Shown here: piece after piece, positions 1-64,000 of the stretch
How positions within the stretch are numbered: position 1 is the first letter of the stretch
How the letters are laid out: each line of letters opens with the position of its first letter
NCBI GenBank assembly: GCA_963741195.1
Contig: CAVUHF010000010.1
Coordinates: forward strand, 181,436-245,435
Length of the DNA stretch: 64,000 nucleotides
DNA from: Candidatus Acidiferrales bacterium
Lineage (GTDB): Bacteria > Acidobacteriota > Terriglobia > Acidiferrales > UBA7541
Direction: 5' to 3'
Program-made: the position numbers and the translations under genes
Notes under the pieces: model-generated
Database searches by the model: none
Told to the model about the DNA's origin: nothing
Seen by the model: only the letters and a program-made list of their open reading frames with translations

Positions 1-103
1 TTGTCGCCCGCGTGTTCCGCGTTGCCGCGGAACGGCGCCTTGCCTTGGACCACTTCCTTATCAGTGGGTCCTGCGGCGATGCTCCTTTCCTTAAGGAGTA
101 TTC

Positions 104-3100
104 ATGTCGAAAGAATTGGTTATATCCGCGACCTCCCATGAGCGTAGAGTTGCGATTTTGGAAGAAGGTCAGCTAGTCGAAATCTACATCGAGCGTGAAA
201 AAGAGTTCGCGCTCGTCGGCAGCATCTACAAAGGCAAAGTGACTCGCGTGCTCCCAGGCATGCAGTCGGCATTCGTCGACATCGGCCTGGATGGTGATGC
301 GTTCCTCTATGTCAGCGATGTCTTCGAAAACCTAGAAGACTACGATCATGGTCACGCCCCGGGCGAAGCGCCTTTACCGGCTATTGCCGGTGGTCACGCT
401 CCTTCCATCATCGAGCTGCTGCCCGGCGAATCGCTGGCCACCTCCAGCGTGCACGATGAGGGGCATGCCGATCACCCGCTCGCGGACGAGCAGCCCCACG
501 AGGAATATAACGCCGCAGAGTTCCGCGAGCGTGAAGAAGCCGCAGCTGCTCCACCCGACCAGCCTAACGAACCGGAAGGTTCTGACCTCGATGAGCGTCA
601 GCCCGAATCCAACGCTTCTGCCCCGCAGAATTTTGCTCCGAGCTACAACCCAACGCGCAGCTACCCTCCGCGCGGTGGTAGTGATCGCGGACCGGATCGC
701 GGCGGTGACCGTGGCGATCGTGGTGGAGACCGTGGCGGCGATCGTGGCCGGGGTGGCCGTCGCGGACGTTGGGGCCGTCGTCGCCCCGGGGGGAGCGGTG
801 GCGGTGGTGGACATCATCACGGCCAGGGAGGACGTACTCTTCCTCCATCCAAGTACGCTGCGCCGCAAGGCGATCGCGATTCCCGGAGCTTCGATAACCG
901 TCGCCCCATCGATCGCGTTACCAGCACTCCCGTAGATAAAACCGAAGACGATATTGTTCTCCCCGGCGAATCCCTCGCCAAGTACCGTGGGCGCCCAGTT
1001 CCCTCTCCTGTTGCAGAACCCGTTCGCGAGCAGGAGCCCGAGGAACGCCAGCCTGATTTCGAACAGCCCACCGCTCGTCCCGCCGTTGGTTTACCGCCGG
1101 GCGGAGCCGGCGTGCGTCGCCGTTTTTCCGGCAGCTTGCCCCACTGGGTACTCGCCGACGCCGAATCCGACGCGGCCGCAGTACCGGCAGAGGACACTGC
1201 CGCTGCCGCAGGCGCTTGCGAATCCACCGAGCCGATTTCCGCTCCGGTGGAGGAAACACACGAAGAGGAGGCTTCGGCGCAACCCACTCACAATGGCATC
1301 TCTTCTCTCAATGACGAGCAGCTAGCCGCTCTTTCCGCCAGTCTAGTGGAAGCCAAGCACGAGGAAACTCAAGCGCGTGCAGAAGCCGACTCGCTGGTCG
1401 GTGGCGCTGCCTTCGACGAAGAGGAAGAAGAAGCTCACGAGTCTGAGGACCACCTTCACGACGAAGAAGAGCGCGAAGAGGCAGAGCACGAAGAATCGCA
1501 GCGCTCCCGCGAAAATGCCGAAGACGAAGCCGATCGCGAACATCAGGAAGCCATCGACGCGTCGGAGTCAGATCTGCACGCGGATCGTGATTCAGAAAAC
1601 GAATCCGGACGCGAGACCGAGCATGATTCCGAACGTGAGTCCGGGCAAGACTCAGGTAACCGTTCCGCGGATTACGCCGCGCGTGTTGAATCTGAATCCT
1701 TTGCATCGATCTCTTCGCAGGGTGCATCCGCTGGATCTATGATCGAGGAAGACGTCATTCTTCTTCCCGGTGAAACGCGCACGCCGCGCGATCCCAACGC
1801 TCCACGCGAAGATTTTATTCGCCGCGACTCCGCGCGCATCGGCAGTAACCCTCGCTCCCGCTTCCAGAGGCCGCAGCGCGGCGGGCGGGACCACGGAGGA
1901 GACCGCGGTGGTGATCGGGGCGGACGCGGGCGCTTTGACCGGCCTCGTGGAAGAGATCGGGACCGCGGAGGAGACCGCGGTCCCGACCGTGGCCGTGGAC
2001 GCTTCGAGCGTCGCAGTGGTGGAGGCCACAGTCACGGCCCGCATCGCGGCCATCCGAGTGGACACGCCCCGATGCGCCGCCCGCAACTTATCTCCGAGAT
2101 GCTTAAGCCCGGTCAGGACGTCGTCGTCCAGATTGCCAAGGAACCTCTCGGCAAGAAGGGCGCACGCATTACCAGTCACGTCGCTCTGCCGGGCCGCTTC
2201 CTCGTTTATATGCCCACGATTGACCACATCGGCGTTTCCCGCAAGATCGCGAGCGCCGACAATCGTTCGCGCCTCCGCCGCCTGGTTGGCGAAGCGCGCG
2301 GCAGTTATCCCGGCGGATTCATCGTACGCACCGCGGCAGGTGGCGCCACCGACGACGAAATTCGCACGGACATCGAATTCCTGGGCAAGACCTGGAATGA
2401 AATTAAGGAGAAGAGCGAAAACCGCAAACCGCCCGCTCTATTGCACCGCGACTTAAATCTCGTCGAGCGCATTTTGCGCGACTACGTCAGCGACGATTTC
2501 ACCGCCATCTGGATCGACTCCGAAGAGGAGTACGGCAAGGTGGTCGAATTCGTTAGCCGCTTCCAGCCGCGGCTCGTCAACCGCGTCAAGCTCTATACCA
2601 AAGAGCAACCGATCTTCGAAGAGTTCGGCATCCAGCATGAACTCGACAAGGCTCTGCGTGCCAAAGTCTGGTTGAAATCCGGCGGCTACATCGTCATCAA
2701 CCACACCGAAGCGCTCGTGGCCATCGACGTCAATACCGGCAAGTTTGTCGGCAAAGGTTCCACACGCCTTGAGGACACTATCGTCAAGACCAACCTCGAA
2801 GCCGTGAAGGAGATTGTGCGCCAGATTCGCTTGCGCGACCTTGGCGGCATCATCGTCGTCGACTTCATCGACATGGAAGAACGCCGCAACCGCGAAAAAG
2901 TTCTCGCCGCGCTGCAGTTCGCTCTCGAACAGGACAAGGCTCCTTCCAAGGCCCTTTCCTTCAACGAATTCGGGCTCGTCTGCATCACCCGCAAGCGCAC
3001 CAAACAGGCGCTCGAGCGCGTGCTCTGCCAGCCCTGCCCGTATTGCACTGGCTCCGGCATGGTTAAATCCATCCCCACGCTCTGCTACGAAATTCAATCC

Positions 3101-3292
3101 GAAGCGCGCAAGATGGCCGTGACCCCCGAACACGAAGGCCCAAATCTTACCCTTCGCGTGCATCCGGAAATCGCCAAGGCCCTGAAAACGCGCGAGTCCC
3201 TGCTCATCGATGAACTCGAGCAGAACGCCCACAAGCACATCATCATTCAGTCCGATCCCACGCTGCACTGGGAGCAGTACGACATCTATTAA
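104..3292 (+). CDS. rne: Rne/Rng family ribonuclease (RNase E/G) with ~580-aa disordered insertion inside the S1 domain
   Basis: N-terminal S1 motif GSIYKGKVTRVLPGMQSAFVDIG; catalytic core VVQIAKEPLGKKGARIT, AIDVNTGK, DLGGIIVVDFIDM; Zn-link CPYCTGSG. Ends like RNase G, with no C-terminal tail. Confidence 0.93.
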   Translation: MSKELVISATSHERRVAILEEGQLVEIYIEREKEFALVGSIYKGKVTRVLPGMQSAFVDIGLDGDAFLYVSDVFENLEDYDHGHAPGEAPLPAIAGGHAPSIIELLPGESLATSSVHDEGHADHPLADEQPHEEYNAAEFREREEAAAAPPDQPNEPEGSDLDERQPESNASAPQNFAPSYNPTRSYPPRGGSDRGPDRGGDRGDRGGDRGGDRGRGGRRGRWGRRRPGGSGGGGGHHHGQGGRTLPPSKYAAPQGDRDSRSFDNRRPIDRVTSTPVDKTEDDIVLPGESLAKYRGRPVPSPVAEPVREQEPEERQPDFEQPTARPAVGLPPGGAGVRRRFSGSLPHWVLADAESDAAAVPAEDTAAAAGACESTEPISAPVEETHEEEASAQPTHNGISSLNDEQLAALSASLVEAKHEETQARAEADSLVGGAAFDEEEEEAHESEDHLHDEEEREEAEHEESQRSRENAEDEADREHQEAIDASESDLHADRDSENESGRETEHDSERESGQDSGNRSADYAARVESESFASISSQGASAGSMIEEDVILLPGETRTPRDPNAPREDFIRRDSARIGSNPRSRFQRPQRGGRDHGGDRGGDRGGRGRFDRPRGRDRDRGGDRGPDRGRGRFERRSGGGHSHGPHRGHPSGHAPMRRPQLISEMLKPGQDVVVQIAKEPLGKKGARITSHVALPGRFLVYMPTIDHIGVSRKIASADNRSRLRRLVGEARGSYPGGFIVRTAAGGATDDEIRTDIEFLGKTWNEIKEKSENRKPPALLHRDLNLVERILRDYVSDDFTAIWIDSEEEYGKVVEFVSRFQPRLVNRVKLYTKEQPIFEEFGIQHELDKALRAKVWLKSGGYIVINHTEALVAIDVNTGKFVGKGSTRLEDTIVKTNLEAVKEIVRQIRLRDLGGIIVVDFIDMEERRNREKVLAALQFALEQDKAPSKALSFNEFGLVCITRKRTKQALERVLCQPCPYCTGSGMVKSIPTLCYEIQSEARKMAVTPEHEGPNLTLRVHPEIAKALKTRESLLIDELEQNAHKHIIIQSDPTLHWEQYDIY

Positions 3293-3411
3293 CTACATAG
3301 TACACAAGTGAATTAGCTCATTGATTTATTAAAGCCGACTTTCGGAGCCTCGCACTCGTTGGGAGGTACGCCCGCGAGTAGTCGCGGCTGCCAGCCGCAA
3401 AAAAACTAGAG

Positions 3412-3440
3412 TTGACTAGCCATCTGACTAGCCATACAAT
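3412..3440 (+). promoter_or_regulatory. sigma70 promoter of vapBC overlapped by an 11-bp direct repeat (likely operator)
   Basis: TTGACT(3412-3417)-17 nt-TACAAT(3435-3440); TGACTAGCCAT at 3413-3423 and 3425-3435; A-tract at 3399-3405. Confidence 0.75.
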
Positions 3441-3458
3441 GGTTTTTTGGAGTGGTTC

Positions 3459-3716
3459 ATGACCAAATGGCAGCTACAGGAAGCCAAGGCGCGCTTCAGT
3501 GAACTGATCGATGACACGCTCGAGAAGGGACCACAAGTCGTGACCCGTCGGGGAATCGACACCGCGGTTGTCGTTTCCATCGACGAATGGCACAAGCTAA
3601 AAGAGAGAAACCGTTTGACCTGGAAAGATGTACTTCTGGATGAAGGTCCGCGATTCGATATTCCACTCCCCAAACGCGGCACGGTCAAATTGCGCAAGCC
3701 TCCGGTGTTCGATTGA
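3459..3716 (+). CDS. vapB: Phd/YefM-family type II antitoxin
   Basis: WQLQEAKARFSELID...GPQVVTRRG is the Phd/YefM signature; ATG 3459 follows GGAG; overlaps the toxin start. Confidence 0.9.
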   Translation: MTKWQLQEAKARFSELIDDTLEKGPQVVTRRGIDTAVVVSIDEWHKLKERNRLTWKDVLLDEGPRFDIPLPKRGTVKLRKPPVFD

Positions 3717-4132
3717 TCCGCTACCTGATCGACACGAACGTGGTTTCCGAATTGCGCAAGCCTAAGCCCTACCGCGCGGCAGTCGCTTGGTTGCAAAATC
3801 TTGAATTGGGCCAAGGCTTCTTCTCGGCGGTCACATTCGGAGAGATTCAAAAGGGCGTGGAACTCACCCGTCGACAAGACCCAGTAAAGGCGAATGAAAT
3901 CGCGGCTTGGGCGGCACAGTTGGAGCGCACTTCAGAAGTTTTGCCCATGGATGCAGCGTGTTTTCGCGAGTATGCCCGTTTAATGTACCGACGTTCCGAT
4001 ACCCTAGGTGAGGATGCCATGATAGCCGCCACGGCTCGCGTTCACGGCCTCACGGTGGCCACTCGGAATGAACGCGATTTCGCGCATTTCGACGTGGCCG
4101 TCTTGAATCCCTTCAGGTATCGAGCACCGTAG
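3713..4132 (+). CDS. vapC: VapC PIN-domain toxin
   Basis: YLIDTNVVSEL, E in TFGEIQKG, DAMIAATA, TRNERDF: the PIN acidic residues are present. Confidence 0.92.
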   Translation: MIRYLIDTNVVSELRKPKPYRAAVAWLQNLELGQGFFSAVTFGEIQKGVELTRRQDPVKANEIAAWAAQLERTSEVLPMDAACFREYARLMYRRSDTLGEDAMIAATARVHGLTVATRNERDFAHFDVAVLNPFRYRAP

Positions 4133-4165
4133 TGCTCGCGCCGGAGCGCCCTCGCATGGGTAGGT

Positions 4166-4191
4166 TGGTGGAAGCGAGGGGATTCGAACCT
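4166..4191 (-). other. Isolated tRNA/tmRNA 3'-end fragment (att-like scar)
   Basis: Minus strand reads AGGTTCGAATCCCCTCGCTTCCACCA (T-loop, 3' acceptor strand, ACCA). The 5' half of the T-stem and the rest of the tRNA are missing. Confidence 0.7.
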
Positions 4192-4635
4192 GTAGTTCGC
4201 CAAATTGTCGTGCACCACATTAAAAGGATTTCTTTCTCCTTGGCGGAGGTTCTTCGGTTTGGGATTGCATGCTGATGCTGATTCGTCCATCCGCGAAAAT
4301 GCTCGCAGAGGACGTGGACTGTGCCTGGCCGGGTTTCAAAAAAGAATTTGGCTCTGAGAAAAACAGCTCTTGAATTTACGCTGCCACGCATAACGATGGT
4401 GCAGGCCACCGAGTGTGGCTCGCCAAGATGTCATCGCCGGCGAGGCGCCTTAAGAATCAGCAACATCCAGTTCGAAACTGAGAGCCGGCCCACCCGGCTA
4501 CCCGGTCATCTCGCAATTAGTACTCGATTTCTCCCGAATCACTTAAATCGGAACGGACGAGCTTAGTGTGGATCATAAGAGGAATTCCATCATAGGTGGA
4601 TGGCGGGAGTATAATGCGCGTGGACAGCACCGACG

Positions 4636-7002
4636 ATGGCGCCACCATTCTTTCGCAGATTCTTCGGTCAAAAAAAGCGCGGCGGCGAGGTAGCGTCGCG
4701 GAGCACTGGAGTTACTGAAAAAAGTCTTGTTAAATCGGAGATGCCATCCACTGATGTAGCTAATCAAGAAGACAGAAACTCTTTGGATTCCGGTTCTGCC
4801 GATACCGGGGCCATGCCAAACGTAAATTCCCTTTTCGCCTTTGTAGATCCGAAGGATCCGTTTACGCCTGGTGAAATTGCAGGCGAGCAGCTACCCGGTC
4901 CGATATTGTCGATCATGAGTGCCAAGCAGTTCCATCATCTCTTCCTCTTTCATACTCCGCATACGCGAAAGCACGCAGTCGCGACGGAAAAAGAAGTGTC
5001 CAGCAGATATCCCGGGTGCCAGATCGTTGTGAACGAACTGCCCATTTCCGACCCGAAAGACTACTCGTCGGTGATGGGCCGCTTGGCGCGAACGGTACGA
5101 AGATTGATGAACCTGAGACCGTCGGAGATCGCGGACTGCTACGTTTGTGTTTCCAGCGGCACGGCAGAAATGAGAGCTGCGTGGTTTCTACTCGCTGCGC
5201 TGGGGGTTTTGCCGGCGAAGATGCTGCAAGTCGGATCACCGGCAAGGCCACTCTTCGGGGAGGCTAACGTAAAAGAAGTGCGGATGGATTCCAGCGATTG
5301 GCGAACAATTCTTGACCTTGCAATGCCCGATGAGTATTTCCGGGCTGGTGCACGAGAATCGTTCACGAAACCCGGGCCGTCGCACATACAGGCGAGAGGA
5401 GCGGGAATACCATGGTGGGTGCAGCGAAGGGCAAAGAAGCTCGACGAAAAACCCAAGGCTGGCGCGGAAACGTTTGGCTTAGACAAAGCCTTTGAGGAGC
5501 GGATGCGGATGCTATATGGGGACGCCTTGCCCGACTTCCTCTTGCCATGCCTGAGCGAAAAGGTTCGACGAAATAAAGTTTTCACCGCCGTATTTTCTCC
5601 CGACGAGCTACAGGATTTTGCGCAAGAGGTTTTTAAAAAATTCGCTGCGGCCCTTCGCCGGGAAGGTGGGGGTAATCACCCGGAGCGTTTCGAAACTCTA
5701 GCTAACTCCGTCTGTAACGACGTTTTAGTGGGCTTTTGCCAGTCTTACGGCCAGACCCAGTCGACGGAAGATTCTGACGAGCATTTGAGTGCGCTAAAGC
5801 TCACGCGAAAGCAAGTGGAGGCTCTGCGACGAGCGAGGGGGGACTCAAAACTAGTGGCGCTTGCTCGTCAGAATCTTCCGTCGAGGAAAGGACCGGCAGA
5901 AGCGGCCGAACAAGTACCGACAGAGACTGGAGAACACAAAATTATTTCGGGCGGGCCCGCGAGTCGGGAAACCTCATCGCTTGGAGAGGCAAGAAGTCTG
6001 ATTGGCCGTGAAACACCGTCAATTGCAGGCCTTGACGATGCCCTACGGGAGTTGGGGATTTTTATCGGCTCCGCGGCTCTGCGACATGCTGCGGAACAAG
6101 CGGGCATCGCCGCGGGAAGTCATCTACCAGTTCTTCTTTTGGGCGAAACAGGGACCGGCAAGGAGCGCATTGCGCACCTGATTCACAGGCTGAGTCCACG
6201 GTTTCATCGCCAGCTGGTGGCGGTCAATTGCGCGGCTATTCCGGCGACGCTCGCTGAAAGCTATCTCCTGGGCCACGTAAAGGGAGCGTTCACCGACGCG
6301 ACGACCGACGGGAAGGGGATTTTTGAGGCTGCCGACCAGGGCACGCTGTTTCTGGACGAAATCGCGGAACTAAATCTGGAAGTGCAAGCCAAGCTGCTGC
6401 GGGTTATTCATGATGGCGTAGTGCAGCGGCTCGGAAGTACCGCGCTACGCAAGGTCGATGTGCGAATCATCGCGGCGAGCAACCGCGACCTCAGGAAAGA
6501 AGTGTCCGCAGGGCGATTTCGTGAGGACCTCTATTTCCGCCTGGAAGTTGTGCAGATTAAACTGCCGGCGTTGCGCGAACGCCGGGGCGAGATTCCTGAG
6601 CTGGCGCTCATGTTGCTCAGGGAAATCAATCAGCGAAGGGAACGGCCTCACCAGCTCACGACCAGGGCTCTGGCGCGTCTTGAGCATCAACCGTGGCCTG
6701 GAAATGTTCGCGACCTCTTGAACGTACTGGAAAGGTCTGTGCTCTATTCGCGCGCAGATGTTATCGACGCTGAGGACCTGAAGTTTAATTGCGACCCACA
6801 GGGGAACGATCCTTTCGCAGCGTTGCCGGAACCATCTGATGGATTCAAGGTCGAGGAGTATCTGGCACAAATACGGAACCAGCTCTTTCTGCGAGCCCTT
6901 GAGGCCTGCAAAGGCAATCAAACGGCAGCCGCGGGGCTGTTGGGCGTTTCCAAGCAGGCGGTCAGCAAGTTTGTGCTTGGGCAAAATGACAATGAAAATT
7001 GA
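4636..7002 (+). CDS. sigma54-dependent enhancer-binding protein with N-terminal CARF/RtcR-like domain, ECF-sigma region-2-like insert, AAA+ and Fis-type HTH
   Basis: Walker A GETGTGKE, GAFTDA loop, Walker B LFLDEI, RIIAASNRDL, FREDLYFRL, WPGNVRDL, C-terminal NQTAAAGLLGVSKQAV. N-terminus has DPF..GPILSI, DPKDY and VSSGTAEMRAAWFLL (CARF-like). Alternative start ATG 4813. Confidence 0.88.
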   Translation: MAPPFFRRFFGQKKRGGEVASRSTGVTEKSLVKSEMPSTDVANQEDRNSLDSGSADTGAMPNVNSLFAFVDPKDPFTPGEIAGEQLPGPILSIMSAKQFHHLFLFHTPHTRKHAVATEKEVSSRYPGCQIVVNELPISDPKDYSSVMGRLARTVRRLMNLRPSEIADCYVCVSSGTAEMRAAWFLLAALGVLPAKMLQVGSPARPLFGEANVKEVRMDSSDWRTILDLAMPDEYFRAGARESFTKPGPSHIQARGAGIPWWVQRRAKKLDEKPKAGAETFGLDKAFEERMRMLYGDALPDFLLPCLSEKVRRNKVFTAVFSPDELQDFAQEVFKKFAAALRREGGGNHPERFETLANSVCNDVLVGFCQSYGQTQSTEDSDEHLSALKLTRKQVEALRRARGDSKLVALARQNLPSRKGPAEAAEQVPTETGEHKIISGGPASRETSSLGEARSLIGRETPSIAGLDDALRELGIFIGSAALRHAAEQAGIAAGSHLPVLLLGETGTGKERIAHLIHRLSPRFHRQLVAVNCAAIPATLAESYLLGHVKGAFTDATTDGKGIFEAADQGTLFLDEIAELNLEVQAKLLRVIHDGVVQRLGSTALRKVDVRIIAASNRDLRKEVSAGRFREDLYFRLEVVQIKLPALRERRGEIPELALMLLREINQRRERPHQLTTRALARLEHQPWPGNVRDLLNVLERSVLYSRADVIDAEDLKFNCDPQGNDPFAALPEPSDGFKVEEYLAQIRNQLFLRALEACKGNQTAAAGLLGVSKQAVSKFVLGQNDNEN

Positions 7003-7008
7003 CCGCGC

Positions 7009-7091
7009 GACAACCACCGTTGTCACGATCAGGTTTTCCGTAAGCGTAAGTAGTTGATTCTGCAAATAGTATGATTTGGTCCGCCGCGTGC
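7009..7091 (+). promoter_or_regulatory. Candidate sigma54 promoter module: UAS palindrome, IHF site, -24/-12
   Basis: GACAAC-cacc-GTTGTC (7009-7024); reverse complement of 7047-7059 is AATCAA-CTAC-TTA, matching WATCAANNNNTTR; TTGG(7078-79)-10 nt-GC(7090-91). Confidence 0.6.
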
Positions 7092-7118
7092 CTTTAGTAC
7101 CCAAGAGGCACAGAATAT

Positions 7119-8111
7119 ATGCGGACCTTGCAAGAAGAATTCTCACAAATTGAAATCGGTCGATCTTCGGAGTTCCGTAATCTCATCCTGTTTCCATTGA
7201 TGCGTAGAAGCACACCCTTCCAACCGTTGGACTATCTTCTCTTGGAAGAGGGGATAGCCCAAGGAAAAGTCCGCGTGACCGAGCTTCACGCAGGCGGAAC
7301 GGTCCCGGAGTTACGTCTTGAAAATAATGCGGACCTTCCGGTGTTGCTGGTGGACGGAGAGGAACTCGTCGGAGCGAAGCAAAACCGCGTCCTGAACCTG
7401 ACGATTCTCGCGCCGGCGAACCATACAACCGTGATTCCCGTTTCTTGTGTTGAGGCAGGGCGCTGGAGAATGGAGTCTATGGATCTGAAGGTCGCCGAGC
7501 ACCTCATGTATTCGTTGGGGCGTGGAGAACGAGTGACGCAGGTCACGGCCTCCATGCGTTCGAATGGCACGCGCAAATCTGACCAGGGAGCGGTGTGGAG
7601 AAACATCGCCTCCAAAGCGACGCGCCTCAAGGCGTCGTCGCCAACTGGCGCCATGTCCGCGATCTATGAGCGCCACGCCAGTTCGGTTGAGGAATTCGCT
7701 CGCGCATTCACCTGGCAGGAAGGTCAGTGTGGAGTAGCGTTCGCGATCGGTGGCCGAATTCTTGGTTTGGAAATGTTCGATTACCCAGAAGTGATGTACA
7801 AATTCTTCCAAAAACTAGTCCGGAGCTACGCTCTGGATGCCCTGGATGCAACTCTAGTAAGGAACGAACCGGCAAGCGTCGAAGCGGTGTGTGCGCTTGT
7901 AACTCAAATCGGTGCGGCCCGGAGTTTCACGGAGCAGGCCTTGGGAATTGGAAAAGATGTTCGGTTCACCGGCCCGGAAATTTATGGTGCGGCTCTCTGG
8001 GCACACGAGCGCTACGTACACATTTGCGCCTTCGCAAGGAGTGGCAATAGTTGCGACGCTCCTAATTTTTGGACGCGGATAACTCGCCCCAGCCACCGCC
8101 GCACGTTTTGA
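7119..8111 (+). CDS. ARPP-1 / DUF6569 family protein
   Basis: GTVPELRLENNADLPVLLVDGEELVGAKQNRVLNLTIL, IPVSCVEAGRW, SDQGAVW, KLVRSYALDAL: motifs I recognise from this family. Confidence 0.75.
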   Translation: MRTLQEEFSQIEIGRSSEFRNLILFPLMRRSTPFQPLDYLLLEEGIAQGKVRVTELHAGGTVPELRLENNADLPVLLVDGEELVGAKQNRVLNLTILAPANHTTVIPVSCVEAGRWRMESMDLKVAEHLMYSLGRGERVTQVTASMRSNGTRKSDQGAVWRNIASKATRLKASSPTGAMSAIYERHASSVEEFARAFTWQEGQCGVAFAIGGRILGLEMFDYPEVMYKFFQKLVRSYALDALDATLVRNEPASVEAVCALVTQIGAARSFTEQALGIGKDVRFTGPEIYGAALWAHERYVHICAFARSGNSCDAPNFWTRITRPSHRRTF

Positions 8112-8211
8112 GCGGTGTACAAACGAGTGAAATCGACGGGAAGAGAGCAAGTAGGGCTGAAGTTGATGTATCGAAAATCGGCAGACTGTTCCAAGAAAGG
8201 CTTCGATCAAA

Positions 8212-8703
8212 ATGTCGACTATGGACGGTGAAGTGAAGGCGGGTGATCGGTCGGTGCCTGGGCGAGATAAGGACCGCCTGGACTCCTGGAAGGAAATCGC
8301 GGTTTATCTGGCTCGCGAGGTACGCACTGCCCAGCGCTGGGAGAAGCGTGAAGGCTTGCCGGTGCACAGACACGTCCACGCGAGAGCAAGCTCGGTCTAC
8401 GCATTCAAGCAGGAGATTGATGTTTGGCTGCATAGCCTCAATCGGGCCGAGAACGAATTTGTTCGAAATGGGGAGTGCTCCGAGCCCGCGGCTGAATCCC
8501 TGAATACACCGCTGCTCGCAGCAGAGCAAATGCCGGCCAAGTCGCGGTTACGGTTGGAAAACGCTACTGCCGGAGTAGGGTCCCTGGACCTATTGCAAGG
8601 GGAGAATCGAATCCGGCTGTACTTCTATGTACAGCTGCGTGGGGAACGGGATACAAGTCGTTCGCTCAAGAAATCAGTAACTCGAGGCAGAGGCGTAAGC
8701 TGA
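8212..8703 (+). CDS. Stand-alone putative DNA-binding protein (RLDSWKEIA-type HTH)
   Basis: RLDSWKEIAVYLAREVRTAQRWEKREGLPVHRHVH...SVYAFKQEIDVW resembles an N-terminal domain common in Acidobacterial proteins. Confidence 0.65.
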   Translation: MSTMDGEVKAGDRSVPGRDKDRLDSWKEIAVYLAREVRTAQRWEKREGLPVHRHVHARASSVYAFKQEIDVWLHSLNRAENEFVRNGECSEPAAESLNTPLLAAEQMPAKSRLRLENATAGVGSLDLLQGENRIRLYFYVQLRGERDTSRSLKKSVTRGRGVS

Positions 8704-8866
8704 ATTTACCAAGGATCTACACCGTCAGGCTGCGAGCATGTCGGGACTGCACTGAAAAGTTCAACGGCCGCTTGGCCCGTGCTGCTTCTTGCTGAGGTAT
8801 GGGGCTCTTACTGGCTGAGGGAATTTACGCCCCTCAAACGGCGCTCGTGGAGATGAGCTCGCAATA

Positions 8867-9196
8867 GTGCGAGATGGCATTTCCCACATCGCGAGTTGTC
8901 GTTCGTTTCGTCGAATCCAACATGAGAAAGGCTTGCCGGATTCGCATTGGGGAATGGTCGAGGAATTGTACTGCGCCGATGGCGGCACCTTTCTTCTCTT
9001 GAGCAGTCACAAGACCCTGGCGGAAATCGACAAGGGCTTGCTGGAGAGCAAACAGTTGATGTCGGCCAGGGGGGAAGATGGCATGAAGAAACTGGACGAG
9101 TTCTATGCGGAATGCTGCGAAGCGGCACAACAGCAATTATTTGCTTTCAGCCATCGCCAGAGCTACGCTGTGGCAGCGGCTCTGGGCTTCCAGTAA
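8867..9196 (+). CDS. Hypothetical protein (start uncertain; possibly a fragment)
   Basis: Open frame with protein-like composition; no recognisable motif; no clear RBS. Confidence 0.3.
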   Translation: MRDGISHIASCRSFRRIQHEKGLPDSHWGMVEELYCADGGTFLLLSSHKTLAEIDKGLLESKQLMSARGEDGMKKLDEFYAECCEAAQQQLFAFSHRQSYAVAAALGFQ

Positions 9197-9612
9197 TCCG
9201 CATCGGCCTTGATCCATTCATCCTGCACGCAAAAGCTTCGCCGGAGGACCAGAGGGCGAAGCCGTAGGGATACAAAGAATGTCTCTCGCGAGCAGTGTCC
9301 AGAGCGGGAGGGGCAAGAGAGTTTGCATTCGCCCCACTCCGGTGCCATGGCTCGGACATAAAACACAACCTGGACAGTGCGCTTCCTGCAAGAAACGGAT
9401 GCAGGACGTATTGAGCTCGAGACGAAGGAGGCATCGAATTTGCTAGTCCCGCCAAAACACATCCGCCCCGCCGCAGTCCGGTTGCAACTCAGCGCCTTAG
9501 TAAGGCGCGTGTTGCACAAGTGCGTTTCAATCTCCGGAGAGCGCACCAGGACGGTCAGGAGAACCGCTTTTAGCCGCGCCCGCTCGGAAGCCGCGGTCAG
9601 CGCTATCCGAGG

Positions 9613-9641
9613 TTGACAGGGGATGGTGACGGCCTTATCGT
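9613..9641 (+). promoter_or_regulatory. sigma70 promoter for the ABC permease pair
   Basis: TTGACA(9613-9618)-17 nt-TATCGT(9636-9641), 52 nt before ATG 9694. Confidence 0.6.
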
Positions 9642-9693
9642 TCAGCGCAGCTTTGAGATTGCAGACGGAGTTTCCCGCTACGAGGCCGCCTTC

Positions 9694-10929
9694 ATGAGTC
9701 GTCGAGTCCCGCTTCGCGAACCGATCGGCGTGGCCCTGGAGACCCTGCGGGCACACAAAATGCGTTCCTTCCTTACGCTGCTTGGCATCATCCTTTCCGT
9801 TTCCACGTTAATCGTAGTGATCGCCTTGATCTCCGGCGTGAACCGCTATATCGCCGAGCGCGTCGCCAATCTCGGCTCGAACGTTTATCTACTCACAAGG
9901 TTCCCCATCATCACCGACGTTGACGAATACGTGAAGGCCAACCGGCGCAACAAAAAAGTAACCTGGGACGACTATGAATCTCTGCGCGACAATCTGAAGC
10001 TCCCCTTGCGGCTGGGCGTTGAACAGCGGACCTCCGGCAAAGTCCGCGTCGGCTCGCAGAGCGTCGACGATTCCAACATCCGTGGCGTCACTGCCAACAT
10101 GGGCGAAATTGATCCCGTCGTGCCGGCGAACGGCCGCTACATTACCGAAGGGGATGATGAGAGCCGCGCGCTGGTCACCATGATCGGCAACGACCTGGCT
10201 ACAAAGCTTTTTCCGAACGTCGATCCCATCGGCCGCGAGATTCTCATCGATGGCCGCCCGTTTGAGGTCGTCGGAATCGCCAAGCCGATCGGCTCGGTTC
10301 TCGGCCAGTCGCAGGACAATTTCGCCTACATCCCCATTCAAACGTACTTCAAGATCTACGGATCCTACGATGGCATCTGGATCAATATCCAGGCTCGGGG
10401 CGCGGAGTGGATGGAGCGCACCCAGGATGAAACGCGCGCCCTGATGCGCGCGCGGAGGCACTTGTCTCCCAATGAAAAAGACAACTTTGGTATCTTCGAC
10501 TCGGCCACGCTGATGGATCTCTGGAAAAATCTTACCGGGGTGATTGCCACGGCCATGGTGGGAGTGGTTTCCGTCTTCCTGGTGATTGGTGGCGTGGTGA
10601 TCATGAACGTGATGCTCGCTGCCGTCACGGAACGAACTCGTGAAATCGGCATCCGCAAAGCGTTGGGTGCGCGCCGTCGCGACATCCTCCTGCAATTTAT
10701 GGTGGAAGCAGCCGTCATGGCCGCCGTCGGTGGCGCCATCGGTGTTGCCATTGCTTATATTATTTCCGGTTTGACCACGGCGACCACCTCCGTTCCGATG
10801 TCCGTGCCGTTTTCTGCAGTCGTCATTGCGGAAATGATTTCTGCGGCGGTCGGTGTGTTCTTTGGTGTCTACCCCGCAAGAAAGGCCGCGGGTTTGCAGC
10901 CCATCGAAGCGCTGCGTCAGGAAGTCTAG
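9694..10929 (+). CDS. MacB/FtsX-family ABC transporter permease
   Basis: KMRSFLTLLGIILSV; GGVVIMNVMLAAVTERTREIGIRKALGARRRDILLQF; GVYPARKAA.L.PIEALR. Start taken at ATG 9694. Confidence 0.9.
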   Translation: MSRRVPLREPIGVALETLRAHKMRSFLTLLGIILSVSTLIVVIALISGVNRYIAERVANLGSNVYLLTRFPIITDVDEYVKANRRNKKVTWDDYESLRDNLKLPLRLGVEQRTSGKVRVGSQSVDDSNIRGVTANMGEIDPVVPANGRYITEGDDESRALVTMIGNDLATKLFPNVDPIGREILIDGRPFEVVGIAKPIGSVLGQSQDNFAYIPIQTYFKIYGSYDGIWINIQARGAEWMERTQDETRALMRARRHLSPNEKDNFGIFDSATLMDLWKNLTGVIATAMVGVVSVFLVIGGVVIMNVMLAAVTERTREIGIRKALGARRRDILLQFMVEAAVMAAVGGAIGVAIAYIISGLTTATTSVPMSVPFSAVVIAEMISAAVGVFFGVYPARKAAGLQPIEALRQEV

Positions 10930-10946
10930 CGAAGGGAGAGAACCGC

Positions 10947-12209
10947 ATGAGCATGCATATCAGCGAAAACGCTCAGATGGCGCTCACCACGCTGCGTGAG
11001 AATAAGATGCGTTCTTTTCTGACCGTCCTCGGCGTCGTCATCGGCATTACCGCACTGCTCAGCGTGGTCTCCATTCTGGTGGGCGTCTATAGCAATGTGA
11101 ATGATTACTTATCCGACTATGGGCCCGAAACTTTGTTCATATTTCGCTTCGATCCGGGAATTCATACGGGGCGGCTCTCACCCGAAGAACGCGACCGCAA
11201 AACTCTCAGCTTTGAAGATGCCGAGGCCATCAGGCAGTTCTGTCCGGCCGTGCGCGCCGTCACGGCAAGCCTGTACCCGCGTTTTGTCGAGGACGGGCCG
11301 CAGACAGGGCCCGTTACCGCGCGCTATCTGAGCAAGGAAGTCTCCGGCATCGACTACAACGGGACGCTTCCTTCCACGGAGGAAGTCTTCAATTCCAGAC
11401 CTCGGCGCGGACGATTTTTCAGCGACGCCGAAAACCTGCACCGCGCCGATGTCGCCTTGATTGGCTCGGATATTGCCAAGAGCTTATATCCAGATATGGA
11501 TCCGCTGGGAAAGCCCATCATGATCAATGGCGTATCCTACGAGGTCATCGGGGTCCTTGAGCCGCGCAAGGGCGGCTTCGTCAAAGATCAATCCGCCGAC
11601 AAAGCGGTGATGGTCCCGTATCGCTCCTATCACAAGCACAACCCGCAGGACGACGAGAATTTCATCGGCGCCGTTGCTTATCCCGGAAAGATGGCCGAAG
11701 CAGAAGACCAGATCCGCGCCGTGTTGCGCCGCCGCAGAGCCGTGCCGTATAACAAGCCCGACAATTTTGGTATCTCCAGCGCACAGCAGATCGCCGACCA
11801 GTTTCGCCAGATTACCGCGTCGGTCGCCTTGTTGATTTCCGTCATCAGCTCGATCGGGCTTCTTGTTGGCGGCGTTGGCGTAATGAACATCATGTTGATG
11901 TCCGTCACGCAGCGTACTCGTGAAATCGGCGTGCGCAAAGCCATCGGTGCGCGGCGCCGCGATGTCATCTGGCAATTCCTGACCGAAGCGGTTGTCCTGA
12001 CAGGCGCGGGAGGCGTAATCGGCGTACTGCTCGGTGGCGGAATCAGCCTACTGATCAACCTTTTCGTGCCGAGCCTGCCTTCCTCCATTCCTCTCTGGGC
12101 CATAATTCTGGCCGTGGCTGTTTCCATGAGCGTCGGCCTGTTCTTTGGGATGTATCCCGCGATAAAAGCGGCTCGTCTCGATCCCGTCGAAGCCTTGCGC
12201 TACGAGTAA
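10947..12209 (+). CDS. MacB/FtsX-family ABC transporter permease
   Basis: KMRSFLTVLGVVIG; GGVGVMNIMLMSVTQRTREIGVRKAIGAR; GMYPAIKAARLDPVEALRYE. Confidence 0.92.
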   Translation: MSMHISENAQMALTTLRENKMRSFLTVLGVVIGITALLSVVSILVGVYSNVNDYLSDYGPETLFIFRFDPGIHTGRLSPEERDRKTLSFEDAEAIRQFCPAVRAVTASLYPRFVEDGPQTGPVTARYLSKEVSGIDYNGTLPSTEEVFNSRPRRGRFFSDAENLHRADVALIGSDIAKSLYPDMDPLGKPIMINGVSYEVIGVLEPRKGGFVKDQSADKAVMVPYRSYHKHNPQDDENFIGAVAYPGKMAEAEDQIRAVLRRRRAVPYNKPDNFGISSAQQIADQFRQITASVALLISVISSIGLLVGGVGVMNIMLMSVTQRTREIGVRKAIGARRRDVIWQFLTEAVVLTGAGGVIGVLLGGGISLLINLFVPSLPSSIPLWAIILAVAVSMSVGLFFGMYPAIKAARLDPVEALRYE

Positions 12210-12253
12210 GCAGTCTGCGCTCGAGGAGTCGCTGGACACCTCGCCGCAAGCAG

Positions 12254-12282
12254 TGGACTTGGAGACTTTCCCTACATATGAT
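12254..12282 (+). promoter_or_regulatory. Candidate sigma70 promoter of the corrinoid/MttB operon
   Basis: TGGACT(12254-12259)-17 nt-TATGAT(12277-12282), about 170 nt upstream of ATG 12452. Confidence 0.45.
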
Positions 12283-12451
12283 TAGGGCACGCTCCCGGGC
12301 TTCTTCATTCGAGGTACACGTCGCGGCCCGCTTGTGGCAGAGACGGAATTCTCTTCCGCAATGATGTTCCATCGGAACAACTCTCAACCTGATTAGAAGA
12401 GTGTGCGCATCCGCTTTGCCTAAAATAGACCGCACGCGAGGTCGAACTCTC

Positions 12452-13102
12452 ATGCCCGACGAGCTTCTCGAATTGATGAAGCAGTCCATCCTGGAAGGCG
12501 ATCCCGATCGGGCCAGAGCACTCAGCCTGCGAGCCGTCGCAGAAGGCATGAACCCGCTGGACGCAATCAATCACGGCTTCGTTCTGGGGTTGCGCGCTGT
12601 TGGCGAGCAATTCGAACAAGGAGAAATGTTTCTTCCGGACCTGGTCCTCGCGGGCGAAGCGATGAAAGCCGCAACCACCGTTTTGGAGCCGGAAATCGAT
12701 AAGATCGGCGCGACCCGCAAGTCGCTCGGAAGGGTTGTGCTCGGCACGGTGAAAGGCGACATACACGAAATTGGAAAGACTTTGGTGGGCACGATGCTGA
12801 CCGCCAACGGCTTCCAGGTTTTCGACCTCGGCGTTGATGTGTCTGGTGAGGACTTCGCACGAAAGGCCGCGGAACTCGACGCGAACATCGTCGGACTTTC
12901 CGCGCTGTTGACCACCACCATGACTGGACAGAAAGATGTGGTCGAAGCTCTCGCGCGCCAGGGACTGCGCCCGCAAGTGAAAGTCATGATCGGCGGAGCC
13001 CCGGTCACCCAGAGCTGGGCCGATGAAATTGGCGCCGACGGCTATGGGAAAGATGCACAGGCTGCTGTGGCCCTGGCAAAAAGTCTGACGGGCAAGTGCT
13101 AA
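12452..13102 (+). CDS. Methyltransferase cognate corrinoid (B12-binding) protein, MttC/MtbC-like
   Basis: Cap domain GEMFLPDLVLAGEAM; B12 motif GDIHEIGK, SALLTTT, VMIGGAPVT. Confidence 0.92.
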   Translation: MPDELLELMKQSILEGDPDRARALSLRAVAEGMNPLDAINHGFVLGLRAVGEQFEQGEMFLPDLVLAGEAMKAATTVLEPEIDKIGATRKSLGRVVLGTVKGDIHEIGKTLVGTMLTANGFQVFDLGVDVSGEDFARKAAELDANIVGLSALLTTTMTGQKDVVEALARQGLRPQVKVMIGGAPVTQSWADEIGADGYGKDAQAAVALAKSLTGKC

Positions 13103-13120
13103 CTCTGCAAGAAAGTCGGA

Positions 13121-14581
13121 TTGGGATTACGCATGCAGCCGAGTCTTTTACTTCTTGAACCGCAATTGATCGACCGAATTCTTGGCGAGGCCTTTGCGCT
13201 GATTTCCGAGCGCGGCGTCTCCGTGCAGGCGCAGGCAGCGATCGAACTGCTCGCAGCCGGCGGCGCCCGCATTGAGAACGGCTCGGCGCACCTTCCGGAG
13301 TCGCTCGTCCGTTGCGCCCTGGAAACAGTACCCCGCGAGTTCTCGCTCTACAACCGTGCCGGCCAACCCGCCGTGAGGTATGGCGGAAATAACGTGCAGT
13401 TCGACCCCGGTTCTTCCTGTGTGCACATCCTTGACCCAGACACGCTGGAACACCGTATGACCCTGGCGCCAGATCTGGTGAGGCTCATCCAGGTTGCGGA
13501 AATGCTTCCGCAATTCGCAGCGCAGTCGACTGCCGTGGTTTGCACGGAAGTAACTAAAACCATCGGCGATCTATTCCGGCTCTTCGTCGTACTCCTCTAT
13601 TCCAACAAACCGATCGTGACCGGAGCGTTCTCACCGCACGCCGCCCCGGTGATGATTGAAATGCTCGCGATAGAGAGCGGAGGGCTCGTCGGTTCGCGAG
13701 CGAAGCCTCGCGCCATCTTCGACGTTTGTCCGTCGCCGCCGCTGCATTGGACGGAATTCGCCGCGCAGAATTTAGTTGATCTTGCGCGCGCCTGGGTTCC
13801 CGCGGAAATCATATCGATGCCAATCGCGGGCGCGGCTTCGCCAGTCACGCTTGCGGGAAGCATCGTGCAACACGCCGCGGAATGTCTCAGTGGAATCACG
13901 ATTCACCAGCTGGCGCAGCCTGGCGCCCCCGTCGTGTGGGGCGGCGCACCGTCTATTTTTGACATGCGCAGTGGCATTACGCCAATGGGCTCGATGGAAA
14001 CCTGCCTATTGAATGTCGCATCGGCGCAGGTTGCAAAATCCTTGGGCTTGCCGACACACGGCTACCTGATTGGCAGCGACGCAAAGACCGTCGATGCGCA
14101 GGCCGGTCAGGAAAGTGGAATTGCGGCGGTGATGGGCGCGCTGGGTGGAATCAATATGATTTCCGGAGCCGGTATGTTGGACTCGCTGGCCTGCCATAGT
14201 GCGGAGAAACTCGTTCTCGATGCCGAATCGATTGCCATGGCGCAACGTCTGCTTCGAGGAGTGCAAGCGGGCACAGAATCACTGGCTCTCGACATGTTCG
14301 CAAAGCTAGGCGCGCAGGGTGACTTTCTGAAATTGCCGGTAACCCGAAAGCTGTTCCGTCTGGAGCAGCACATTCCGGCAAAAGTGATTGATCGCGGCTC
14401 TCTCAACTCGTGGGAGCAATCGGGAAAGAAAGATGCATTCGCGCAAGCGAAGGAAAGGGTCAAGGAACTCGTCGCTGCATACAAGCGCCCGGAGTTGCCG
14501 CCGGACGTGGAGCAACACTTGCGGAGCATTGTTCAGGAACTAGCAACACGCGAAGACATGGAACACGTACCGGTCGTCTGA
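13121..14581 (+). CDS. MttB-superfamily amine:corrinoid methyltransferase, non-pyrrolysine
   Basis: SPPLHW, MPIAGAASPVTLAGSIVQHAAECLSG, FDMRSG, SDAKTVDAQAGQES, GAGML, EKLVLD; no in-frame amber codon. Confidence 0.9.
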   Translation: MGLRMQPSLLLLEPQLIDRILGEAFALISERGVSVQAQAAIELLAAGGARIENGSAHLPESLVRCALETVPREFSLYNRAGQPAVRYGGNNVQFDPGSSCVHILDPDTLEHRMTLAPDLVRLIQVAEMLPQFAAQSTAVVCTEVTKTIGDLFRLFVVLLYSNKPIVTGAFSPHAAPVMIEMLAIESGGLVGSRAKPRAIFDVCPSPPLHWTEFAAQNLVDLARAWVPAEIISMPIAGAASPVTLAGSIVQHAAECLSGITIHQLAQPGAPVVWGGAPSIFDMRSGITPMGSMETCLLNVASAQVAKSLGLPTHGYLIGSDAKTVDAQAGQESGIAAVMGALGGINMISGAGMLDSLACHSAEKLVLDAESIAMAQRLLRGVQAGTESLALDMFAKLGAQGDFLKLPVTRKLFRLEQHIPAKVIDRGSLNSWEQSGKKDAFAQAKERVKELVAAYKRPELPPDVEQHLRSIVQELATREDMEHVPVV

Positions 14582-14602
14582 ATTCGTAATCGTGAGAATA
14601 CT

Positions 14603-15325
14603 TTGCCAATGACCATCACTCCACTCATTCCGGGACAGACAGAGATCCGCAGGAACTGGCAATTTACGGTCACGGCGGACATGGTATTGCAAAGACAAGG
14701 AGCAAATGCCCGCAACGTCCGTCAGCGGCAGCCGCGCTTGGTCGCACTGGCGGAAAAAGCGATCGCCGAGGGGCAATCGTGGATCCGGCCTGAAGTTGCC
14801 TATCGAATTCTGAAAATTCAGGAAGTTAGACCGGCGCTCGTGATTTTGGCCAATGGGATGGAATTAAGAGGTTCCGGCGTCGCGCAAAAGCTCGCTGGAG
14901 CGGAGTTTGCGATTGCGGGCGTAGCAACGGTTGGGGCACAGATTGAACGACAAATCTTAGAGGCCACGAAGGCGGATCCCACGTATGCACTCGCCCTGGA
15001 CGGGTATGCGACGGCAGCTGTAGGTGCATTGATCATCGAGTTCAGACGATATTTTGCGGACCTTGCCGAGGGAGGGCAACTAACTACTACGACTCCTCTG
15101 TACCCTGGCACGAATGAATGGGAGCTGGCTCGAGCGCAGACCGAACTGTTCTCGCTCGTCAATGCTGCGGCCATCGGCGTGAAACTCACCGCATCGTTTC
15201 TGATGACGCCATGTAAGTCGGTCTCAATGGTAATGGGAGCAGGAGTAAAGATGCCGAGCGCGCGGGAGCCCTGCGAAGAATGCGGGGCCTCGTCAACTTG
15301 CCGTCACAAACTATCGGATCCATAA
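14603..15325 (+). CDS. Stand-alone B12-dependent methionine synthase activation (SAM-binding) domain-like protein
   Basis: ATVGAQIE, ALDGYATAAV, PG..W.L..Q..LFSL, IGVKLTASFLMTPCKSVSMVMG and a C-terminal CxxC..C. Confidence 0.78.
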   Translation: MPMTITPLIPGQTEIRRNWQFTVTADMVLQRQGANARNVRQRQPRLVALAEKAIAEGQSWIRPEVAYRILKIQEVRPALVILANGMELRGSGVAQKLAGAEFAIAGVATVGAQIERQILEATKADPTYALALDGYATAAVGALIIEFRRYFADLAEGGQLTTTTPLYPGTNEWELARAQTELFSLVNAAAIGVKLTASFLMTPCKSVSMVMGAGVKMPSAREPCEECGASSTCRHKLSDP

Positions 15326-15330
15326 AAACG

Positions 15331-16233
15331 CTAGAGATGCGGTTGAACAGCGCCCGCAACCTTTGTGCAGAAGACTGGCTGTTGCGCCAGCGCCCGAATG
15401 AACTCTGGCGTTGTGCCGCAGCAGCCGCCTAGAAACGTAGCACCGGCCTCAACCAGTTCCTGGGCCGAATCCGCGAACTCCGAAGGCGACGTCTTGTACC
15501 GCGCAAGACCATTGGCGATCTCCGGCAACCCAGCATTCGGCTTGATCCAGATCGGCAACGTGGTGACCGTAGCAAGGCGCCGGCAAACCGGAATGAAGTC
15601 GCGAATTCCCAGTCCACAGTTTGCTCCAATCCCATGAACGCCGTCACTCGTCAGAGCAGTCGCTGCCTGTTCTGGCGTGATGCCCATGATCGTCCGGTCG
15701 CGATTTTTGCCGGAGTCAAATACCAGTGAAACAATTACGGGTAGCCTCGTCTCCAGCGCCGCAGCGGCCGCAATGCGGGCTTCAGCAAGGTCGGTGATCG
15801 TCTCGATCAGCAGTGCATCGGGATCTTCTGAAGCAAGTGCGCGAGCCTGTTGCGAAAATATCTCCCTCAATTGCTCCTCGTTCACTTCTTTCGTCAGCAG
15901 CATTTTTCCGCTCGGCCCCATCGAGGCGAATACCATTGCCGAATCGCCCGCGGCTTGTCGCGAGAGTCTGACCGCGGCGCGGTTGATGGCCTCTACATGC
16001 TCCTGTAAGCCATAGGGAGACAGGCTGATGCGATTCGCACGAAACGTGTTTGTAAGAATGACGCGGCTGCCCGCCCGAACGTAGCTCTCTGCAACTTGCC
16101 TCACCAATTCAGGTTTCATCAGATTCCACTCGTCGATGCAGCTCCCGAGCGCCGCGCCCAACTTCTGAAACTCCGTCCCCCACGCTCCGTCCGTGAGCGT
16201 AACCGTTCCCCGCATGCAACCCGCGAACCGCAT
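15331..16233 (-). CDS. Homocysteine S-methyltransferase (MetH N-terminal domain) family protein
   Basis: LTDGAWGT, AGSRVILTNTF, Zn ligands in GANCG and GGCCGTTP, KPNAGLP; GAGGAGG RBS. Confidence 0.92.
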   Translation of the reverse strand: MRFAGCMRGTVTLTDGAWGTEFQKLGAALGSCIDEWNLMKPELVRQVAESYVRAGSRVILTNTFRANRISLSPYGLQEHVEAINRAAVRLSRQAAGDSAMVFASMGPSGKMLLTKEVNEEQLREIFSQQARALASEDPDALLIETITDLAEARIAAAAALETRLPVIVSLVFDSGKNRDRTIMGITPEQAATALTSDGVHGIGANCGLGIRDFIPVCRRLATVTTLPIWIKPNAGLPEIANGLARYKTSPSEFADSAQELVEAGATFLGGCCGTTPEFIRALAQQPVFCTKVAGAVQPHL

Positions 16234-16280
16234 TCCGCCGCCTCCTCGGACGCTACCGCCCTGTAAGTATATAAGGAGAA

Positions 16281-18710
16281 CTATTCGTACCGCAGCGCTT
16301 CCAGCGGATCGATCTGGGTTGCCTTACGCGCTGGTACGTAACTCGCAACCACGGATACGGCGATCAGCAGCACAGGCACGCTCACAAATACCAACGGATC
16401 CGTCGCGGTCACCCCGTAAAGCATCCCGCCCAAAAGTCGCGTCACCTGGAAGGCCGCCGTCAGCCCGACAGCGGCGCCCATCAGCGAAGGTACCAGCCCG
16501 CGGCCGACCACCAGCCGGAGAATCTGCCATTGGTTCGCGCCCAGAGCCGTTCGCAGGCCAATCTCATGCGTACGCTGGCTCACGGAATAGGCCGTCAAGC
16601 CGTAGATTCCTACTGTCGCCAGCATCAAGGCCAAACCCGCAAAGACACTGATCATCAGCATCGACACGCGGCGCAGCATCAGCGAATCCGACAGCACCTT
16701 GTCCATCGTGCGCACATCAGAAATCGGCTGCTCGGCATCCAGCTTCAGAATCTCGCCTCTTACCGCAGCGGTCATCGCCGCCGGATCGCCCTGCGTGCGC
16801 ACCACCAGGCCCATGTCGGAATGAGGATCCTGCGTATACACCGCATAAATGGCGGGCTCTACTGCCGCGTCCAGCCCATATAGTTTCGCGTCGGTCACGA
16901 CTCCTACGATCTCCCACGGCGCACCTCCGGTCAGAATTTCTTGGCCGATTGGATTTTCACCTGCGAAATGGCGCCGTACCATGGCTTCATTCACGATGGC
17001 TACACGTTTCGAATCCAGCGTGTCGTGCTCGTCGAACCACCGGCCTTGCCGTAGAGCGATTCCCATGGTGTCGAAATACCCTGCCGTCACTGGGCGGTAG
17101 TCCGCCAACGGCTGCTCATTGTCGGGGATGGCAGCGCGCCCTTGAATCTGGAAACGCGTCACGCCAATGCGGAACGAAAGAATCGAGACGCGCAGCGGCA
17201 AGAACTGAACGGCACCCGCCGATCGCACGCCCGGCAGCACCTGCAAACGTTCCATGAGTGTCTTGAAGAATGTCATCCGCTGCTGCCGCGTTGGGTATTT
17301 CACTTCTGGCAGGCTAAGGTTCATCGTCAGAATATTCTCTGTTCTTAACCCCGGGTCAACGCTCATCACCCGCACGAAACTCCGCACCAACAATCCCGCG
17401 CTCACCGAGAGCAGCACGGCCACCGCCACTTCCGACGCCAGCAGCGTTCCACGAATCCGTTGCGACCCTCCCGCGCTATTTGAGCGGCCGCCCGCTTCCT
17501 TCAGCGTGGTGTTCAATTCCATGCGCGACGCCTTCAACGCCGGGGCCAGTCCGAACAGCAGGCACGTCGAGATGCACATCCCAAACGTGAACGCCAACAC
17601 CCGCCAATCGATGGTCATCTGTTTCATCGTCGGAAACATGTCCGGGATCACGCCGCGCAACAGGCGCACGCTGATCGCGGCCAGTATTAGCCCCAGCAAT
17701 CCGCCGGCCAACGCCAGCACCAGGCTCTCTGTCATTAACTGCCGCACGATGCGCAACCGACCTGCACCCATAGCCTCGCGGATGGCGATTTCCTTTTGTC
17801 GCGCAGCAGCACGGGCAAACAGGAGATTAGCCAGGTTGGCGCAAGCGATTAATAGCAGCAATCCCACTGCGCCCAAAAGCACCAGCAGCACTGGACGTAT
17901 CCGGCCGCTGTACATTTCCGCCATCGGAAACAGCCGCACTCCCCATCCCGAATTCGTTGTCGGATATTCTTGCTCCAGTCGCTGGGCGATCAGCACCATT
18001 TCCGCGCGCGCCTGTTCCACCGAAACACCCGGTTTTAGCCGCGCCACGATACCGTAATTGTGATTTCCTCGCTGGCTGTGGCTGGGGTCAACGGCTGTCG
18101 GCAGCCACAGGTCCGCGGCCACCATATCGCTTACTTCGTGTGGGACGACTCCGACAATCGTTCGCGGAACGCCGTTCACCGTCAGCGTTTGTCCCACTAC
18201 GGTTGGATCCGAGTGAAATTTTCGCTTCCACAGTCCCTGACTGATGATCACAGCGGGTGGGCCTCCGGGCCGATCCTCGTCTGGCAGAAAATTCCTCCCA
18301 ACGATTGGATTGAGGCCCAGCACTGGCAGAAATTCTTTCGAGCACATCGCCGCCAAAACACGCTCTGGCTCGCCCGACCCGCTGATATTCAATCCGTATT
18401 CTGGAATCGCAAACGCCGCGGACATATTCTCGAATGAGTGAGCTTGCTTCTTCCAATCCAGATAATCATCAGGGGAAACCGGCATCTGGTCGAAGCCAGA
18501 TTTCAGCAGCGTCTGCCAAATCATTACCACGCGGTCGGGTTCGGGTACGGGAAGCGGCTTCAGCAATACCGCATTCACCCCGGTGAAGATGGCGCTGTTA
18601 GGGCCAATGCCTAACGCCAGCGCAAATATGGCTACGGCGCTGAATCCCGGATTCCGGAGGAGCGACCGGAAACCATAGCGAAGGTCCTGCCAAAAGAACT
18701 GCACAAACAC
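16281..18710 (-). CDS. ADOP-type duplicated ABC/MacB permease (orphan)
   Basis: QDLRYGFRSLLRNPGFS, ALGIGPNSAIF, LLIACANLANLLFARAAARQKEIAIR, second half GIYGLTAYSVSQRTHEIGLRTALGA; ends DPLEALRYE. Confidence 0.92.
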   Translation of the reverse strand: MFVQFFWQDLRYGFRSLLRNPGFSAVAIFALALGIGPNSAIFTGVNAVLLKPLPVPEPDRVVMIWQTLLKSGFDQMPVSPDDYLDWKKQAHSFENMSAAFAIPEYGLNISGSGEPERVLAAMCSKEFLPVLGLNPIVGRNFLPDEDRPGGPPAVIISQGLWKRKFHSDPTVVGQTLTVNGVPRTIVGVVPHEVSDMVAADLWLPTAVDPSHSQRGNHNYGIVARLKPGVSVEQARAEMVLIAQRLEQEYPTTNSGWGVRLFPMAEMYSGRIRPVLLVLLGAVGLLLLIACANLANLLFARAAARQKEIAIREAMGAGRLRIVRQLMTESLVLALAGGLLGLILAAISVRLLRGVIPDMFPTMKQMTIDWRVLAFTFGMCISTCLLFGLAPALKASRMELNTTLKEAGGRSNSAGGSQRIRGTLLASEVAVAVLLSVSAGLLVRSFVRVMSVDPGLRTENILTMNLSLPEVKYPTRQQRMTFFKTLMERLQVLPGVRSAGAVQFLPLRVSILSFRIGVTRFQIQGRAAIPDNEQPLADYRPVTAGYFDTMGIALRQGRWFDEHDTLDSKRVAIVNEAMVRRHFAGENPIGQEILTGGAPWEIVGVVTDAKLYGLDAAVEPAIYAVYTQDPHSDMGLVVRTQGDPAAMTAAVRGEILKLDAEQPISDVRTMDKVLSDSLMLRRVSMLMISVFAGLALMLATVGIYGLTAYSVSQRTHEIGLRTALGANQWQILRLVVGRGLVPSLMGAAVGLTAAFQVTRLLGGMLYGVTATDPLVFVSVPVLLIAVSVVASYVPARKATQIDPLEALRYE

Positions 18711-18776
18711 TCCTTAGATATGTGCAGAGTAACATACCGCTTTGTCGAATTGTTTTCGCGAGAGGTAGGCACCCCT

Positions 18777-19145
18777 ATGAATGAGTTTTCCTTTCAACTG
18801 TGGCTCGAAGCGTACGGCCGCACTTGGGAAAACCGCGACCCTCAAGCCGCCGCCAAACTCTACGCAGACGGCGGCACTTATCAGCTCACGCCGTTTCTTG
18901 AACCGCTTCGCGGGAGCCAGGCTATTCTCGACTACTGGACGGAAGTGGCTACCACCGAAAAGGACATCTCCTTCGGTTTCGAAATCCTGGCGGTTACAGA
19001 ACAATTCGGAATCGCCCGGTGGCACGTTTCCTTCTTCCGGACGCCTCAGGGCCTCAACACCAAATTCGACGGAGTCTCGTTGATCAGTCTGAACGCGGAC
19101 AGCAAATGCGTTTCACTCCGCGAGTGGTGGCACAAGCAACAGTAG
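18777..19145 (+). CDS. NTF2/SnoaL-like fold protein
   Basis: WLEAYGRTWENRDP..AAKLYADGGTY...PF...LRG..AILDYW...CVSLREWW. Confidence 0.75.
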   Translation: MNEFSFQLWLEAYGRTWENRDPQAAAKLYADGGTYQLTPFLEPLRGSQAILDYWTEVATTEKDISFGFEILAVTEQFGIARWHVSFFRTPQGLNTKFDGVSLISLNADSKCVSLREWWHKQQ

Positions 19146-19149
19146 CGAC

Positions 19150-21972
19150 TTAGTCGCGGTCGCGCTTTCCTTGCGCCGCTTTCGTTGACGGCGAAGGAGG
19201 AAACACCGCGAACTTTGGCGCCGGCATCGGCACCGCACCCATTCGGTCTTCCCACAAAAACTTATTCAGCACCACCGTATCCACCGCGTCGGCATGCTTG
19301 AAATCCAGATTCCTGCCTTCTTTCCATTCTTTGGTATTGATCTGGTACAGCAGACCATTGTCGCGGTTCCGGAAGTCCGCGGTGAACGGCGCTTGCGTGC
19401 CCGGCCCGCTGAAAAGCGGCGCCATTACCGCCGCGCGGGAATCGTTCGCGTTCATCGGCGGCACGTCCAGCAGCGCCTCTATCGTGCGCACCATATTTAC
19501 GGTTGTATAGAAATGGTGTTCCACGAACGGAGCAGACTTCCCCACACCTCCTTTCCCTGACGGCGCGTACTTGCTAATCACCAGCGCCGTGCTGCGATGC
19601 GAATCGATGTGATCGGGTCCGTCCTGCGCGTCGTCCTCCAGAATCAAGATCGCCGTGTCATCCCAATACGGGCTGTGTGATATCGCGTCTACCACGCGTC
19701 CCACAGCCAGGTCGTTGTCCGCTACACTCGCAGCAGGCGCGGGCGACCCTTTTGTGCCCCCGAGCGTGTGATCGTTGGGCAGCCGCAAAAGAATGAACTG
19801 CGGCATCGTGTCCTTGCCCGCGTGACGCGACGCTAGAAATCCGTGGAATTCGTTCAGGAATTCGTCGGTGCGCAATTGATCCGGGTAGGAGACCTCAAAA
19901 TCCGGAAACGCTGGATCGAAGTGCCCGCGAAGCTCCACTTCTCCCGCAATATTTTTTGCCAGTACCGGAATGTCCCACGGATACGGGCTCGCGCTGCCGT
20001 GTGGCGCCCCTACATTCTTCTCCAGCGGCTCGCCCTTCTTGATCACCTTGCGAGCGCAAGCGACACCCGCAACCTTGGGCGGGCCGGTTACCGCTACTTT
20101 CGCATTCTGCGGCTCGTTGCACCACCTCGATACGATGAATTCTCCGTAATGCCGGTAGGTAATCCCGTGTTTTGAGAAATTCTTCCACAGATAACCTCCC
20201 GTGGGCTCTTCGGCATCCGGCAATTCATCCTCGACAGCGATCCCGTTCAAGAGTTGACCTTCCGAATCGTAGGTATGCTCGTGCCCACGATAGCCGATGG
20301 GCCAGGTCTTCTCCACATAATCGGAAATCGATGCTGACGTGGACCAAACGTGCCCGTCGCCCGAAACGTCACCACTATCATAGAAATTGTCCAGAATCCC
20401 GAACTGTCGCGCCAACTTGTGCTGGTTTGGCGTAATGTCTTGGCCATACATCGTGATGGATGGATCGCCATTCGCTTCGGCGATGTCGCCGAGAACCTGA
20501 TCGTACGTGCGATTCTCCTTAATGATGTAAATTACGTGCCGAATCTTGTTTTCGCCGCCCGCAAACGGGATTTTGTCCGTGTTCCCTTGCGAGGCATTCG
20601 TCGCCATCACCTGCTCTGTCCAGCTTGCCAACTTCGTTTTCAATTCGGCCAGCGGAATCCGGGCCAGCGAACCGTGGGTCATTGCCGGATTATAGGGATA
20701 TTCCGGCTGTCCGTCTTGCCCCAACTTCAGCAATTTTGGATTCGGTCCGGAGCCGCGGCCTTTCGCGCTGCCAATCAGCAAGTCATTCGCCGTAGCCGCA
20801 ACTACCGTGGGATACCACTCAGTTGGAATAAACCCCATCGCACGCAGTGGCGACTCCGCCGTAGGGTTGCTCACATCGAATACCGCAATAGAGTCCGAAA
20901 TCGCATTGGCGGAAAACAGTGTCTTCTCATCGGCGCTCAGCGACAGATATTCCGGATCGCTTCCCCCGTATCTCTGGCCTGGCAGTTTGGTGGAAAGCGT
21001 GTAACTCACTTTACCACTCTTCGTATCCAGGACTTCGATCTCGTCCCGATTCGTCAGCGCCACGAACAGCCGGGAATCATCGTGGCTCAGCAGCAGCGCG
21101 GTGGGATGCGAACCTCCCTCAAGCGGCACTGTCGGTTTGCGCAGGGGAATGATGCGACGCACACGCCCTAGAGCAAGATCAAGCTCCGCTACCGCCGAAG
21201 CATTCCACAAGGAAACGAATCCGTGCTTCCCGTCGCCGCTCATCACCGTCGCGTACGGCAGCGAACCAGGAATCCTCTTGAATGTAGAGAGGTCAAACCT
21301 CTGCACGATGTGGCCATCGGAGCAATTGAGCAGAATCGCCTCGTCCGAATTGTCACTCGCCACCAGGATGCGCTCCTCGCCCCCGCTCATTCCCAGACTC
21401 AGCCCCGCGGGATACGTCACGTCCGTGAATTCGTCGCGACGCACCTTACCTTGGGGCAATTTCACACGCGGCGGCAAAGCAAAGAAACGTTCCGGAGTCA
21501 CCGTGCCCTCTAGGAACGCGTATACCGCGATCCCGTTGCCGGTATTTCCCTCGTGCTTCCCGAGTGGATCGGTAAGCGACGCCATCGAGGCATACAGATG
21601 CTGTCCATCGCGGCCGAACGCTAATCCAAGAAAATACGATTGCTTTGCATCGCTGCCCAGCCGGTCATCTGGAAAATCCCGCAGCGCATTTGTCACCAGG
21701 TTCAGCACGGAGATCGATTGTTTTTCCCCAGAGCTATACGCCCCATAGCCGCTATGGAGCAGCACGGCGTACTTACCGTCGGGTGAAATCAACGCCGCCG
21801 TTGGGAAATTATTGGTCTCTCGCGGATTCCCAGGCACTTCGTCCAAGAATTTTGCGTTGGGCAACTGGGTCGGCGCGGTCGCGGAAGGGACTTTCTGGGC
21901 GAACAAAGAAATTGGCGGGGCAAATAGAATCAGTATGAGAATGGATCGGATCAGCCTGTGATAGCGGCGCAT
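19150..21972 (-). CDS. Secreted YVTN/YncE beta-propeller fused to phosphoesterase (alkaline phosphatase-like) domain
   Basis: Signal peptide, propeller repeats (HPTALLLS, IPTEWYP), HVIYIIKENRTYDQVLGD, LPNDHT, ILEDDAQDGPDHIDSHRS. Confidence 0.88.
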   Translation of the reverse strand: MRRYHRLIRSILILILFAPPISLFAQKVPSATAPTQLPNAKFLDEVPGNPRETNNFPTAALISPDGKYAVLLHSGYGAYSSGEKQSISVLNLVTNALRDFPDDRLGSDAKQSYFLGLAFGRDGQHLYASMASLTDPLGKHEGNTGNGIAVYAFLEGTVTPERFFALPPRVKLPQGKVRRDEFTDVTYPAGLSLGMSGGEERILVASDNSDEAILLNCSDGHIVQRFDLSTFKRIPGSLPYATVMSGDGKHGFVSLWNASAVAELDLALGRVRRIIPLRKPTVPLEGGSHPTALLLSHDDSRLFVALTNRDEIEVLDTKSGKVSYTLSTKLPGQRYGGSDPEYLSLSADEKTLFSANAISDSIAVFDVSNPTAESPLRAMGFIPTEWYPTVVAATANDLLIGSAKGRGSGPNPKLLKLGQDGQPEYPYNPAMTHGSLARIPLAELKTKLASWTEQVMATNASQGNTDKIPFAGGENKIRHVIYIIKENRTYDQVLGDIAEANGDPSITMYGQDITPNQHKLARQFGILDNFYDSGDVSGDGHVWSTSASISDYVEKTWPIGYRGHEHTYDSEGQLLNGIAVEDELPDAEEPTGGYLWKNFSKHGITYRHYGEFIVSRWCNEPQNAKVAVTGPPKVAGVACARKVIKKGEPLEKNVGAPHGSASPYPWDIPVLAKNIAGEVELRGHFDPAFPDFEVSYPDQLRTDEFLNEFHGFLASRHAGKDTMPQFILLRLPNDHTLGGTKGSPAPAASVADNDLAVGRVVDAISHSPYWDDTAILILEDDAQDGPDHIDSHRSTALVISKYAPSGKGGVGKSAPFVEHHFYTTVNMVRTIEALLDVPPMNANDSRAAVMAPLFSGPGTQAPFTADFRNRDNGLLYQINTKEWKEGRNLDFKHADAVDTVVLNKFLWEDRMGAVPMPAPKFAVFPPSPSTKAAQGKRDRD

Positions 21973-22035
21973 GGCCGCATTATAGGAGATTTTTTGCCTC
22001 CTGGCTGCGAACACCCCGCGCGCGGCGATTTTCCT

Positions 22036-22653
22036 TCACGTACCGGAGTAGCGCTGTTCTTTCCATGGGTCGCCGCACGCGTGGTATCCGTTGCGCTCCC
22101 AGAATCCCAATTCGTCATGGTCCAGCAGCGTGAACCCGCGCACCCATTTCACGCTCTTCCACGCATACAATTGCGGCACAATTAGCCGCAGCGGCCCACC
22201 ATGCTCAGAGGGGAGTGGCTCGCCATCGTGCTCAGATGCAAACAATACATCCGGCCGCTGCAGGTCGTTCAACGGTACATTTGCCGTGTAGCCCTCTTCC
22301 GCGAGCACCAGCACATAGCCGGCACCCTGCTTCAACTTCACGCGCTGCAACATTTCCGTGAACAGCACAACCTTCCACCGTTTATCCAGGCGGCTCCATC
22401 GTGTTACACAGTGAAGATCCGAAGTCACTTCCGATTGCGGCAACGCGCGAAATTCTTCCCACCTCAACCGCAGCGGCTCTTCCAGCAATCCGTTGATCTG
22501 GAAGTCCCAACGTGTCGGATTAACTCGCGGCACGCTTTCCGCATGCAACACCGGCCACTTGACGGTTAGCGACTGCCCGGGAGGCAGCCTTCCCGTAGCC
22601 CGCGCCTTCTTTTCCTTTTCTCGTCTTCCGCCGTCGTCGCCAAACAGTGGCAT
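22036..22653 (-). CDS. Sulfite oxidase-like molybdopterin oxidoreductase
   Basis: LPPGQ, DLHCVTRWS (Mo-ligand Cys), HGGPLRLIVPQLYAWKSVKWV, GFWERNGYH. Confidence 0.88.
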   Translation of the reverse strand: MPLFGDDGGRREKEKKARATGRLPPGQSLTVKWPVLHAESVPRVNPTRWDFQINGLLEEPLRLRWEEFRALPQSEVTSDLHCVTRWSRLDKRWKVVLFTEMLQRVKLKQGAGYVLVLAEEGYTANVPLNDLQRPDVLFASEHDGEPLPSEHGGPLRLIVPQLYAWKSVKWVRGFTLLDHDELGFWERNGYHACGDPWKEQRYSGT

Positions 22654-22691
22654 CTCCGGTTCTCTCCGCTCGATTATTGCTTTCAGCACTC

Positions 22692-23003
22692 TCAGCGGAT
22701 ATCCACTTCCAGTCCACCCACGAGCTTGGCCACCAGATTGTAGATGAGCGCGGAAATTGCCAGCACAATTCCGCCGAGCAGTCCGTACATGATCGGCATA
22801 ATTATGATTGCGCCAATTCCTCCCGCCACGCCAAACGCCGCGGACAGTCCGGGGGGCGCGTTCGGTCCCAAGCGCGCGGCAATACCGCCTGCCATCAGGG
22901 AAAACAGCGCTACCAGCACGCCGAGAACAAATCCCAGCAGCCCGTACAGCGCCAGTCCTACCTTGAATGCCGAACCCGGGGAAATTCTAGCAATGATTGC
23001 CAT
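22692..23003 (-). CDS. Small two-helix membrane protein (DUF3566-like)
   Basis: [14 protein letters not shown]..., two hydrophobic segments, [18 protein letters not shown]. Confidence 0.6.
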
Positions 23004-23089
23004 GGAGTTCCTCCTTGGGCGCACATGGTAACAGATGTACCGCTCGCTACCCCCACGAAATCTCCCGTATCGCGTGTTATCCTTTCCCC

Positions 23090-24028
23090 ATGCCCGCTCA
23101 AACGCTCGACGGCCTGAAAATTCGCGACGAAATTTTCATAGAACTCAAACAAGACATCGCACGCCTTCACGCCCAAGGAATTCGGCCCGGACTCGCAGCC
23201 GTCCTCATGGGCGAAAATCCCGCTTCGCATCTCTACGTCAAAAGCAAAATCGCCGCCTGCGAACAACTCGGCATGGCTCACTGGCTTCACGCGCCTCCCT
23301 CCGACGCTTCTACTGACTTCATGCTGCAGCTTGTCGCTGATCTGAACATCAACGACAATGTCGACGGCATCCTCATCCAACTTCCACTTCCCCCACAGAT
23401 CGATTCCAAGCGCGTGCTCGAAGCTGTCGATCCCGCTAAAGATGTCGACGGATTCCACCCTGTCAGCCTCGGCCGTCTGGTCACCAATCGTCCCGGACTT
23501 GTAGCCTGTACTCCCGCCGGGTGCATGGAGATTCTTCGTCGCTACCAGATTCCTATCGAAGGCACAAACGCCGTCGTACTCGGCCGCAGCGACATCGTCG
23601 GTAAGCCCATGGCGCTTTTGCTTATGCACGCAAACGCCACCGTCACCATTTGCCACTCCAAGACGCGCGAACTTCCGGAAATCGTTCGCCGCGCCAGCGT
23701 TCTCGTCGCTGCCATGGGTAAAGCGGGCTTCGTCCAGCCCGACTGGATCGGCCCCGGCACCGCGGTTATCGACGTCGGCACCAATAAAGTCACAGACCCA
23801 GCGGAAGCTGCACGCTTGCTGAAAAATTTCCTGCCGCGCCTGGAAAAATTCCGCCAAAAAGGTAGTGTCCTGATTGGCGATGTCCATCCTGACGCCCTTC
23901 ACACCGCGGGATTCCTCACTCCGGTCCCCGGCGGCGTCGGACCCATGACCATCACCATGTTGATGAGCAACACGGTGAAAGCCGCTCGCCTCCGCCGCGC
24001 ACCGAACGCCGCGGTCGCCAGGCAGTAA
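23090..24028 (+). CDS. folD: Methylene-THF dehydrogenase/cyclohydrolase
   Basis: [51 protein letters not shown]. Confidence 0.96.
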
Positions 24029-24087
24029 AAATCTTCCGGGTCTAGGCGTTTCAGACCGGGGCAACGCTACGGAGCATTTCACTAAAG

Positions 24088-24702
24088 ATGCTTAAACTCG
24101 GTATCACCGGCGGCATTGCCAGCGGCAAAAGCGCCGTCGCCTCCATGCTTCGAGGACTCGGCTTTCCCGTTCTCGACGCCGATTCGATCTCTCACAAACT
24201 AATGGAACCTGGACAGCCCGCTCACGAAGAAATCCTCCGCGAGTTCGGCGCCGACCTAGCCGACTTCACCGGCCGCATCGATCGCGCCAAGCTCGCCGCC
24301 GTGGTCTTCGCCGATACGGCGAAGCTCGCTCGCCTCAACGCCATCCTTCATCCCCGCGTCGAACAAGCCATGCTCCTCCAGTTCGACGCCTGGCAGCGCC
24401 GGGGCGCATGCAATGCCGTCTTTGTGGAAGCCGCACTGCTCGTCGAAGCCGGCTTTACCAAGTATCTCGACGGCCTCGTCGTCGCCTTCTGCACTCCTGC
24501 GCAGCAACTCGAACGACTTCTCGCCCGTGGCATGAACGAGGTCGAAGCAAGCCGCCGCATCGCCGCGCAACTTCCTCTCGAGGAAAAACTTCGCCACGCC
24601 ACCTACACCATCGACTGCTCCGGATCCCTCGACGTCACCCGCACGCAAGTTGAATCCCTCGCCGCCAAACTCCGCGAACAAGCATGGTCCTCCTCGTCGT
24701 AG
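24088..24702 (+). CDS. coaE: Dephospho-CoA kinase
   Basis: GITGGIASGKS, LDAD, IDRAKLAAVVF, LNAILHPRV, RIAAQLP. Confidence 0.95.
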   Translation: MLKLGITGGIASGKSAVASMLRGLGFPVLDADSISHKLMEPGQPAHEEILREFGADLADFTGRIDRAKLAAVVFADTAKLARLNAILHPRVEQAMLLQFDAWQRRGACNAVFVEAALLVEAGFTKYLDGLVVAFCTPAQQLERLLARGMNEVEASRRIAAQLPLEEKLRHATYTIDCSGSLDVTRTQVESLAAKLREQAWSSSS

Positions 24703-24745
24703 TTCCGGTACCGACTTCCTATCCCACGTATCCCACGATAGCGCT

Positions 24746-24774
24746 TTGACTTAGAACATGCGCGCACCTATGAT
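24746..24774 (+). promoter_or_regulatory. sigma70 promoter of the kinase gene
   Basis: TTGACT(24746-24751)-17 nt-TATGAT(24769-24774); tandem TATCCCACG x2 at 24720-24737 just upstream. Confidence 0.55.
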
Positions 24775-24809
24775 TCGCGTCATAGGGTAAGTGGGAAGGA
24801 GTTCTTCCC

Positions 24810-25283
24810 ATGGCGGACCAGGCCGAATCCTTATATTCCCTCATCGGGCTCGAGTTCTCCCACTACCGCATCATCGAGGAAATCGGCAGCGGCGGCATGG
24901 GTGTGGTTTTCCGTGCCCACGATAATCACCTGGATCGCGAAGTTGCCATCAAGATACTTCATCCCGGCACCATCGCCGGTGAAACCTCTCGCAGACATGT
25001 CCGCAAAGAAGCACACGCACTCTCCAAACTGAATCATCCGAACATTGCCACGATTTATGATTTCGATTCAAAGGACGGGATCGATTTCCTGGTGATGGAG
25101 TACATCCCTGGGGTCGCACTCAATCACAAATTGGCTGCCAGCTCTTTCGCGGAGAAGGAAGTTCTTCACCTCGGCTGCAACTGGCCGAAGGTTTGGCTGC
25201 CGCTCACGAACACGGCGTGGTTCATCGCGACCTGAAACCCGGGAATCTCCGAATCAGCAGCGATCACCGATTGAAGATCCTGG
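24810..25283 (+). pseudogene. Truncated, frameshifted Ser/Thr (Hanks) protein kinase
   Basis: IGSGGMGVVF, VAIK, HPNI, FLVMEY. After a 1-nt loss near 25178 the frame reads [28 protein letters not shown] and stops where DFG should begin. Confidence 0.85.
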
Positions 25284-25300
25284 CCCGGTCACCCTTGGCT

Positions 25301-25929
25301 GTGAGGTGCCGGAACTGGCACGGCATACTTTTCGCATTTTCTTGCTCGATCACTCCGACTTTCACCGCTTGATTCTCCCCTGTAACCCCCGCGAAACCAG
25401 CAGACAAGCCAAAAAAAGGTAATCACCAAACGACGACATCAAAAGTTCTCCCTTCACCAGTTTCGGTGGACTCTTCTATACCAGCGCCGGATCTATCAAC
25501 GACTGCGACGCGAACTGTTTTGATCAGGTGCGCGTGTTCGCGCAGTTGGATGTAGGCAAAAATCCCAACTGGCGGCGTGAGGTGCTCGAGCAACTCGATG
25601 TGGTGCGGTCAGACAGCGAGTGGCAGGCCTACCTCCACGAACTCTACGACGCTCACCGCAACATCTGCCAGTTAACCTTCGACAAAAACGACGAGCTGTG
25701 CCGGTCCGGAAACACCCGCAACCTGGGCCCGCAGGACATTGTCATCAATGAAAAATACGATTTGAAGATGAAGTCTGCGGAAGTCGATTTGACCGCCGCG
25801 GTCGCGCGCCAGTCCTCGTTACAAAGAAAATTCGCCGACAAACCCTTTGCCACCTCCTTTGCTATGGTCCAGGCAATGCGCATGCAGGGTGGCTTTTGCT
25901 CGCAGGCGCGCGTGATCTACCTCCAGTAG
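25301..25929 (+). pseudogene. Disrupted secreted hypothetical protein (KKVITNDDI-type)
   Basis: GTG 25301 begins a signal-like segment; TGA at 25370-72; removing extra A residues in two A-runs (25411-25430) restores KPKKVITNDDI; the frame then runs to 25929. Confidence 0.55.
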
Positions 25930-26017
25930 CGAGCGATTGCAGGATTCCTCCTTTGCTCCTCCCTTGTATTCCGCGTAAAGTGGTTTTACCGTTTCCCGTA
26001 AACTTTTCGGAGAACGC

Positions 26018-27172
26018 ATGAACCCTATGTACATCGTCGCCACCATTTTCGCCTTGCTATTGATCGGACTGGTTGTGTGGGTCCTGGTCCAGAACACCCA
26101 GGACCAGCAGAACAACGCCGCCCTCGAATCGCAGATGCACGAGCTGCGCCGCGACCTTCTAGGCCTTTCGACCGCACAAACGCAAAGCTCCACCAAGATG
26201 GAAACCATCGCGGAAACCGTCGCCTCTCGCCTGGAATCCATGACCACAGCTCTCAAAGATGGTGTGAAAGATTCCGCCGAGGTCACTTCCAAAATCACCT
26301 CGGAAGCGCAGTCCGCCATGTCCACGGAATTGAAGAACACGCGCGAACAGATCGGCCAAATTCAAAAGCAGCTTGGTGAAGTGCAGCAGGCCGGCGAGCA
26401 GATGCACAAGACCGCGCAATCACTGGAAAACATTCTCGGCGGCACCAAGTCCCGCGGCAATTTTGGGGAAACCACGCTGGAACGCATGCTGGAGGATTCA
26501 CTTCCTCGCTCACAATACACTCTGCAATATCGCTTTCGCAGCGGAGAAGCCGCCGATTCCGTGATTCACCTTCGCGACAAGAAGATCATGGCCATCGATT
26601 CCAAATTTCCGCTCGACGCCTATCTTCGCCTCACAGAAGAGGGCGAGGAAGCCCGAAAAACGTTTGCCTCCGCTGTGAAAACTCACGCGGATTCCGTCGC
26701 CAAGAAATATATCGTTCCCGACGAAAACACTCTCGATGTCGCGTTGATGTTTGTCCCCAGCGAAGCGGTCTACTACGAATTATTGAAGAGCACGGATGGC
26801 AAGGGCATGGCCGTCGATGCCTATTGCCGTAGCCGCAACATCCTCGCCGTCTCGCCCAATACCCTTTACGCACATCTCTCTGTCATCGCTATGGGCCTGC
26901 GCGGCATGCAGATCGAGGAAAATGCTAAGCGCCTCTCTGACAATCTTTCCGGCATGCGCAAACAGCTCGATACCTTCAGCGAATATTTCGAGAAAATCGG
27001 CACGCACCTGAAGAACGCCCAGCAGAGCTATACCGAAGCCGACAAGCGCTTTGATAAGGCATCAAACACTCTGGACAACATCCTCACTTCCAGCGAGTCT
27101 GCGCAGCCGTTACTCGACGACGCACCGAGTACGCTTGCGCTCCCGCCTTCCGCGGCGAAAAAAACGGCCTGA
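26018..27172 (+). CDS. rmuC: DNA recombination protein RmuC
   Basis: N-terminal TM, coiled coil, RGNFGE..LE, AIDSKFPL, LMFVPSEAVY, VSPNTL. Confidence 0.92.
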   Translation: MNPMYIVATIFALLLIGLVVWVLVQNTQDQQNNAALESQMHELRRDLLGLSTAQTQSSTKMETIAETVASRLESMTTALKDGVKDSAEVTSKITSEAQSAMSTELKNTREQIGQIQKQLGEVQQAGEQMHKTAQSLENILGGTKSRGNFGETTLERMLEDSLPRSQYTLQYRFRSGEAADSVIHLRDKKIMAIDSKFPLDAYLRLTEEGEEARKTFASAVKTHADSVAKKYIVPDENTLDVALMFVPSEAVYYELLKSTDGKGMAVDAYCRSRNILAVSPNTLYAHLSVIAMGLRGMQIEENAKRLSDNLSGMRKQLDTFSEYFEKIGTHLKNAQQSYTEADKRFDKASNTLDNILTSSESAQPLLDDAPSTLALPPSAAKKTA

Positions 27173-27184
27173 TTCCCTTTTTGT

Positions 27185-28084
27185 TCAGATTCGCGGCGCA
27201 CTGAGCGGCGCCAGTAGTCGAATGGAAATCACAAAATTGCCGCGCTTTTTCCCGACCAGCTCAAATTTTGCCACGTTGTCCGTACCACCCGTCGATGTTG
27301 CTCGCACGGTCGCTCCGCCCTGCAGTTCCGCCACATCCTCCGCCAAGTTCCGCGCTTCCAGGTTGATCTTCGCCGAGCTTCCCCGCACACGCACCGCGAG
27401 CGTTCGGTGCTCTCCCGGAGCCAGCGGCGCGTTGCTCGCTTCCAGTTCCAGGTTTACGAATACCACGGTGAATGGCACAGACAACTTTTGCCCGCACGTC
27501 AGCTGCACCTGCTTGGGTCCCGGATCCATGTCAATCGGCGGAAGCACCGCCAAATACGCCGGCGACGACGCCAGCACCAACGCGGGAAATCCACCAATCG
27601 TCACGCGGTTCGCATCCGCTTCCGCGCAAAACCCGTATCCGACTAACTCGAACCTATCGCTTAGCGACGCTACGCGCGGTGCCGCGCCCACTTCCAGCGC
27701 AGTTGCGGGCAACTCGCCTAGCGTCAGGATGGTGCTGGAAACGCGCCCGCTGCGCCCGTTGATCCACCCGGAAATCGTCCCCACATTTAGCGGGGCCACG
27801 AACATTGCTCGCCCGGTAGCGTTCGTCGTGTACTTGTCGCCGTTGGAGAACACCACGGTCACTCCCGGCGTCAACCGCCCGTTCATATCCAGCACTGCGA
27901 GCGTCGCGCGCTCGCCGGTCACGATCTTCCTCGGCAGTAGTAGGATCCGAGCGCCAGAAGCTGAAGGGGCCGGTGGTGCTTGCGGCGCCTGTGCCGGCTG
28001 CTGCGCCCAGCCAGCGATTCCTACGGCAACGACAGCGCTGGCAATCACACCTGATTTTCTGAGGGCGTTCAGCAAAGTCTGCAC
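27185..28084 (-). CDS. Secreted hypothetical protein with Ig/IPT-like beta domains
   Basis: Signal peptide ending AGWAQQ, Pro/Ala linker, beta-rich body (GYGFCAEADANRVTIGG). Confidence 0.6.
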   Translation of the reverse strand: MQTLLNALRKSGVIASAVVAVGIAGWAQQPAQAPQAPPAPSASGARILLLPRKIVTGERATLAVLDMNGRLTPGVTVVFSNGDKYTTNATGRAMFVAPLNVGTISGWINGRSGRVSSTILTLGELPATALEVGAAPRVASLSDRFELVGYGFCAEADANRVTIGGFPALVLASSPAYLAVLPPIDMDPGPKQVQLTCGQKLSVPFTVVFVNLELEASNAPLAPGEHRTLAVRVRGSSAKINLEARNLAEDVAELQGGATVRATSTGGTDNVAKFELVGKKRGNFVISIRLLAPLSAPRI

Positions 28085-28371
28085 ACCCGGATTGTAGTGG
28101 ACTTTCCCCTTTCGCTAAAGGCCTCTCGCCGATGGCCCCCGCCATGTTACTGGAAACAGACGCCCTTCCCACCCCACTCTATCCTTGCGCCCTACCCCGC
28201 TCCCTCGGGTATCCTTTCACACTGGCCCTCAGGACAGTGTGGCTAATCAGCGAGTAATCACTAGGGCGCAGAGGCTTTCCGACCCCGCAAGGGTCTGCTA
28301 GCGTGGATCAAAGGAACGAGCCGGGGTGTGTACCGGGGGAGCCGCGCGTGCGCATGGAAAGCTTGGAAGGA

Positions 28372-29184
28372 GTGCTCGTGCAGATCGTGACTGGTGGCGT
28401 GACGGACGTGGGGCGCGTGCGCACCAACAATGAGGATTCCTATCGAATTCTCGATACCCTCTTTGTCCTATCCGACGGCATGGGCGGCGAAGCCCATGGG
28501 GAGATAGCCAGTTCCCTGGCGGTGGAAAGCATTGTGAACTATTGCAACCAAGCTAAAGACGATTCCGGCGTCACACTGGTCACCGAAACGCCAGACAATT
28601 GGTCGGCGAAGACCAAACAGTTGCAGAACGCCGTTCGCGCAGCCAATCTCGCCATTTTTGATTCCGCTCAGAAAAACCATGAGCAGCAAGGCATGGGCGC
28701 AACGGTGACCGCTGCCTGGCTGAACGACACCAAGCTGAGTATTGCTCATGTCGGCGACTCTCGAGCGTATCTATTGCGCAGCGGAAGCCTGCAGCAGCTC
28801 ACCAACGATCATTCGCTCGTCGCGGAGCAAGTGCGCCGCGGCATTATCAGCCGGCAGCAAGCGGAAGAGAGCGAAATGCAGAGCGTTTTGCTGCGCGCAC
28901 TGGGTGCCCATAACGAAGTCGAAGTCGACGTCGACGAGACGGCCATTTATCCCGGTGATGTTTTGCTGCTCTGCTCCGATGGACTTACCCGCATGGTGAC
29001 AGAACCGGAGATCGCTGGCACCCTGCAGGCAGAAACGGATCCCTCCGCCGCGGCCCAGAAACTGATTGACCTGGCCAATGATAACGGTGGGCTCGACAAC
29101 ATCACGGCTATCGTCGCTCGCTTCCAGGAAGAACCCAAGGGTTGGCTCTCCTGGTTGCGTCGTGGTTCAGCGAAAAAGGACTAG
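28372..29184 (+). CDS. PP2C/Stp1 Ser/Thr phosphatase
   Basis: GRVRTNNED, LSDGMGGEAHGE, HVGDSRAY, LLCSDGL, GGLDNIT; start inferred at GTG after GGAAGGA. Confidence 0.93.
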   Translation: MLVQIVTGGVTDVGRVRTNNEDSYRILDTLFVLSDGMGGEAHGEIASSLAVESIVNYCNQAKDDSGVTLVTETPDNWSAKTKQLQNAVRAANLAIFDSAQKNHEQQGMGATVTAAWLNDTKLSIAHVGDSRAYLLRSGSLQQLTNDHSLVAEQVRRGIISRQQAEESEMQSVLLRALGAHNEVEVDVDETAIYPGDVLLLCSDGLTRMVTEPEIAGTLQAETDPSAAAQKLIDLANDNGGLDNITAIVARFQEEPKGWLSWLRRGSAKKD

Positions 29185-29207
29185 ACCTCCTCAGGGGGAT
29201 TACAGAT

Positions 29208-29933
29208 ATGGCCAAACTCAGCCTCATGTTCGAGAACAAACTGGTGAAGGAAGTCCCCATCGGCAATCGCCCGGTCAGCATTGGCCGCTCACCCGACAAC
29301 GATATTCCGGTCGATAATCTTGCTGTATCGACCTACCACGCTCGCGTCTACTACGAGGGCGGCCGCCTTGTCGTCGAAGATCTCGACAGCCTGAATGGCA
29401 CGTTCGTCAACGATTTGCGCATCGAGCGAGCCACGCTGCACGATGGCGATTCCATTTGGATCGGCAAGCACAGCATCAAGGTGGATACTTCCGCCGATGC
29501 CGCCATTCCCTGGGATACCGGGCGCAAAGCCGCCGCGCCGAAGATCAATGAAACGATGGTTCTGGATACCAAGGTTCGCCGCGAAATGCTCCAACAAGCC
29601 GCCGCAATGGGAGAGCGCTCCCAGTTCTCACCCGGCCGCATGAAGATGCCGACCCTGGTGGTTCTTTCCGGCAAGGTCAATCAAAAGGAGTACCTGCTCA
29701 CCAACAAACTCACGGTAATCGGCAAGTCTCCTATGGCTACAGTGCGCCTGCGCGGATGGTTCAAACCAAAAATGGCGGCGCAGATCAATCAGCGCGACGA
29801 CGGCTATTACCTCGGAACGGGAGATAGGGTTCCCAGTGTCAATGGCAACCCCATTTCGGGTACCGTTCGGCTGAACGATGGCGATCTGATCGAAATCTGC
29901 GGCGTCCGCCTAAATTTCATCATTCGCGAATAG
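29208..29933 (+). CDS. Double FHA-domain protein
   Basis: SIGRSPDNDI...VSTYHAR...DLDSLNGTFVN; second degenerate FHA VIGKS...VNG...LNDGDLIEICG. Confidence 0.88.
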   Translation: MAKLSLMFENKLVKEVPIGNRPVSIGRSPDNDIPVDNLAVSTYHARVYYEGGRLVVEDLDSLNGTFVNDLRIERATLHDGDSIWIGKHSIKVDTSADAAIPWDTGRKAAAPKINETMVLDTKVRREMLQQAAAMGERSQFSPGRMKMPTLVVLSGKVNQKEYLLTNKLTVIGKSPMATVRLRGWFKPKMAAQINQRDDGYYLGTGDRVPSVNGNPISGTVRLNDGDLIEICGVRLNFIIRE

Positions 29934-29945
29934 CCCGCCGACCCG

Positions 29946-32387
29946 ATGCCCACTCCGCCCGAAGATGGCCCACAGGAGAGGAGCGCGCTTCGCGTGCGAG
30001 AAGTGTTCGCCTCATGGTGGGACCATCGAGCTTCTTTCTTCATCAGCGTGGGGATCACCTTCGCTGCACTGGTTGTGTACTACTTCACGTTTATCGGCGA
30101 ACGCCCAACGCCCATCTTCAATTTTCTGCAGCGCCTCGAACTTGATACGTTGGACATGCGTTTTATCTATCGCCCGGCAAGGGCAACCCCAGCCGATCCT
30201 CGCATCGTCATCGTCGATATTGACCAGCATTCACAGGAGGTTTTAGGTCGCTGGCCGTTTTCAAGAACCCACTTTGCCGAGCTGCTGCATGTTTTGAAAG
30301 AAGACGATGCTAAAACAGTTGCCTTCGACGTCACATTCAGCAAGCCAGATCAAACCGGTGACGCAGTGCGCGAGCTTTGGCGCGAGCTGGATGCGCGGAA
30401 GAAACGCGGCGAGTCGGTTGACCCTAAGCTCGAAGCCCAGGTGAAACAGCTCGTCGCGAAATTCGACGCGGACGATCAGTTTGCCGCTTCGATCAAGAAT
30501 TTCGGGGCCGTCGTTCTTGGCAGCTACTTTCTTTATACTGACGCCGACATGCGCGGCATGGATGACGCCACGCTCGACACGTATGCCGAACAACTTAGCT
30601 TCTTCTCATTCCCCCAAATCCGACCGCTCGACCCGCGCCCGCAAATCGGGCAGCGCGATCGCCTGAACTTAATTCGCGCCTTCGGGAATGAGAGCAGCAG
30701 CCTGATTCCGCTCGGGGCCGAAGCAAATATACCGGTGCTCGCCGACTCCCTTGGAGGCAACGCCTCGTCCACGGGCTTTTTCAACGCACCGCCTGACGAG
30801 GATGGCGTCGTTCGTCGCGCGACGATGGTGCTTCCCTTCGGGCGCTCCAAAGACCTGAAAGACTGGGACCTCTACGGCTCGCTCGACGTGATGGCCACGG
30901 CTTCCTACCTGCGTCTCGGCGCCAATGAGCTGATACTGGAATACGGGGAGCCTGGCGTCGCCGTAATTCAGTTTGGTCCCAACTTGCGCATAATCCCGAA
31001 TAACGTGGGCATGAAAACGATTAACTATCGCGGACCCGCCGGCACATTCCCGCACTTTTCCATGGCCGACGTCGTCGAAGGAAGAATTGCGTCCGGCAGC
31101 TTCAGGGACAAGCTCGTGCTCGTCGGCGCTACAGCCACGGGAATTGGAGACTTGAAGACTACGCCGTACGGGGGCACCAATTATCCCGGCGTCGAAATTC
31201 ACGCCAATGTCATTGATAACATTTTGAATCAGCGATTCCTAAAACGCGGCCAACGGCAGTTCGAATTCGATGTGCTGCTAATTTTTATGTTCGGGCTTCC
31301 CCTCGGGATTGTTCTCGCCCTAGTTTCTCCGCGCTGGATGTGGTTCGGGCTTGCGCTCCTGATTCCATTCGCGGCTGCAAACTACTACGCATTCCTGCAC
31401 GGATGGTGGCTCAATTTTGTGATGCCGGCCGCCACCTTGACGGCAAACGTGATGCTCGTTTCTCTCTATCGCGCGTTGGTGGAAGAAAAAGAAAAGCGCA
31501 AAGTGCGTTCGGCGTTTGGCCAGTATCTGAGTCCGGAAGTGATCCGGCGGCTGCTGGTGAACCCATCCCTGGTCGATCCGCGCCGGACAGAAATCACCGT
31601 GATGTTCAGCGATATACGCGGCTTCACCACCATCTCTGAAAAGCTTGACGCGCAGGATCTCGCCCTCTTTCTGAACGACTATCTCTCCGATATGACCAAG
31701 ATCGTGTTCGATAATCGCGGCACACTCGACAAATATATTGGCGACGCCGTGATGGCCTTCTGGGGCGCGCCGTACGAAGATCCACGCCACGCTGTCGATG
31801 CCTGCAACGCCGCTCTTATCATGATGAGTCGCGTTCACGAGCTGCAGAAGAAATGGGAGGCAGAGGGCAAGCCCAAGTTGGACATCGGTATCGGTCTCAA
31901 CTCCGGCGTGGCCAGCGTTGGCAACATGGGTTCCGCGTTGCGCTACGGCTACACGGCGTTGGGCGACACGGTGAACCTTTCTTCCCGCCTGGAAGGCCTG
32001 AACAAGGACTACGGCACACACATCCTACTCAACGAATCGACCTATGCCGCGGCAAAAGATGCGGGATTTGTCTTTCGAGAGCTTGACGTCATACGAGTGA
32101 AAGGCAAGCTCGAGCCTGTCACCATCTACGAGTTAGTTGGGAAACTCTCCGACGTGCAGCAGGACCCGGCAATTGCCGATTTTCCTGCGCTCCGGCAGTA
32201 CTTCATTGCTGCGCGCGAGCTCTATCTGCAACGCCAGTGGGTGGAAGCGCAGAGCGCTTTTCAATTCATCCTGGACCGATGGCCCCAGGACGGTCCTTCG
32301 CGCATGTACTGGAAACGCTGCCAGGACTATCTGTTCGATGCTCCGCCGACAAGTTGGGACGGCGTCTTCACGATGACGCACAAGTAG
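29946..32387 (+). CDS. CHASE2-domain class III adenylate cyclase with C-terminal TPR-like tail
   Basis: RIVIVDID, GRWPFSR, DEDGVVRR, PGVEIHAN, three TM helices, MFSDIRGFT, DKYIGDAVMA, YTALGDTVNLSSRLEG. Confidence 0.92.
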   Translation: MPTPPEDGPQERSALRVREVFASWWDHRASFFISVGITFAALVVYYFTFIGERPTPIFNFLQRLELDTLDMRFIYRPARATPADPRIVIVDIDQHSQEVLGRWPFSRTHFAELLHVLKEDDAKTVAFDVTFSKPDQTGDAVRELWRELDARKKRGESVDPKLEAQVKQLVAKFDADDQFAASIKNFGAVVLGSYFLYTDADMRGMDDATLDTYAEQLSFFSFPQIRPLDPRPQIGQRDRLNLIRAFGNESSSLIPLGAEANIPVLADSLGGNASSTGFFNAPPDEDGVVRRATMVLPFGRSKDLKDWDLYGSLDVMATASYLRLGANELILEYGEPGVAVIQFGPNLRIIPNNVGMKTINYRGPAGTFPHFSMADVVEGRIASGSFRDKLVLVGATATGIGDLKTTPYGGTNYPGVEIHANVIDNILNQRFLKRGQRQFEFDVLLIFMFGLPLGIVLALVSPRWMWFGLALLIPFAAANYYAFLHGWWLNFVMPAATLTANVMLVSLYRALVEEKEKRKVRSAFGQYLSPEVIRRLLVNPSLVDPRRTEITVMFSDIRGFTTISEKLDAQDLALFLNDYLSDMTKIVFDNRGTLDKYIGDAVMAFWGAPYEDPRHAVDACNAALIMMSRVHELQKKWEAEGKPKLDIGIGLNSGVASVGNMGSALRYGYTALGDTVNLSSRLEGLNKDYGTHILLNESTYAAAKDAGFVFRELDVIRVKGKLEPVTIYELVGKLSDVQQDPAIADFPALRQYFIAARELYLQRQWVEAQSAFQFILDRWPQDGPSRMYWKRCQDYLFDAPPTSWDGVFTMTHK

Positions 32388-32406
32388 TCACCGGCATCCA
32401 CGCGGC

Positions 32407-35400
32407 CTACTTCTTGTCCTCCACCGCGATCAAATTGTCCTCGGGATTGCGATCGATCAGTTTGTTGTAAGGATCGATGCCCGCAAACGTAGGCTTTTCA
32501 TCGACGATGAGTACCACCGTCGAACTGTCTGTCTTGAACCACTGCTTCTCCATGCGCAGAGGCTTCAGGTGTTCTTTCGTGCCGCTGAACACGCCCACGT
32601 CGATCAGGTCGTTGAGCGGCATGGGCGTTTCATTTCCCGATCCGTCCGCCTTTCGTTTTGCGGTGTTGACCGTGATGGTCACTTTGTACTTATTACCCTG
32701 CTCCGGGATCACCAACGCAGACAGTGCCTTGTTTTCGTATAGCACGATGGACTCAAACATATCCGTCACAAGATATTGCAGCTCAGGTGGAGTTGCTTCC
32801 CGGATTGCCGCCACGAATCCAATTGTGTCGGGATACGGGCCCGTGGCGTACTTGTTCTTGTCCAGGAAACTCCTCAAAGCTCCGTTCAATTTGTCTTCAC
32901 CGATGTAGTCGCTTAGCGCGTACATGACCAACGCGCCTTTTTGATACCACACGTAAGGCTCGCGCTGCACGCGTGCGAGCGGCGGCTCGTGTCTCGTTTC
33001 ACCCGCGCGACCGCGCAGATAACGGTCCAGTTCATATTTCAGATACTTCCTGATATTTTCTTGGCCGTATTTCTTTTCCATCACCTTCAACGCTGAATAT
33101 TCCGCCAGCGTTTCGGACATCATGTTCGACCCTTGCGTCATGCTGCCGATCAACTGATGCCCCCACCACTGGTGCGCCAACTCGTGCGCGTTCACGAAAT
33201 ACAACAGATCCAGATCATCCTTCTTCTTCAAACGTTCGATGAATCCGATGCCCTCGGAAAACGGCACGGTATTCGGGAACGATTGCGCGAAACTCCGGTA
33301 ACGCGGGAACTCCAGCACTCGGTACTGAGTGAACTGGAACGGCCCAAAATTCTTTTCGTAGTACCCCAAGCCGGCCTTCGCAGATTCCATCATCTTATCC
33401 AGGTTGAACTCGTGCCCAGGGGTGTAATACACCTCCAGATTCACATCGTTCCACTTATCCCGCTTCACGTCGAAGCGTCCTGACAGAAACGAGAAGAAAT
33501 TGTTGATCCGCGTGTCGCCCATCGTGTATTCGAAATAACGGCGGCCATTTTCCGTCCACTCGCGTTTCAGATAGCCGGGCGCAATGGCGGTCTGGTCCGG
33601 CGAAGTGCTCACCGTGGCGCGGAAGGTAACCCACTCGGAGTCCGCGGTAAACAGATTCACGTTGGAATAATAAGGATCACCCGGGGGAGCCATCTCCTGC
33701 AGTTCGCCCAATTTCTGCTCCTTGCGCCGGACGGGCTCGTCGAGCTCGATCGTTTGTGAATAACCGATGACTGGAAAATAATCTCGGTCGAAGAATGTTC
33801 CGTTGTAGGCAAGCTCCGGCCGTTCACCACCGTCCTTGAAACCCTTCGTTGTTCGCGAAGACCGGAAGTCCATCCGCAGGATTTCTCCGGGCTGAAGTGC
33901 CTGGTCCAACTTATAAATTTCATAAAAATAGGTTTTGTCGCTGAGTGTATTGTGGAACGGGCGGTCAAACTTGATCTCGTCGATGGACTCCTGCGACTCG
34001 GTGACGTGGATCTCCTCAATCGGTTTGTCCGTCCGATTCACCAGCAAGTAATGCCCTTTCGCATCGAAGGACCGCCGCTCAGGATAGATATTTGTATCCA
34101 CATCGACGGCAGTGATCTTCGGTTGAGGAAACTTTTCGTACTTCTTGTACCTACGCTCGTACTCGGCTTGCCGCGCGCGATTCTGTAGCGTTGTGCGATA
34201 AACATTCAGAACGTGCGCGTTGTAGTAGAACCATGTGCCGCAGGCGATCGCCAGCGCCACACAAATTACCGCGAAGGCGGCCATCCGTGGAAAGCGTTCC
34301 CGCATCAGCTTCATGCGCACGTTAAAGGACCTTTCCGTACCCCGTCGTGCCAGCACAATTCCCAGCACCGCAAACAATCCGCCTATGGCCAACCAGTAGG
34401 CGATAATCCAAAACAGCGCTTTCACAAAGTGCCCGTACCCGTTCATGTCCGAATAAGTGTAGGGAGTTATTTCTCCGTACAGCAGCAGGCGGTTCTCGAC
34501 TCCGTAGCGATACAAGATGGGAACAAGTAGCAGGAACCCAATGACGATGGCGTGGCCGATGAATTTATTTCCAACGATGGTATGCACAAAGAGAGCGAGG
34601 AATACGATCGTTACGATCTGAGGCAGAGCGATTAGATAGAGTTCCTTGAAATACTGGCCCACCTCATAGTGGAAATACCCCCCCACCGTCTGCATGATAA
34701 TTCCGACAATCACTGCGATGGCCAGCAGCACAATTTCGACAATGACCAAGGCAGTGAATTTGCTCAGCCAGTCGGTCCAATCTCTCAAAGGGAGCGCATC
34801 GTGAATCTGGTCGAACCTGACGTCTTTCTCTCTCCACACCAATTCACCGGCATACAGCACCACCACAATGTACAGGAAAAGGCTGGCGCCGCCCTGTAAC
34901 ACATTCAACATCAGGTAGGTGACCGGCCAGACCTTTACTCCGCTCACTTCGCCGGCAAATGCTCCGTTGATGGCGCAGAAAATAATCATCAGGATTGCGA
35001 TCCCCCAGAAGGGGATCTCGCGAAGGATGTTTTGCATGCGTAATCTGGTCATCGATGCGAATTGCTGCCAGGTCGTCGAACTGGCGAAATTCTGCGTCAC
35101 CGCGGGCAATTGTGTTACCGCGCGCGGACGTATCTTTTTTTCCTGCTCCTCCGCTTCTGCGGCTTCCCTGGCCTTTTTGTTCGCGCGCTTTCCCGTCAAT
35201 GTTTCCGCTGACATCGGAAATAGGAAGTAAGTTACGGCGAGTGCCACGATTCCAAGGCCGCTCCAAAAGAGCCGGTTGTAGAGAAACGATCCGCTCCATT
35301 CTAGTAATTTGCTGTTGCGCTCGACGACGGTCCAATACCGCATGATGCTGTTCATGAACACCATGCCCAGTGGATCGAAGACCGATGGCCAAAAGCGATC

Positions 35401-36003
35401 CAGTCTGTTTGTGCTGAGCACGGAAATCGCAAGGATCAGGTAGAGGGCCAGAACCGAAATGCCCTGGAGGTAGACGACCACGATTCTGCGAGACAGCGCC
35501 GCGACACAATAGAACAGTGCCCCCAGAAAAAAGATGTTGATCACGGAAATCTGCAGAAAGGGTTTCAAGTAGGCCAACAGATGAACGGGCGCCAACCGCG
35601 TCTTGTCGGCCCAAGGCATGAACGTGCCGATGATTCCTCCCCACACCAACCCGCTGAACACGAACACGGTCACGACCAAGGACGCCAACCATTTTCCGCC
35701 AAGGTAATCGAACTTCGTGATGGGTTTGGTGAAAATCAGCGCGTAGGTATCACGTTGAAAATCACGCAGGATCGCGGGCCCGAAGATCGCGGCGATCAGA
35801 ATCGATCCAAATCCGGTAAGTTGGCCGAAGTTCTGCAACAGCGCAAACGGTCCATTCAGAAGGACTCTCCCCGGTCCAATCGGTCCAAAGTCCTCGACGG
35901 AAACGGAGAAAAACATCATCAGAAATGGAATCAGGGAGAAGAGATAAGTAGAGATGCTCCGGAATCGCAGTTTTAGTTCGAACCAGAAGAATGTCCAGAA
36001 CAT
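32407..36003 (-). CDS. ABC-2 type permease fused to M1-family aminopeptidase
   Basis: Two multi-TM permease halves followed by FAQSFP, HELAHQWWG, SETLAEYS, YQKGALVMY. Confidence 0.9.
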   Translation of the reverse strand: MFWTFFWFELKLRFRSISTYLFSLIPFLMMFFSVSVEDFGPIGPGRVLLNGPFALLQNFGQLTGFGSILIAAIFGPAILRDFQRDTYALIFTKPITKFDYLGGKWLASLVVTVFVFSGLVWGGIIGTFMPWADKTRLAPVHLLAYLKPFLQISVINIFFLGALFYCVAALSRRIVVVYLQGISVLALYLILAISVLSTNRLDRFWPSVFDPLGMVFMNSIMRYWTVVERNSKLLEWSGSFLYNRLFWSGLGIVALAVTYFLFPMSAETLTGKRANKKAREAAEAEEQEKKIRPRAVTQLPAVTQNFASSTTWQQFASMTRLRMQNILREIPFWGIAILMIIFCAINGAFAGEVSGVKVWPVTYLMLNVLQGGASLFLYIVVVLYAGELVWREKDVRFDQIHDALPLRDWTDWLSKFTALVIVEIVLLAIAVIVGIIMQTVGGYFHYEVGQYFKELYLIALPQIVTIVFLALFVHTIVGNKFIGHAIVIGFLLLVPILYRYGVENRLLLYGEITPYTYSDMNGYGHFVKALFWIIAYWLAIGGLFAVLGIVLARRGTERSFNVRMKLMRERFPRMAAFAVICVALAIACGTWFYYNAHVLNVYRTTLQNRARQAEYERRYKKYEKFPQPKITAVDVDTNIYPERRSFDAKGHYLLVNRTDKPIEEIHVTESQESIDEIKFDRPFHNTLSDKTYFYEIYKLDQALQPGEILRMDFRSSRTTKGFKDGGERPELAYNGTFFDRDYFPVIGYSQTIELDEPVRRKEQKLGELQEMAPPGDPYYSNVNLFTADSEWVTFRATVSTSPDQTAIAPGYLKREWTENGRRYFEYTMGDTRINNFFSFLSGRFDVKRDKWNDVNLEVYYTPGHEFNLDKMMESAKAGLGYYEKNFGPFQFTQYRVLEFPRYRSFAQSFPNTVPFSEGIGFIERLKKKDDLDLLYFVNAHELAHQWWGHQLIGSMTQGSNMMSETLAEYSALKVMEKKYGQENIRKYLKYELDRYLRGRAGETRHEPPLARVQREPYVWYQKGALVMYALSDYIGEDKLNGALRSFLDKNKYATGPYPDTIGFVAAIREATPPELQYLVTDMFESIVLYENKALSALVIPEQGNKYKVTITVNTAKRKADGSGNETPMPLNDLIDVGVFSGTKEHLKPLRMEKQWFKTDSSTVVLIVDEKPTFAGIDPYNKLIDRNPEDNLIAVEDKK

Positions 36004-36011
36004 GGGCTCTC

Positions 36012-36890
36012 CTAGTTCCGTTCCGCGTTTGTCAGGTTGAAGAAGTAAACGTCTTCCAGGTCCGCATCGACGGGAGAAAATCCATCGCCCGGAGAGGATT
36101 CCGAGTAGACGCGAACTTCATGCAATCCGCCAAGCAGGTGTGTCGAAATCACGTGCAGCGATTTCTCAAGCGCGTCTCGTTCCGAATCCGTCGCCACTAC
36201 TTTCTTCCAAACTCGGCCCTTCAATGCATCCAGCGCCAGATTCGGCTCTCCTTCCAACAAGAGTTGTCCCTGGCTGATAATCGCCATGCGCGAACAGAGC
36301 TCCCGCACATCTTCTACGATGTGGGTGGACAAAATCACCACAACGTTTCTTCCGATGCCACTGAGCAGGTTCAGGAACCGGTTGCGCTCCGCAGGATCGA
36401 GTCCCGCCGTGGGCTCATCGACTATGATCAGCTTGGGATTCGCCAGCAGGGCTTGGGCAATGCCAAACCGCTGCTTCATGCCACCTGAATATCCACCCAG
36501 CGCCTTCTTCCGGCTGTCCCATAGATTCGTCTGCTGCAGCAACCCTTCGACGATTTCTTTGCGTTGCCTCCGATCAGTGATGCCCTTCATGACCGCGAGA
36601 TGCTCGAGCAGGTCAATCGCGGGCATCTTCGGATAGACGCCAAATTCCTGTGGCAAGTAGCCCAATATCTTGCGCGTTTCGTCCTTTTGCTCCACCAAAT
36701 TCAAGCCATCCAGCTCTGCGGTGCCCTCATCCGGCTCTAATAGAGTCGCCAGGATCTTCATTAACGTCGACTTGCCTGCGCCGTTTGGACCTAACAGTCC
36801 AAACATTCCTTGCGGAATCTGCAGGGAAACGCCACGCAATGCGCGCGTACCGCCGGGATAAGTCTTCGTCAGGTTGTTGATCGCAAGCAC
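36012..36890 (-). CDS. ABC transporter ATP-binding protein
   Basis: GPNGAGKST, YSGGMKQR, IVDEPTAGLD, LSTH. Confidence 0.95.
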   Translation of the reverse strand: MLAINNLTKTYPGGTRALRGVSLQIPQGMFGLLGPNGAGKSTLMKILATLLEPDEGTAELDGLNLVEQKDETRKILGYLPQEFGVYPKMPAIDLLEHLAVMKGITDRRQRKEIVEGLLQQTNLWDSRKKALGGYSGGMKQRFGIAQALLANPKLIIVDEPTAGLDPAERNRFLNLLSGIGRNVVVILSTHIVEDVRELCSRMAIISQGQLLLEGEPNLALDALKGRVWKKVVATDSERDALEKSLHVISTHLLGGLHEVRVYSESSPGDGFSPVDADLEDVYFFNLTNAERN

Positions 36891-37227
36891 GAGTTGGCTC
36901 CTAACCGGGTCGGAAATTGTCGCCTGTAAGACCAGGATGCAGCCTCAACAGTCCCAGCAGGGTGGCAAGACTATAGCCTAAATGGAGCCCTCTGGCCCAC
37001 CGGCTTCTCCAAACCGCTGGCATCCAACCATTGACTGGCCTCCTCTGACGGTCGCATAATCCTTCCACCACGGCGGAGGCACTCTTTGCAACTCGCTCCC
37101 GCATCCTTCCGTGTCCGTCTGCTGCTGTTTGTATCTCTGCCGGAAGCCTTCCCTCGTTCGAGCAAACCTGGCCGCTCACGCAATCGCATCTTGAAAGTTC
37201 ACAAGGAGAGTACTCACGGCTGTTGAC

Positions 37228-38266
37228 ATGGAAAAATTGAACTCATTCCTCGGCCGCTTTGTCGGCGATTTGGGCGCGGCCATACACACGGGCATGGTCG
37301 TGATCGGCGAAAAACTGGGCCTCTACAAAGCGCTTGCGGCAGAACTAATGACCTCCACCGAGCTCGCCGCAAAAACAAAAACCGACGAACGCTATGTCGC
37401 GAATGGCTGTCTTCCCAAACTGCGGGCGGCCATATCACCTACGATGAGAAATCGGGCAAGTTCGGCCTCACCGAAGAACAGGCGTTCACACTCGCCAACG
37501 AAGACTCTCCCGCGTATCTCCCCGGTGCCTTCCAACTGGCGCTCGGCTCTCTCGCGGCTGTTCCGCGCATCGCTGAATCCTTTCGAACTGGCGCCGGCAT
37601 GGGGTGGCATGAGCACGACGACGGCGTGTTTCACGGCTGCGAGAAATTCTTTCGCCCGGGCTACGCCGCGAATCTTGTGACCACGTGGATTCCTGCGCTC
37701 CACGACGTAAGCGGCAAACTCCAATCTAGCGCCCGAGTCGCAGACGTTGGCTGCGGCAAAGGAGCCTCCACGATTCTCATGGCAAAGGCATTCCCCAAAT
37801 CGAAGTTTTTCGGTTTCGATTATCACGACAAATTCATTGAAGGCGCACGCGAAATCGCCAAGCGGGAGGGTGTGGCCGACCGCGTCCGCTTTGAAGTAGC
37901 CAAGGCCAAGGAATTTCCGGGGAAAGACTATGACTTCGTAGCCGTCTTTGACTGCCTGCACGACATGGGCGATCCGATCGGCGCCGCGAAACACGTTCAT
38001 CAGTCACTGGGGACGGGACCTGGATGATTGTGGAACCCTTCGCCAATGATGAGTTGAAGGACAATCTCAACCCGGTGGGCCGCGTCTACTATTCTTTTTC
38101 GACTTTGCTCTGCACCCCGTGCTCTCGCTCCCAGGAGGTAGCGCTCTGTTTGGGCGCGCAATCCGGAGAAAAACGCATAAAGGAAGTGGTATCGTCGGCG
38201 GGATTCAGCCGCTTTCGACGGGCCACTGAGACGCCGTTTAACATAGTCTACGAGGCGCGGCCCTGA
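37228..38266 (+). pseudogene. wHTH + class I SAM-dependent methyltransferase, broken by two small indels (possibly sequence error)
   Basis: Three ORF pieces join into one protein: IGEKLGLYKAL..DERYV(R)EWL, VADVGCGKG, FDCLHDMGDP, MIVEP..TPFNIVYEARP. Breaks near 37398 and 38010. Confidence 0.8.
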
Positions 38267-38568
38267 GGAGCGCGGGAAGGGGTCAGTTACGAGCACGCGC
38301 CTAACTTCCTAGGTGGTTTATGAATAATAGTAATGCGCGCGATTAGTCGGGCGTCTGCCGGGACAAGGAATTTCAATAACTCACGCTTGTTCTATAAGTT
38401 ATGCTTGAGCCAGGGGCGCACCCCTCGAAGGCGGCTCAGCGCTCCTGACGTACCCTAACACTCCCCTTTGTGAGTCTAACAAAACGACATATAGTGATAC
38501 CCAAATAGAAGCCGAGTTTTCTGTGGTTCCGCCAGCGGCTCTGGCCTCGAAGGTCACTTACTCTCTCT

Positions 38569-41500
38569 ATGTGGATTGTACGATTAGCGCTCGCCAGGCC
38601 ATACACGTTCATCGTTATGGCCCTGGTCATCGTGCTCCTTACGCCGGTGGTGCTCCTACGCACGCCCACGGACATTTTCCCGGACATCAATATTCCAGTC
38701 ATTAGCCTGGTGTGGACCTACAACGGACTGCAGCCACAGGAAATGGAGCAACGCATTACCTCCAGCGTCGAGCGCGGTATCACCACTCTGGTAAACGACG
38801 TGGAGCATATCGAATCGCAATCACTCAATGGCATCGCTGTCATCAAAGTGTTCTTCCAGCCTGGCGCCAACATTCAGACCGCGCTGGCACAAACTGCCGC
38901 CATTTCGCAGACCTTCCTGCGTTTTCTTCCCCCGGGGACGACGCCACCTTTGGTGATCATCTACTCTGCCTCCACCGTTCCGGTGTTGCAGATCGGACTT
39001 ACCAGCGATCGCATGAGCGAGCAGCAGATCTTCGATTTCGGTAATAATTTCATCCGCGTGCAGCTCGCCACCGTTCAGGGAGCAGCGACGCCGTTTCCCT
39101 ATGGCGGAAAGCAGCGGCTGATATCCGTGGACATCGATTCAGCCGCGCTTCAATCAAAGGGGCTCTCTCCCGTTGACGTAGTCAACGCCGTAAATGCTCA
39201 GAATCTGATCCTCCCCACCGGGACTGCCAAGATCGGCACTCTTGAATACAACGTCGAAATGAACGGGTCTCCCCGTTCTGTCGCCGAGCTGAACGATCTC
39301 CCCGTTAAGACTGTGAACGGTTCCACGATCTATATGCGGGAAGTGGCTCACATTCGCGACGGTTTCTCGCCGCAGACCAACGTGGTGCTGGCGAATGGAC
39401 AGCGCGGCGTGCTGATGAGCATCTACAAAACCGGTAACGCCTCGACGTTGACGATCGTCGATCGCGTAAAGCAGATGCTCAGCGACTATCGCTCCAATCT
39501 TCCGGAAGGCCTGAACCTCACTACCTTTTTCGATCAATCCCTGTTCGTTCGCGCAGCCATTCAGGGCGTCATCCGTGAGGCGCTCATCGCTGCCTGTCTC
39601 ACCGCCGTCATGATATTGCTCTTTCTGGGCAACTGGAAGAGCACGCTCATCATCGCTATTTCTATTCCACTTTCCATCCTGGTCAGCATCCTCTGTCTTA
39701 GTGCGCTCGGCGAAACCATCAACATCATGACACTCGGGGGTTTGGCACTCGCCGTCGGCATCCTAGTCGACGATGCCACCGTGGAGATTGAGAACATTAA
39801 CCGCAACCTAGCCATGGGCAAGGAAACCATCCAGGCCATCCTCGATGGCGCGCAACAAATTGCCGTCCCCGCGTTCGTTTCCACCCTGTGCATCTGCATC
39901 GTATTCATCCCGATGTTCTTTCTCTCTGGGGTCGCCAAATTCCTGTTCGTGCCCTTGGCGGAAGCCGTGATTTTCGCCATGCTCGCTTCTTACATGTGGT
40001 CACGGACCATCGTTCCTACCATGGCGATGTATCTGTTGAGTGCCGAGGACGAATACCACGCCGATCAGCACGCAGGCGAGAAAATGGGTGTGTTCCGGCG
40101 CTACCAACAAGCGTTCGAGCACTCCTTTGAGCGATTTCGCGCGGGATATCGCCGGGCACTCTCCACGGCTCTCCGGCACTCCGTGCTTTTCTCGGCGCTC
40201 TTTCTTGGCTTCTGTTTGCTCTCTGGCGGTCTCACCTATTTCCTTGGTCGTGATTTCTTCCCGAGCGTCGACGCCGGCCAGATTCGTCTCCACTATCGCG
40301 CTCGAACCGGACTGCGCATCGAGGAATCCGCGAAGCTTGCCGACCAGATCAATGCAGAGATTCGCCGCACCATCCCGGAAAAAGAACTCGTCACCGTTCT
40401 CGACAATATCGGCTTGCCCTATTCAGGCATCAACCTCACCTATAGCAATGCCGGAACTATCGGCACGTCGGACGGTGAAATCCTAGTTCAATTGAAACCC
40501 GAGCGCGGCAAGCCCACCGGGGACTACATCAATGACCTTCGCAAGCGGCTCCCGAGCGAGTTCCCTGGTGTACAGTTTTTCTTTCAGCCTGCTGATATCG
40601 TTACGCAAATTCTCAACTTCGGAACACCCGCGCCGATTGACGTGCAGATTACAGGAATGAACCAGCGCGGAAATTACGACGCCGCCGTTAAGCTTGCCAG
40701 CAAGATTCAGCATGTGCCCGGGGCGGTGGATGTTCACGTTCAACAAGCGTTTGATGGGCCTACGCTGTACCTTAACATCGACCGCACGCGCGCTCAGTAC
40801 GTTGGACTGCAAACCCGCGATGTCGCGCAGAACCTACTGGTCTCTCTTTCTTCCAGTTTCCAGACTGCGCCCAGTTTCTGGCTCGATCCACGAAACGGCG
40901 TCAGTTATAGCGTCGCGGTCCAGACTCCTCAATATAAGGTCGATACTCTGCAGGCGCTGAACAACACCCCTGTTACTGGCACTCAAGCCGGAGCACAACC
41001 GCAAATTCTTGGAAATCTTGTTTCGACTTCCACTGTTGCCCGGCCCGCTTCGATCTCCCACTACAATGTCCAGCCCATGATCAACATCTACGCCTCGGTT
41101 GACGGGCGGGATCTTGGCGCCGTTTCTAATGAAGTTATCCGGCTGGCCTCGGAATTGGAAAAAGAGCTTCCGCGAGGCAGCCACCTGGTGATTCGCGGAC
41201 AGGTCCAGACCATGAAGAGTTCCTTCCTGGGTCTTGGTATCGGCCTGATTGGCGCCATCGTTCTGGCGTATCTTCTAATTGTCGTTAATTTTCAGTCGTG
41301 GCTGGATCCATTCATCATCATCACAGCACTCCCCGGAGCGCTTGCCGGAATCTGCTGGATGCTCTTCTTCACCCACACCACGCTTAGTGTTCCTTCGCTG
41401 ACGGGCGCCATCATGTGCATGGGCGTGGCAACGGCGAACAGCATCCTGATGGTGTCGTTCGCGCGCGAACAGTTGAACGAAGGGAAAATTCCATTCGACG

Positions 41501-41757
41501 CCGCGCTGGAAGCAGGCTTCGTCCGCATTCGCCCCGTCATCATGACCGCGCTTGCGATGATCATTGGCATGGTGCCCATGGCCATTGGCCTGGGAGAAGG
41601 CGGCGAGCAAAATGCTCCGCTCGGTCGCGCGGTAATCGGTGGTCTAGTCTTCGCAACATTTGCGACGCTATTCTTCGTCCCTTGCGTATTCTCGATCATT
41701 CACGGATATCTCGCGCGCCGCCGGCACCGCGGCTCCCCGCAAACGGTGACATCATGA
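38569..41757 (+). CDS. RND efflux permease (AcrB/AcrD/AcrF family)
   Basis: FPDINIPV, GGLALAVGILVDDATVEIENI, RIRPVIMTALAMIIGMVPMA, QNAPLGRAVIGG. Confidence 0.96.
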   Translation: MWIVRLALARPYTFIVMALVIVLLTPVVLLRTPTDIFPDINIPVISLVWTYNGLQPQEMEQRITSSVERGITTLVNDVEHIESQSLNGIAVIKVFFQPGANIQTALAQTAAISQTFLRFLPPGTTPPLVIIYSASTVPVLQIGLTSDRMSEQQIFDFGNNFIRVQLATVQGAATPFPYGGKQRLISVDIDSAALQSKGLSPVDVVNAVNAQNLILPTGTAKIGTLEYNVEMNGSPRSVAELNDLPVKTVNGSTIYMREVAHIRDGFSPQTNVVLANGQRGVLMSIYKTGNASTLTIVDRVKQMLSDYRSNLPEGLNLTTFFDQSLFVRAAIQGVIREALIAACLTAVMILLFLGNWKSTLIIAISIPLSILVSILCLSALGETINIMTLGGLALAVGILVDDATVEIENINRNLAMGKETIQAILDGAQQIAVPAFVSTLCICIVFIPMFFLSGVAKFLFVPLAEAVIFAMLASYMWSRTIVPTMAMYLLSAEDEYHADQHAGEKMGVFRRYQQAFEHSFERFRAGYRRALSTALRHSVLFSALFLGFCLLSGGLTYFLGRDFFPSVDAGQIRLHYRARTGLRIEESAKLADQINAEIRRTIPEKELVTVLDNIGLPYSGINLTYSNAGTIGTSDGEILVQLKPERGKPTGDYINDLRKRLPSEFPGVQFFFQPADIVTQILNFGTPAPIDVQITGMNQRGNYDAAVKLASKIQHVPGAVDVHVQQAFDGPTLYLNIDRTRAQYVGLQTRDVAQNLLVSLSSSFQTAPSFWLDPRNGVSYSVAVQTPQYKVDTLQALNNTPVTGTQAGAQPQILGNLVSTSTVARPASISHYNVQPMINIYASVDGRDLGAVSNEVIRLASELEKELPRGSHLVIRGQVQTMKSSFLGLGIGLIGAIVLAYLLIVVNFQSWLDPFIIITALPGALAGICWMLFFTHTTLSVPSLTGAIMCMGVATANSILMVSFAREQLNEGKIPFDAALEAGFVRIRPVIMTALAMIIGMVPMAIGLGEGGEQNAPLGRAVIGGLVFATFATLFFVPCVFSIIHGYLARRRHRGSPQTVTS

Positions 41758-41923
41758 GATTGATTTCGCTGGTTGACTTACAGGTGCCGAAGATTTGCCC
41801 TGGCTACAGGAAAATCGGGCAGTCTGAATCTCGAGTTCCGGTTCCGTACGGAACGGTCCCAGCGCCCCGGTTTTGCTCGATTTCCACGGGAACAGCGTCG
41901 CTGCAATCTTGGAGCATGCCACT

Positions 41924-43189
41924 ATGACAGCAGTCCCATCACACACCTCGGCCGAGCCTACGGATGATTCACAGAAGAAGAGCCCCATTTTTGCGGTCCT
42001 TTTCTTAGCTATTGCGGCTCTGGTCGTAATCGGCGCGATTCTTTTGGTCCAGCGCCGTGGCCAGTATCAGACGCTAGCCAAGGAGACGGAGATCTCGACG
42101 GTTCCGACGGTTGCCGTTATTCGACCCACAACCGAGCCGGGCAATGAGAGCCTCGTCCTACCTGGCACGCTCCAAGCCTACGTAGAATCACCGATCTACG
42201 CCCGCACCAACGGCTACCTGAAAAAATGGTATTTCGATATTGGATCGCGTGTGAACAAGGGTGCCCTGCTGGCGGAAATTGACGCGCCGGAGCTCGATCA
42301 ACAGCTTTCCCAGGCGCAAGCTGATCTGGTAACCGCCCAAGCCAATGAGAACCTTTCTCAAATAACCGCGACACGTTACACCGATCTGTTGAAAACCGAC
42401 GGCGTTTCCCGCCAGGAAGTCGACAATGCCAATGGCGACCTGGCCGCCAAGCGTGCCATCGTGCAATCCTCGGCCGCCAACGTTCGCCGTCTGGAGGAGC
42501 TTGAGTCGTTCAAGCGCATCTACGCTCCGTTTAGCGGCGTCATTACTCGCCGCAACGTCGACATCGGTACACTGATAAACGCCGGCAACGGTGGCGTCGC
42601 TCAACAGCTCTTCTTTCTCGCTCAGACCGATCCCATTCGCGTGTTCGTCAACGTGCCAGAGACTTATTCTTCCCATATTCGCCCCGGTCTCGGCGCTTAT
42701 TTGGAACTGACGCAATATCCAGGCCGAAAATTCCAAGGCAACGTAGTGCGCACGGCCGAGGCTATCGATCCAGCGGCGCGTACATTGCTTACAGAAGTGG
42801 ACGTTCCGAATAAATCGGGCGAATTGCTGCCTGGTGGATACGCCCAGGTGGATCTGCAGGTGAAGACTCCCGGCGAGCGCGTACTGGTTCCCGTGAACTC
42901 GCTGCTGTTCCGCGCCGAAGGGCTACGCGCAGTCATCGTCGGCTCCGATGACCGGGCGCGCCTTCAGCCGTTGATTATCGGCCGCGATTTCGGCACGACG
43001 CTGGAAGTTGTCAGCGGACTGAAGCCGGATCAGTGGATCGTGCTGAATCCTCCGGACTCCCTCGAAGACGGACAACAAGTCCACGTAAAGCAAGTGGCGA
43101 ACCCCACCGCGCCTGCGCCAGCTAAGGCACCGTCCGGTGACGCGGCAAAACCAGCGAACTCTGTCGCGCCAGCGGAGAAGAAGCGCTGA
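41924..43189 (+). CDS. RND periplasmic adaptor (membrane fusion protein)
   Basis: N-terminal TM, IYARTNGYL..WYFDIG, YAPFSGVITRRNVDIG, IDPAARTLL.EV. Confidence 0.94.
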   Translation: MTAVPSHTSAEPTDDSQKKSPIFAVLFLAIAALVVIGAILLVQRRGQYQTLAKETEISTVPTVAVIRPTTEPGNESLVLPGTLQAYVESPIYARTNGYLKKWYFDIGSRVNKGALLAEIDAPELDQQLSQAQADLVTAQANENLSQITATRYTDLLKTDGVSRQEVDNANGDLAAKRAIVQSSAANVRRLEELESFKRIYAPFSGVITRRNVDIGTLINAGNGGVAQQLFFLAQTDPIRVFVNVPETYSSHIRPGLGAYLELTQYPGRKFQGNVVRTAEAIDPAARTLLTEVDVPNKSGELLPGGYAQVDLQVKTPGERVLVPVNSLLFRAEGLRAVIVGSDDRARLQPLIIGRDFGTTLEVVSGLKPDQWIVLNPPDSLEDGQQVHVKQVANPTAPAPAKAPSGDAAKPANSVAPAEKKR

Positions 43190-44682
43190 TGCGTTTTCCG
43201 TTTGAGTCCAGGAACTCGTTCGCCGCACGATGCACTGCCGCGATTGCCTGCTGCATGCTGGCCGGCTGCACGGTCGGGCCAAATTATAAGAAGGCTACCG
43301 CTCCCGTACCTGCGCAATGGCAAACGACTGAGCCTTTTCGCGAAGCTGCACCCAAAGATACCATTCCGAAAACGTCGTGGTGGACCGTTTTTCACGACGG
43401 CGATCTGAACTCACTCGAAGACGAACTGCTCGCCGCGAATCAATCTCTCAAGGTCGCCCTCGCTCATTACGACCAGGCTCGCGCTTCAGCGGCCGTGCAA
43501 AACGCCGCGCTCTTCCCTACGGTAGGCTTTGACCCCGCGATTGCTGGGCAACGGTACTCCGGCACGCGCCCCACCGGATCCAACATTCCCCTTAGCGGAG
43601 CGGTGACGCAGGCAAATTACTCACTACCCTTCACGATCAGCTACGAGGTTGATCTCTTCGGCAAACGGCGCCGCACCATTGAAGCCGCGCAAGCTTCATT
43701 TCAGGCTTCCGCAGCCGACCTGGAAAACGTTCGCCTGATACTTAGCGCGGAACTCGCCGCGGATTACTTTACGATCCGGCAAATAGACACCCAGCTTTCG
43801 CTATACGCGCGCACGGTCGAGACCCTGCAGAAGGGTCTGGACCTGGTCAATTCCCGCCACACCGGCGGAGTTGCCTCTGGGCTTGATGTGGCGCAGGAAG
43901 AAACCCTGCTCAACACCACGCGTACGCAAGCCATCCTGCTCCAACAGCAGCGCAAACAATTCGAAGACGCCATTGCCGTGCTGATAGGCAAGCCCGCGCC
44001 GGACTATCATCTCGCCTCGCATGAACTCACCGCCGACCCTCCCAATATCGATACATCGCTTCCCTCGGACTTGCTTGAGCGCCGCCCAGACATCGCAGAA
44101 GCCGAACGCCAGATGGCCGTCACCAATGCACAAATCGGTGTCGCTAAGGCGGCCTACTATCCTTCGGTTGTATTGTTCGGCCAGGGTGGATGGAACTCCG
44201 CCAATATTTCGCAACTCCTGAATGCCGAATCGGCCGTCTGGGCAGTCGGCGCCAGTGTAGCGCAGGCGATTTTCACCGGAGGTGCACGCCGTGCCCAGGT
44301 GCAGTATTCTCAAGCTGGTTATGACGCGACGGTAGCAGGTTATCGCGATACCGTCCTGAATTCGTTCCGCGAAGTTCAGGACAATATATCTGGTCTGCAA
44401 ATTCTGGAGACCGCACGGAAGTCGCAAGCCGATGCTGTCTCGTCGGCGCGGCGTCAGCTCGATATTGCGAACTCCCGGTATGTGGGAGGACTGGTCAGTT
44501 ACCTGGATGTTGTGAACGCGCAACAGAATCTTCTGATCAACGAACAGGAAGCCGCCATCATCCAGGGTCAGCGACTCATCACCTCGGTGCTACTCGTAAA
44601 AGCGCTTGGCGGGGGTTGGGATGCCAGCAGCCTGGCCGCCGTTCAGGTGAAACCAAAGCTCAGCGATATCGTCGCCCCTTAG
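43189..44682 (+). CDS. RND outer-membrane factor lipoprotein (NodT/TolC family)
   Basis: Lipobox LAGCTVGPNY, SYEVDLFG, LLERRPDIAEAER, LVKALGGGW. Confidence 0.94.
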   Translation: MRFPFESRNSFAARCTAAIACCMLAGCTVGPNYKKATAPVPAQWQTTEPFREAAPKDTIPKTSWWTVFHDGDLNSLEDELLAANQSLKVALAHYDQARASAAVQNAALFPTVGFDPAIAGQRYSGTRPTGSNIPLSGAVTQANYSLPFTISYEVDLFGKRRRTIEAAQASFQASAADLENVRLILSAELAADYFTIRQIDTQLSLYARTVETLQKGLDLVNSRHTGGVASGLDVAQEETLLNTTRTQAILLQQQRKQFEDAIAVLIGKPAPDYHLASHELTADPPNIDTSLPSDLLERRPDIAEAERQMAVTNAQIGVAKAAYYPSVVLFGQGGWNSANISQLLNAESAVWAVGASVAQAIFTGGARRAQVQYSQAGYDATVAGYRDTVLNSFREVQDNISGLQILETARKSQADAVSSARRQLDIANSRYVGGLVSYLDVVNAQQNLLINEQEAAIIQGQRLITSVLLVKALGGGWDASSLAAVQVKPKLSDIVAP

Positions 44683-44740
44683 TCGGCCGCTTTGCTTCCG
44701 CTTTTGGCAAGCCCCCGTCATTCCACAGCCATTTCGTCGA

Positions 44741-44786
44741 ACTACGAAGATTTTCGTTGACACTACGAATCCCTTCGTAGTAGCCT
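44741..44786 (+). promoter_or_regulatory. blaI-like promoter with tandem palindromic operators
   Basis: ACTACGAA-N4-TTCGTTGA (44741-44760) and perfect ACTACGAA-N4-TTCGTAGT (44762-44781); TTGACA 44757-62; TAGCCT 44781-86. Confidence 0.75.
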
Positions 44787-44792
44787 TTGCCC

Positions 44793-45182
44793 ATGGCTAC
44801 TCATGCAACCCAGAAACCGACCACTTCCGAGCTGGAAATCCTCCACATTCTCTGGGATCGCGGGCCTTCCACTGTTCGCGAAGTTCACCAGGCACTGAAC
44901 GAAGAACGACCTCTTGGCTATACCACCGTCTTAAAGCTTATGCAGATCATGACCGCCAAGGGTACCGTCCGCCGTAATGAAGAACAACGGGCCCACGTCT
45001 ACGAAGCCGTGCAGCCGGCCGAGAAGACCAAGCGTCAGCTGGCTCTCGATGTGCTTCAGCGGGTGTTTGACGGTTCGGCCAGCGAACTCATGATGCACGC
45101 CCTCGCTGGCCGCAAAGGTTCCAAAGCAGAAGTGGAAGAGTTGCGCCGTCTGCTGAACGAATACGAAAGGAAGCTCCGATGA
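44793..45182 (+). CDS. BlaI/MecI/CopY-family transcriptional repressor
   Basis: PTTSELEILHILWDRGPSTVREVH, YTTVLKLMQIMTAKG, RAHVYEA, VFDGSASELM. Confidence 0.95.
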   Translation: MATHATQKPTTSELEILHILWDRGPSTVREVHQALNEERPLGYTTVLKLMQIMTAKGTVRRNEEQRAHVYEAVQPAEKTKRQLALDVLQRVFDGSASELMMHALAGRKGSKAEVEELRRLLNEYERKLR

Positions 45183-47212
45183 ATCTCCTTGCGCATTTGC
45201 TCTCGCCCGAAATCATGCGAATCGTCGCGCTCACGCTTCTTCATTTCCTGTGGCAGGGAGCCGCACTCGCAGCCGCGTGCTACATGGGCATCTCGCTCTT
45301 GCGCAACGCGTCTATTCGTTACGCCTTATCTGTTGCCGTGCTGGTGTTGATGTTTGCCGCGCCGGTGGCAACCTTTCTGATTCTTTCCGCGCAGCCACCG
45401 GCTGAGACTTCAAGCAGCGTCACCGCGATTGGCTCGGGCTCGGCAGCTGCGCAGGACGTTCATTTGACCGCAAGCACGCCGAGGTCGACGGCTCTCTTTA
45501 AGACCGCGCCGGATTATTTCCTGGTGCTGGTGGAATTGTGGTTCGCGGGCGTCGTGCTCTTCAGCTTGCGCTCTGCCGGCGGTTTCTTATTGATGGAACG
45601 CCTTCGCCGCAAGGAGTCGACTCCCGTTTCCCGCGAACTGCTGGATCTTTGCAGGGCCCTGCAGCAAAAAATGGGCATTCAGAGAATTGTGCGTTACTGC
45701 GAATCGCTGCAATTTGACACGCCGGTCGTGATCGGCTGGATTCGCCCGGTCGTTCTTCTACCTGTGACCGCTATGAGCGGCCTGAATGAAGCGCAATTGC
45801 GGGCGCTCATCGCCCACGAACTGGCGCACATCCAACGACTGGATGTATTCGTTAACCTGTTCCAAATCGCAGTGGAGTCACTGCTGTTCTACCATCCAGC
45901 GGTCTGGTGGCTGGGCCGGCGCATTCGCGAAGAACGCGAGAATTGCTGCGATGATGCAGCGGTCGCCGCATGCGGAAGTCCGGTCACGTACGCGCATGCT
46001 CTGGCACATCTGGCCGAATCGCGAACCGCGCCACAATTGGTCATGGCCGTTAACCGAGGGCCTCTCGCCGCTCGTGTCGCTCGGCTGCTCGGAGTTGACG
46101 ACTCCGGCAGCGGGCGCCGCAGCGCGGATCTTTCCGCAGGAGTTCTCTGCTTCTCCGCGGCTCTTCTCGCCGGTAGCGCTCTGATCGGCGCGGCACACAT
46201 CGTTCATGCACAAACACCACCGCAACCCGAAGCTCCTGCGGCCCCCGTCGCTCCAGTAACCACACCAGTTGTTGCGCTAGCCCCGGCTCCTCCACGCGCT
46301 CCGAGCTCCACGATTGCCGTAAGGGTGCCGGTCATCGTGCATGTCCTTGGCCTTACTGCTCCAGCCGCGCCGGTAGTTGCTCGTGTGGCGGTCCCGGATC
46401 CTGCGCCGTCGGCGGTACCTTCACCGATGCCAAGGACCGCGCCAAGCCCGGTTGCCCTGCCGCAAATCATCGCCTACAGTGCGGCAACTCCGCAGGCAGA
46501 GACGCCTCAACCAGCACAGAGCTATATCGACGGCATGAAATCTGCAGGGTTAACGGACCTTTCCGTCGATCAGCTGATTTCGCTCAGGATTCAAGGCGTC
46601 ACTCCGGAATATGTGAAGCAAATGCACGAAATCGGACTTCATCCTGATGCCGACGAGCTGATTGGGATGAAGGTCCAGGGCATCACTCCGGACTATGTTC
46701 GCGGAATGCGAGCTGCTACGGGGCAGACTCTCGACGTCGACAGTCTTATCGGGCTCAAGGTCCAAGGCGTCACTCCCGAATACATCAAGCAGATCCACGA
46801 CCTCGGGATGAAGACAGATGCCGACGAGGTCATCGGAATGAAAGTGCAAGGTGTGACCCCGGAATATGTACGGGAAATGCGCGGGCTCGGCCTGAAAGTC
46901 GATTCCGACGACATCATTGGAATGAAGGTCCAAGGCGTCACTCCCGATTACATGAAAAGCATCAGCGCTCTCGGCTTTCATCCCTCAGCCGATGAACTGA
47001 TCGGAATGAAAGTGCAGGGTGTGGACGCGGCTTACCTGCAGGAACTGCAATCTGCTGGCTTCAAGGTGGATATCGACGACGCCATCGGCGCCAAGGTCCA
47101 GGGCATTACGCCGGAGTTCATTCAGAAGGTGCGCAACCACGGCTTTAAGGACCTGTCACTGGAACAACTGATTTCTCTGAAACACTCCGGCGTTTTGGAT
47201 GCAGCGAAGTGA
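45179..47212 (+). CDS. M56 (BlaR1/MecR1-like) metallopeptidase with Pro/Ala linker and eight C-terminal 28-29 aa repeats
   Basis: HFLWQG, TPVVIGWIRPVVLLP, AHELAHIQRLD, YHPAVWW, ERENCCDD; repeats of the form EYVxxMxxxGLxxDxDxLIGMKVQGVTP. Confidence 0.92.
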   Translation: MNLLAHLLSPEIMRIVALTLLHFLWQGAALAAACYMGISLLRNASIRYALSVAVLVLMFAAPVATFLILSAQPPAETSSSVTAIGSGSAAAQDVHLTASTPRSTALFKTAPDYFLVLVELWFAGVVLFSLRSAGGFLLMERLRRKESTPVSRELLDLCRALQQKMGIQRIVRYCESLQFDTPVVIGWIRPVVLLPVTAMSGLNEAQLRALIAHELAHIQRLDVFVNLFQIAVESLLFYHPAVWWLGRRIREERENCCDDAAVAACGSPVTYAHALAHLAESRTAPQLVMAVNRGPLAARVARLLGVDDSGSGRRSADLSAGVLCFSAALLAGSALIGAAHIVHAQTPPQPEAPAAPVAPVTTPVVALAPAPPRAPSSTIAVRVPVIVHVLGLTAPAAPVVARVAVPDPAPSAVPSPMPRTAPSPVALPQIIAYSAATPQAETPQPAQSYIDGMKSAGLTDLSVDQLISLRIQGVTPEYVKQMHEIGLHPDADELIGMKVQGITPDYVRGMRAATGQTLDVDSLIGLKVQGVTPEYIKQIHDLGMKTDADEVIGMKVQGVTPEYVREMRGLGLKVDSDDIIGMKVQGVTPDYMKSISALGFHPSADELIGMKVQGVDAAYLQELQSAGFKVDIDDAIGAKVQGITPEFIQKVRNHGFKDLSLEQLISLKHSGVLDAAK

Positions 47213-47229
47213 GTTGGGAAGGAGACACC

Positions 47230-48174
47230 ATGAATCGTCGCGAAGGTTTGCTTGCTTATTTCCTGGTCGCCGCTGCTCTGATCGGCGCGTTCATGTCGCG
47301 TGCCGCGGACACGCGAAAAGGAGATTGGACGCTGCATCGTTCCGATGAGCCGAGCAAGGTGGAGTTCGCGCTCATCCATACGCAGCACGGCAACTCGTCC
47401 CACCACTCATCCACCTGGCCCCTAGCGGCCTTCGTTGGCCTGGACGCCTCCAAGCCCGGGAAACAGGAAGTGATATTCACGATCACGCGAGACGCCGGCC
47501 GTTTCGATTGTGAAGGCTTCCTGGATAACGGCGATGGCGCCGGTGTCTTTCAGTTTATTGCCGATGCCAAGTACGCGACGGAAATGAAAGCGCTCGGCTT
47601 CACGGGCATCGACGACGAAAAGCAATACAGCATGGCCATCATGGATGTGAGCCTGAGCTTTGCCCGGGAGATGAAGGACCAGCACCTGAAAGGACTGGAT
47701 ACCGACAAACTAATCGAGTTTCGCATCTTCAACGTCGACTCGAAATTTATACGAGAACTGCGCTCGGCGGGCCTGAGCGCCACGAATTGCGACAAGCTCG
47801 TGGCGTTCCGGATTCATGGAGTCACCCCGGAGATGGTTCGCTTCCTGCAGCAAGCCGGCTACCAGCCCGATGAAGATACCTTGATCGCCATGCGCATTCA
47901 CGGCGCCACGCCCGAATGGATTCAACAGTTACAGAAGGAAGGCTATGACCACGTCGACCTTCAGAAACTGATAGCTTTCCGCATTCACGGCGTTTCCCCG
48001 GAATTCATCGAAAAGCTTCAGAGCCTTGGTTACAAGCATCCGGAACCCGATCAGCTCGTCGCCATGCGGATTCACGGTGTCACACCCGATTACATTACGG
48101 GCCTCGAATCCCACGGCATGAAGAATCTGACTATCGACCAACTGGTCAGTCTGCGAATTCAAGGCATTAACTAA
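47230..48174 (+). CDS. Secreted protein with beta-rich N-terminal domain and seven 28-29 aa repeats
   Basis: GGAG RBS, signal peptide, repeats xFIxxLxxxGYxxxxxDxLxAxRIHGVTP homologous to the M56 repeats. Confidence 0.85.
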   Translation: MNRREGLLAYFLVAAALIGAFMSRAADTRKGDWTLHRSDEPSKVEFALIHTQHGNSSHHSSTWPLAAFVGLDASKPGKQEVIFTITRDAGRFDCEGFLDNGDGAGVFQFIADAKYATEMKALGFTGIDDEKQYSMAIMDVSLSFAREMKDQHLKGLDTDKLIEFRIFNVDSKFIRELRSAGLSATNCDKLVAFRIHGVTPEMVRFLQQAGYQPDEDTLIAMRIHGATPEWIQQLQKEGYDHVDLQKLIAFRIHGVSPEFIEKLQSLGYKHPEPDQLVAMRIHGVTPDYITGLESHGMKNLTIDQLVSLRIQGIN

Positions 48175-48184
48175 CCTTCCGGAT

Positions 48185-49515
48185 CAGTGCTGTCCCAAGA
48201 AAGTCCCAACAGTCCAGCGTAACTGCTTGATTGAACGAAAGTAAGGGGTCTCCGTGAGTCTTTTCGATTTCAATTTTTTGCTTCTCTTTTGGCGCCATCC
48301 TACTGCTTTCCAGCTTGCTCCGGAGGCAGTAGATGAACCAAGGACGAACTGTTTTCTCTCAACTCGTGGAGTTCCTCCCAACCTACCAATTTCAAATTTG
48401 CGTCGATCGGTACCAGGGCAATCGCTACGTCAAAGATTTCTCCTGTTGGGATCAGTTCCTCTGTTTGGCCTTCGCTCAGCTCACCTATCGCGAAAGCCTC
48501 CGCGATATCGAAGCCTGTCTTCGTGCCCAGCAACCCAAACTCTATCATATGGGCTTCCGGGGCCAAGTTTCTCGCAACACGTTGGCACACGCCAACGAAC
48601 ACCGCGACTGGCGGATCTACGCCGATTTCGCCCAAATCTTGATTGCCGCCGCTCGCGACCTTTACCGTGGAGAATCTTTTGGAGTGGAGCTGTCCGAGAC
48701 TGTGTATGCCCTGGACTCCACGACCATCGATTTGTGCCTGTCGCTGTTTCCGTGGGGAAAATTCCGTCGCCGCAAGAGTGCGGTGAAACTGCACACGCTG
48801 TTGGATCTGCGAGGCAGCATTCCGACCAATGTTTATGTGACCGGAGGCCAAGTCCACGACGTCAACATTCTGGACCAACTGCTTCCCGAAGCCGGAGCGT
48901 TTTACCTGCTCGATCGTGGTTATGTGGACTTCGCTCGCCTGTATGTCTTGGCCCAAGCTTGTGCCTTCTTCGTCACTCGCGCCAAAAAGAATATGCAGTT
49001 CTACCGTCGCAACTCACGTCCCGTCGAACGATCGGCAGGATTGCGGAGCGACCAAACCATTCTGCTGACCGGAATGCGAACCGCCCAGCGCTATCCAGAT
49101 CCCTTGCGACGCATCCACTATTTCGATGCCGAGAAAGACTCCCGACTGACCTTCCTGACCAACAATTTTCTCCTTCCTGCTTTGACCATCGCCCAGCTGT
49201 ACCGGGCACGATGGAAAGTGGAATTGTTTTTTCGCTGGATCAAACAGCACCTGCGCATCAAGGCTTTCTACGGCACCTCGGAGAACGCGGTGAAGACCCA
49301 AGCTTGGGTGGCCTTATCGGTTTACGTGCTCGTGGCGATCGTCAAAAAGCAACTGGGGCTCGACCTGAGCCTGTACAAAATTCTGCAGATTCTCAGCGTC
49401 ACAGTTTTCGAAAAAACCCCGATTTTAGAGGGGTTTTCCAACTTCAGCGACGGGTTCACAGATGCCGAGGCCTGTATCCAGTTGAACCTATTCGACTTTT
49501 AATGGGACAGCACTG
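48185..49515 (+). mobile_element. Complete IS4-family insertion sequence (1331 bp)
   Basis: 13-bp terminal IRs CAGTGCTGTCCCA (48185-48197) and TGGGACAGCACTG (49503-49515); 9-bp TSD CTTCCGGAT at 48176-48184 and 49516-49524. Confidence 0.95.
48333..49502 (+). CDS. IS4-family DDE transposase (DUF4372-type N-terminus)
   Basis: WDQFLCLAFAQLTYRESLRDIE, ALDSTTIDL, LLDRGYVD, YRARWKVELFFRWIKQHL (YREK signature). Confidence 0.95.
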   Translation: MNQGRTVFSQLVEFLPTYQFQICVDRYQGNRYVKDFSCWDQFLCLAFAQLTYRESLRDIEACLRAQQPKLYHMGFRGQVSRNTLAHANEHRDWRIYADFAQILIAAARDLYRGESFGVELSETVYALDSTTIDLCLSLFPWGKFRRRKSAVKLHTLLDLRGSIPTNVYVTGGQVHDVNILDQLLPEAGAFYLLDRGYVDFARLYVLAQACAFFVTRAKKNMQFYRRNSRPVERSAGLRSDQTILLTGMRTAQRYPDPLRRIHYFDAEKDSRLTFLTNNFLLPALTIAQLYRARWKVELFFRWIKQHLRIKAFYGTSENAVKTQAWVALSVYVLVAIVKKQLGLDLSLYKILQILSVTVFEKTPILEGFSNFSDGFTDAEACIQLNLFDF

Positions 49516-49673
49516 CTTCCGGATACGAAACTACCGCGGACGCGTGGGCTCTTAGTTCTTTAGTTCGGCAACCCCCGGGGCTACTATGGCTTCAGTTCTC
49601 GCCCACGTCGTGACGCATTACACCAAAACTGATACAACATCCTGTATCTGCACACGAACAGGGGAACCGCGTT

Positions 49674-50186
49674 ATGCACGTAAACATCAAACGCCAAAGT
49701 GTCGACCTTTCTGGCTATCCGGATCTGGTAGTGATTTACTTGGGCATGCGAGTCAACACTCTGACTGGCATCAAGACGCTTCTGGGGTTCGGTCCTCGCA
49801 TCAACCACGCCGTCGAGCAGCAACCAGAGGGACTTCTCCTACACGAACAGATGATCTACTCACTTTTCCCGCCGCACGTCGGCATGAGGCAATACTGGCG
49901 CGATTTTGAATCCCTGGAACACTGGGCGCGCTCGGAACCTCACCGGCAATGGTGGAAGGCGTTTCTGTGGAATTCCGGTGGCACCGGTTTCTGGCATGAA
50001 ACGTATTTCATTCGCGGCGGATTCGAAGGTATCTTCACCGACCTGAACGATCCCATCGGATTCCTGAAGTTCGCACCGGCCGTCGAAGCAAAAGGCGCCA
50101 TGTTCTCCGCGCGTAAACGCCTCCGACTCCCCGGCGAATCACCCCTGGAGTCCCCCGTTCCGGAAAGCAGTTCCGCAAAATCCTGA
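49674..50186 (+). CDS. DUF4188 / aldoxime-dehydratase-like protein
   Basis: LVVIYLGMRVN, RQYWRDFESLEHWARSEPHRQWW, GTGFWHETY. Confidence 0.8.
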   Translation: MHVNIKRQSVDLSGYPDLVVIYLGMRVNTLTGIKTLLGFGPRINHAVEQQPEGLLLHEQMIYSLFPPHVGMRQYWRDFESLEHWARSEPHRQWWKAFLWNSGGTGFWHETYFIRGGFEGIFTDLNDPIGFLKFAPAVEAKGAMFSARKRLRLPGESPLESPVPESSSAKS

Positions 50187-50272
50187 AACTGCATTGGTCC
50201 GTCGCCCAAGCGGCACAATCAGGGCGTCTCTTTCGCGATTTCGCATCTCTTTGCGAGAGGAAAATACACGAT

Positions 50273-51772
50273 TTAGTCAATTCGTTTGATGGGAATCTCT
50301 CTACCGCCTGTGCGTAGAACCATGCGCAGCACTCGGCCATTTCTGTCCATCTCAAAGGTGAGCTCATCGTCGGCGACCTTCGAGAAAAATACTGTCTCGC
50401 TTGTCGCGAACAGCTCCTGCTTGGGCTCATCATTCTCCTGAATCGAGAGATGATCGCCTTCGCGGCGAATCACCAGGAGCAAGTCCGGGGGCACACCATA
50501 GTGTCCCACGTAGCGCGCGAGTACCTTGCCATCGATGACGATTTCCTTGCGAACCTTCATCGGCGTCCGGGGAGGCAGCAGGTCGTAGGGGGCAAATCCC
50601 TCCCACTCGATCGGTGTATAGGTGTTCTTTTGCAGAGTTTCCAGCAACTCCTTGTACATGCCTTCACCGTTGGAACTGTTCGTCATCATCACTATGCAAC
50701 TCTTTTTTTCTTCGAAACACACGGCATAGTTCATGTGGCCATCGTCGTGCCCTTCCTTGAAAAACGCTTTGCCATACGGTGAGCGGTACAATCCCCACGT
50801 CAACCCGTAGCTGAGCTGGATCCCTTTGTTCTCATCCGTGGTCTCAGTGGAAAACGTGGGAAATTGGTGTTTTGAAAGGATGGCGATCTGCGGGGTTAGC
50901 ATCATTTCCTGCGTTTGTTTGCGCATTCCTCTTGCCTCCAGCACCGCCTGCAGGAATTTCGCAAAATCCTGCACGGTCGTAAGCATAGAACCCGCTGCGT
51001 CTGCCTTCGTCCGGCGCTGCGGACCCAGCGACCTTCCGTGCTCATCGTAGCCGTCTGCATAGTCACTTTCAAACCGCGGCTGCCAGACCATGCTGGTCCG
51101 CGGCATCCCGAACGGTTCGAATATGTGCTCCTGCATCAACTCCGCGAGCGGCTTTCCTGTAATCGTTTCCACCACCAACTGCAACAGCAGCAATCCCTCG
51201 CCGGAATAGGCGTATCGCGTGCCCGGCTCGAACGCGATGTTCAGCTTCCTATCTTCATTGAACCAGCGCCAGTTGGGGAACCCGCTGGTATGGCTCAAGA
51301 GCATGCGGGCGGTGATTTTCTTGTAACGAGGATCGCTGGAGAGATCTTGATAATTCGCATACTCGGGCAACGGTCTCGAGAGGTACAGGTAGACGGGCTT
51401 GTCCAAGTTCAACTGGTCTTTGTCGACCACCTGCATGACCAAATCGCCGAATGCCACTTTGGTGAAGGACGCCCCAGACATCACCGTTTCTGGCGTCATG
51501 GGCAGATTCTGTTCCTGATCGCGCCGGCCGTAGCCTTTCAGGTAAACGATCTTCCCATCATTCAGAATCGCCAGGCCCATTCCCGGCACTTCGGCCGCTT
51601 TCATCACGCGATTCACTGTCGCATCAATCTCTGGAGCGGTGATGACGCTCCCATCCAGTCGCTGCACCTTTTCTACATTCGCGAACGTCTGCTGGGCGGT
51701 CGCGGACATTGCGCAACAGCAAAGCGCACCGAACGCGCAGAAAAGGGAAAGTAGCATTTTGTTCGGATTCAT
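50273..51772 (-). CDS. Serine hydrolase, beta-lactamase/AmpC-like, with C-terminal DUF3471-like domain
   Basis: Signal peptide, SFTK (SxxK), LLSHTSG, YSGEG, KEGHDDG; C-terminal YVGHY.. domain. Confidence 0.9.
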   Translation of the reverse strand: MNPNKMLLSLFCAFGALCCCAMSATAQQTFANVEKVQRLDGSVITAPEIDATVNRVMKAAEVPGMGLAILNDGKIVYLKGYGRRDQEQNLPMTPETVMSGASFTKVAFGDLVMQVVDKDQLNLDKPVYLYLSRPLPEYANYQDLSSDPRYKKITARMLLSHTSGFPNWRWFNEDRKLNIAFEPGTRYAYSGEGLLLLQLVVETITGKPLAELMQEHIFEPFGMPRTSMVWQPRFESDYADGYDEHGRSLGPQRRTKADAAGSMLTTVQDFAKFLQAVLEARGMRKQTQEMMLTPQIAILSKHQFPTFSTETTDENKGIQLSYGLTWGLYRSPYGKAFFKEGHDDGHMNYAVCFEEKKSCIVMMTNSSNGEGMYKELLETLQKNTYTPIEWEGFAPYDLLPPRTPMKVRKEIVIDGKVLARYVGHYGVPPDLLLVIRREGDHLSIQENDEPKQELFATSETVFFSKVADDELTFEMDRNGRVLRMVLRTGGREIPIKRID

Positions 51773-51996
51773 CGCCTTCTCTCTCACTGTGACAATACGA
51801 GTAACACCAATCAAAAGTTGCCGCCGTCCTCCCGCATGGGACACAGCCGGGCACCTGACCATCCTACCCATAGGTTCGCAACGTAAAATCCGAGCAGAAG
51901 ATTTCCCAAATAGCCAAAGTTCTTGCACACCTTCTCACGCAAGCCTGCGGTTCGCGAACCGTTGGGAAGGAGGTGCTAAGATTGCTCTTCTAACCG

Positions 51997-52104
51997 TAAG
52001 ACGCCGACGCCTCCGGATACAGCGACCGCCACATACCGCCAATCTCGCAACGAGGCCGGCGGAATGTCGCCAATCAAAAGGTCGCGGATGATGCCGCCAC
52101 CAAA
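51997..52104 (-). pseudogene. Internal remnant of a TRIC/UPF0126 membrane protein gene
   Basis: Minus frame reads FGGGIIRDLLIGDIPPASLRDWRYVAVAVSGGVGVL, with no start and no other half. Confidence 0.65.
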
Positions 52105-52171
52105 CACTTTCCTGCCCTTCTTACCGGTGCACCGCTGCTAACGACACCCACGCCACTGTCCGCAATCCTAT

Positions 52172-52906
52172 CTACTCGGGCGGGCAGTATTTTCCCGCGA
52201 GAAGAATACCTGCTTGCCAATCGGCATGCGGCAGTCCGGAACGTAATAGGTCTCTTGCTTCACTTTCCACGTCGTATTCCACTCTGCGTATGTTGACGTT
52301 CTTTCCATCAATCACGAGATAGGACGCGCGCCGGTCGCCATCGTAGGATTGGCTTACGCTCCCCGAATTCGCCACGGTCATGCCTGGCAGCGGGCGTACG
52401 TACGGACAGTGAATATGGCCATAAACCACGAGTCGAGCCGCAAGCGGTGCATAGATGCGCTGCAGTTCATCCTCGCTGGCCTGTGGCGCCGGAGCCCGCC
52501 AGAGATCATCCGGGCTGGCATGAACCAGGGCGAAGTGTTCGTGGGAATACTGCAGAGGCAACGCTTCGAGCCATTTCAATCGTTCTTCGCCGAGGAGCGT
52601 GCGCGTGGGCGAAATCGTTTCTCCGACCCGTGCGAGTACGCACGCCAATTTCGGTTCTGTCGCCGAGAATTCAGCCAGGCGCTGCGGCGCCCAAAGCATT
52701 TCATCCGTATTCCCGAGGACGCCTGGCCAGCCAAGCACACGGACCCGATCGATGATCTCTGCTGGATAAGCGCCTCCGGCGGCCAAATCACCGCCGTGAA
52801 CAATCAGGTCCGGGGCAAGGTTCCGCAGATCTGCCAGAACTGCTTCGAAGGCTCGCCGATTGCCGTGAATGTCCGATACGATTGCGATCCTCATAGGGTC
52901 CGCCAC
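52172..52906 (-). CDS. Calcineurin-like metallophosphoesterase
   Basis: SDIHGN, GDL, GNTD, HAS, GHIH, NSGSV. Confidence 0.92.
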   Translation of the reverse strand: MADPMRIAIVSDIHGNRRAFEAVLADLRNLAPDLIVHGGDLAAGGAYPAEIIDRVRVLGWPGVLGNTDEMLWAPQRLAEFSATEPKLACVLARVGETISPTRTLLGEERLKWLEALPLQYSHEHFALVHASPDDLWRAPAPQASEDELQRIYAPLAARLVVYGHIHCPYVRPLPGMTVANSGSVSQSYDGDRRASYLVIDGKNVNIRRVEYDVESEARDLLRSGLPHADWQAGILLAGKYCPPE

Positions 52907-52914
52907 TCAGGCAA

Positions 52915-53847
52915 TTACTTTCCAGACGCAGGCAGGACATGAATCGTGTGCAACCAGGTGTCAACCAATTGCGGCCACGCTGTGACGGGCAGTTCGATGC
53001 GTCGCAAGCCGTAGCCGTGTCCTCCACTGGCGTACACATGCAGTTCCGCAGGGACTTTGGCGTTTTTCAGTGCCAGGAAGTAAACCGTCGCGTTCTCTAC
53101 ATGCACGGGATCGTCTTCGGCTTGCACAATAAATGACGGCGGGGTCTTCTCGGTAACATGAATCTCTGGATTGGGCGCAAAGTTTTGTTCCGCAACAGCA
53201 AGATAACCAGGATAAATGATTGCAGCGAAGTCCGGCCGGCAACTGAGTCGATCGGCGGCATCCACGGGATCGTATAGCCGCTGATCGAAGTGCGTGCTGA
53301 GCGCTGCGGAGAGGTGCGCTCCAGCAGAGAAACCAAGCACCCCAATGCGATTCGGATCGATGTGCCACTCCGCAGCGCGGGAGCGCACAATTCCAACCGC
53401 ACGCTGGGCGTCCTGCAGGGCGGCAGCGGACTGCGGATATGGTCCTGAATTGGGTACGCGATATTTTACAAGCACACAGGTTATGCCCGCGGAATTGAGC
53501 CAGTCGCAGACCTCCGTCCCTTCCAGATCAATCGCCAGGATGGTGTAGCCACCACCTGGAAAGACCACCACTGCGGCGCCGGTGTTCTTCGCCGCTGGCG
53601 GCGAGTAAACAGTGAGCGTTGGCGTCGAGACGTTGCCCAAACGGATCAGCGGCTTTCCCGCGATGAGATTGTCCTTCGCACTGGTGGTATCAATCTCAGC
53701 GGCGGCTTTTGACTGCGTGTCGGGTGCGCCTTTGGGCCACAGCGCAATTGTGGTGTGACCCGGTGCAGGCTGCCATGCAGGCTTTTGCGCGAACGCACAG
53801 GCGCAGATGACCGCAATCGAGGCGGCCGTCAGTAAATGTCGTCGCAT
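52915..53847 (-). CDS. Secreted alpha/beta hydrolase (esterase)
   Basis: FPGGGY, GFSAG nucleophile elbow, RPDFAAIIYP, DDPV, GGHGYG. Confidence 0.9.
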   Translation of the reverse strand: MRRHLLTAASIAVICACAFAQKPAWQPAPGHTTIALWPKGAPDTQSKAAAEIDTTSAKDNLIAGKPLIRLGNVSTPTLTVYSPPAAKNTGAAVVVFPGGGYTILAIDLEGTEVCDWLNSAGITCVLVKYRVPNSGPYPQSAAALQDAQRAVGIVRSRAAEWHIDPNRIGVLGFSAGAHLSAALSTHFDQRLYDPVDAADRLSCRPDFAAIIYPGYLAVAEQNFAPNPEIHVTEKTPPSFIVQAEDDPVHVENATVYFLALKNAKVPAELHVYASGGHGYGLRRIELPVTAWPQLVDTWLHTIHVLPASGK

Positions 53848-54034
53848 GATGGGGACCTTTGGTTGGACCATGAGTTCAACACGTAATAACAGAACGATGA
53901 TGGCAGCCGCACGGGCCGGAGTGCAAGTATTGGGCACATTCTTACCGAGGCAGTATGCGTGCCTCGACTCTCAGCCATCTAGTAAGAGCTTGAGGTTCGC
54001 TGTATTACGATGCCTGCTGCGGGAGGTCAAGCCT

Positions 54035-54454
54035 ATGGCAGCTCTGATTCATCATTCGTTAGATCTGCTTGGCGGAATGTTGGCTGTCGTGGCAGTCCTA
54101 TTCACGCTAAAGGAAACGCGTGAGGAGAGCCTGTCTGCTGGCATCTCGCGACTGATCGCGACCGGTGTCAGTTTCGCGTTGTGCCTGGTGTACCTGCTGT
54201 TTTTCCCATTTCATGCCGAAGGAATGGCTCTGCTCATCGGCATCGCCACGGTGATCATGATCGAATTGGGAAGGCGCAGCGAAATCGTAACCGCTGGGAT
54301 CACCATCTCCGTTGTGATGATTGTTCTAGTGCTTAGCCCTGCTTTCGCATGGCATCAGCCTTTGATGCGCCTGCTGGATACCGCGGTCAGCATAGTGGTG
54401 GCGCTCATGTTTGCCCAGGCAGGGTCGTTCTTGTTTGGCTTGAAGCCGGAGTAG
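54035..54454 (+). CDS. FUSC-like membrane protein
   Basis: GGGAGG RBS; LLGGMLAVVAVLF, RLIAT, PLMRLLDT pattern; several TM helices. Confidence 0.6.
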   Translation: MAALIHHSLDLLGGMLAVVAVLFTLKETREESLSAGISRLIATGVSFALCLVYLLFFPFHAEGMALLIGIATVIMIELGRRSEIVTAGITISVVMIVLVLSPAFAWHQPLMRLLDTAVSIVVALMFAQAGSFLFGLKPE

Positions 54455-54553
54455 CAGATTGGGTATGGGCAGGACATTCGAGTCCTGCTGCTCCATTCCT
54501 CACGCATTTTTCCTTATACTATCAAAGAAGATCATCCTTGAAGGACGGAGCAC

Positions 54554-55741
54554 ATGACTCGCAGCGATTCCCCAGCCTATCTTCGCTTTACTCTCATTGC
54601 CCTTATTTTTGTGCTCGGAGCTTTCTGGGTTGGTGCGCGTTATGGACCTCACCAGGCCCAAAAGGTAGAAGCGCACCGCGCGACGCCCGATCCACAACCT
54701 GCCGGCGCCGATGTTCAGGCAAACGCGCCGGAACGGCTGGAAGGCCTTACAAATGAAGAATCCACGAATGTGCGCATCTACCACCAGGCCTCTCCCGCAG
54801 TGGCTAATGTCCTTACGAAAGCCACTGAGTACGATTTTTTCATGACCCCCGTGCCCGTAGAAGGCGCCGGCTCCGGCTTTCTCATTGACCCGCGCGGGTA
54901 CATCCTGACCAATTTCCATGTTGTCGCCGGCGCGCAATCAATAGAAGTGGTGCTCGGCGATCGTTCCAAGTATCCAGCCAAATTCATTGGCGCCGACGAA
55001 CGCAACGATGTGGCGCTGATTAAGATCGATCCCAAGGGAAAGCAATTGACCTCGCTGCAACTCGGCGATTCCTCCAAGCTACAAGTGGGACAGAAAGTTC
55101 TGGCCATCGGCAATCCTTTTGGCTTTCAATCCACACTGACCACTGGCGTCGTCAGCGCGCTCGGCCGCACGGTGCAAACCAGTGAGAACACGCTGATCGA
55201 TGAAGCAATCCAGACCGATGCCTCCATTAACCGCGGGAATTCCGGCGGCCCACTGATTAACACTCACGGAGAAGTTATCGGGATCAATTCCGCAATTTTC
55301 ACACCAACTGGCACAACGGCCGGAATCGGGTTTGCCATTCCAATTAACACTGCCAAGCTGATCGCGGCCGATCTGATGACGGAAGGTCGTGTTCGCCGCG
55401 CGTATCTCGGCGTTCAAACCATTCCCGTTGGTGGCTGGCTGGCGGAGGCGCTGGATCTTCCGGTGCAAGAAGGCTTGCTCGTCGAACAGGCCACCAAGGG
55501 CAGCCCTGCCGCCGCTGCGGGGATTCACGGCGGCGACCGCACCGCTCAGGCAGGTATGCGGCGACTCTATATCGGAGGCGACGTGATTGTGGCGGTCGAC
55601 GGCCAGAAAGTTGGCAACCGCTTCGATATGGACGTGATCCTGAATCGTAAGCGTCCGGGAGACTCGATCACCGTCACCGTCTATCGTGGGGCGAAAAAGT
55701 TGGATATACCCGTGAAATTGGGAGAACGCGACGGAAATTGA
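54554..55741 (+). CDS. HtrA/DegP-like trypsin serine protease with one PDZ domain
   Basis: GSGF, TNFHVV, DVALIK, QTDASINRGNSGGPL, PDZ with GDVIVAVDG. Confidence 0.95.
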   Translation: MTRSDSPAYLRFTLIALIFVLGAFWVGARYGPHQAQKVEAHRATPDPQPAGADVQANAPERLEGLTNEESTNVRIYHQASPAVANVLTKATEYDFFMTPVPVEGAGSGFLIDPRGYILTNFHVVAGAQSIEVVLGDRSKYPAKFIGADERNDVALIKIDPKGKQLTSLQLGDSSKLQVGQKVLAIGNPFGFQSTLTTGVVSALGRTVQTSENTLIDEAIQTDASINRGNSGGPLINTHGEVIGINSAIFTPTGTTAGIGFAIPINTAKLIAADLMTEGRVRRAYLGVQTIPVGGWLAEALDLPVQEGLLVEQATKGSPAAAAGIHGGDRTAQAGMRRLYIGGDVIVAVDGQKVGNRFDMDVILNRKRPGDSITVTVYRGAKKLDIPVKLGERDGN

Positions 55742-55781
55742 TCGCTGACAGTTTGAAACTCAGGTAGCGACGGAATCCTAC

Positions 55782-56558
55782 TCAAGGCCCAATTTCCGCG
55801 CGCAGACGCTTTCGTTCGTCTTCGCTCAGCGAAAACCAGCTTTCGGCGATGTCTCGCACGCGCTCCAGTGATTTCTGCAGCTCTTCGTGTTTCGCTTTGA
55901 TCATCTCCGCATCGGCGTCTCGTGGCACATGAATAAATGGCGCACCGATAATGATTGCGCGCGCGAACAGCCTTGGCAGCAAAAAGTGATCCCAGGTCTT
56001 CTCAATGGTCTTCCCGCGGTCCACACCGATGTGGAACACCATGATCGGTGCGCCGGTCATCCGCGCCAACAGCACGGGGCCGACCTTTGCCACATAGCGA
56101 GGTCCGCGCGGCCCATCAATCGTGAACGCGCAATCCAATCCTTCGGCAATCCGCTTGGCCATCACCTGCAATCCGCGCAATCCCCCGCGCGAAGAACTCC
56201 CCTGCGCCGTGCCAAATCCGAGCCGCTCGATCACCTTGCGAGTCCATTGCCCGTCGAACGCGGTCGTGTTCATTACGACGATTCCGCGGTTCCGCCCATA
56301 CCAAACGATCGGGATGATGATGCGATGCCAGAACGCCCAGATGGTAGGCTGTTTCGCGATCCGCCGCTGCTCAACCTTTTCGCCCCCCAGCACTTCGTAA
56401 CGCAGTGTTGGTCCGATTGCGCGGATGACGCTGTACACCACCGCCGCGATGACCGGAATCTGCATGCGCCTGTGCCATGGCAGCTTAGGCAGGCGCGTAT
56501 CGTAGTGCGCACTAACCGGCTCGGGCACCGCTTCGTTCTCGATTTCAGGGGTCTCCAT
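55782..56558 (-). CDS. DUF374 lysophospholipid acyltransferase-family protein
   Basis: AFWH, QGSSSRGG, TIDGPRGP, WDHFLLP. Confidence 0.85.
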   Translation of the reverse strand: METPEIENEAVPEPVSAHYDTRLPKLPWHRRMQIPVIAAVVYSVIRAIGPTLRYEVLGGEKVEQRRIAKQPTIWAFWHRIIIPIVWYGRNRGIVVMNTTAFDGQWTRKVIERLGFGTAQGSSSRGGLRGLQVMAKRIAEGLDCAFTIDGPRGPRYVAKVGPVLLARMTGAPIMVFHIGVDRGKTIEKTWDHFLLPRLFARAIIIGAPFIHVPRDADAEMIKAKHEELQKSLERVRDIAESWFSLSEDERKRLRAEIGP

Positions 56559-56589
56559 CTTCCTATATTATAGGAGGGTTGCAGTTTCC

Positions 56590-57648
56590 ATGCGCGTTGA
56601 GGAGCAAGCTGGTTTGCCGGTTTCCCGACAACTTTGGCCGCTTCGGAGAATCTCCTGGATTCTTCTGATCGTTGGAATTTTGATTGCGGCTCCTCTCGGG
56701 GCAGGGTCTGCGTCCAACGACGATCCTCCTCCTCTTGGCGATGCCGTCGGAGCCATTGAAGGCGATTCTATTTCCGTCGAAGGCCCTATGAGCGTGGAGG
56801 TTGTCCAAGGTAAAGTGAAGACCGTACTGCGAAGTGGCAGTGAGGTGCGCGTAAAATCCGGCCTGGCACGGATTGACCTCGTAGAGGGCGGATCCATCAC
56901 CATTTGCGGGCCCGCGCATTTCTCCGTACTGAAGTCCGGAGGCTCGCTGACAATCGCCTTGGACACCGGCACGATTCACACGCACCTCGAGAACGATCTC
57001 CCCCTCACCATCTACACGCCGCAGATTCAGGCACATCCGATCTCAATCGGAAGTGGACCGGAGGATACTCTCGTCGGCCTGGATGCTGCCGGTGCGATGT
57101 GCGTGCACGCCAACCAGGGAGCCGTTCGCATCGAGCAGCAATTGACCGGGCAAAGCGTGCTGGTGCCGCAGAGTGGAGACGTTTCCCTGACCAACGGGCA
57201 GTTGGAAAGCCTGCATACATCCTCCGGCCGCTGCGTATGCGACATCATGCCGGCTCGTCAGCCAACCATCGTGACCGATGTGAGCAGGCTCGCTACCCCC
57301 GAAGAGTTGAAAAAGAAACCTCCTGAAAAAAAGCCAGTGCCTGCGACGGCGTCCGATCCTCCCGTCAGGACAGAAAAAGAGGAACCCGTTTATCAAGTCT
57401 TTATGCCGCCGTTGCATTATGATGCGAACGCCAAGGTGCAAGACGACTTCGATCCCAATCTGATCGTTCTTGTGCGCCGCGTTCGTGTGAGGCCCACGCT
57501 GATCTTTCAGGGGAAGGTGGAGGGCGATCCCGTGGTTGCCCAAGCCACAGCCCCGGTAAATATCCCGAAACCCGTATCGGCGCAGGCCAAGCCCGCAGAC
57601 GACTCCACATGGAATCGTGTCCGTACCTTCTTCAAGAAGATTTGGTAG
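56590..57648 (+). CDS. Secreted/membrane-anchored hypothetical protein with FecR-like beta domain
   Basis: Hydrophobic N-terminal segment, beta-strand-rich core, Pro/Lys-rich linker. Confidence 0.55.
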   Translation: MRVEEQAGLPVSRQLWPLRRISWILLIVGILIAAPLGAGSASNDDPPPLGDAVGAIEGDSISVEGPMSVEVVQGKVKTVLRSGSEVRVKSGLARIDLVEGGSITICGPAHFSVLKSGGSLTIALDTGTIHTHLENDLPLTIYTPQIQAHPISIGSGPEDTLVGLDAAGAMCVHANQGAVRIEQQLTGQSVLVPQSGDVSLTNGQLESLHTSSGRCVCDIMPARQPTIVTDVSRLATPEELKKKPPEKKPVPATASDPPVRTEKEEPVYQVFMPPLHYDANAKVQDDFDPNLIVLVRRVRVRPTLIFQGKVEGDPVVAQATAPVNIPKPVSAQAKPADDSTWNRVRTFFKKIW

Positions 57649-57915
57649 CCTCTTACTCAGGCCACCTAACGGGGTGCCATCGGATGCCTGGCCAAGGTGA
57701 CGAATCGCTCGACTCCGAAGAATTGGGGTTTGAATCTTGGCGAATCCTCGCTCAAGCTGATCATGTCGCGCGATCGCCGATTCTTCCCAAGATGACCTCG
57801 CCATATTTGATGAGCGATCAGAGGATTCCTAAGAAAACGACCTGGGTACCGCTGCGGTGGGCTGGTTTGGGTCTCGAGCAATATCCGTTGCTGCACCCGT
57901 CGGTCCTCGGCTTGT

Positions 57916-58140
57916 GGGCCGGCAGTCTTGCATGCCTACGATGCAACAAATCTGGCCAGCGAACTAGGGAGTAGCAGCACCGTTTCCGGAGACGCCGCCG
58001 GGAATGCGGCCAAGTTCACGGTACTCGCCATTGCGAACGGTAAGGTCTACGTCGGAACTCGCGGCAACGACACTGACGGTGTCTTTGGCTCGAGCAGCGT
58101 GTCGGGTGAACTCGACGTTTACGACCTCCAGCCAGACTGA
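57916..58140 (+). pseudogene. C-terminal remnant of a PQQ-like beta-propeller protein
   Basis: [40 protein letters not shown]; no upstream body. Confidence 0.6.
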
Positions 58141-58227
58141 TCTGATTCAAGGTTGGAATGATCTTGGCAGGTCCACCAGAACCTAATTCACTTCGTGTGA
58201 ATTTAGCACTTTTTATCGACTCCGCCT

Positions 58228-59883
58228 CTACATTCCCTCGTAGTTCGGGCCGCCACCGCCTTCGGGGACAGTCCAGTCGATAATCTGATAGGGGTCAGCG
58301 ATGTCGCAGGTTTTGCAGTGCACGCAATTGGCGGCATTAATCTTCAATTTTGATCCCCCGCTTTCGTTGACCATTTCATACACCGCCGCAGGGCAAAAAT
58401 ATTGGCACGGGTTGCCGTACTCCTCGGCGCACCGCGTTGAACAGATATTTAGGTCGTGCACTTTCAAATGGCAAAGCTGATCTTCTTCGTGTCTCGTTCC
58501 GGAATGATAGACGTCGGTCAAGCGGTCAAACGTCAGTTTGCCATCGCCCTTAAATCGTTCCGGCGCCGGACGCCCGTGGATTTGCGTATAGGCCTCACAC
58601 CCTGCGTGCGCGTGCATCGGGTCCACCAGCCCTCGGCCCCCGGAAATCTGCTGCAATCCTGAGAGCACCAGCCCATCGAACAATCCATTGTGGAAAGACT
58701 GGTGAAAGTTGCGGACTTTCCAGAGTTCGTCCTTGATGTAACTGTGATCGATCTTCTCTTTGTAGAGCTTTAGCGTCTTTGACGAAGTGTCCTCCGACTT
58801 CAGTGCCGCGAAAATCGTCTCCGCCGCGAGCATGCCGCTCTTTATCGCCAGGTGTACGCCCTTCAGCCGCTGCGAGTCCAGGAAGCTTCCTGAATCGCCA
58901 ACGATCAATCCCCCATCCACGTAATTTCGCGGCATCGCGTACCAACCGCCATACGGCAGCGACTTCGCGCCGTAACGCACCATCTTCCCGCCTTCAAGTA
59001 ACTCGCGCAAATACGGATGCGTCTTCCAGTACTGAAACGCGGCGTGAGGGTCGAAGCGCGAATCCGCGTATTCCAAGGCAACGACCAGCCCGATGGAGAC
59101 CCGATTGTTGCTGAAGCCATAGATCCAGCCGCCCCCATACATCTTCGTCGACAACGGCCAGCCAAGCGTGTGTGCGACAAATCCAGGCTTGATCTTTCCG
59201 GGCTGCACTTCCCACAATTCCTTGATGCCGATTCCGTAACTCTGCGGATTGAGATTGTCGAGTTTCTTATTCGCCACCAATTGCTTGGTCAGCGAGCCAC
59301 GCGTGCCCTCTGCTAGCACGGTTACCTTCGCTCGCAGCTCATATCCTGGCGTGTAGTTGTCTTTCGGTTTCCCGTTTTTGTCCACGCCCTTGTCTTCGGT
59401 TATGACGCCGGCTATTCCGTTACCTTCATAAATCAGCTCCGCCCCTCCGAATTCCTTAAACAGATTTACGCCGGCTGATTCCACCAGACCGCCCATCCAC
59501 CGCACCAGCTTGCTTAAGGAAATGACGTAATTCCCTTTATTGTTGAACGGCGGCGGGGTAATGGGAATGCGGTAGGAAGAGTTTTTCGTAAAGATCAGTG
59601 CTGCCGAATCGGTGACCGGGGTATCCAGAGGAGCGTCCTTCTCAAAATTGGGCACCAGTTCAGCGAGTGCCTTCGGGTTCATGATCGCGCCGGAGAGTTG
59701 GTGCGCGCCTATCTCTCGACCCTTCTCCAGCACGTAAATGTTTTCCGCGGAGAGCTCCGGCTTCGCCTCACTGGCGTTATGTTTCTGAATGAGGTTGGCC
59801 AGGTGCAGCGCGCAACTCAGTCCAGCCGGCCCGGCACCGACGATCAGGACATCCGCTTCCAGTTGTTCTCTTTGGATTGCCAT
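58228..59883 (-). CDS. Electron transfer flavoprotein-ubiquinone oxidoreductase (FixC-FixX type)
   Basis: VGAGPAGL, LSGA, KGVHLAIKSG, C-terminal CPAAVY..CVHCKTCDIADP. Confidence 0.94.
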   Translation of the reverse strand: MAIQREQLEADVLIVGAGPAGLSCALHLANLIQKHNASEAKPELSAENIYVLEKGREIGAHQLSGAIMNPKALAELVPNFEKDAPLDTPVTDSAALIFTKNSSYRIPITPPPFNNKGNYVISLSKLVRWMGGLVESAGVNLFKEFGGAELIYEGNGIAGVITEDKGVDKNGKPKDNYTPGYELRAKVTVLAEGTRGSLTKQLVANKKLDNLNPQSYGIGIKELWEVQPGKIKPGFVAHTLGWPLSTKMYGGGWIYGFSNNRVSIGLVVALEYADSRFDPHAAFQYWKTHPYLRELLEGGKMVRYGAKSLPYGGWYAMPRNYVDGGLIVGDSGSFLDSQRLKGVHLAIKSGMLAAETIFAALKSEDTSSKTLKLYKEKIDHSYIKDELWKVRNFHQSFHNGLFDGLVLSGLQQISGGRGLVDPMHAHAGCEAYTQIHGRPAPERFKGDGKLTFDRLTDVYHSGTRHEEDQLCHLKVHDLNICSTRCAEEYGNPCQYFCPAAVYEMVNESGGSKLKINAANCVHCKTCDIADPYQIIDWTVPEGGGGPNYEGM

Positions 59884-59922
59884 CGCGGCATTTTACCAAA
59901 CAACCGTTTGGGATGTATGTGC

Positions 59923-60909
59923 TTATCCGTTGTTCTTCTGCAATTCTTCGGTCAGCGCGGGCATGACCTCGAAAATGTCGGCGACCACCCCGTAATCCGC
60001 GATCTCGAAGATCGGCGCGTTCTGGTCTTTGTTAATGGCAACGATGGTTCGCGCGCCTTTCATCCCGACCACATGCTGAATCGCGCCGCTGATACCCAAC
60101 GCCAGATACAGTTTTGGCGCGACCGTTTGTCCGGAGCTTCCGATCTGGCGCTCCATGGGCAGCCATCCTTCATCGCAAATCGGCCGCGACGCCGCGATTT
60201 CCGCTCCCATGGCCTTGGCCAAGGCTTCGGCCTGCGCGATATTTTCCGGTGCTTTGATTCCGCGGCCGACGGCCACAATCAGTGGCGCCTGCGTCAGATC
60301 CACAGAAGACTTCGCTTCTTTGAAGAGTTCCAGGGGCTTGGTGCGAATCTGCTCCGGCTTCAATTCCACTTTCACCGAATTCACCGAGGCTTTTCCGCCC
60401 TCGTGCGCCACCAGCAAATCCGCGCGAAACGCGCCGGACTGAAACGACGCGAACCACGGGGCTGCTCCAGTAAACGAGACATCCGCCACAGTCTTGCCTT
60501 GGAACATTTGGCGAACGAATATTAGTTTGCCATTTTCATAGCGGAACCCAATACAATCGCCCACCATTCCTTTACCCAGCGACGCGGCGAGTTTGGGAGC
60601 AAAATCGCGCACCTGATAGGTATGGGGAAACAGGACCAGGCCCGGCTTCGCTGATTCGATCAATTGCATGAGGGCAACGCAATAGCCGTCAGGTGTGTAG
60701 TTTCCCAGCAGTTCGTGTTCAACCACAAGCACTTCCGCAACATTCTTCCCGCCAATTTCTTCGGCTAGCGACGCCACATCCTTCCCGATCACGACCGCGC
60801 TTACACTCCCCGCCGTCGCCGAGGCGATCTGCTGCGCAGCCACCAGCGTCTCGAAACTGGTATTGCTCCACTTCCCCTGCCGCTGCTCGGTAATGACGAG
60901 TATTTTCAT
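59923..60909 (-). CDS. etfA: Electron transfer flavoprotein alpha subunit
   Basis: ASRPICD.GW, QIGSSGQTVAPKLYLALGISGAIQHVVGM, AINKD..APIF. Confidence 0.95.
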   Translation of the reverse strand: MKILVITEQRQGKWSNTSFETLVAAQQIASATAGSVSAVVIGKDVASLAEEIGGKNVAEVLVVEHELLGNYTPDGYCVALMQLIESAKPGLVLFPHTYQVRDFAPKLAASLGKGMVGDCIGFRYENGKLIFVRQMFQGKTVADVSFTGAAPWFASFQSGAFRADLLVAHEGGKASVNSVKVELKPEQIRTKPLELFKEAKSSVDLTQAPLIVAVGRGIKAPENIAQAEALAKAMGAEIAASRPICDEGWLPMERQIGSSGQTVAPKLYLALGISGAIQHVVGMKGARTIVAINKDQNAPIFEIADYGVVADIFEVMPALTEELQKNNG

Positions 60910-61673
60910 CAGATCACCCGCGCCTCAAACTTCAGCTTTTCGACCAACTTTGCTGCAATCTCCTTCATCGTACCTGTGAGAAATTCTGTCTTCTTCGTTT
61001 TCGTTGGTACGTAGATCTTTTCGATTTTTTGTGTCGGCTCTATGGCGACGCCGAGCGACTCGCGCGTCAACGTCGCAATTTCTTTTTTCTTCGCTGCCAT
61101 GATGCCTTTCAACGTTGCGTAGCGCACCTTGTTGATTCCGGACTGAATCGACAGCACCGCCGGCAGCGGGCACTCCAACCACTGAAACCAACCCGCTTCC
61201 AGTTCGCGCTTCAACTTCATATTGCCGTCCTGTACGTCGATCTGCATGATGATCGTGGCGTGCGGACGATCCAGCACTCCCGCGAGCAGCACGCCGGTTT
61301 GTCCAAAACCATGATCGTCGCTTTGCAAGCCGGTCAGCACCAGGTCGGCGTTTTCTTTGGCAATCGCCGCCGCCAGAGTCTTGGCCGTGCCGAGCGGGTC
61401 GAGTTGAGCAAAATTGTCGTCGGCAATGTGGATGCCACGATCGGCGCCTTTCGCCAACGCTTCCTTGATCGTTTGTTTCACGCGTTCAGGACCCAGCGAC
61501 AGAGCGATCACCTCTCCGCCGTGTTTTTCCTTCAGCCGCAGCGCTTCTTCCAGCGCATAAGAATCCGGCTCGTTCATTTCGAACCCAATGTCTGACTCCT
61601 TGATCCAGTTTCCGGCGATGGCGAGCGGCGCGTCCTTGGCCGGCACCTGCTTGATGCATACGATGATTTTCAC
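60909..61673 (-). CDS. etfB: Electron transfer flavoprotein beta subunit
   Basis: MKIIVCIKQVP, ALEEALRLKE, ALAKGADRG, GLQSDD. Confidence 0.95.
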   Translation of the reverse strand: MKIIVCIKQVPAKDAPLAIAGNWIKESDIGFEMNEPDSYALEEALRLKEKHGGEVIALSLGPERVKQTIKEALAKGADRGIHIADDNFAQLDPLGTAKTLAAAIAKENADLVLTGLQSDDHGFGQTGVLLAGVLDRPHATIIMQIDVQDGNMKLKRELEAGWFQWLECPLPAVLSIQSGINKVRYATLKGIMAAKKKEIATLTRESLGVAIEPTQKIEKIYVPTKTKKTEFLTGTMKEIAAKLVEKLKFEARVI

Positions 61674-61712
61674 GGAGTTTTCCTTCTACCTGGGCTTTCT
61701 GTGAGGGATGAG

Positions 61713-61814
61713 CGCCATTCTGACTGGAGCGAAGGATCTCAGTGCCGGATGCGCCCGATCATCCAGTTCATTGAGGTTCCTCGGCCAGAATCCGTTTCAG
61801 GCCTCCGAATGACA
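61713..61814. repeat. CGTC-type REP-like palindromic element
   Basis: GCCATTCTGA..GAAGGATCTC ... GAGGTTCCTC..CCGAATGAC: nested imperfect inverted repeats in the fabF-etfB intergenic region. Confidence 0.55.
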
Positions 61815-61842
61815 CCAAAAAAACTGAGAAAAACGCAGCAGG

Positions 61843-63097
61843 CTACTTGCCGCTCCAGCGTTTGAAAATCAGTGCGGCGTTCGTTCCGCCGAATCCAAAC
61901 GAATTCGAGAGGGCGTAGTCGACTGACGCTTTCCGCGATACGTTCGGCACGTAATCCAGATCGCATTGTGGATCCGGCGTTTCCTGATTGATGGTTGGTG
62001 GCAGAATCTGATCGCGCAGAGCGAGAACGCTGATGCCGGCTTCCAGACCACCTGCGCCACCCAGAAGATGTCCGGTCATGGACTTGGTCGAGCTCACTGC
62101 AAGCTTCTTGCTAATCGCGCGCTCGCCAAAGACGTCGCTTCATCGCCGTCGTTTCAATGGCATCGCCAAGCGGCGTGGACGTCCCGTGCGCGTTCACGTA
62201 GCCAATATCGTCGGCTGAAATCTTGGCGTCTTTCAATCGCAGCTCGCATTACGCGAAATGCGCCGTCGCCATTTTCGGCTGGCTGCGTAATGTGGTAGGC
62301 ATCGCCGCTCATGCCGTATCCGACAATTTCCGCCAGGATTGGTGCGTTTCGTTTCGTGGCGTGTTCCAACGACTCCAGGATCAGGATGCCCGTGCCTTCG
62401 CCAACCACAAACCCGTCGCGGCCCGCGTCAAACGGGCGGCTGGCATGTTCCGGGGAATCATTTCGCGTGGACAGCGCGCGCATGGAGGCGAATCCGCCGA
62501 TGCCCATGGGAGTAATCGTGGCCTCGGTCCCGCCGCAGATCATCACCTCGGCTGCGCCACGTTCAATAATTTTGAAGGAATCGCCTATCGCGTGCGCCGA
62601 CGCGGAGCACGCGGTGGCCGTCGCGGAATTCGGGCCCGCGCGCACCATAGCGAATGGAAATGTGGCCCGAGGCGAGATTGACGATCGCCGAAGGAATAAA
62701 AAACGGAGAAATCTTCCCGGGGCCGCCCTGCATCAACTTGATGTGCTCGCGCTCGATGATGTCGAATCCGCCGATGCCCGAAGCCACGTACACGCCGACG
62801 TCATCCAGATCCGACTGCTCCGGCTTCCACTCCGCCATCTTCACGGCGAAATCCGCGCCGGCCAGGGCGATCTGAATGAACCGCCCCATTTTTTTCAGCT
62901 CTTTTTTCTCGATCCACAGGAACGGGTCGAAATTCTTTACTTCCCCGGCGATCTGGCAATCGAAGCCAGTGGTATCGAAATGCGTGATACGGCCAACGCC
63001 GCTCTTACCGGCAACGAGGTTCTTCCAGACTTTCCTCAGTCCCGATACCCAGTGCGCAGACCAATCCAACACCCGTAACGACGACTCGGCGAGTCAA
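61843..63097 (-). CDS. fabF: Beta-ketoacyl-ACP synthase II with four apparent +1 indels
   Basis: Reassembled: [61 protein letters not shown]. Breaks near 63032, 62633, 62235 and 62137. Confidence 0.9.
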
Positions 63098-63132
63098 CTC
63101 TCTTGCTCCTTCGTGCGAGGATTTGCTGCGAC

Positions 63133-63375
63133 TTACTTGCCCTTCGAGTGCTTCTCGATGTACTCGATGGCGTCTTTCACCGTGGCCATCTTTTCGGCGT
63201 CTTCGTCCGGCATTTCGATCCCGAAGGCCTCTTCAAACGCCATGACCAATTCCACCTGGTCGAGCGAATCCGCGCCCAGGTCGTCCACGAACGACGCGGT
63301 TGGTGTGACTTCGGCTTCATCCACACCGAGTTGCTCGACGATGATCTGCTTTACGCGTTCTTCCACGCTGGCCAT
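63133..63375 (-). CDS. acpP: Acyl carrier protein
   Basis: [22 protein letters not shown] (phosphopantetheine Ser), EEAFGIE. Confidence 0.97.
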
Positions 63376-63564
63376 TCCCGTTCCTCCGCGACCTGCTGTC
63401 GCCCTTCCTGTTCGTACCACTACCTGCTGCAATCCGGCGTGATGGCCGTCTTACAAGTTCGTATGTATTGCCCAAGGTAACCTGCTCAGTCTACTTACCC
63501 TGCACCACAAGGTCAACTTCATGCCTCCAAGATCCGAGCTTTTTACCCCAATGCTGACTTACAT

Positions 63565-64000
63565 CTACGCCAAGTACATGCCGCCGTTTACGTCCAGTAC
63601 ATGACCGGTGATGTAGGCAGCCTCGTCGCTCGCCAGAAACACGATCGCCGCCGCTACGTCGCGGCCACTACCCATGCGCCCCAGCGGAATGCGCGTCTTT
63701 AGCTCTTCTTTTATCTTGTCGGGAAGCACATCGGTCATAGGCGATGAAATGAATCCCGGCGCGACCGCATTCACGGTGATGTTTCGTGACGCGATTTCCA
63801 TGGCAATTGCTTTGGTCAACCCGATCAGCCCGGCCTTTGCGGCCACGTAATTCGCCTGCCCGGCATTTCCCATCTGTGCCACCACGGAAGCGATGTTAAT
63901 GATTCGACCCGCGCGCGCTTTCATCATCACCGGCAGCGCCTGTTGGATGCACAGATGCGCGCCGGTCAGGTTCGTGCGAATGACGGCATCCCAATCGTCG
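63565..64000 (-). CDS. fabG: 3-oxoacyl-ACP reductase (5' part outside the window)
   Basis: [21 protein letters not shown] (YxxxK), [20 protein letters not shown]. Confidence 0.95.

Follow-up and report, generated by a model that had tools for sequence, protein, structure and literature searches.

The tandem regulator and ARPP-1 genes in a 64,000-nucleotide stretch of DNA from a soil acidobacterium, Candidatus Acidiferrales bacterium (the whole stretch is called the window below), form a small conserved unit, seen here in its complete minimal form. This unit probably works as an autonomous, inducible cassette that follows the logic of RtcR with a different output, in which a signal received by a CARF domain would lead to sigma-54 activation and, in turn, to ARPP-1 expression. 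The initial annotation had placed both ORFs, which lie on the + strand, at the correct coordinates, but described a two-gene system, whereas the cassette usually comprises three genes, the small HTH gene having been missed. Its parts are the following.

4636-7002, + strand: regulator ORF, a CARF-AAA+-HTH enhancer-binding protein of 788 aa (Pfam, PADLOC, NCBIfam; homologues align from residue 1)
4825-5340, + strand: sensor domain of the CARF type, aa 64-235; its invariant loop VCVSSGTAEMRAAW lies at nt 5143-5184 (Pfam PF06956, AF2/Foldseek, invariant columns)
5461-5808, + strand: helical insert, aa 276-391, a homologue of the region 2 found in ECF-like sigma-70 proteins (BLASTP)
6067-6801, + strand: sigma-54 interaction AAA+ domain and lid (PF00158, E 1.9e-62; PF25601, AAA_lid_14, E 2.3e-18)
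6142-6162, + strand: Walker A, GETGTGK, aa 503-509 (motif position)
6283-6300, + strand: L1 loop, GAFTDA (motif position)
6346-6360, + strand: Walker B, LFLDE, aa 571-575 (motif position)
6889-6963, + strand: C-terminal Fis-type helix-turn-helix (PF02954, HTH_8, 21.1 bits, borderline, below the cut-off of 22)
7006-7027, + strand: inverted repeat CGCGACAAC-N4-GTTGTCACG, putative activator binding site, 4 nt past the regulator stop codon
7047-7059, + strand: IHF-like site TAAGTAGTTGATT, between the repeat and the promoter, fitting the reverse complement of the IHF consensus WATCAANNNNTTR
7077-7091, + strand: sigma-54 type -24/-12 element TGGTCCGCCGCGTGC (GG-N10-GC; position and conservation)
7119-8111, + strand: ARPP-1/DUF6569 gene, 330 aa (PF20208, full length)
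7353-7388, + strand: ARPP-1 motif DGEELVGAKQNR
7437-7466, + strand: ARPP-1 motif PVSCVEAGRW
8212-8703, + strand: small HTH protein, 163 aa, conserved third gene (homologue 3' of ARPP-1 in most close loci)
8278-8373, + strand: HTH core LDSWKEIAxYLxRxVRTxQRWEKxEGLPVHRH

The regulator comprises, in this order, a CARF domain, an insert resembling region 2 of sigma-70 factors, a sigma-54 AAA+ domain, a lid, and a Fis-type HTH, and PADLOC returns RtcR_PspF2--CARF_AAA_HTH as its top model (PDLC01995, E 3.6e-121). The RtcR/CARF family PF06956 covers residues 99-203 (32.7 bits versus a cut-off of 23.1). The AlphaFold2 model of the N-terminus has a pLDDT of about 90, and Foldseek reports matches with CARF proteins only, among them the solved structure of Csm6 (E 2.6e-8), while the solved CARF domains of Cam1 and Cad1 align with a TM of about 0.7. 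The loop SSGTAEMR, its basic residue included, is invariant among the regulator homologues, the invariant CARF residues being S173, S174, G175, T176, and R180. With its modelled Rossmann-like fold and conserved ligand-pocket motifs, this domain is assigned to the CARF superfamily. BLASTP aligns the insert with a 221-aa protein of locus L002 (33% identity, E 6e-17), which itself matches Sigma70_r2/r4_2, and other pairs of insert and sigma region 2 reach up to 65% identity. Searched directly against Pfam, the insert does not return any match, and it is missing from the regulator forms of 541-630 aa.

The sigma-54 AAA+ domain with its Walker A and Walker B motifs identifies the regulator, by sequence, as a predicted enhancer-binding protein (bEBP). 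The loop contacting sigma-54 reads GAFTDA and not GAFTGA, with F and T retained; a scan of 120 homologues gives 47 occurrences of GAFTGA and 22 of GAFTDA. The HTH_8 hit, borderline in the window, exceeds the Pfam cut-off in several homologues. NCBIfam analysis with the RtcR profile (NF038308) yields 314.3 bits, under the cut-off of 650, and the regulator is not an RtcR equivalog by this measure. Neither RtcA nor RtcB was found in the flanks in the window or in 23 linked loci, the neighbours being ARPP-1 and the HTH gene. The label that such regulators receive from the NCBI pipeline is nevertheless 'RNA repair transcriptional activator RtcR family', and close homologues are named 'RtcR family protein', which is of practical relevance for annotation. 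The proposal that the module is analogous to RtcR-RtcAB is borne out as regards the architecture, but not as regards RtcR membership (314 bits against 650, no rtcBA). No RpoN box was found in the 64-kb window.

The ARPP-1 protein matches PF20208 over the whole profile (positions 1-297 of 297, E 5.3e-89, 298.9 bits) and, with its conserved Cys and Gln, is assigned to the ARPP-1/DUF6569 family on sequence grounds. Residues Q88, R90, N93, C110, E112, R115, Q156, and W160 are invariant among 65 diverse homologues. The AF2 model has a pLDDT of 92.7, yet it does not return any structural match with E below 0.01 in the PDB and BFVD, nor does the PDB hold sequence relatives; the chemistry of ARPP-1 has therefore to be read from its associations. 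The family counts about 7,900 clusters at 50% identity. Fusion proteins of other lineages join ARPP-1 with ADP-ribosylglycohydrolase, PARG, VWA, and DSP-phosphatase domains, and its neighbours in other loci include ARG, PARG, WYL and MerR regulators, a RecB-like nuclease, and SbcCD. What the initial annotation stated on the naming of ARPP-1, and on its activity being unassigned, agrees with PMC9503650. PADLOC models match neither ARPP-1 nor the small HTH protein, but only the regulator, through CARF models.

The 116-bp spacer between the regulator and ARPP-1 contains the inverted repeat, the IHF-like site, and the -24/-12 element. The perfect repeat core occurs once in the window and at the same place in L005, L016, L017, L020, and L033, and its GTTGTC half-site is retained in most loci. 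At the IHF-like site, the linked loci share the conserved block AAGTnnTTGATTCTGC. The -24/-12 element lies 42-87 nt 5' of the ATG in 18 out of 22 linked loci and is degenerate in the other four; in the distant L031 and L071, its -12 part is TTGC. In the window its core is weak (TGGTCC/GTGC, not TGGCAC/TTGC), and TGG-N9-TGC occurs 50 times in the window for about 40 expected, which is not significant alone; it is the comparison between loci that supports the promoter call. Thus, the sigma-54 type control region of the initial annotation stands by its position and its conservation over 22 loci, but it is not callable from the window alone. The repeat, the IHF-like site, and the -24/-12 element are all lacking in the activator-less L002, L003, L004, L007, and L021. 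These motifs are preserved where the coding regions have diverged to 45-70%, and are lacking in sister loci without activator, whose ARPP-1 is still 78-79% identical. ARPP-1 hence carries the predicted signature of a bEBP target gene, namely a -24/-12 promoter with a predicted activator site upstream, and no sigma-70-like promoter was found in this spacer.

Downstream of ARPP-1, a homologue of the small HTH gene is found even in loci devoid of the activator. Its product returns weak matches with HTH_17, HTH_23, and MADS1-HTH. No + strand terminator was found in the spacer between ARPP-1 and this gene. A conserved RNA structure in the same spacer is unsupported (-3 kcal/mol, no covariation).

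The initial annotation named a lack of linkage between ARPP-1 and CARF-bEBPs elsewhere among the results that would speak against its proposal; the proposal withstands this check and is supported by the linkage, confirmed from both sides, and by the co-varying promoter. For each of the seven regulator homologues examined (541-796 aa), the next gene on the same strand is ARPP-1, about 120-135 bp further downstream, and the activator is present in 13 out of 15 informative metagenomic loci whose ARPP-1 is at least 50% identical. The metagenome scan used an alignment as query, and a scan of genome contigs with one protein gave 5 loci. The adjacency is conserved in more than 20 loci with unrelated flanking genes, mostly housekeeping or metabolic ones such as YceG, RimP, GidA, ThyX, and L31. 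No extra gene recurs in these flanks and, in particular, no glycohydrolase, macro, or phosphatase gene, which argues that the cassette is minimal and not truncated, two options that the initial annotation had left side by side. Its remark that the usual partner enzymes are absent holds as well, since no ARG, macro, phosphatase, or chaperone gene accompanies the cassette and no ADP-ribose enzyme is found in or near it. An ARG core with a phosphatase and a Nudix or WYL regulator is lacking within about 5 kb in the window and does not recur in the linked loci, the sole case being L013, with a Macro gene and an HD gene about 2.5 kb upstream. Mobile or defence genes lie near some loci: IS110 and a reverse transcriptase in L001, a TIR-PDZ gene in L002, and an integrase adjoining P0213.

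Regarding the mechanism, we infer that the signal detected by the CARF domain derives from nucleotides or from RNA ends. If the regulator works like RtcR and NtrC-type activators, its AAA+ domain would be set free once the ligand is bound and would assemble at the inverted repeat, immediately past the regulator's own stop codon. A bend at the IHF-like site would deliver the activator to the sigma-54 RNA polymerase waiting at the -24/-12 element, and hydrolysis of ATP would then open the promoter. In this way ARPP-1 would be switched on, probably together with the small HTH gene. ARPP-1 itself most likely acts in the cytoplasm as an enzyme that relies on the invariant Cys110, Glu112, Arg115, and Gln88; its probable substrates are macromolecules bearing ADP-ribose or ribose-linked adducts or ends. 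If so, it would clear the type of damage that generates the signal.

Similar to RtcR-RtcBA of E. coli and Salmonella, a CARF-AAA+-HTH enhancer-binding protein stands beside the sigma-54 promoter of a small effector operon, with a comparable signal-sensing, stress-inducible expression logic. The two differ in their output, ARPP-1 here and the RNA ligase RtcB and cyclase RtcA there, and in the extra sigma70-region-2-like insert of the window's regulator. Moreover, the ARPP-1 regulator lies in tandem upstream of its target, whereas E. coli rtcR is divergent from rtcBA. The ARPP-1-linked CARF also keeps the basic residue after strand 4 that RtcR mostly lacks (PMC4012209). The CARF domain of RtcR detects tRNA fragments ending in a 2',3'-cyclic phosphate (PMC7790460), and RtcR homologues head other, non-Rtc operons, including CoCoNuT and restriction-modification superoperons (PMC4012209, PMC11090510). 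Their regulators belong to the same RtcR_PspF family; they occupy the 5' end and share a strand with their presumed targets (PMC11090510, PMC4012209). However, the target here is ARPP-1 with a small HTH gene and not nucleases or restriction systems, within a short, slowly evolving cassette in mostly housekeeping surroundings.

The ARPP neighbourhoods described by Iyer et al. 2022 comprise ARG-centred systems as well as two-gene units in which ARPP is joined by a WYL regulator, HIRAN, or a PF01522 deacetylase (PMC9503650). They share with the window the ARPP domain with its conserved Cys and Gln and, in the WYL pair, a transcription factor coupled to ARPP that senses a ligand. For signals derived from nucleotides, WYL is seen as a sensor parallel to CARF (PMC9503650, PMC4012209). 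The likeness of the CARF pairing to the WYL pairing strengthens the idea that ARPP-1 responds to such a signal. In contrast, the sensor here is a positive sigma-54 CARF activator in place of a one-component WYL or Nudix repressor, and the cassette, devoid of the enzymes listed above, does not belong to the ARG-centred systems. PMC9503650 does not mention CARF, RtcR, or sigma-54 alongside ARPP, and we found no published account of the pairing, which the CARF census of Makarova et al. 2020 may mention. Further related systems are the acidobacterial ARPP-1 loci linked to an ECF-like sigma (L002, L003, and the Granulicella tundricola plasmid NC_015057), with ARPP-1 78-79% identical, the same small HTH gene next to it, and a sigma region 2 homologous to the insert of the window's regulator. 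Their regulator, however, belongs to the sigma-70 family, is transcribed divergently, and comes with a partner gene (a zf-HC2 anti-sigma in Granulicella), and they lack the sigma-54 promoter, the IHF-like site, and the repeat.

An anti-phage function, whereby CARF would sense an infection signal (cyclic oligoadenylate, RNA cleavage products) and ARPP-1 would be a toxic or abortive effector or counter phage ADP-ribosyltransferases, seems rather unlikely. It would agree with a CARF fold nearest to the cA6- and cA4-binding Csm6, Cam1, and Cad1, with the PADLOC CARF hits, with the CoCoNuT and restriction-modification superoperons headed by RtcR homologues (PMC11090510, PMC4012209), with the place proposed for ARPP within ARG-centred anti-ADP-ribosylation systems (PMC9503650), and with the mobile or defence genes near L001, L002, and P0213. 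Yet PADLOC does not recognize ARPP-1, most loci have housekeeping or metabolic flanks, and neither cas nor nucleotidyltransferase genes recur near the linked loci. All parts of the cassette are under purifying selection (dN/dS 0.05-0.13 for CARF, 0.14-0.19 for ARPP-1, 0.25-0.65 for the insert, and 0.31-0.45 for the small HTH gene), and ARPP-1, conserved at 75-96% identity across more than 100 clusters, evolves slowly, unlike arms-race effectors. It is found in none of 50,697 phage genomes and is almost lacking in 2.9 million viral contigs. Purifying selection, housekeeping surroundings, and the rarity of ARPP-1 in phages together lean towards reading the cassette as an Rtc-like inducible stress or repair module and away from an arms-race effector; of the "counter-conflict or repair" function initially proposed, the repair half is thus favoured.

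ARPP-1 could instead be mainly a regulatory partner of the activator and not an enzyme acting by itself, as PspA is of PspF and RtcA/RtcB are of the RtcR CARF, the cassette then being a feedback circuit with its true targets elsewhere. RtcAB do bind the RtcR CARF domain and are required for activation (PMC9650030), PADLOC labels the regulator family RtcR_PspF, the tight 1:1 pairing of the CARF subfamily with ARPP-1 fits a physical partnership, and the insert could serve as a docking surface. This is nevertheless very unlikely: the polar C110, E112, R115, Q88, R90, and N93 are invariant over about 7,900 clusters, mostly without such an activator, ARPP-1 is fused to enzymes in other lineages, and close ARPP-1 genes pair with a different regulator, the ECF-like sigma. 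Most improbable is that the two genes are mere neighbours, in which case ARPP-1 would have an ordinary promoter and other genes would be the activator's targets. The weak -24/-12 match, the absence of the activator beside some close ARPP-1 genes, and the sequencing runs that hold the region, which are soil DNA metagenomes only with no RNA runs, would allow it, but the adjacency persists in more than 20 loci with differing flanks, the conserved spacer motifs co-vary with the presence of the activator, and the spacer is devoid of a sigma-70-like promoter.

The cassette offers a practical way to learn the function of ARPP-1, a widespread predicted enzyme with invariant catalytic-looking residues and a confidently predicted fold, in its simplest context of one dedicated sensor-activator, one promoter, and one effector. 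Two linked and tractable questions are which ligand activates the CARF domain, and how ARPP-1 acts on the cell or on the source of this ligand. The RtcR paradigm, a CARF-controlled sigma-54 regulon answering damaged nucleic acid, would gain a second output. Tentatively, and with only a small chance of being right in full, ARPP-1 may be a new class of enzyme, its fold lacking solved relatives, that reverses or processes a ribose or ADP-ribose-type lesion on nucleic acids or proteins. Its dedicated CARF activator would then act as a transcriptional receptor, the ligand being a nucleotide second messenger or a product of damaged RNA or ADP-ribose, and the insert would provide an additional contact without precedent, made with RNA polymerase or with an anti-sigma-like partner. 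Such a lesion-repair role would make the cassette a second, mechanistically distinct Rtc-like damage-response regulon.

Upstream of the regulator lies a further element noticed by the initial annotation.

4166-4190: att-like scar, a 25-nt tRNA 3'-end look-alike, unique in the window

The scar is real as a sequence but incidental, since it is absent from the other linked loci; ARAGORN and Rfam report no tRNA there, and it is not retained as a part of the system, being confined to this window with no tRNA, integrase, or repeat partner found. Because RelE/BrnT toxins occur upstream of RtcR-CoCoNuT loci (PMC11090510), the VapBC (Phd/PIN) pair upstream of the regulator was considered as a signal-generating toxin, an idea mostly rejected in favour of an incidental neighbour. 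Among 18 loci, a toxin-antitoxin pair is found directly upstream only in the window and in L015, the two pairs not being orthologous, and one further locus has an Rv0623-like gene.

The two tandem plus-strand ORFs that the initial annotation proposed at 4636-8111 are both present there, the first encoding a CARF-sigma54 enhancer-binding protein (hereafter the regulator) and the second ARPP-1 (DUF6569). Together with a small HTH gene they form a cassette, which is listed here with its upstream neighbors.

104-3292, upstream of the regulator: RNase E/G homologue of 1062 aa, catalytic domain at aa 695-966 only
3447-4132, strand of the regulator and just upstream of it: Phd/YefM antitoxin and PIN (VapC-type) toxin pair
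4166-4190: 25-nt tRNA 3'-end look-alike, the reverse complement of a canonical end (T-loop, acceptor arm, CCA)
4636-7002, plus strand: regulator, 788 aa, with CARF, sigma-54 AAA+, lid and borderline Fis-type HTH domains
5461-5808, plus strand: sigma-70 region-2-like helical insert (regulator aa 276-391) between the CARF and AAA+ domains
7006-7027, plus strand: inverted repeat CGCGACAAC-N4-GTTGTCACG, starting 4 nt past the regulator stop codon
7047-7059, plus strand: IHF-like site TAAGTAGTTGATT
7077-7091, plus strand: sigma-54-type -24/-12 element TGGTCCGCCGCGTGC, with GG-N10-GC spacing (GG 7078-7079, GC 7090-7091)
10 nt ahead of the ARPP-1 ATG, plus strand: AAGAGG
7119-8111, plus strand: ARPP-1, full-length PF20208 match (E 5e-89, profile positions 1-297 of 297)
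8212-8703, plus strand: small HTH protein, 163 aa, without a Pfam family

Pfam analysis of the regulator reports an RtcR-type CARF domain (PF06956, aa 99-203, 32.7 bits for a cut-off of 23.1), a weaker match with Csm6-CARF, and the sigma-54 interaction AAA+ domain (PF00158, E 1.9e-62) with its lid, the Fis-type HTH scoring 21.1 bits for a cut-off of 22. The Walker A (GETGTGK) and Walker B (LFLDE) motifs are both intact, and the sigma-54-contacting loop reads GAFTDA; 120 homologues were scanned, of which 22 have this variant and 47 have GAFTGA. The top PADLOC model is RtcR_PspF2--CARF_AAA_HTH (E 3.6e-121). The protein is not RtcR, because it scores 314 bits against the NCBIfam RtcR equivalog model, under the cut-off of 650. 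In an AlphaFold2 model of residues 1-470, the CARF core is confidently predicted (pLDDT ~90), and the PDB matches returned by Foldseek for this N-terminal part are exclusively CARF proteins: Csm6 (E 2.6e-8), Cam1 and Cad1-CARF (TM ~0.7), as well as Card1, Can2 and ring nucleases. The segment SSGTAEMR keeps the basic residue after CARF strand 4 that is mostly missing from RtcR (Makarova et al. 2014, PMC4012209). Since this residue is kept and the fold is closest to cyclic-oligoadenylate binders, the evidence points to a nucleotide-type ligand, candidates being a cyclic oligonucleotide, RNA with a cyclic-phosphate end, or an ADP-ribose derivative.

The linkage of the two genes was approached from both sides. 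A search with the 459 N-terminal residues of the regulator returned 246 relatives; for all seven that were looked up (541-796 aa, 42-68% identity over the aligned part), ARPP-1 is the next gene downstream and shares their strand, and nothing else in the surroundings is related. Conversely, an alignment of diverse ARPP-1 proteins yielded 80 metagenomic loci, which were screened by tblastn. Fifteen informative loci have an ARPP-1 with 50% or more identity to that of the window, and 13 of these carry the activator upstream; of the 34 informative loci with ARPP-1 at 37-49% identity, two (L033 and L071) have a CARF activator on the same strand. Two further distant loci carry a divergent activator, a CARF activator one gene away in L059 and a sigma-54 activator with no detectable CARF domain in L052. 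The association with such activators, which the initial annotation proposed to look for among ARPP-1 homologues, is therefore tight within one ARPP-1 clade, mainly acidobacterial, and sporadic outside it; named relatives belong to Candidatus Acidoferrum and Bryobacteraceae. Pfam annotation of 89 ORFs that flank the cassette in 23 linked loci showed unrelated housekeeping and metabolic genes only, with no recurrent partner and no ADP-ribosylglycohydrolase, macro domain or phosphatase. Of the two readings initially offered for the absence of the usual partner enzymes, minimal or truncated, the cassette is therefore the minimal form and complete. Nor does it belong to the ARG-centred systems.

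The 116-bp spacer between the regulator and ARPP-1 contains the four elements listed, in that order. The putative IHF site at 7047-7059 matches, in reverse complement, the IHF consensus WATCAANNNNTTR. Support for the sigma-54 element is comparative, because TGG-N9-TGC by itself, with 50 sites in the window for 39.6 expected, shows no enrichment. The -24/-12 element is found 42-87 nt 5' of the ATG in 18 of 22 activator-linked loci, with a canonical TTGC in the distant L031 and L071, and the AAGTnnTTGATT block and GTTGTC half-site are retained where the N-terminal halves of the regulators are only 45-70% identical. The perfect repeat core occurs once in the window and at the equivalent position in L005, L016, L017, L020 and L033. 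A natural control is provided by the sister loci devoid of the activator (L002/L007, L003/L004 and L021): their ARPP-1 is still 78-79% identical to that of the window, and the repeat, the IHF-like site and the -24/-12 element are all three absent. Hence the proposed sigma54-type control region, not significant from the window alone, holds across most linked loci and is absent where the activator is. Given this co-variation of motifs and activator, mere adjacency of the two genes is unlikely. Neither a sigma-70-like promoter nor a plus-strand terminator is predicted within 7003-8211. In another locus (L030:3773-4541), which lacks the activator gene, a sigma-54-like -24/-12 element precedes an interrupted ARPP-1, with a 541-aa low-complexity ORF upstream; it is possibly a decayed copy.

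At the activator-less loci, the close ARPP-1 genes are accompanied instead by a divergently transcribed pair (L002:5803-7741; L003:5572-7735), encoding a 295-aa protein without Pfam match and a 353-428-aa protein matching Sigma70_r2 and r4_2. Similarly, on a Granulicella tundricola plasmid (NC_015057, 244152-247572) a DUF6569 gene has beside it a sigma-70-family gene in divergent orientation and a gene for a zf-HC2 anti-sigma. The regulator has been exchanged at an ARPP-1 and HTH core that is otherwise conserved. The regulator insert is homologous to region 2 of these sigma-like proteins (33% identity, E 6e-17; up to 65% for other pairs), a relationship that direct Pfam search of the insert does not detect. 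It is predicted helical (pLDDT ~85, AlphaFold2), is absent from the 541-630 aa regulator forms, and evolves faster than the remaining regulator (dN/dS 0.25-0.65). The simplest reading is that two regulators serving as alternatives for one target have exchanged a domain; to our knowledge, a region-2-like domain of this kind has not been described in any enhancer-binding protein.

The ARPP-1 family is large, comprising 7,941 clusters (50% identity, E 1e-3 or better). Residues invariant across 65 diverse members include Q88, R90, N93, C110, E112, R115, Q156 and W160, and fall in the motifs DGEELVGAKQNR and PVSCVExGRW; this agrees with Iyer et al. (2022, PMC9503650), who call a cysteine and a glutamine "absolutely conserved". 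The AlphaFold2 model is confident (pLDDT 92.7, pTM 0.90). Neither the PDB nor predicted viral structures gave a significant match to it, and no sequence relative was found in the PDB. Longer members are fused to VWA, VWA and PARG, ADP-ribosylglycohydrolase, or an N-terminal DSP-type phosphatase. Neighbors of distant members include MerR (5), ARG (4), WYL/WCX regulators (4), PARG, Fic, AbiEi and BrxA, and on a Pimelobacter plasmid a RecB-like nuclease. At L059:219-8294, the genes after a distant ARPP-1 (45% identity) are SbcD and SbcC, and a divergent operon of an uncharacterized 350-aa gene and an RtcR-type CARF activator precedes it, an arrangement that gives a hint of some connection with the processing of DNA ends. 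What recurs among these fusions and neighbors is the removal of ADP-ribose, the processing of nucleic-acid ends and regulation by ligand-sensing transcription factors. By this association, the most likely role of ARPP-1 would be that of an enzyme acting on ADP-ribose or on ribose-linked adducts or ends, a chemistry that we propose with low confidence. ARPP-1 is absent from 50,697 phage genomes; there are two partial matches among 2.9 million viral contigs, and three matches on plasmids.

Comparison with five to seven related loci gives dN/dS values of 0.05-0.13 for the CARF domain, 0.11-0.15 for the AAA+/HTH part, 0.14-0.19 for ARPP-1 and 0.31-0.45 for the small HTH protein. This purifying selection indicates that all parts of the cassette are functional, sensor and effector both being strongly constrained, unlike conflict systems, of which rapid evolution is a hallmark (Iyer et al., PMC9503650). 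With domain content, promoter architecture, conserved linkage and purifying selection shown, the RtcR and NtrC paradigm (PMC7790460, PMC9650030, PMC4012209) suggests a mechanism, and CARF-gated sigma-54 activation of ARPP-1 is quite likely the logic of the cassette. The ligand-free CARF domain would keep the AAA+ domain inactive; ligand binding would lead to assembly of the activator on the inverted repeat, and an IHF-type bend would bring it up to the -24/-12 element and its sigma-54 holoenzyme, where ATP hydrolysis would open the promoter and ARPP-1, probably with the HTH protein, would be made. The cassette might be an anti-phage effector module, as its CARF domain, the defence-type relatives of the regulator and the mobile or defence genes close to some loci would suit; this possibility is countered by the slow evolution of ARPP-1, its housekeeping flanks, its lack of any PADLOC match and its absence from phages. 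Possibly, ARPP-1 is also a feedback partner of the activator, like PspA or RtcAB, alongside an enzymatic role. RtcR-like CARF activators heading non-rtcBA operons, the same kind of arrangement, are already known (PMC4012209, PMC11090510), and so are the ARPP family and pairs of ARPP with a WYL regulator (PMC9503650). In literature other than the 2020 CARF census, we found no pairing of ARPP/DUF6569 with CARF, RtcR or sigma-54. The three-gene cassette makes both ARPP-1 function and the ligand of the CARF activator directly testable.

The small HTH gene lies 3' of ARPP-1 in most close loci, activator-less ones included, and its conserved core is excisionase/MerR-like (LDSWKEIAxYLxRxVRTxQRWEKxEGLPVHRH). 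The preceding spacer (8112-8211) and its counterparts in L005, L016, L017, L019, L022 and L023 have an almost constant length of ~100 bp, at 66% identity, and showed neither a supported RNA structure nor a terminator.

Upstream of the cassette, the ~690 N-terminal residues of the RNase E/G homologue have no Pfam match. The Phd/PIN pair is probably incidental, because only 2-3 of 18 loci have such an arrangement, L015 carrying a non-orthologous pair at the equivalent position. Of the att-like scar postulated initially, what stands is the look-alike at 4166-4190, single-copy in the window; neither ARAGORN nor Rfam reports a tRNA there, no intact tRNA or integrase lies nearby, and no copy was seen at the other loci. 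Past the HTH gene, ~900 bp (8704-9612) hold short ORFs only, without Pfam match or counterpart in related loci, and may be degraded or lineage-specific sequence. The ensuing genes (9613-14581) encode two tandem MacB/FtsX-type permeases, then a B12-binding protein and an MTTB-family methyltransferase, and have no apparent relation to the cassette.

Follow-up and report, generated by a model that had tools for sequence, protein, structure and literature searches.

A conserved four-gene set of soil and peat Acidobacteriota predicted to relay methyl groups from an MttB-family enzyme to homocysteine

Results

A four-gene unit probably carries methyl groups to homocysteine

Examination of a 64-kb window, that is, the whole stretch of DNA analysed, from a soil/peat acidobacterium (Candidatus Acidoferrales, Acidobacteriota) identified four adjacent genes that form a conserved functional unit and probably encode three components of a cobalamin-dependent methyl relay and a fourth protein that maintains it, with homocysteine receiving the methyl group. 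The most economical reading is that methyl passes from an MttB-type donor enzyme to a corrinoid protein, then to a homocysteine methyltransferase (HcyMT) and into methionine, the same MttB-fed route that a preliminary description of this DNA had put forward. Domain identities, key motifs and conserved genetic linkage were computed directly, and the relay steps were deduced from family chemistry. The idea of such a relay is already published (MtgBCDE; Mausz 2025), and the acidobacterial set is a variant of it. Judging from the families, the MttB-family enzyme would demethylate a small donor compound and load the methyl onto the Co(I) corrinoid bound by the neighbouring carrier, the zinc HcyMT would take it from methyl-Co(III) and yield methionine, and a 238-aa activation-domain-like protein (ACT) would rescue the carrier whenever it is accidentally oxidised to Co(II). 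This maintenance step is the least certain part of the proposed relay. Homocysteine is the only acceptor encoded by the module, which likely has an auxiliary role, either sparing folate in methionine synthesis or salvaging methyl groups, rather than one in bulk catabolism.

Table 1. Features of the four-gene set (positions within the 64-kb window)
Feature	Position	Strand	Length	Basis
Sigma-70-like promoter match TGGACT-17-TATGAT	12254..12282	+		Sole match upstream of the three-gene unit; weak evidence
Corrinoid (B12) carrier	12452..13102	+	216 aa	PF02607 and PF02310, E 3e-20 and 5e-29
Non-pyrrolysine MttB-superfamily methyltransferase, predicted substrate:corrinoid MT1	13121..14581	+		PF06253, 300 bits, E 3e-89
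Stand-alone MetH activation (reactivation) domain fold, TM0269-like (ACT)	14609..15325	+	238 aa	Profile and AlphaFold/Foldseek
Zinc homocysteine S-methyltransferase domain (HcyMT), predicted methylcorrinoid:homocysteine MT2	15331..16233	-	300 aa	PF02574, 235 bits

Gene layout and conserved linkage

An open reading frame check of the window placed all four genes, with their expected domains, within 12452-16233 and with HcyMT convergent, as the preliminary description had them (Table 1). The carrier has an alternative GTG start at 12401, the probable true start of MttB is the ATG at 13133 (482 aa), and ACT starts at the ATG at 14609. On the plus strand, 18 to 30 nt separate the corrinoid gene from the MttB gene and 27 nt separate the latter from the ACT gene; the convergent stop codons of the ACT and HcyMT genes have 5 nt between them. 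An unrelated permease gene lies 47 nt upstream of the HcyMT gene on the opposite strand, and the two may be cotranscribed. The promoter-like site falls between the preceding permease gene and the three-gene unit, in a gap of 242 nt; scanning of this leader returned one site against 1.6 expected by chance, and a riboswitch search of the leader upstream of the three-gene unit found none. The sequence was present in metagenome runs of DNA only.

The order CORR-MTTB-ACT-><-HCY was kept in 21 complete and two contig-truncated Acidoferrales/Terriglobia loci, across which ACT identity fell as low as 42% and of which only five shared the flanking genes of the window. A second, single-strand arrangement, MTTB-ACT-CORR-HCY, occurred in L059 and L081 from other Acidobacteriota, where MttB is only 41-43% identical. 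In Anaerolineae, a non-Pyl MtmB-family enzyme took the place of MttB ahead of CORR-HCY-ACT-RACo, and downstream of this set lay a gene for methionine salvage (IF-2B/MtnA family). This recurrence with varied flanks, the other gene orders and the MtmB swap in Anaerolineae indicate that the four genes are functionally linked, and their grouping is far above chance. An ACT+HCY pair alone, with no corrinoid protein or MttB nearby, was found at three loci on two contigs (L001; L002 and L012 share a contig), indicating that HCY can use carriers encoded elsewhere; a pterin-dependent donor may likewise exist at another place in the genome.

Domains of the carrier and the two methyltransferases

The corrinoid carrier consists of a B12-binding cap and a Rossmann B12 domain, and both Pfam matches, together with DIHEIG (the His-on ligand motif) at residue 103, bore out its earlier assignment; SAL follows at 150 and GG at 181. 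Among NCBIfam models it exceeded the cut-off of TIGR02370 (221.9 versus 215.3), its best match was MtgC-like and under the cut-offs (238 bits for NF047995 and 184 bits for the second MtgC model, cut-offs 310 and 370), and the MetH model scored only 145.

The second gene encodes an MttB-family methyltransferase, as had been proposed, and because its reading frame is uninterrupted it contains no pyrrolysine. A pyrrolysine-type trimethylamine MttB was rejected: there is no in-frame UAG, Gly318 occupies the position of Pyl334 in M. barkeri MttB, and the TIGR02369 score of 349 is under the cut-off of 525. PDB matches included MtgB (9yce/2qne, E 1e-52) and MttB (7xcl), and the C-terminal half of the protein scored 173 bits against Pyl-MttB and 135 bits against MtgB. 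MtgB binds glycine betaine through Y97, R312, H348 and F356 (PMC13080624). The corresponding residues of the window MttB are S98, H313, S348 and L356, so that none of the four is kept, and all 10 Acidoferrales-type orthologues that were compared carry these residues too. Glycine betaine was rejected as the donor because all four binding residues are missing. Therefore, the donor is probably no acidic betaine, and residue comparison makes any acidic quaternary amine an improbable candidate; the preliminary description had rightly left the substrate unnamed.

HcyMT, previously recognised as a zinc homocysteine methyltransferase, indeed carries both Cys ligand motifs, GANCG at residue 203 and GGCCG at 269. 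All five of its NCBIfam matches were under cut-off, the best being the N-terminal domain of YitJ-type PRK08645 (259 bits), followed by alphaproteobacterial BHMT-type PRK07534 (175.5), MetH (160, covering residues 11-284) and, as the weakest, the MmuM type (107). Given that the PRK07534 cut-off is 338, HcyMT shares the MtgE domain and is not its orthologue. The methyl donor of the YitJ-type N-terminal domain, the nearest relative, is not established.

ACT has the fold of a MetH activation domain without its AdoMet motif

The single ACT sequence scored 23.4 bits against PF02965, below the cut-off of 25, and found no match among PDB sequences. The family profile, however, matched Thermotoga maritima TM0269 (1J6R) at E 5e-7, and the top 19 Foldseek matches of the AlphaFold model (pLDDT 88.7) were all MetH reactivation domains, with best figures again for 1J6R (E 4e-9, TM 0.76). 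The modelled structure thus confirmed the MetH activation-domain fold that had been proposed; the accompanying label of a SAM domain was not confirmed, because in PG-anchored alignments PLYPGT occupies the place of the RxxxGY of MetH and TM0269. An alternative hhalign register puts a Tyr at the Tyr1139 position with a probability of 21% only. A C-terminal Cys tail, CEECGASSTC (CxxCx5C), replaces the Tyr1189/1190 region and is present in 135 of the 147 best ACT relatives. By its sequence features, ACT would accordingly be placed in a large subfamily, comprising about 6,400 clusters at 50% identity, in which the RxxxGY AdoMet motif is missing and a C-terminal Cys triad is present.

ACT relatives adjoin the ATP-dependent activase RACo in 18 loci, also in other phyla, and in nine sister clusters (L016-L024) a RACo/RamA-type activase directly follows ACT. 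One relative co-occurs even with DUF1638 plus RACo; DUF1638 was seen only there, in L043. An aerobic-style SAM reactivation, as the preliminary description had it, is thus made doubtful by the missing RxxxGY, the Cys triad and the RACo genes beside many relatives. Docking on or uncapping of the Co(II) carrier to allow its reduction, possibly by means of the Cys-triad tail, appears more likely for ACT than a classical SAM-dependent remethylase activity.

Searches for pterin-binding and activase genes

The tblastn queries were the E. coli MetH pterin domain, a Paradesulfitobacterium MtgA-like protein, a RACo and a DUF1638, and both pterin queries detect pterin-binding genes elsewhere at 27-39% identity. 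No pterin-binding, RACo/RamA or DUF1638 gene was found in the whole window, and neither pterin-binding nor DUF1638 genes turned up in the 10-kb surroundings of 23 orthologous loci; likewise, the PF00809 pterin-binding barrel was absent from the locus and the window, and genes for THF C1-oxidation, betaine transport or demethylation were not seen near the locus. These results upheld the earlier statement that a pterin-binding domain is missing. The reported lack of a RamA/ASKHA activase stood for the window and failed for the system: since RACo occurs in nine sister clusters and beside relatives, its absence is a trait of this locus. To conclude from 64 kb that methyl-THF is bypassed was an overstatement, as the Ruegeria pterin subunit MtgD is encoded elsewhere and is essential (PMC12478193).

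Alternative readings of the locus

Adjacency by coincidence, in which HcyMT would have nothing to do with the MttB operon and would use S-methylmethionine or SAM without B12 as an MmuM/YagD-like homocysteine methyltransferase, is very improbable. Stand-alone PF02574 proteins of that kind exist, and both the opposite strand of the gene and the permease gene upstream of it would suit this explanation; yet the MmuM-type model gave the weakest NCBIfam match, and three gene orders in two phyla place HcyMT with ACT and/or the corrinoid protein, among them a same-strand CORR-HCY-ACT. A network of the Ruegeria MtgBCDE type deserves more weight, although we consider it rather unlikely. The carrier and HcyMT would then be a general split methionine synthase with a pterin subunit elsewhere as its normal donor, and MttB would feed in from the side, or would be a catabolic demethylase with most of its methyls going to THF. 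Consistent with such a network, the loci with ACT and HCY only imply a carrier encoded elsewhere, and ACT-like genes adjoin pterin methyltransferases in L027, L031 and L043. Against it, neither the window nor the 10-kb surroundings of the 23 orthologous loci hold a pterin gene, HcyMT is always adjacent, the THF, transport and demethylation genes named above are not nearby, and both proteins score below the NCBIfam cut-offs for their alphaproteobacterial counterparts.

For the maintenance protein, the alternative is that ACT is a true TM0269-type AdoMet-dependent reductive remethylase receiving its electron from flavodoxin or ferredoxin, or from RACo where present. Homology and fold match to TM0269 and the MetH reactivation domains speak for it, as do the conserved PG of the motif and the conserved FLMxPxKSxS strand, and TM0269 together with AdoMet is reportedly required to reactivate TM0268. 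This alternative is nevertheless doubtful. Arg1134 and Tyr1139, AdoMet contacts of MetH for which Tyr1189/1190 are also listed (PMC1282579), align to Pro163 and Thr168 of ACT, and the Cys tail stands in place of the Tyr1189/1190 region. Among the 147 closest family representatives, 146 lack the Tyr after PG; only two Firmicutes relatives with MetH alongside, L070 and L073, retain RxxxGY. The co-occurrence with RACo, even with DUF1638 and RACo together, also argues against it. TM0269 itself, however, binds AdoMet despite missing other MetH contacts, so that a loss of SAM use by ACT is an inference from these residues.

Discussion

The closest precedent of the proposed relay is MtgBCDE of Ruegeria pomeroyi, Phaeobacter inhibens and S. 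meliloti, in which an MtgB-MtgC-MtgE relay is documented for Ruegeria and Phaeobacter (PMC12478193; PMC5764234). The preliminary description had called a betaine-fed split system merely proposed; it was shown genetically in R. pomeroyi in 2025 (Mausz et al. 2025, PMC12478193). Both sets have a PF06253 donor enzyme, a stand-alone carrier, a stand-alone PF02574 HcyMT and dedicated reactivation proteins, and in both a shared B12 carrier joins amine demethylation to methionine. However, the acidobacterial module has no pterin subunit (MtgD) in or near it, its HcyMT invariably sits next to the other genes while mtgE of marine bacteria mostly lies unlinked, its MttB lacks the glycine-betaine site, and its carrier and HcyMT are under the NCBIfam cut-offs for MtgC and the alphaproteobacterial BHMT type. 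Furthermore, its maintenance protein has the PF02965 fold, reported absent from P. inhibens (Price et al. 2018, PMC5764234), in place of DUF1638, the window locus lacks RACo, and its hosts are soil/peat Acidobacteriota rather than marine bacteria.

The split MetH of T. maritima (TM0268 plus TM0269, 1J6R) likewise uses a separate activation-domain protein for a B12-dependent HcyMT, and ACT matches TM0269 best by both sequence profile and fold; however, TM0268 is a single chain of Hcy, pterin and B12 modules whereas the window has separate Hcy and B12 proteins and no pterin module, and TM0269 keeps RxxxGY (RISPGY) and lacks the Cys tail. With MetH, the window shares the PF02574 zinc barrel with its Cys ligands and the B12 cap/DxHxxG domain, and misses the PF00809 pterin barrel. 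Desulfitobacterium hafniense MtgB-MtgC-MtgA (glycine betaine:THF) and Eubacterium limosum MtpB/MtcB/MtyB/MthB similarly pair a non-Pyl MttB-family MT1 with an MtgC-like carrier, and RamA/RACo-type activation is seen in relatives; L043 of Paradesulfitobacterium is an MtgB-MtgC-MtgA-like system with an ACT-like gene attached. Unlike in those systems, the acceptor enzyme here is HcyMT and not pterin-binding MtgA, and the window MttB has His in place of R312, a residue shared by all characterised acidic quaternary-amine enzymes. The methanogen MttB-MttC-MtbA system with RamA has the same flow, from MT1 through a corrinoid protein to a zinc thiol methyltransferase MT2 and a thiol acceptor, but it uses pyrrolysine, a URO-D MT2 and coenzyme M instead of PF02574 and homocysteine.

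A bolder reading, which we hold to be improbable, is that the module would be a self-sufficient, folate-independent, B12-dependent acidobacterial methionine synthase. Its MttB would then use a non-acidic donor class new to the superfamily, through a pocket that lacks an aromatic cage and has conserved Cys/His, and the ACT subfamily would work without AdoMet, its Cys-triad tail cooperating with RACo-type activases or other reductants in many bacterial and archaeal corrinoid methyltransferase systems.

If the proposed relay is true, the link between demethylation and methionine would extend from marine Proteobacteria to the abundant Acidobacteria of soil and peat, and would reach Anaerolineae through an MtmB-type enzyme; the acidobacterial form would be a stripped-down one in which methyl is handed to homocysteine only. 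The locus also marks an MttB subfamily whose substrate is probably outside the known betaines, and highlights a large unnamed activation-domain-like family with a cysteine tail that accompanies corrinoid activases. As a compact four-gene module, it is moreover a handy unit for heterologous work.

Four Intact Genes Form the Module

Four intact genes were confirmed between positions 12452 and 16233, encoding a corrinoid carrier, an MttB-superfamily protein, an activation-domain-like protein (ACT) and a homocysteine methyltransferase (HcyMT). The gaps within the three plus-strand genes are 18–30 nt and then 27 nt, and the convergent ACT and HcyMT genes leave 5 nt between their stop codons. The carrier has the motifs DIHEIG at residue 103, SAL at 150 and GG at 181, exceeds the cut-off of the NCBIfam "methyltransferase cognate corrinoid protein" model (221.9 versus 215.3 bits), and is closer to MtgC-type carriers (238 bits, below the cut-off of 310) than to the MetH B12 module (145 bits). 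The zinc cysteines of HcyMT were placed in GANCG and GGCCG motifs, and its best NCBIfam likeness was the YitJ-type domain (259 bits).

Coordinates of the module genes and of other features in the window
Feature	Position	Strand	Description
Gene 1, corrinoid protein	12452-13102	+	216 aa; B12 cap and B12-binding domain (PF02607, PF02310)
Gene 2, MttB-superfamily protein	13121-14581	+	PF06253, 300 bits; probable start ATG 13133
PYLIS_3 match inside mttB	14070-14171	+	sub-threshold; 27.5 bits versus gathering score 38, E 0.014
Gene 3, ACT	14609-15325	+	238 aa; ATG start 14609
Gene 4, HcyMT	15331-16233	-	PF02574 homocysteine S-methyltransferase, 235 bits
RtcR-like sigma-54 activator; ARPP-1-domain protein directly downstream	4636-8111	+	activator with CARF-like N-terminal region (PF06956, PF22208 weak, PF00158); PF20208, 299 bits
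Genes resembling ETF-ubiquinone oxidoreductase, ETF alpha and ETF beta	58228-61673	-	three genes, likeness noted by sequence inspection only

The mttB gene has no in-frame stop and therefore no pyrrolysine; in alignments to Methanosarcina barkeri MttB, Gly318 takes the position of Pyl334 and Ser348 that of Tyr364. The match to PYLIS_3, the mttB pyrrolysine insertion element, begins 2 nt ahead of the Gly318 codon and probably reflects coding-sequence homology, although the 3' half of the gene is nearer to Pyl-type mttB than to mtgB.

The module is flanked by genes for MacB/FtsX-type permeases, a SnoaL-like protein and a phosphoesterase, whose functions are unrelated to it. A gene for an 809-aa double MacB/FtsX permease lies on the same minus strand only 47 nt upstream of the HcyMT start (16233-16281), so the two may be cotranscribed; this neighbor is common only to the closest relatives (loci L006, L007 and L009 of the scan described below). 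An Rfam search across 11500-19500 detected no SAM or B12 leader riboswitch, and a promoter and terminator scan of the locus gave matches at chance level, with no convincing signal. The module sequence was found solely in DNA soil metagenome runs and in no RNA data. Elsewhere in the window, the RtcR-like activator and its ARPP-1 neighbor form a pair of the sort that characterizes predicted conflict or stress systems, and the putative ETF and ETF-ubiquinone oxidoreductase genes lie about 40 kb away from the module.

The Module Is Conserved as a Unit and Its Donor Enzyme Is Exchangeable

A scan covering a single genome from each species yielded 79 loci, and those nearest to the window all come from metagenome-assembled genomes (MAGs) of Candidatus Acidoferrales and other Terriglobia (Acidobacteriota) of Danish soils, fens and peat. 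Using the four window proteins in tblastn, we found the order corrinoid protein-MttB-ACT followed by convergent HcyMT in 21 complete loci (L003-L011, L013-L022, L024 and L025), while two more of this type, L023 and L035, end at contig ends; the lowest ACT identity among them was 42%. Only five such loci (L006-L009 and L015) have the window's flanking genes, indicating that the module is conserved as a unit, beyond general synteny. L035:87-2754, from a Chloroflexota MAG assigned to "Limnocylindrales," carries corrinoid protein-MttB-ACT on a 2.7-kb contig with 73-74% protein identity to the window, and this Acidoferrales-type cluster represents either horizontal transfer or mis-binning.

Other gene orders were also observed. 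Two loci of other Acidobacteriota (L059 and L081) have MttB-ACT-corrinoid protein-HcyMT on a single strand, with an MttB 41-43% identical to that of the window. Four Anaerolineae loci (L032, L038, L040 and L041) have an uninterrupted MtmB-family protein (PF05369), then corrinoid protein-HcyMT-ACT and the ATP-dependent corrinoid activase RACo, followed in L032 and L041 by an IF-2B/MtnA-family methionine-salvage gene. A recent report implicates a non-pyrrolysine MtmB homologue in the use of tetramethylammonium and choline (PMC13044021). Finally, the ACT-HcyMT pair stands alone in L001 and on a second contig that appears as both L002 and L012 (three loci in all). The constant core is thus ACT and HcyMT, usually with the carrier, and the donor enzyme is exchangeable. 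Because of this pattern, there is strong genomic evidence that HcyMT receives its methyl group from the corrinoid protein, which the MttB enzyme feeds; chance adjacency of HcyMT to the module was ruled out by synteny in multiple gene orders.

The MttB Enzyme Lacks the Glycine-Betaine Site

The window MttB was about equally distant from Desulfitobacterium hafniense MtgB (E 1e-52), M. barkeri MttB and the Sinorhizobium meliloti homologue 4YYC, and its C-terminal half scored 173 bits against the pyrrolysine enzyme versus 135 bits against MtgB. In MtgB, mutagenesis and a substrate-bound structure place glycine betaine between Y97 and F356 (cation-pi) and R312 and H348 (carboxylate), and R312 is reported to be conserved in all characterized members, each of which acts on an acidic quaternary amine (Picking 2026, PMC13080624). 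The corresponding window residues are S98, L356, H313 and S348, so this protein is not an MtgB, and its assignment to glycine betaine was ruled out. Given these residues, glycine betaine, carnitine, proline betaine, butyrobetaine and phosphocholine are all unlikely donors. The motifs around them, DPGSSCV, LPTHGYL, MISGAG and LDSLAC(H/Q), are shared by ten Acidoferrales-type orthologues, bar two single substitutions, and at the four substrate positions S, E, Q and S occur in the MttB proteins of L055, L059 and L081. Furthermore, Cys100, His313, Cys358 and His359 lie at or beside the MtgB substrate-binding positions; the first three are unchanged in 10 of 10 Acidoferrales-type orthologues, and His359 is replaced by Gln in one (L013). 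That these four residues form a putative metal site is speculation.

ACT Has a MetH Activation-Domain Fold with an Altered AdoMet Motif

A PDB search with the single ACT sequence gave no match, PF02965 matched it only below threshold over 37 residues, and every one of about 80 close relatives is annotated "hypothetical"; a family profile was needed to detect structural homologues. The profile built from 32 relatives matched TM0269 of Thermotoga maritima, a stand-alone MetH activation-domain protein (PDB 1J6R; E 5e-7). An AlphaFold model on the same alignment (pLDDT 88.7, pTM 0.86) was then compared by Foldseek, and the first 19 matches were all MetH reactivation domains, the best being 1J6R (E 4e-9, TM 0.76), followed by the Thermus, Escherichia coli and human MetH proteins. 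The profile match and the Foldseek result thus show that the preliminary description had assigned the fold correctly.

Its claim of SAM reactivation, however, is unsupported. E. coli MetH contacts AdoMet through Asp946, Glu1101, Tyr1130, Arg1134, Tyr1139, Tyr1189 and Tyr1190 (PMC1282579), and the RxxxGY motif is kept in TM0269 (RISPGY) and in relatives adjoining ordinary Firmicutes MetH genes (RFSPGY in L070, RYSPGY in L073). With the invariant Pro-Gly as anchor, HMMER and MAFFT both align PLYPGT of the window ACT to this site, and the tail PCEECGASSTC, with three invariant or nearly invariant cysteines (C222, C225 and C231) and low model confidence, takes the place of the Tyr1189/1190 stretch. 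An hhalign register against the E. coli domain, shifted by two residues, would match Tyr165 to Tyr1139; its probability was 21%, it conflicted with HMMER and MAFFT, and it was set aside. An exhaustive profile search returned 6,375 cluster representatives at E <= 1e-3 (3,283 at E <= 1e-10), of which the best 150 are nearly all 200-270 residues long and stand alone. CxxCx3-6C is present in 135 of the 147 best, where PxxPGM is the most frequent motif and Tyr follows Pro-Gly in a single protein. The Cys-tailed proteins form a distinct, large, uncharacterized subfamily of the activation-domain fold. That ACT uses AdoMet is rather unlikely in our estimation; it may instead work without AdoMet, in concert with a reductase or RACo. 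ACT also diverges much faster than its neighbors: between the window and nine RACo-containing sister clusters (L016-L024), its identity is 44-47%, whereas the corrinoid protein, MttB and HcyMT retain 69-79%.

Pterin Subunit and Activases Are Absent from the Window and Present in Other Loci

The E. coli MetH pterin domain and a Paradesulfitobacterium MtgA-like protein were used as tblastn queries. Both detected pterin methyltransferases in L027, L031, L043, L070 and L073 at 27-39% identity, and neither matched in the 64-kb window or any Acidoferrales-type locus. RACo/RamA-type and DUF1638 queries likewise had no match in the 64-kb window. The reported lack of a pterin-binding domain and, within the window, of a RamA/ASKHA activase was therefore borne out.

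In the nine sister clusters, a 604-aa protein with Fer2, RACo-middle and RACo ASKHA domains lies exactly between ACT and HcyMT. The closed Acidoferrales chromosome OY969770.1 has this form of the module with RACo. Altogether, RACo adjoins ACT in 18 loci, including the Anaerolineae operons, L043 and L051. In a single run of genes, L043:275-10549 (Paradesulfitobacterium ferrireducens) combines MttB, a corrinoid protein and a pterin methyltransferase with a BCCT transporter and a hydantoinase-like protein, and also has DUF1638, RACo and an ACT-like protein. By gene content it is a textbook anaerobic quaternary-amine system; the last three proteins thus co-occur and are not mutual replacements. 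L051:4266-15191, from the Asgard archaeon Candidatus Borrarchaeum, has two ACT-like paralogues next to RACo, a pair of corrinoid proteins and a URO-D-family methyltransferase, so the Cys-tailed family reaches archaea. Because RACo adjoins ACT in such varied systems, ACT-like proteins are general companions of corrinoid methyltransferase systems and ATP-dependent activases. ACT is consequently no hallmark of aerobic MetH chemistry, and the "aerobic-style" reactivation proposed earlier is not supported. At the locus level, lacking an activase sets this locus and its nearest relatives apart.

A Predicted Methyl Relay to Homocysteine

Split relays of this kind, which the preliminary description called only proposed, have been documented since Price 2018 and Mausz 2025, and the present module resembles them. 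Phaeobacter has a three-part split MetH with RamA-like and DUF1638 reactivation proteins and no PF02965 member (Price 2018, PMC5764234). In the published Ruegeria/Phaeobacter system MtgBCDE, the part of donor enzyme falls to MtgB (PF06253) and that of homocysteine module to MtgE (PF02574), and genomes carry up to seven MttB paralogues (Mausz 2025, PMC12478193). The window module has the same working logic, yet by orthology it falls outside that system: its MttB has no betaine site, the NCBIfam scores of its carrier and HcyMT stay under the relevant cut-offs, it has no linked pterin subunit, and its maintenance protein belongs to a different family. It is equally like the MT1-corrinoid-MT2(thiol) systems of methanogens, with homocysteine instead of coenzyme M.

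In the relay that we infer from family chemistry, with the gene linkage itself coming from comparative genomics, MttB would transfer the methyl group of its donor to the Co(I) carrier, HcyMT would pass it from the CH3-Co(III) carrier to homocysteine thiolate on zinc, yielding methionine, and ACT would serve repair of the Co(II) carrier. This whole chain is somewhat favored. Its main rival, a Ruegeria-like network with a pterin subunit encoded elsewhere, seems improbable to us; the ACT-HcyMT-only loci speak for it, since they imply that both proteins can use carriers encoded elsewhere. Of the earlier interpretation, the MttB-fed corrinoid chain to HcyMT thus gains support, but SAM-dependent, aerobic-style reactivation does not. 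The module looks anabolic rather than catabolic, a route for salvaging methyl groups or sparing folate, since the only acceptor it provides for is homocysteine.
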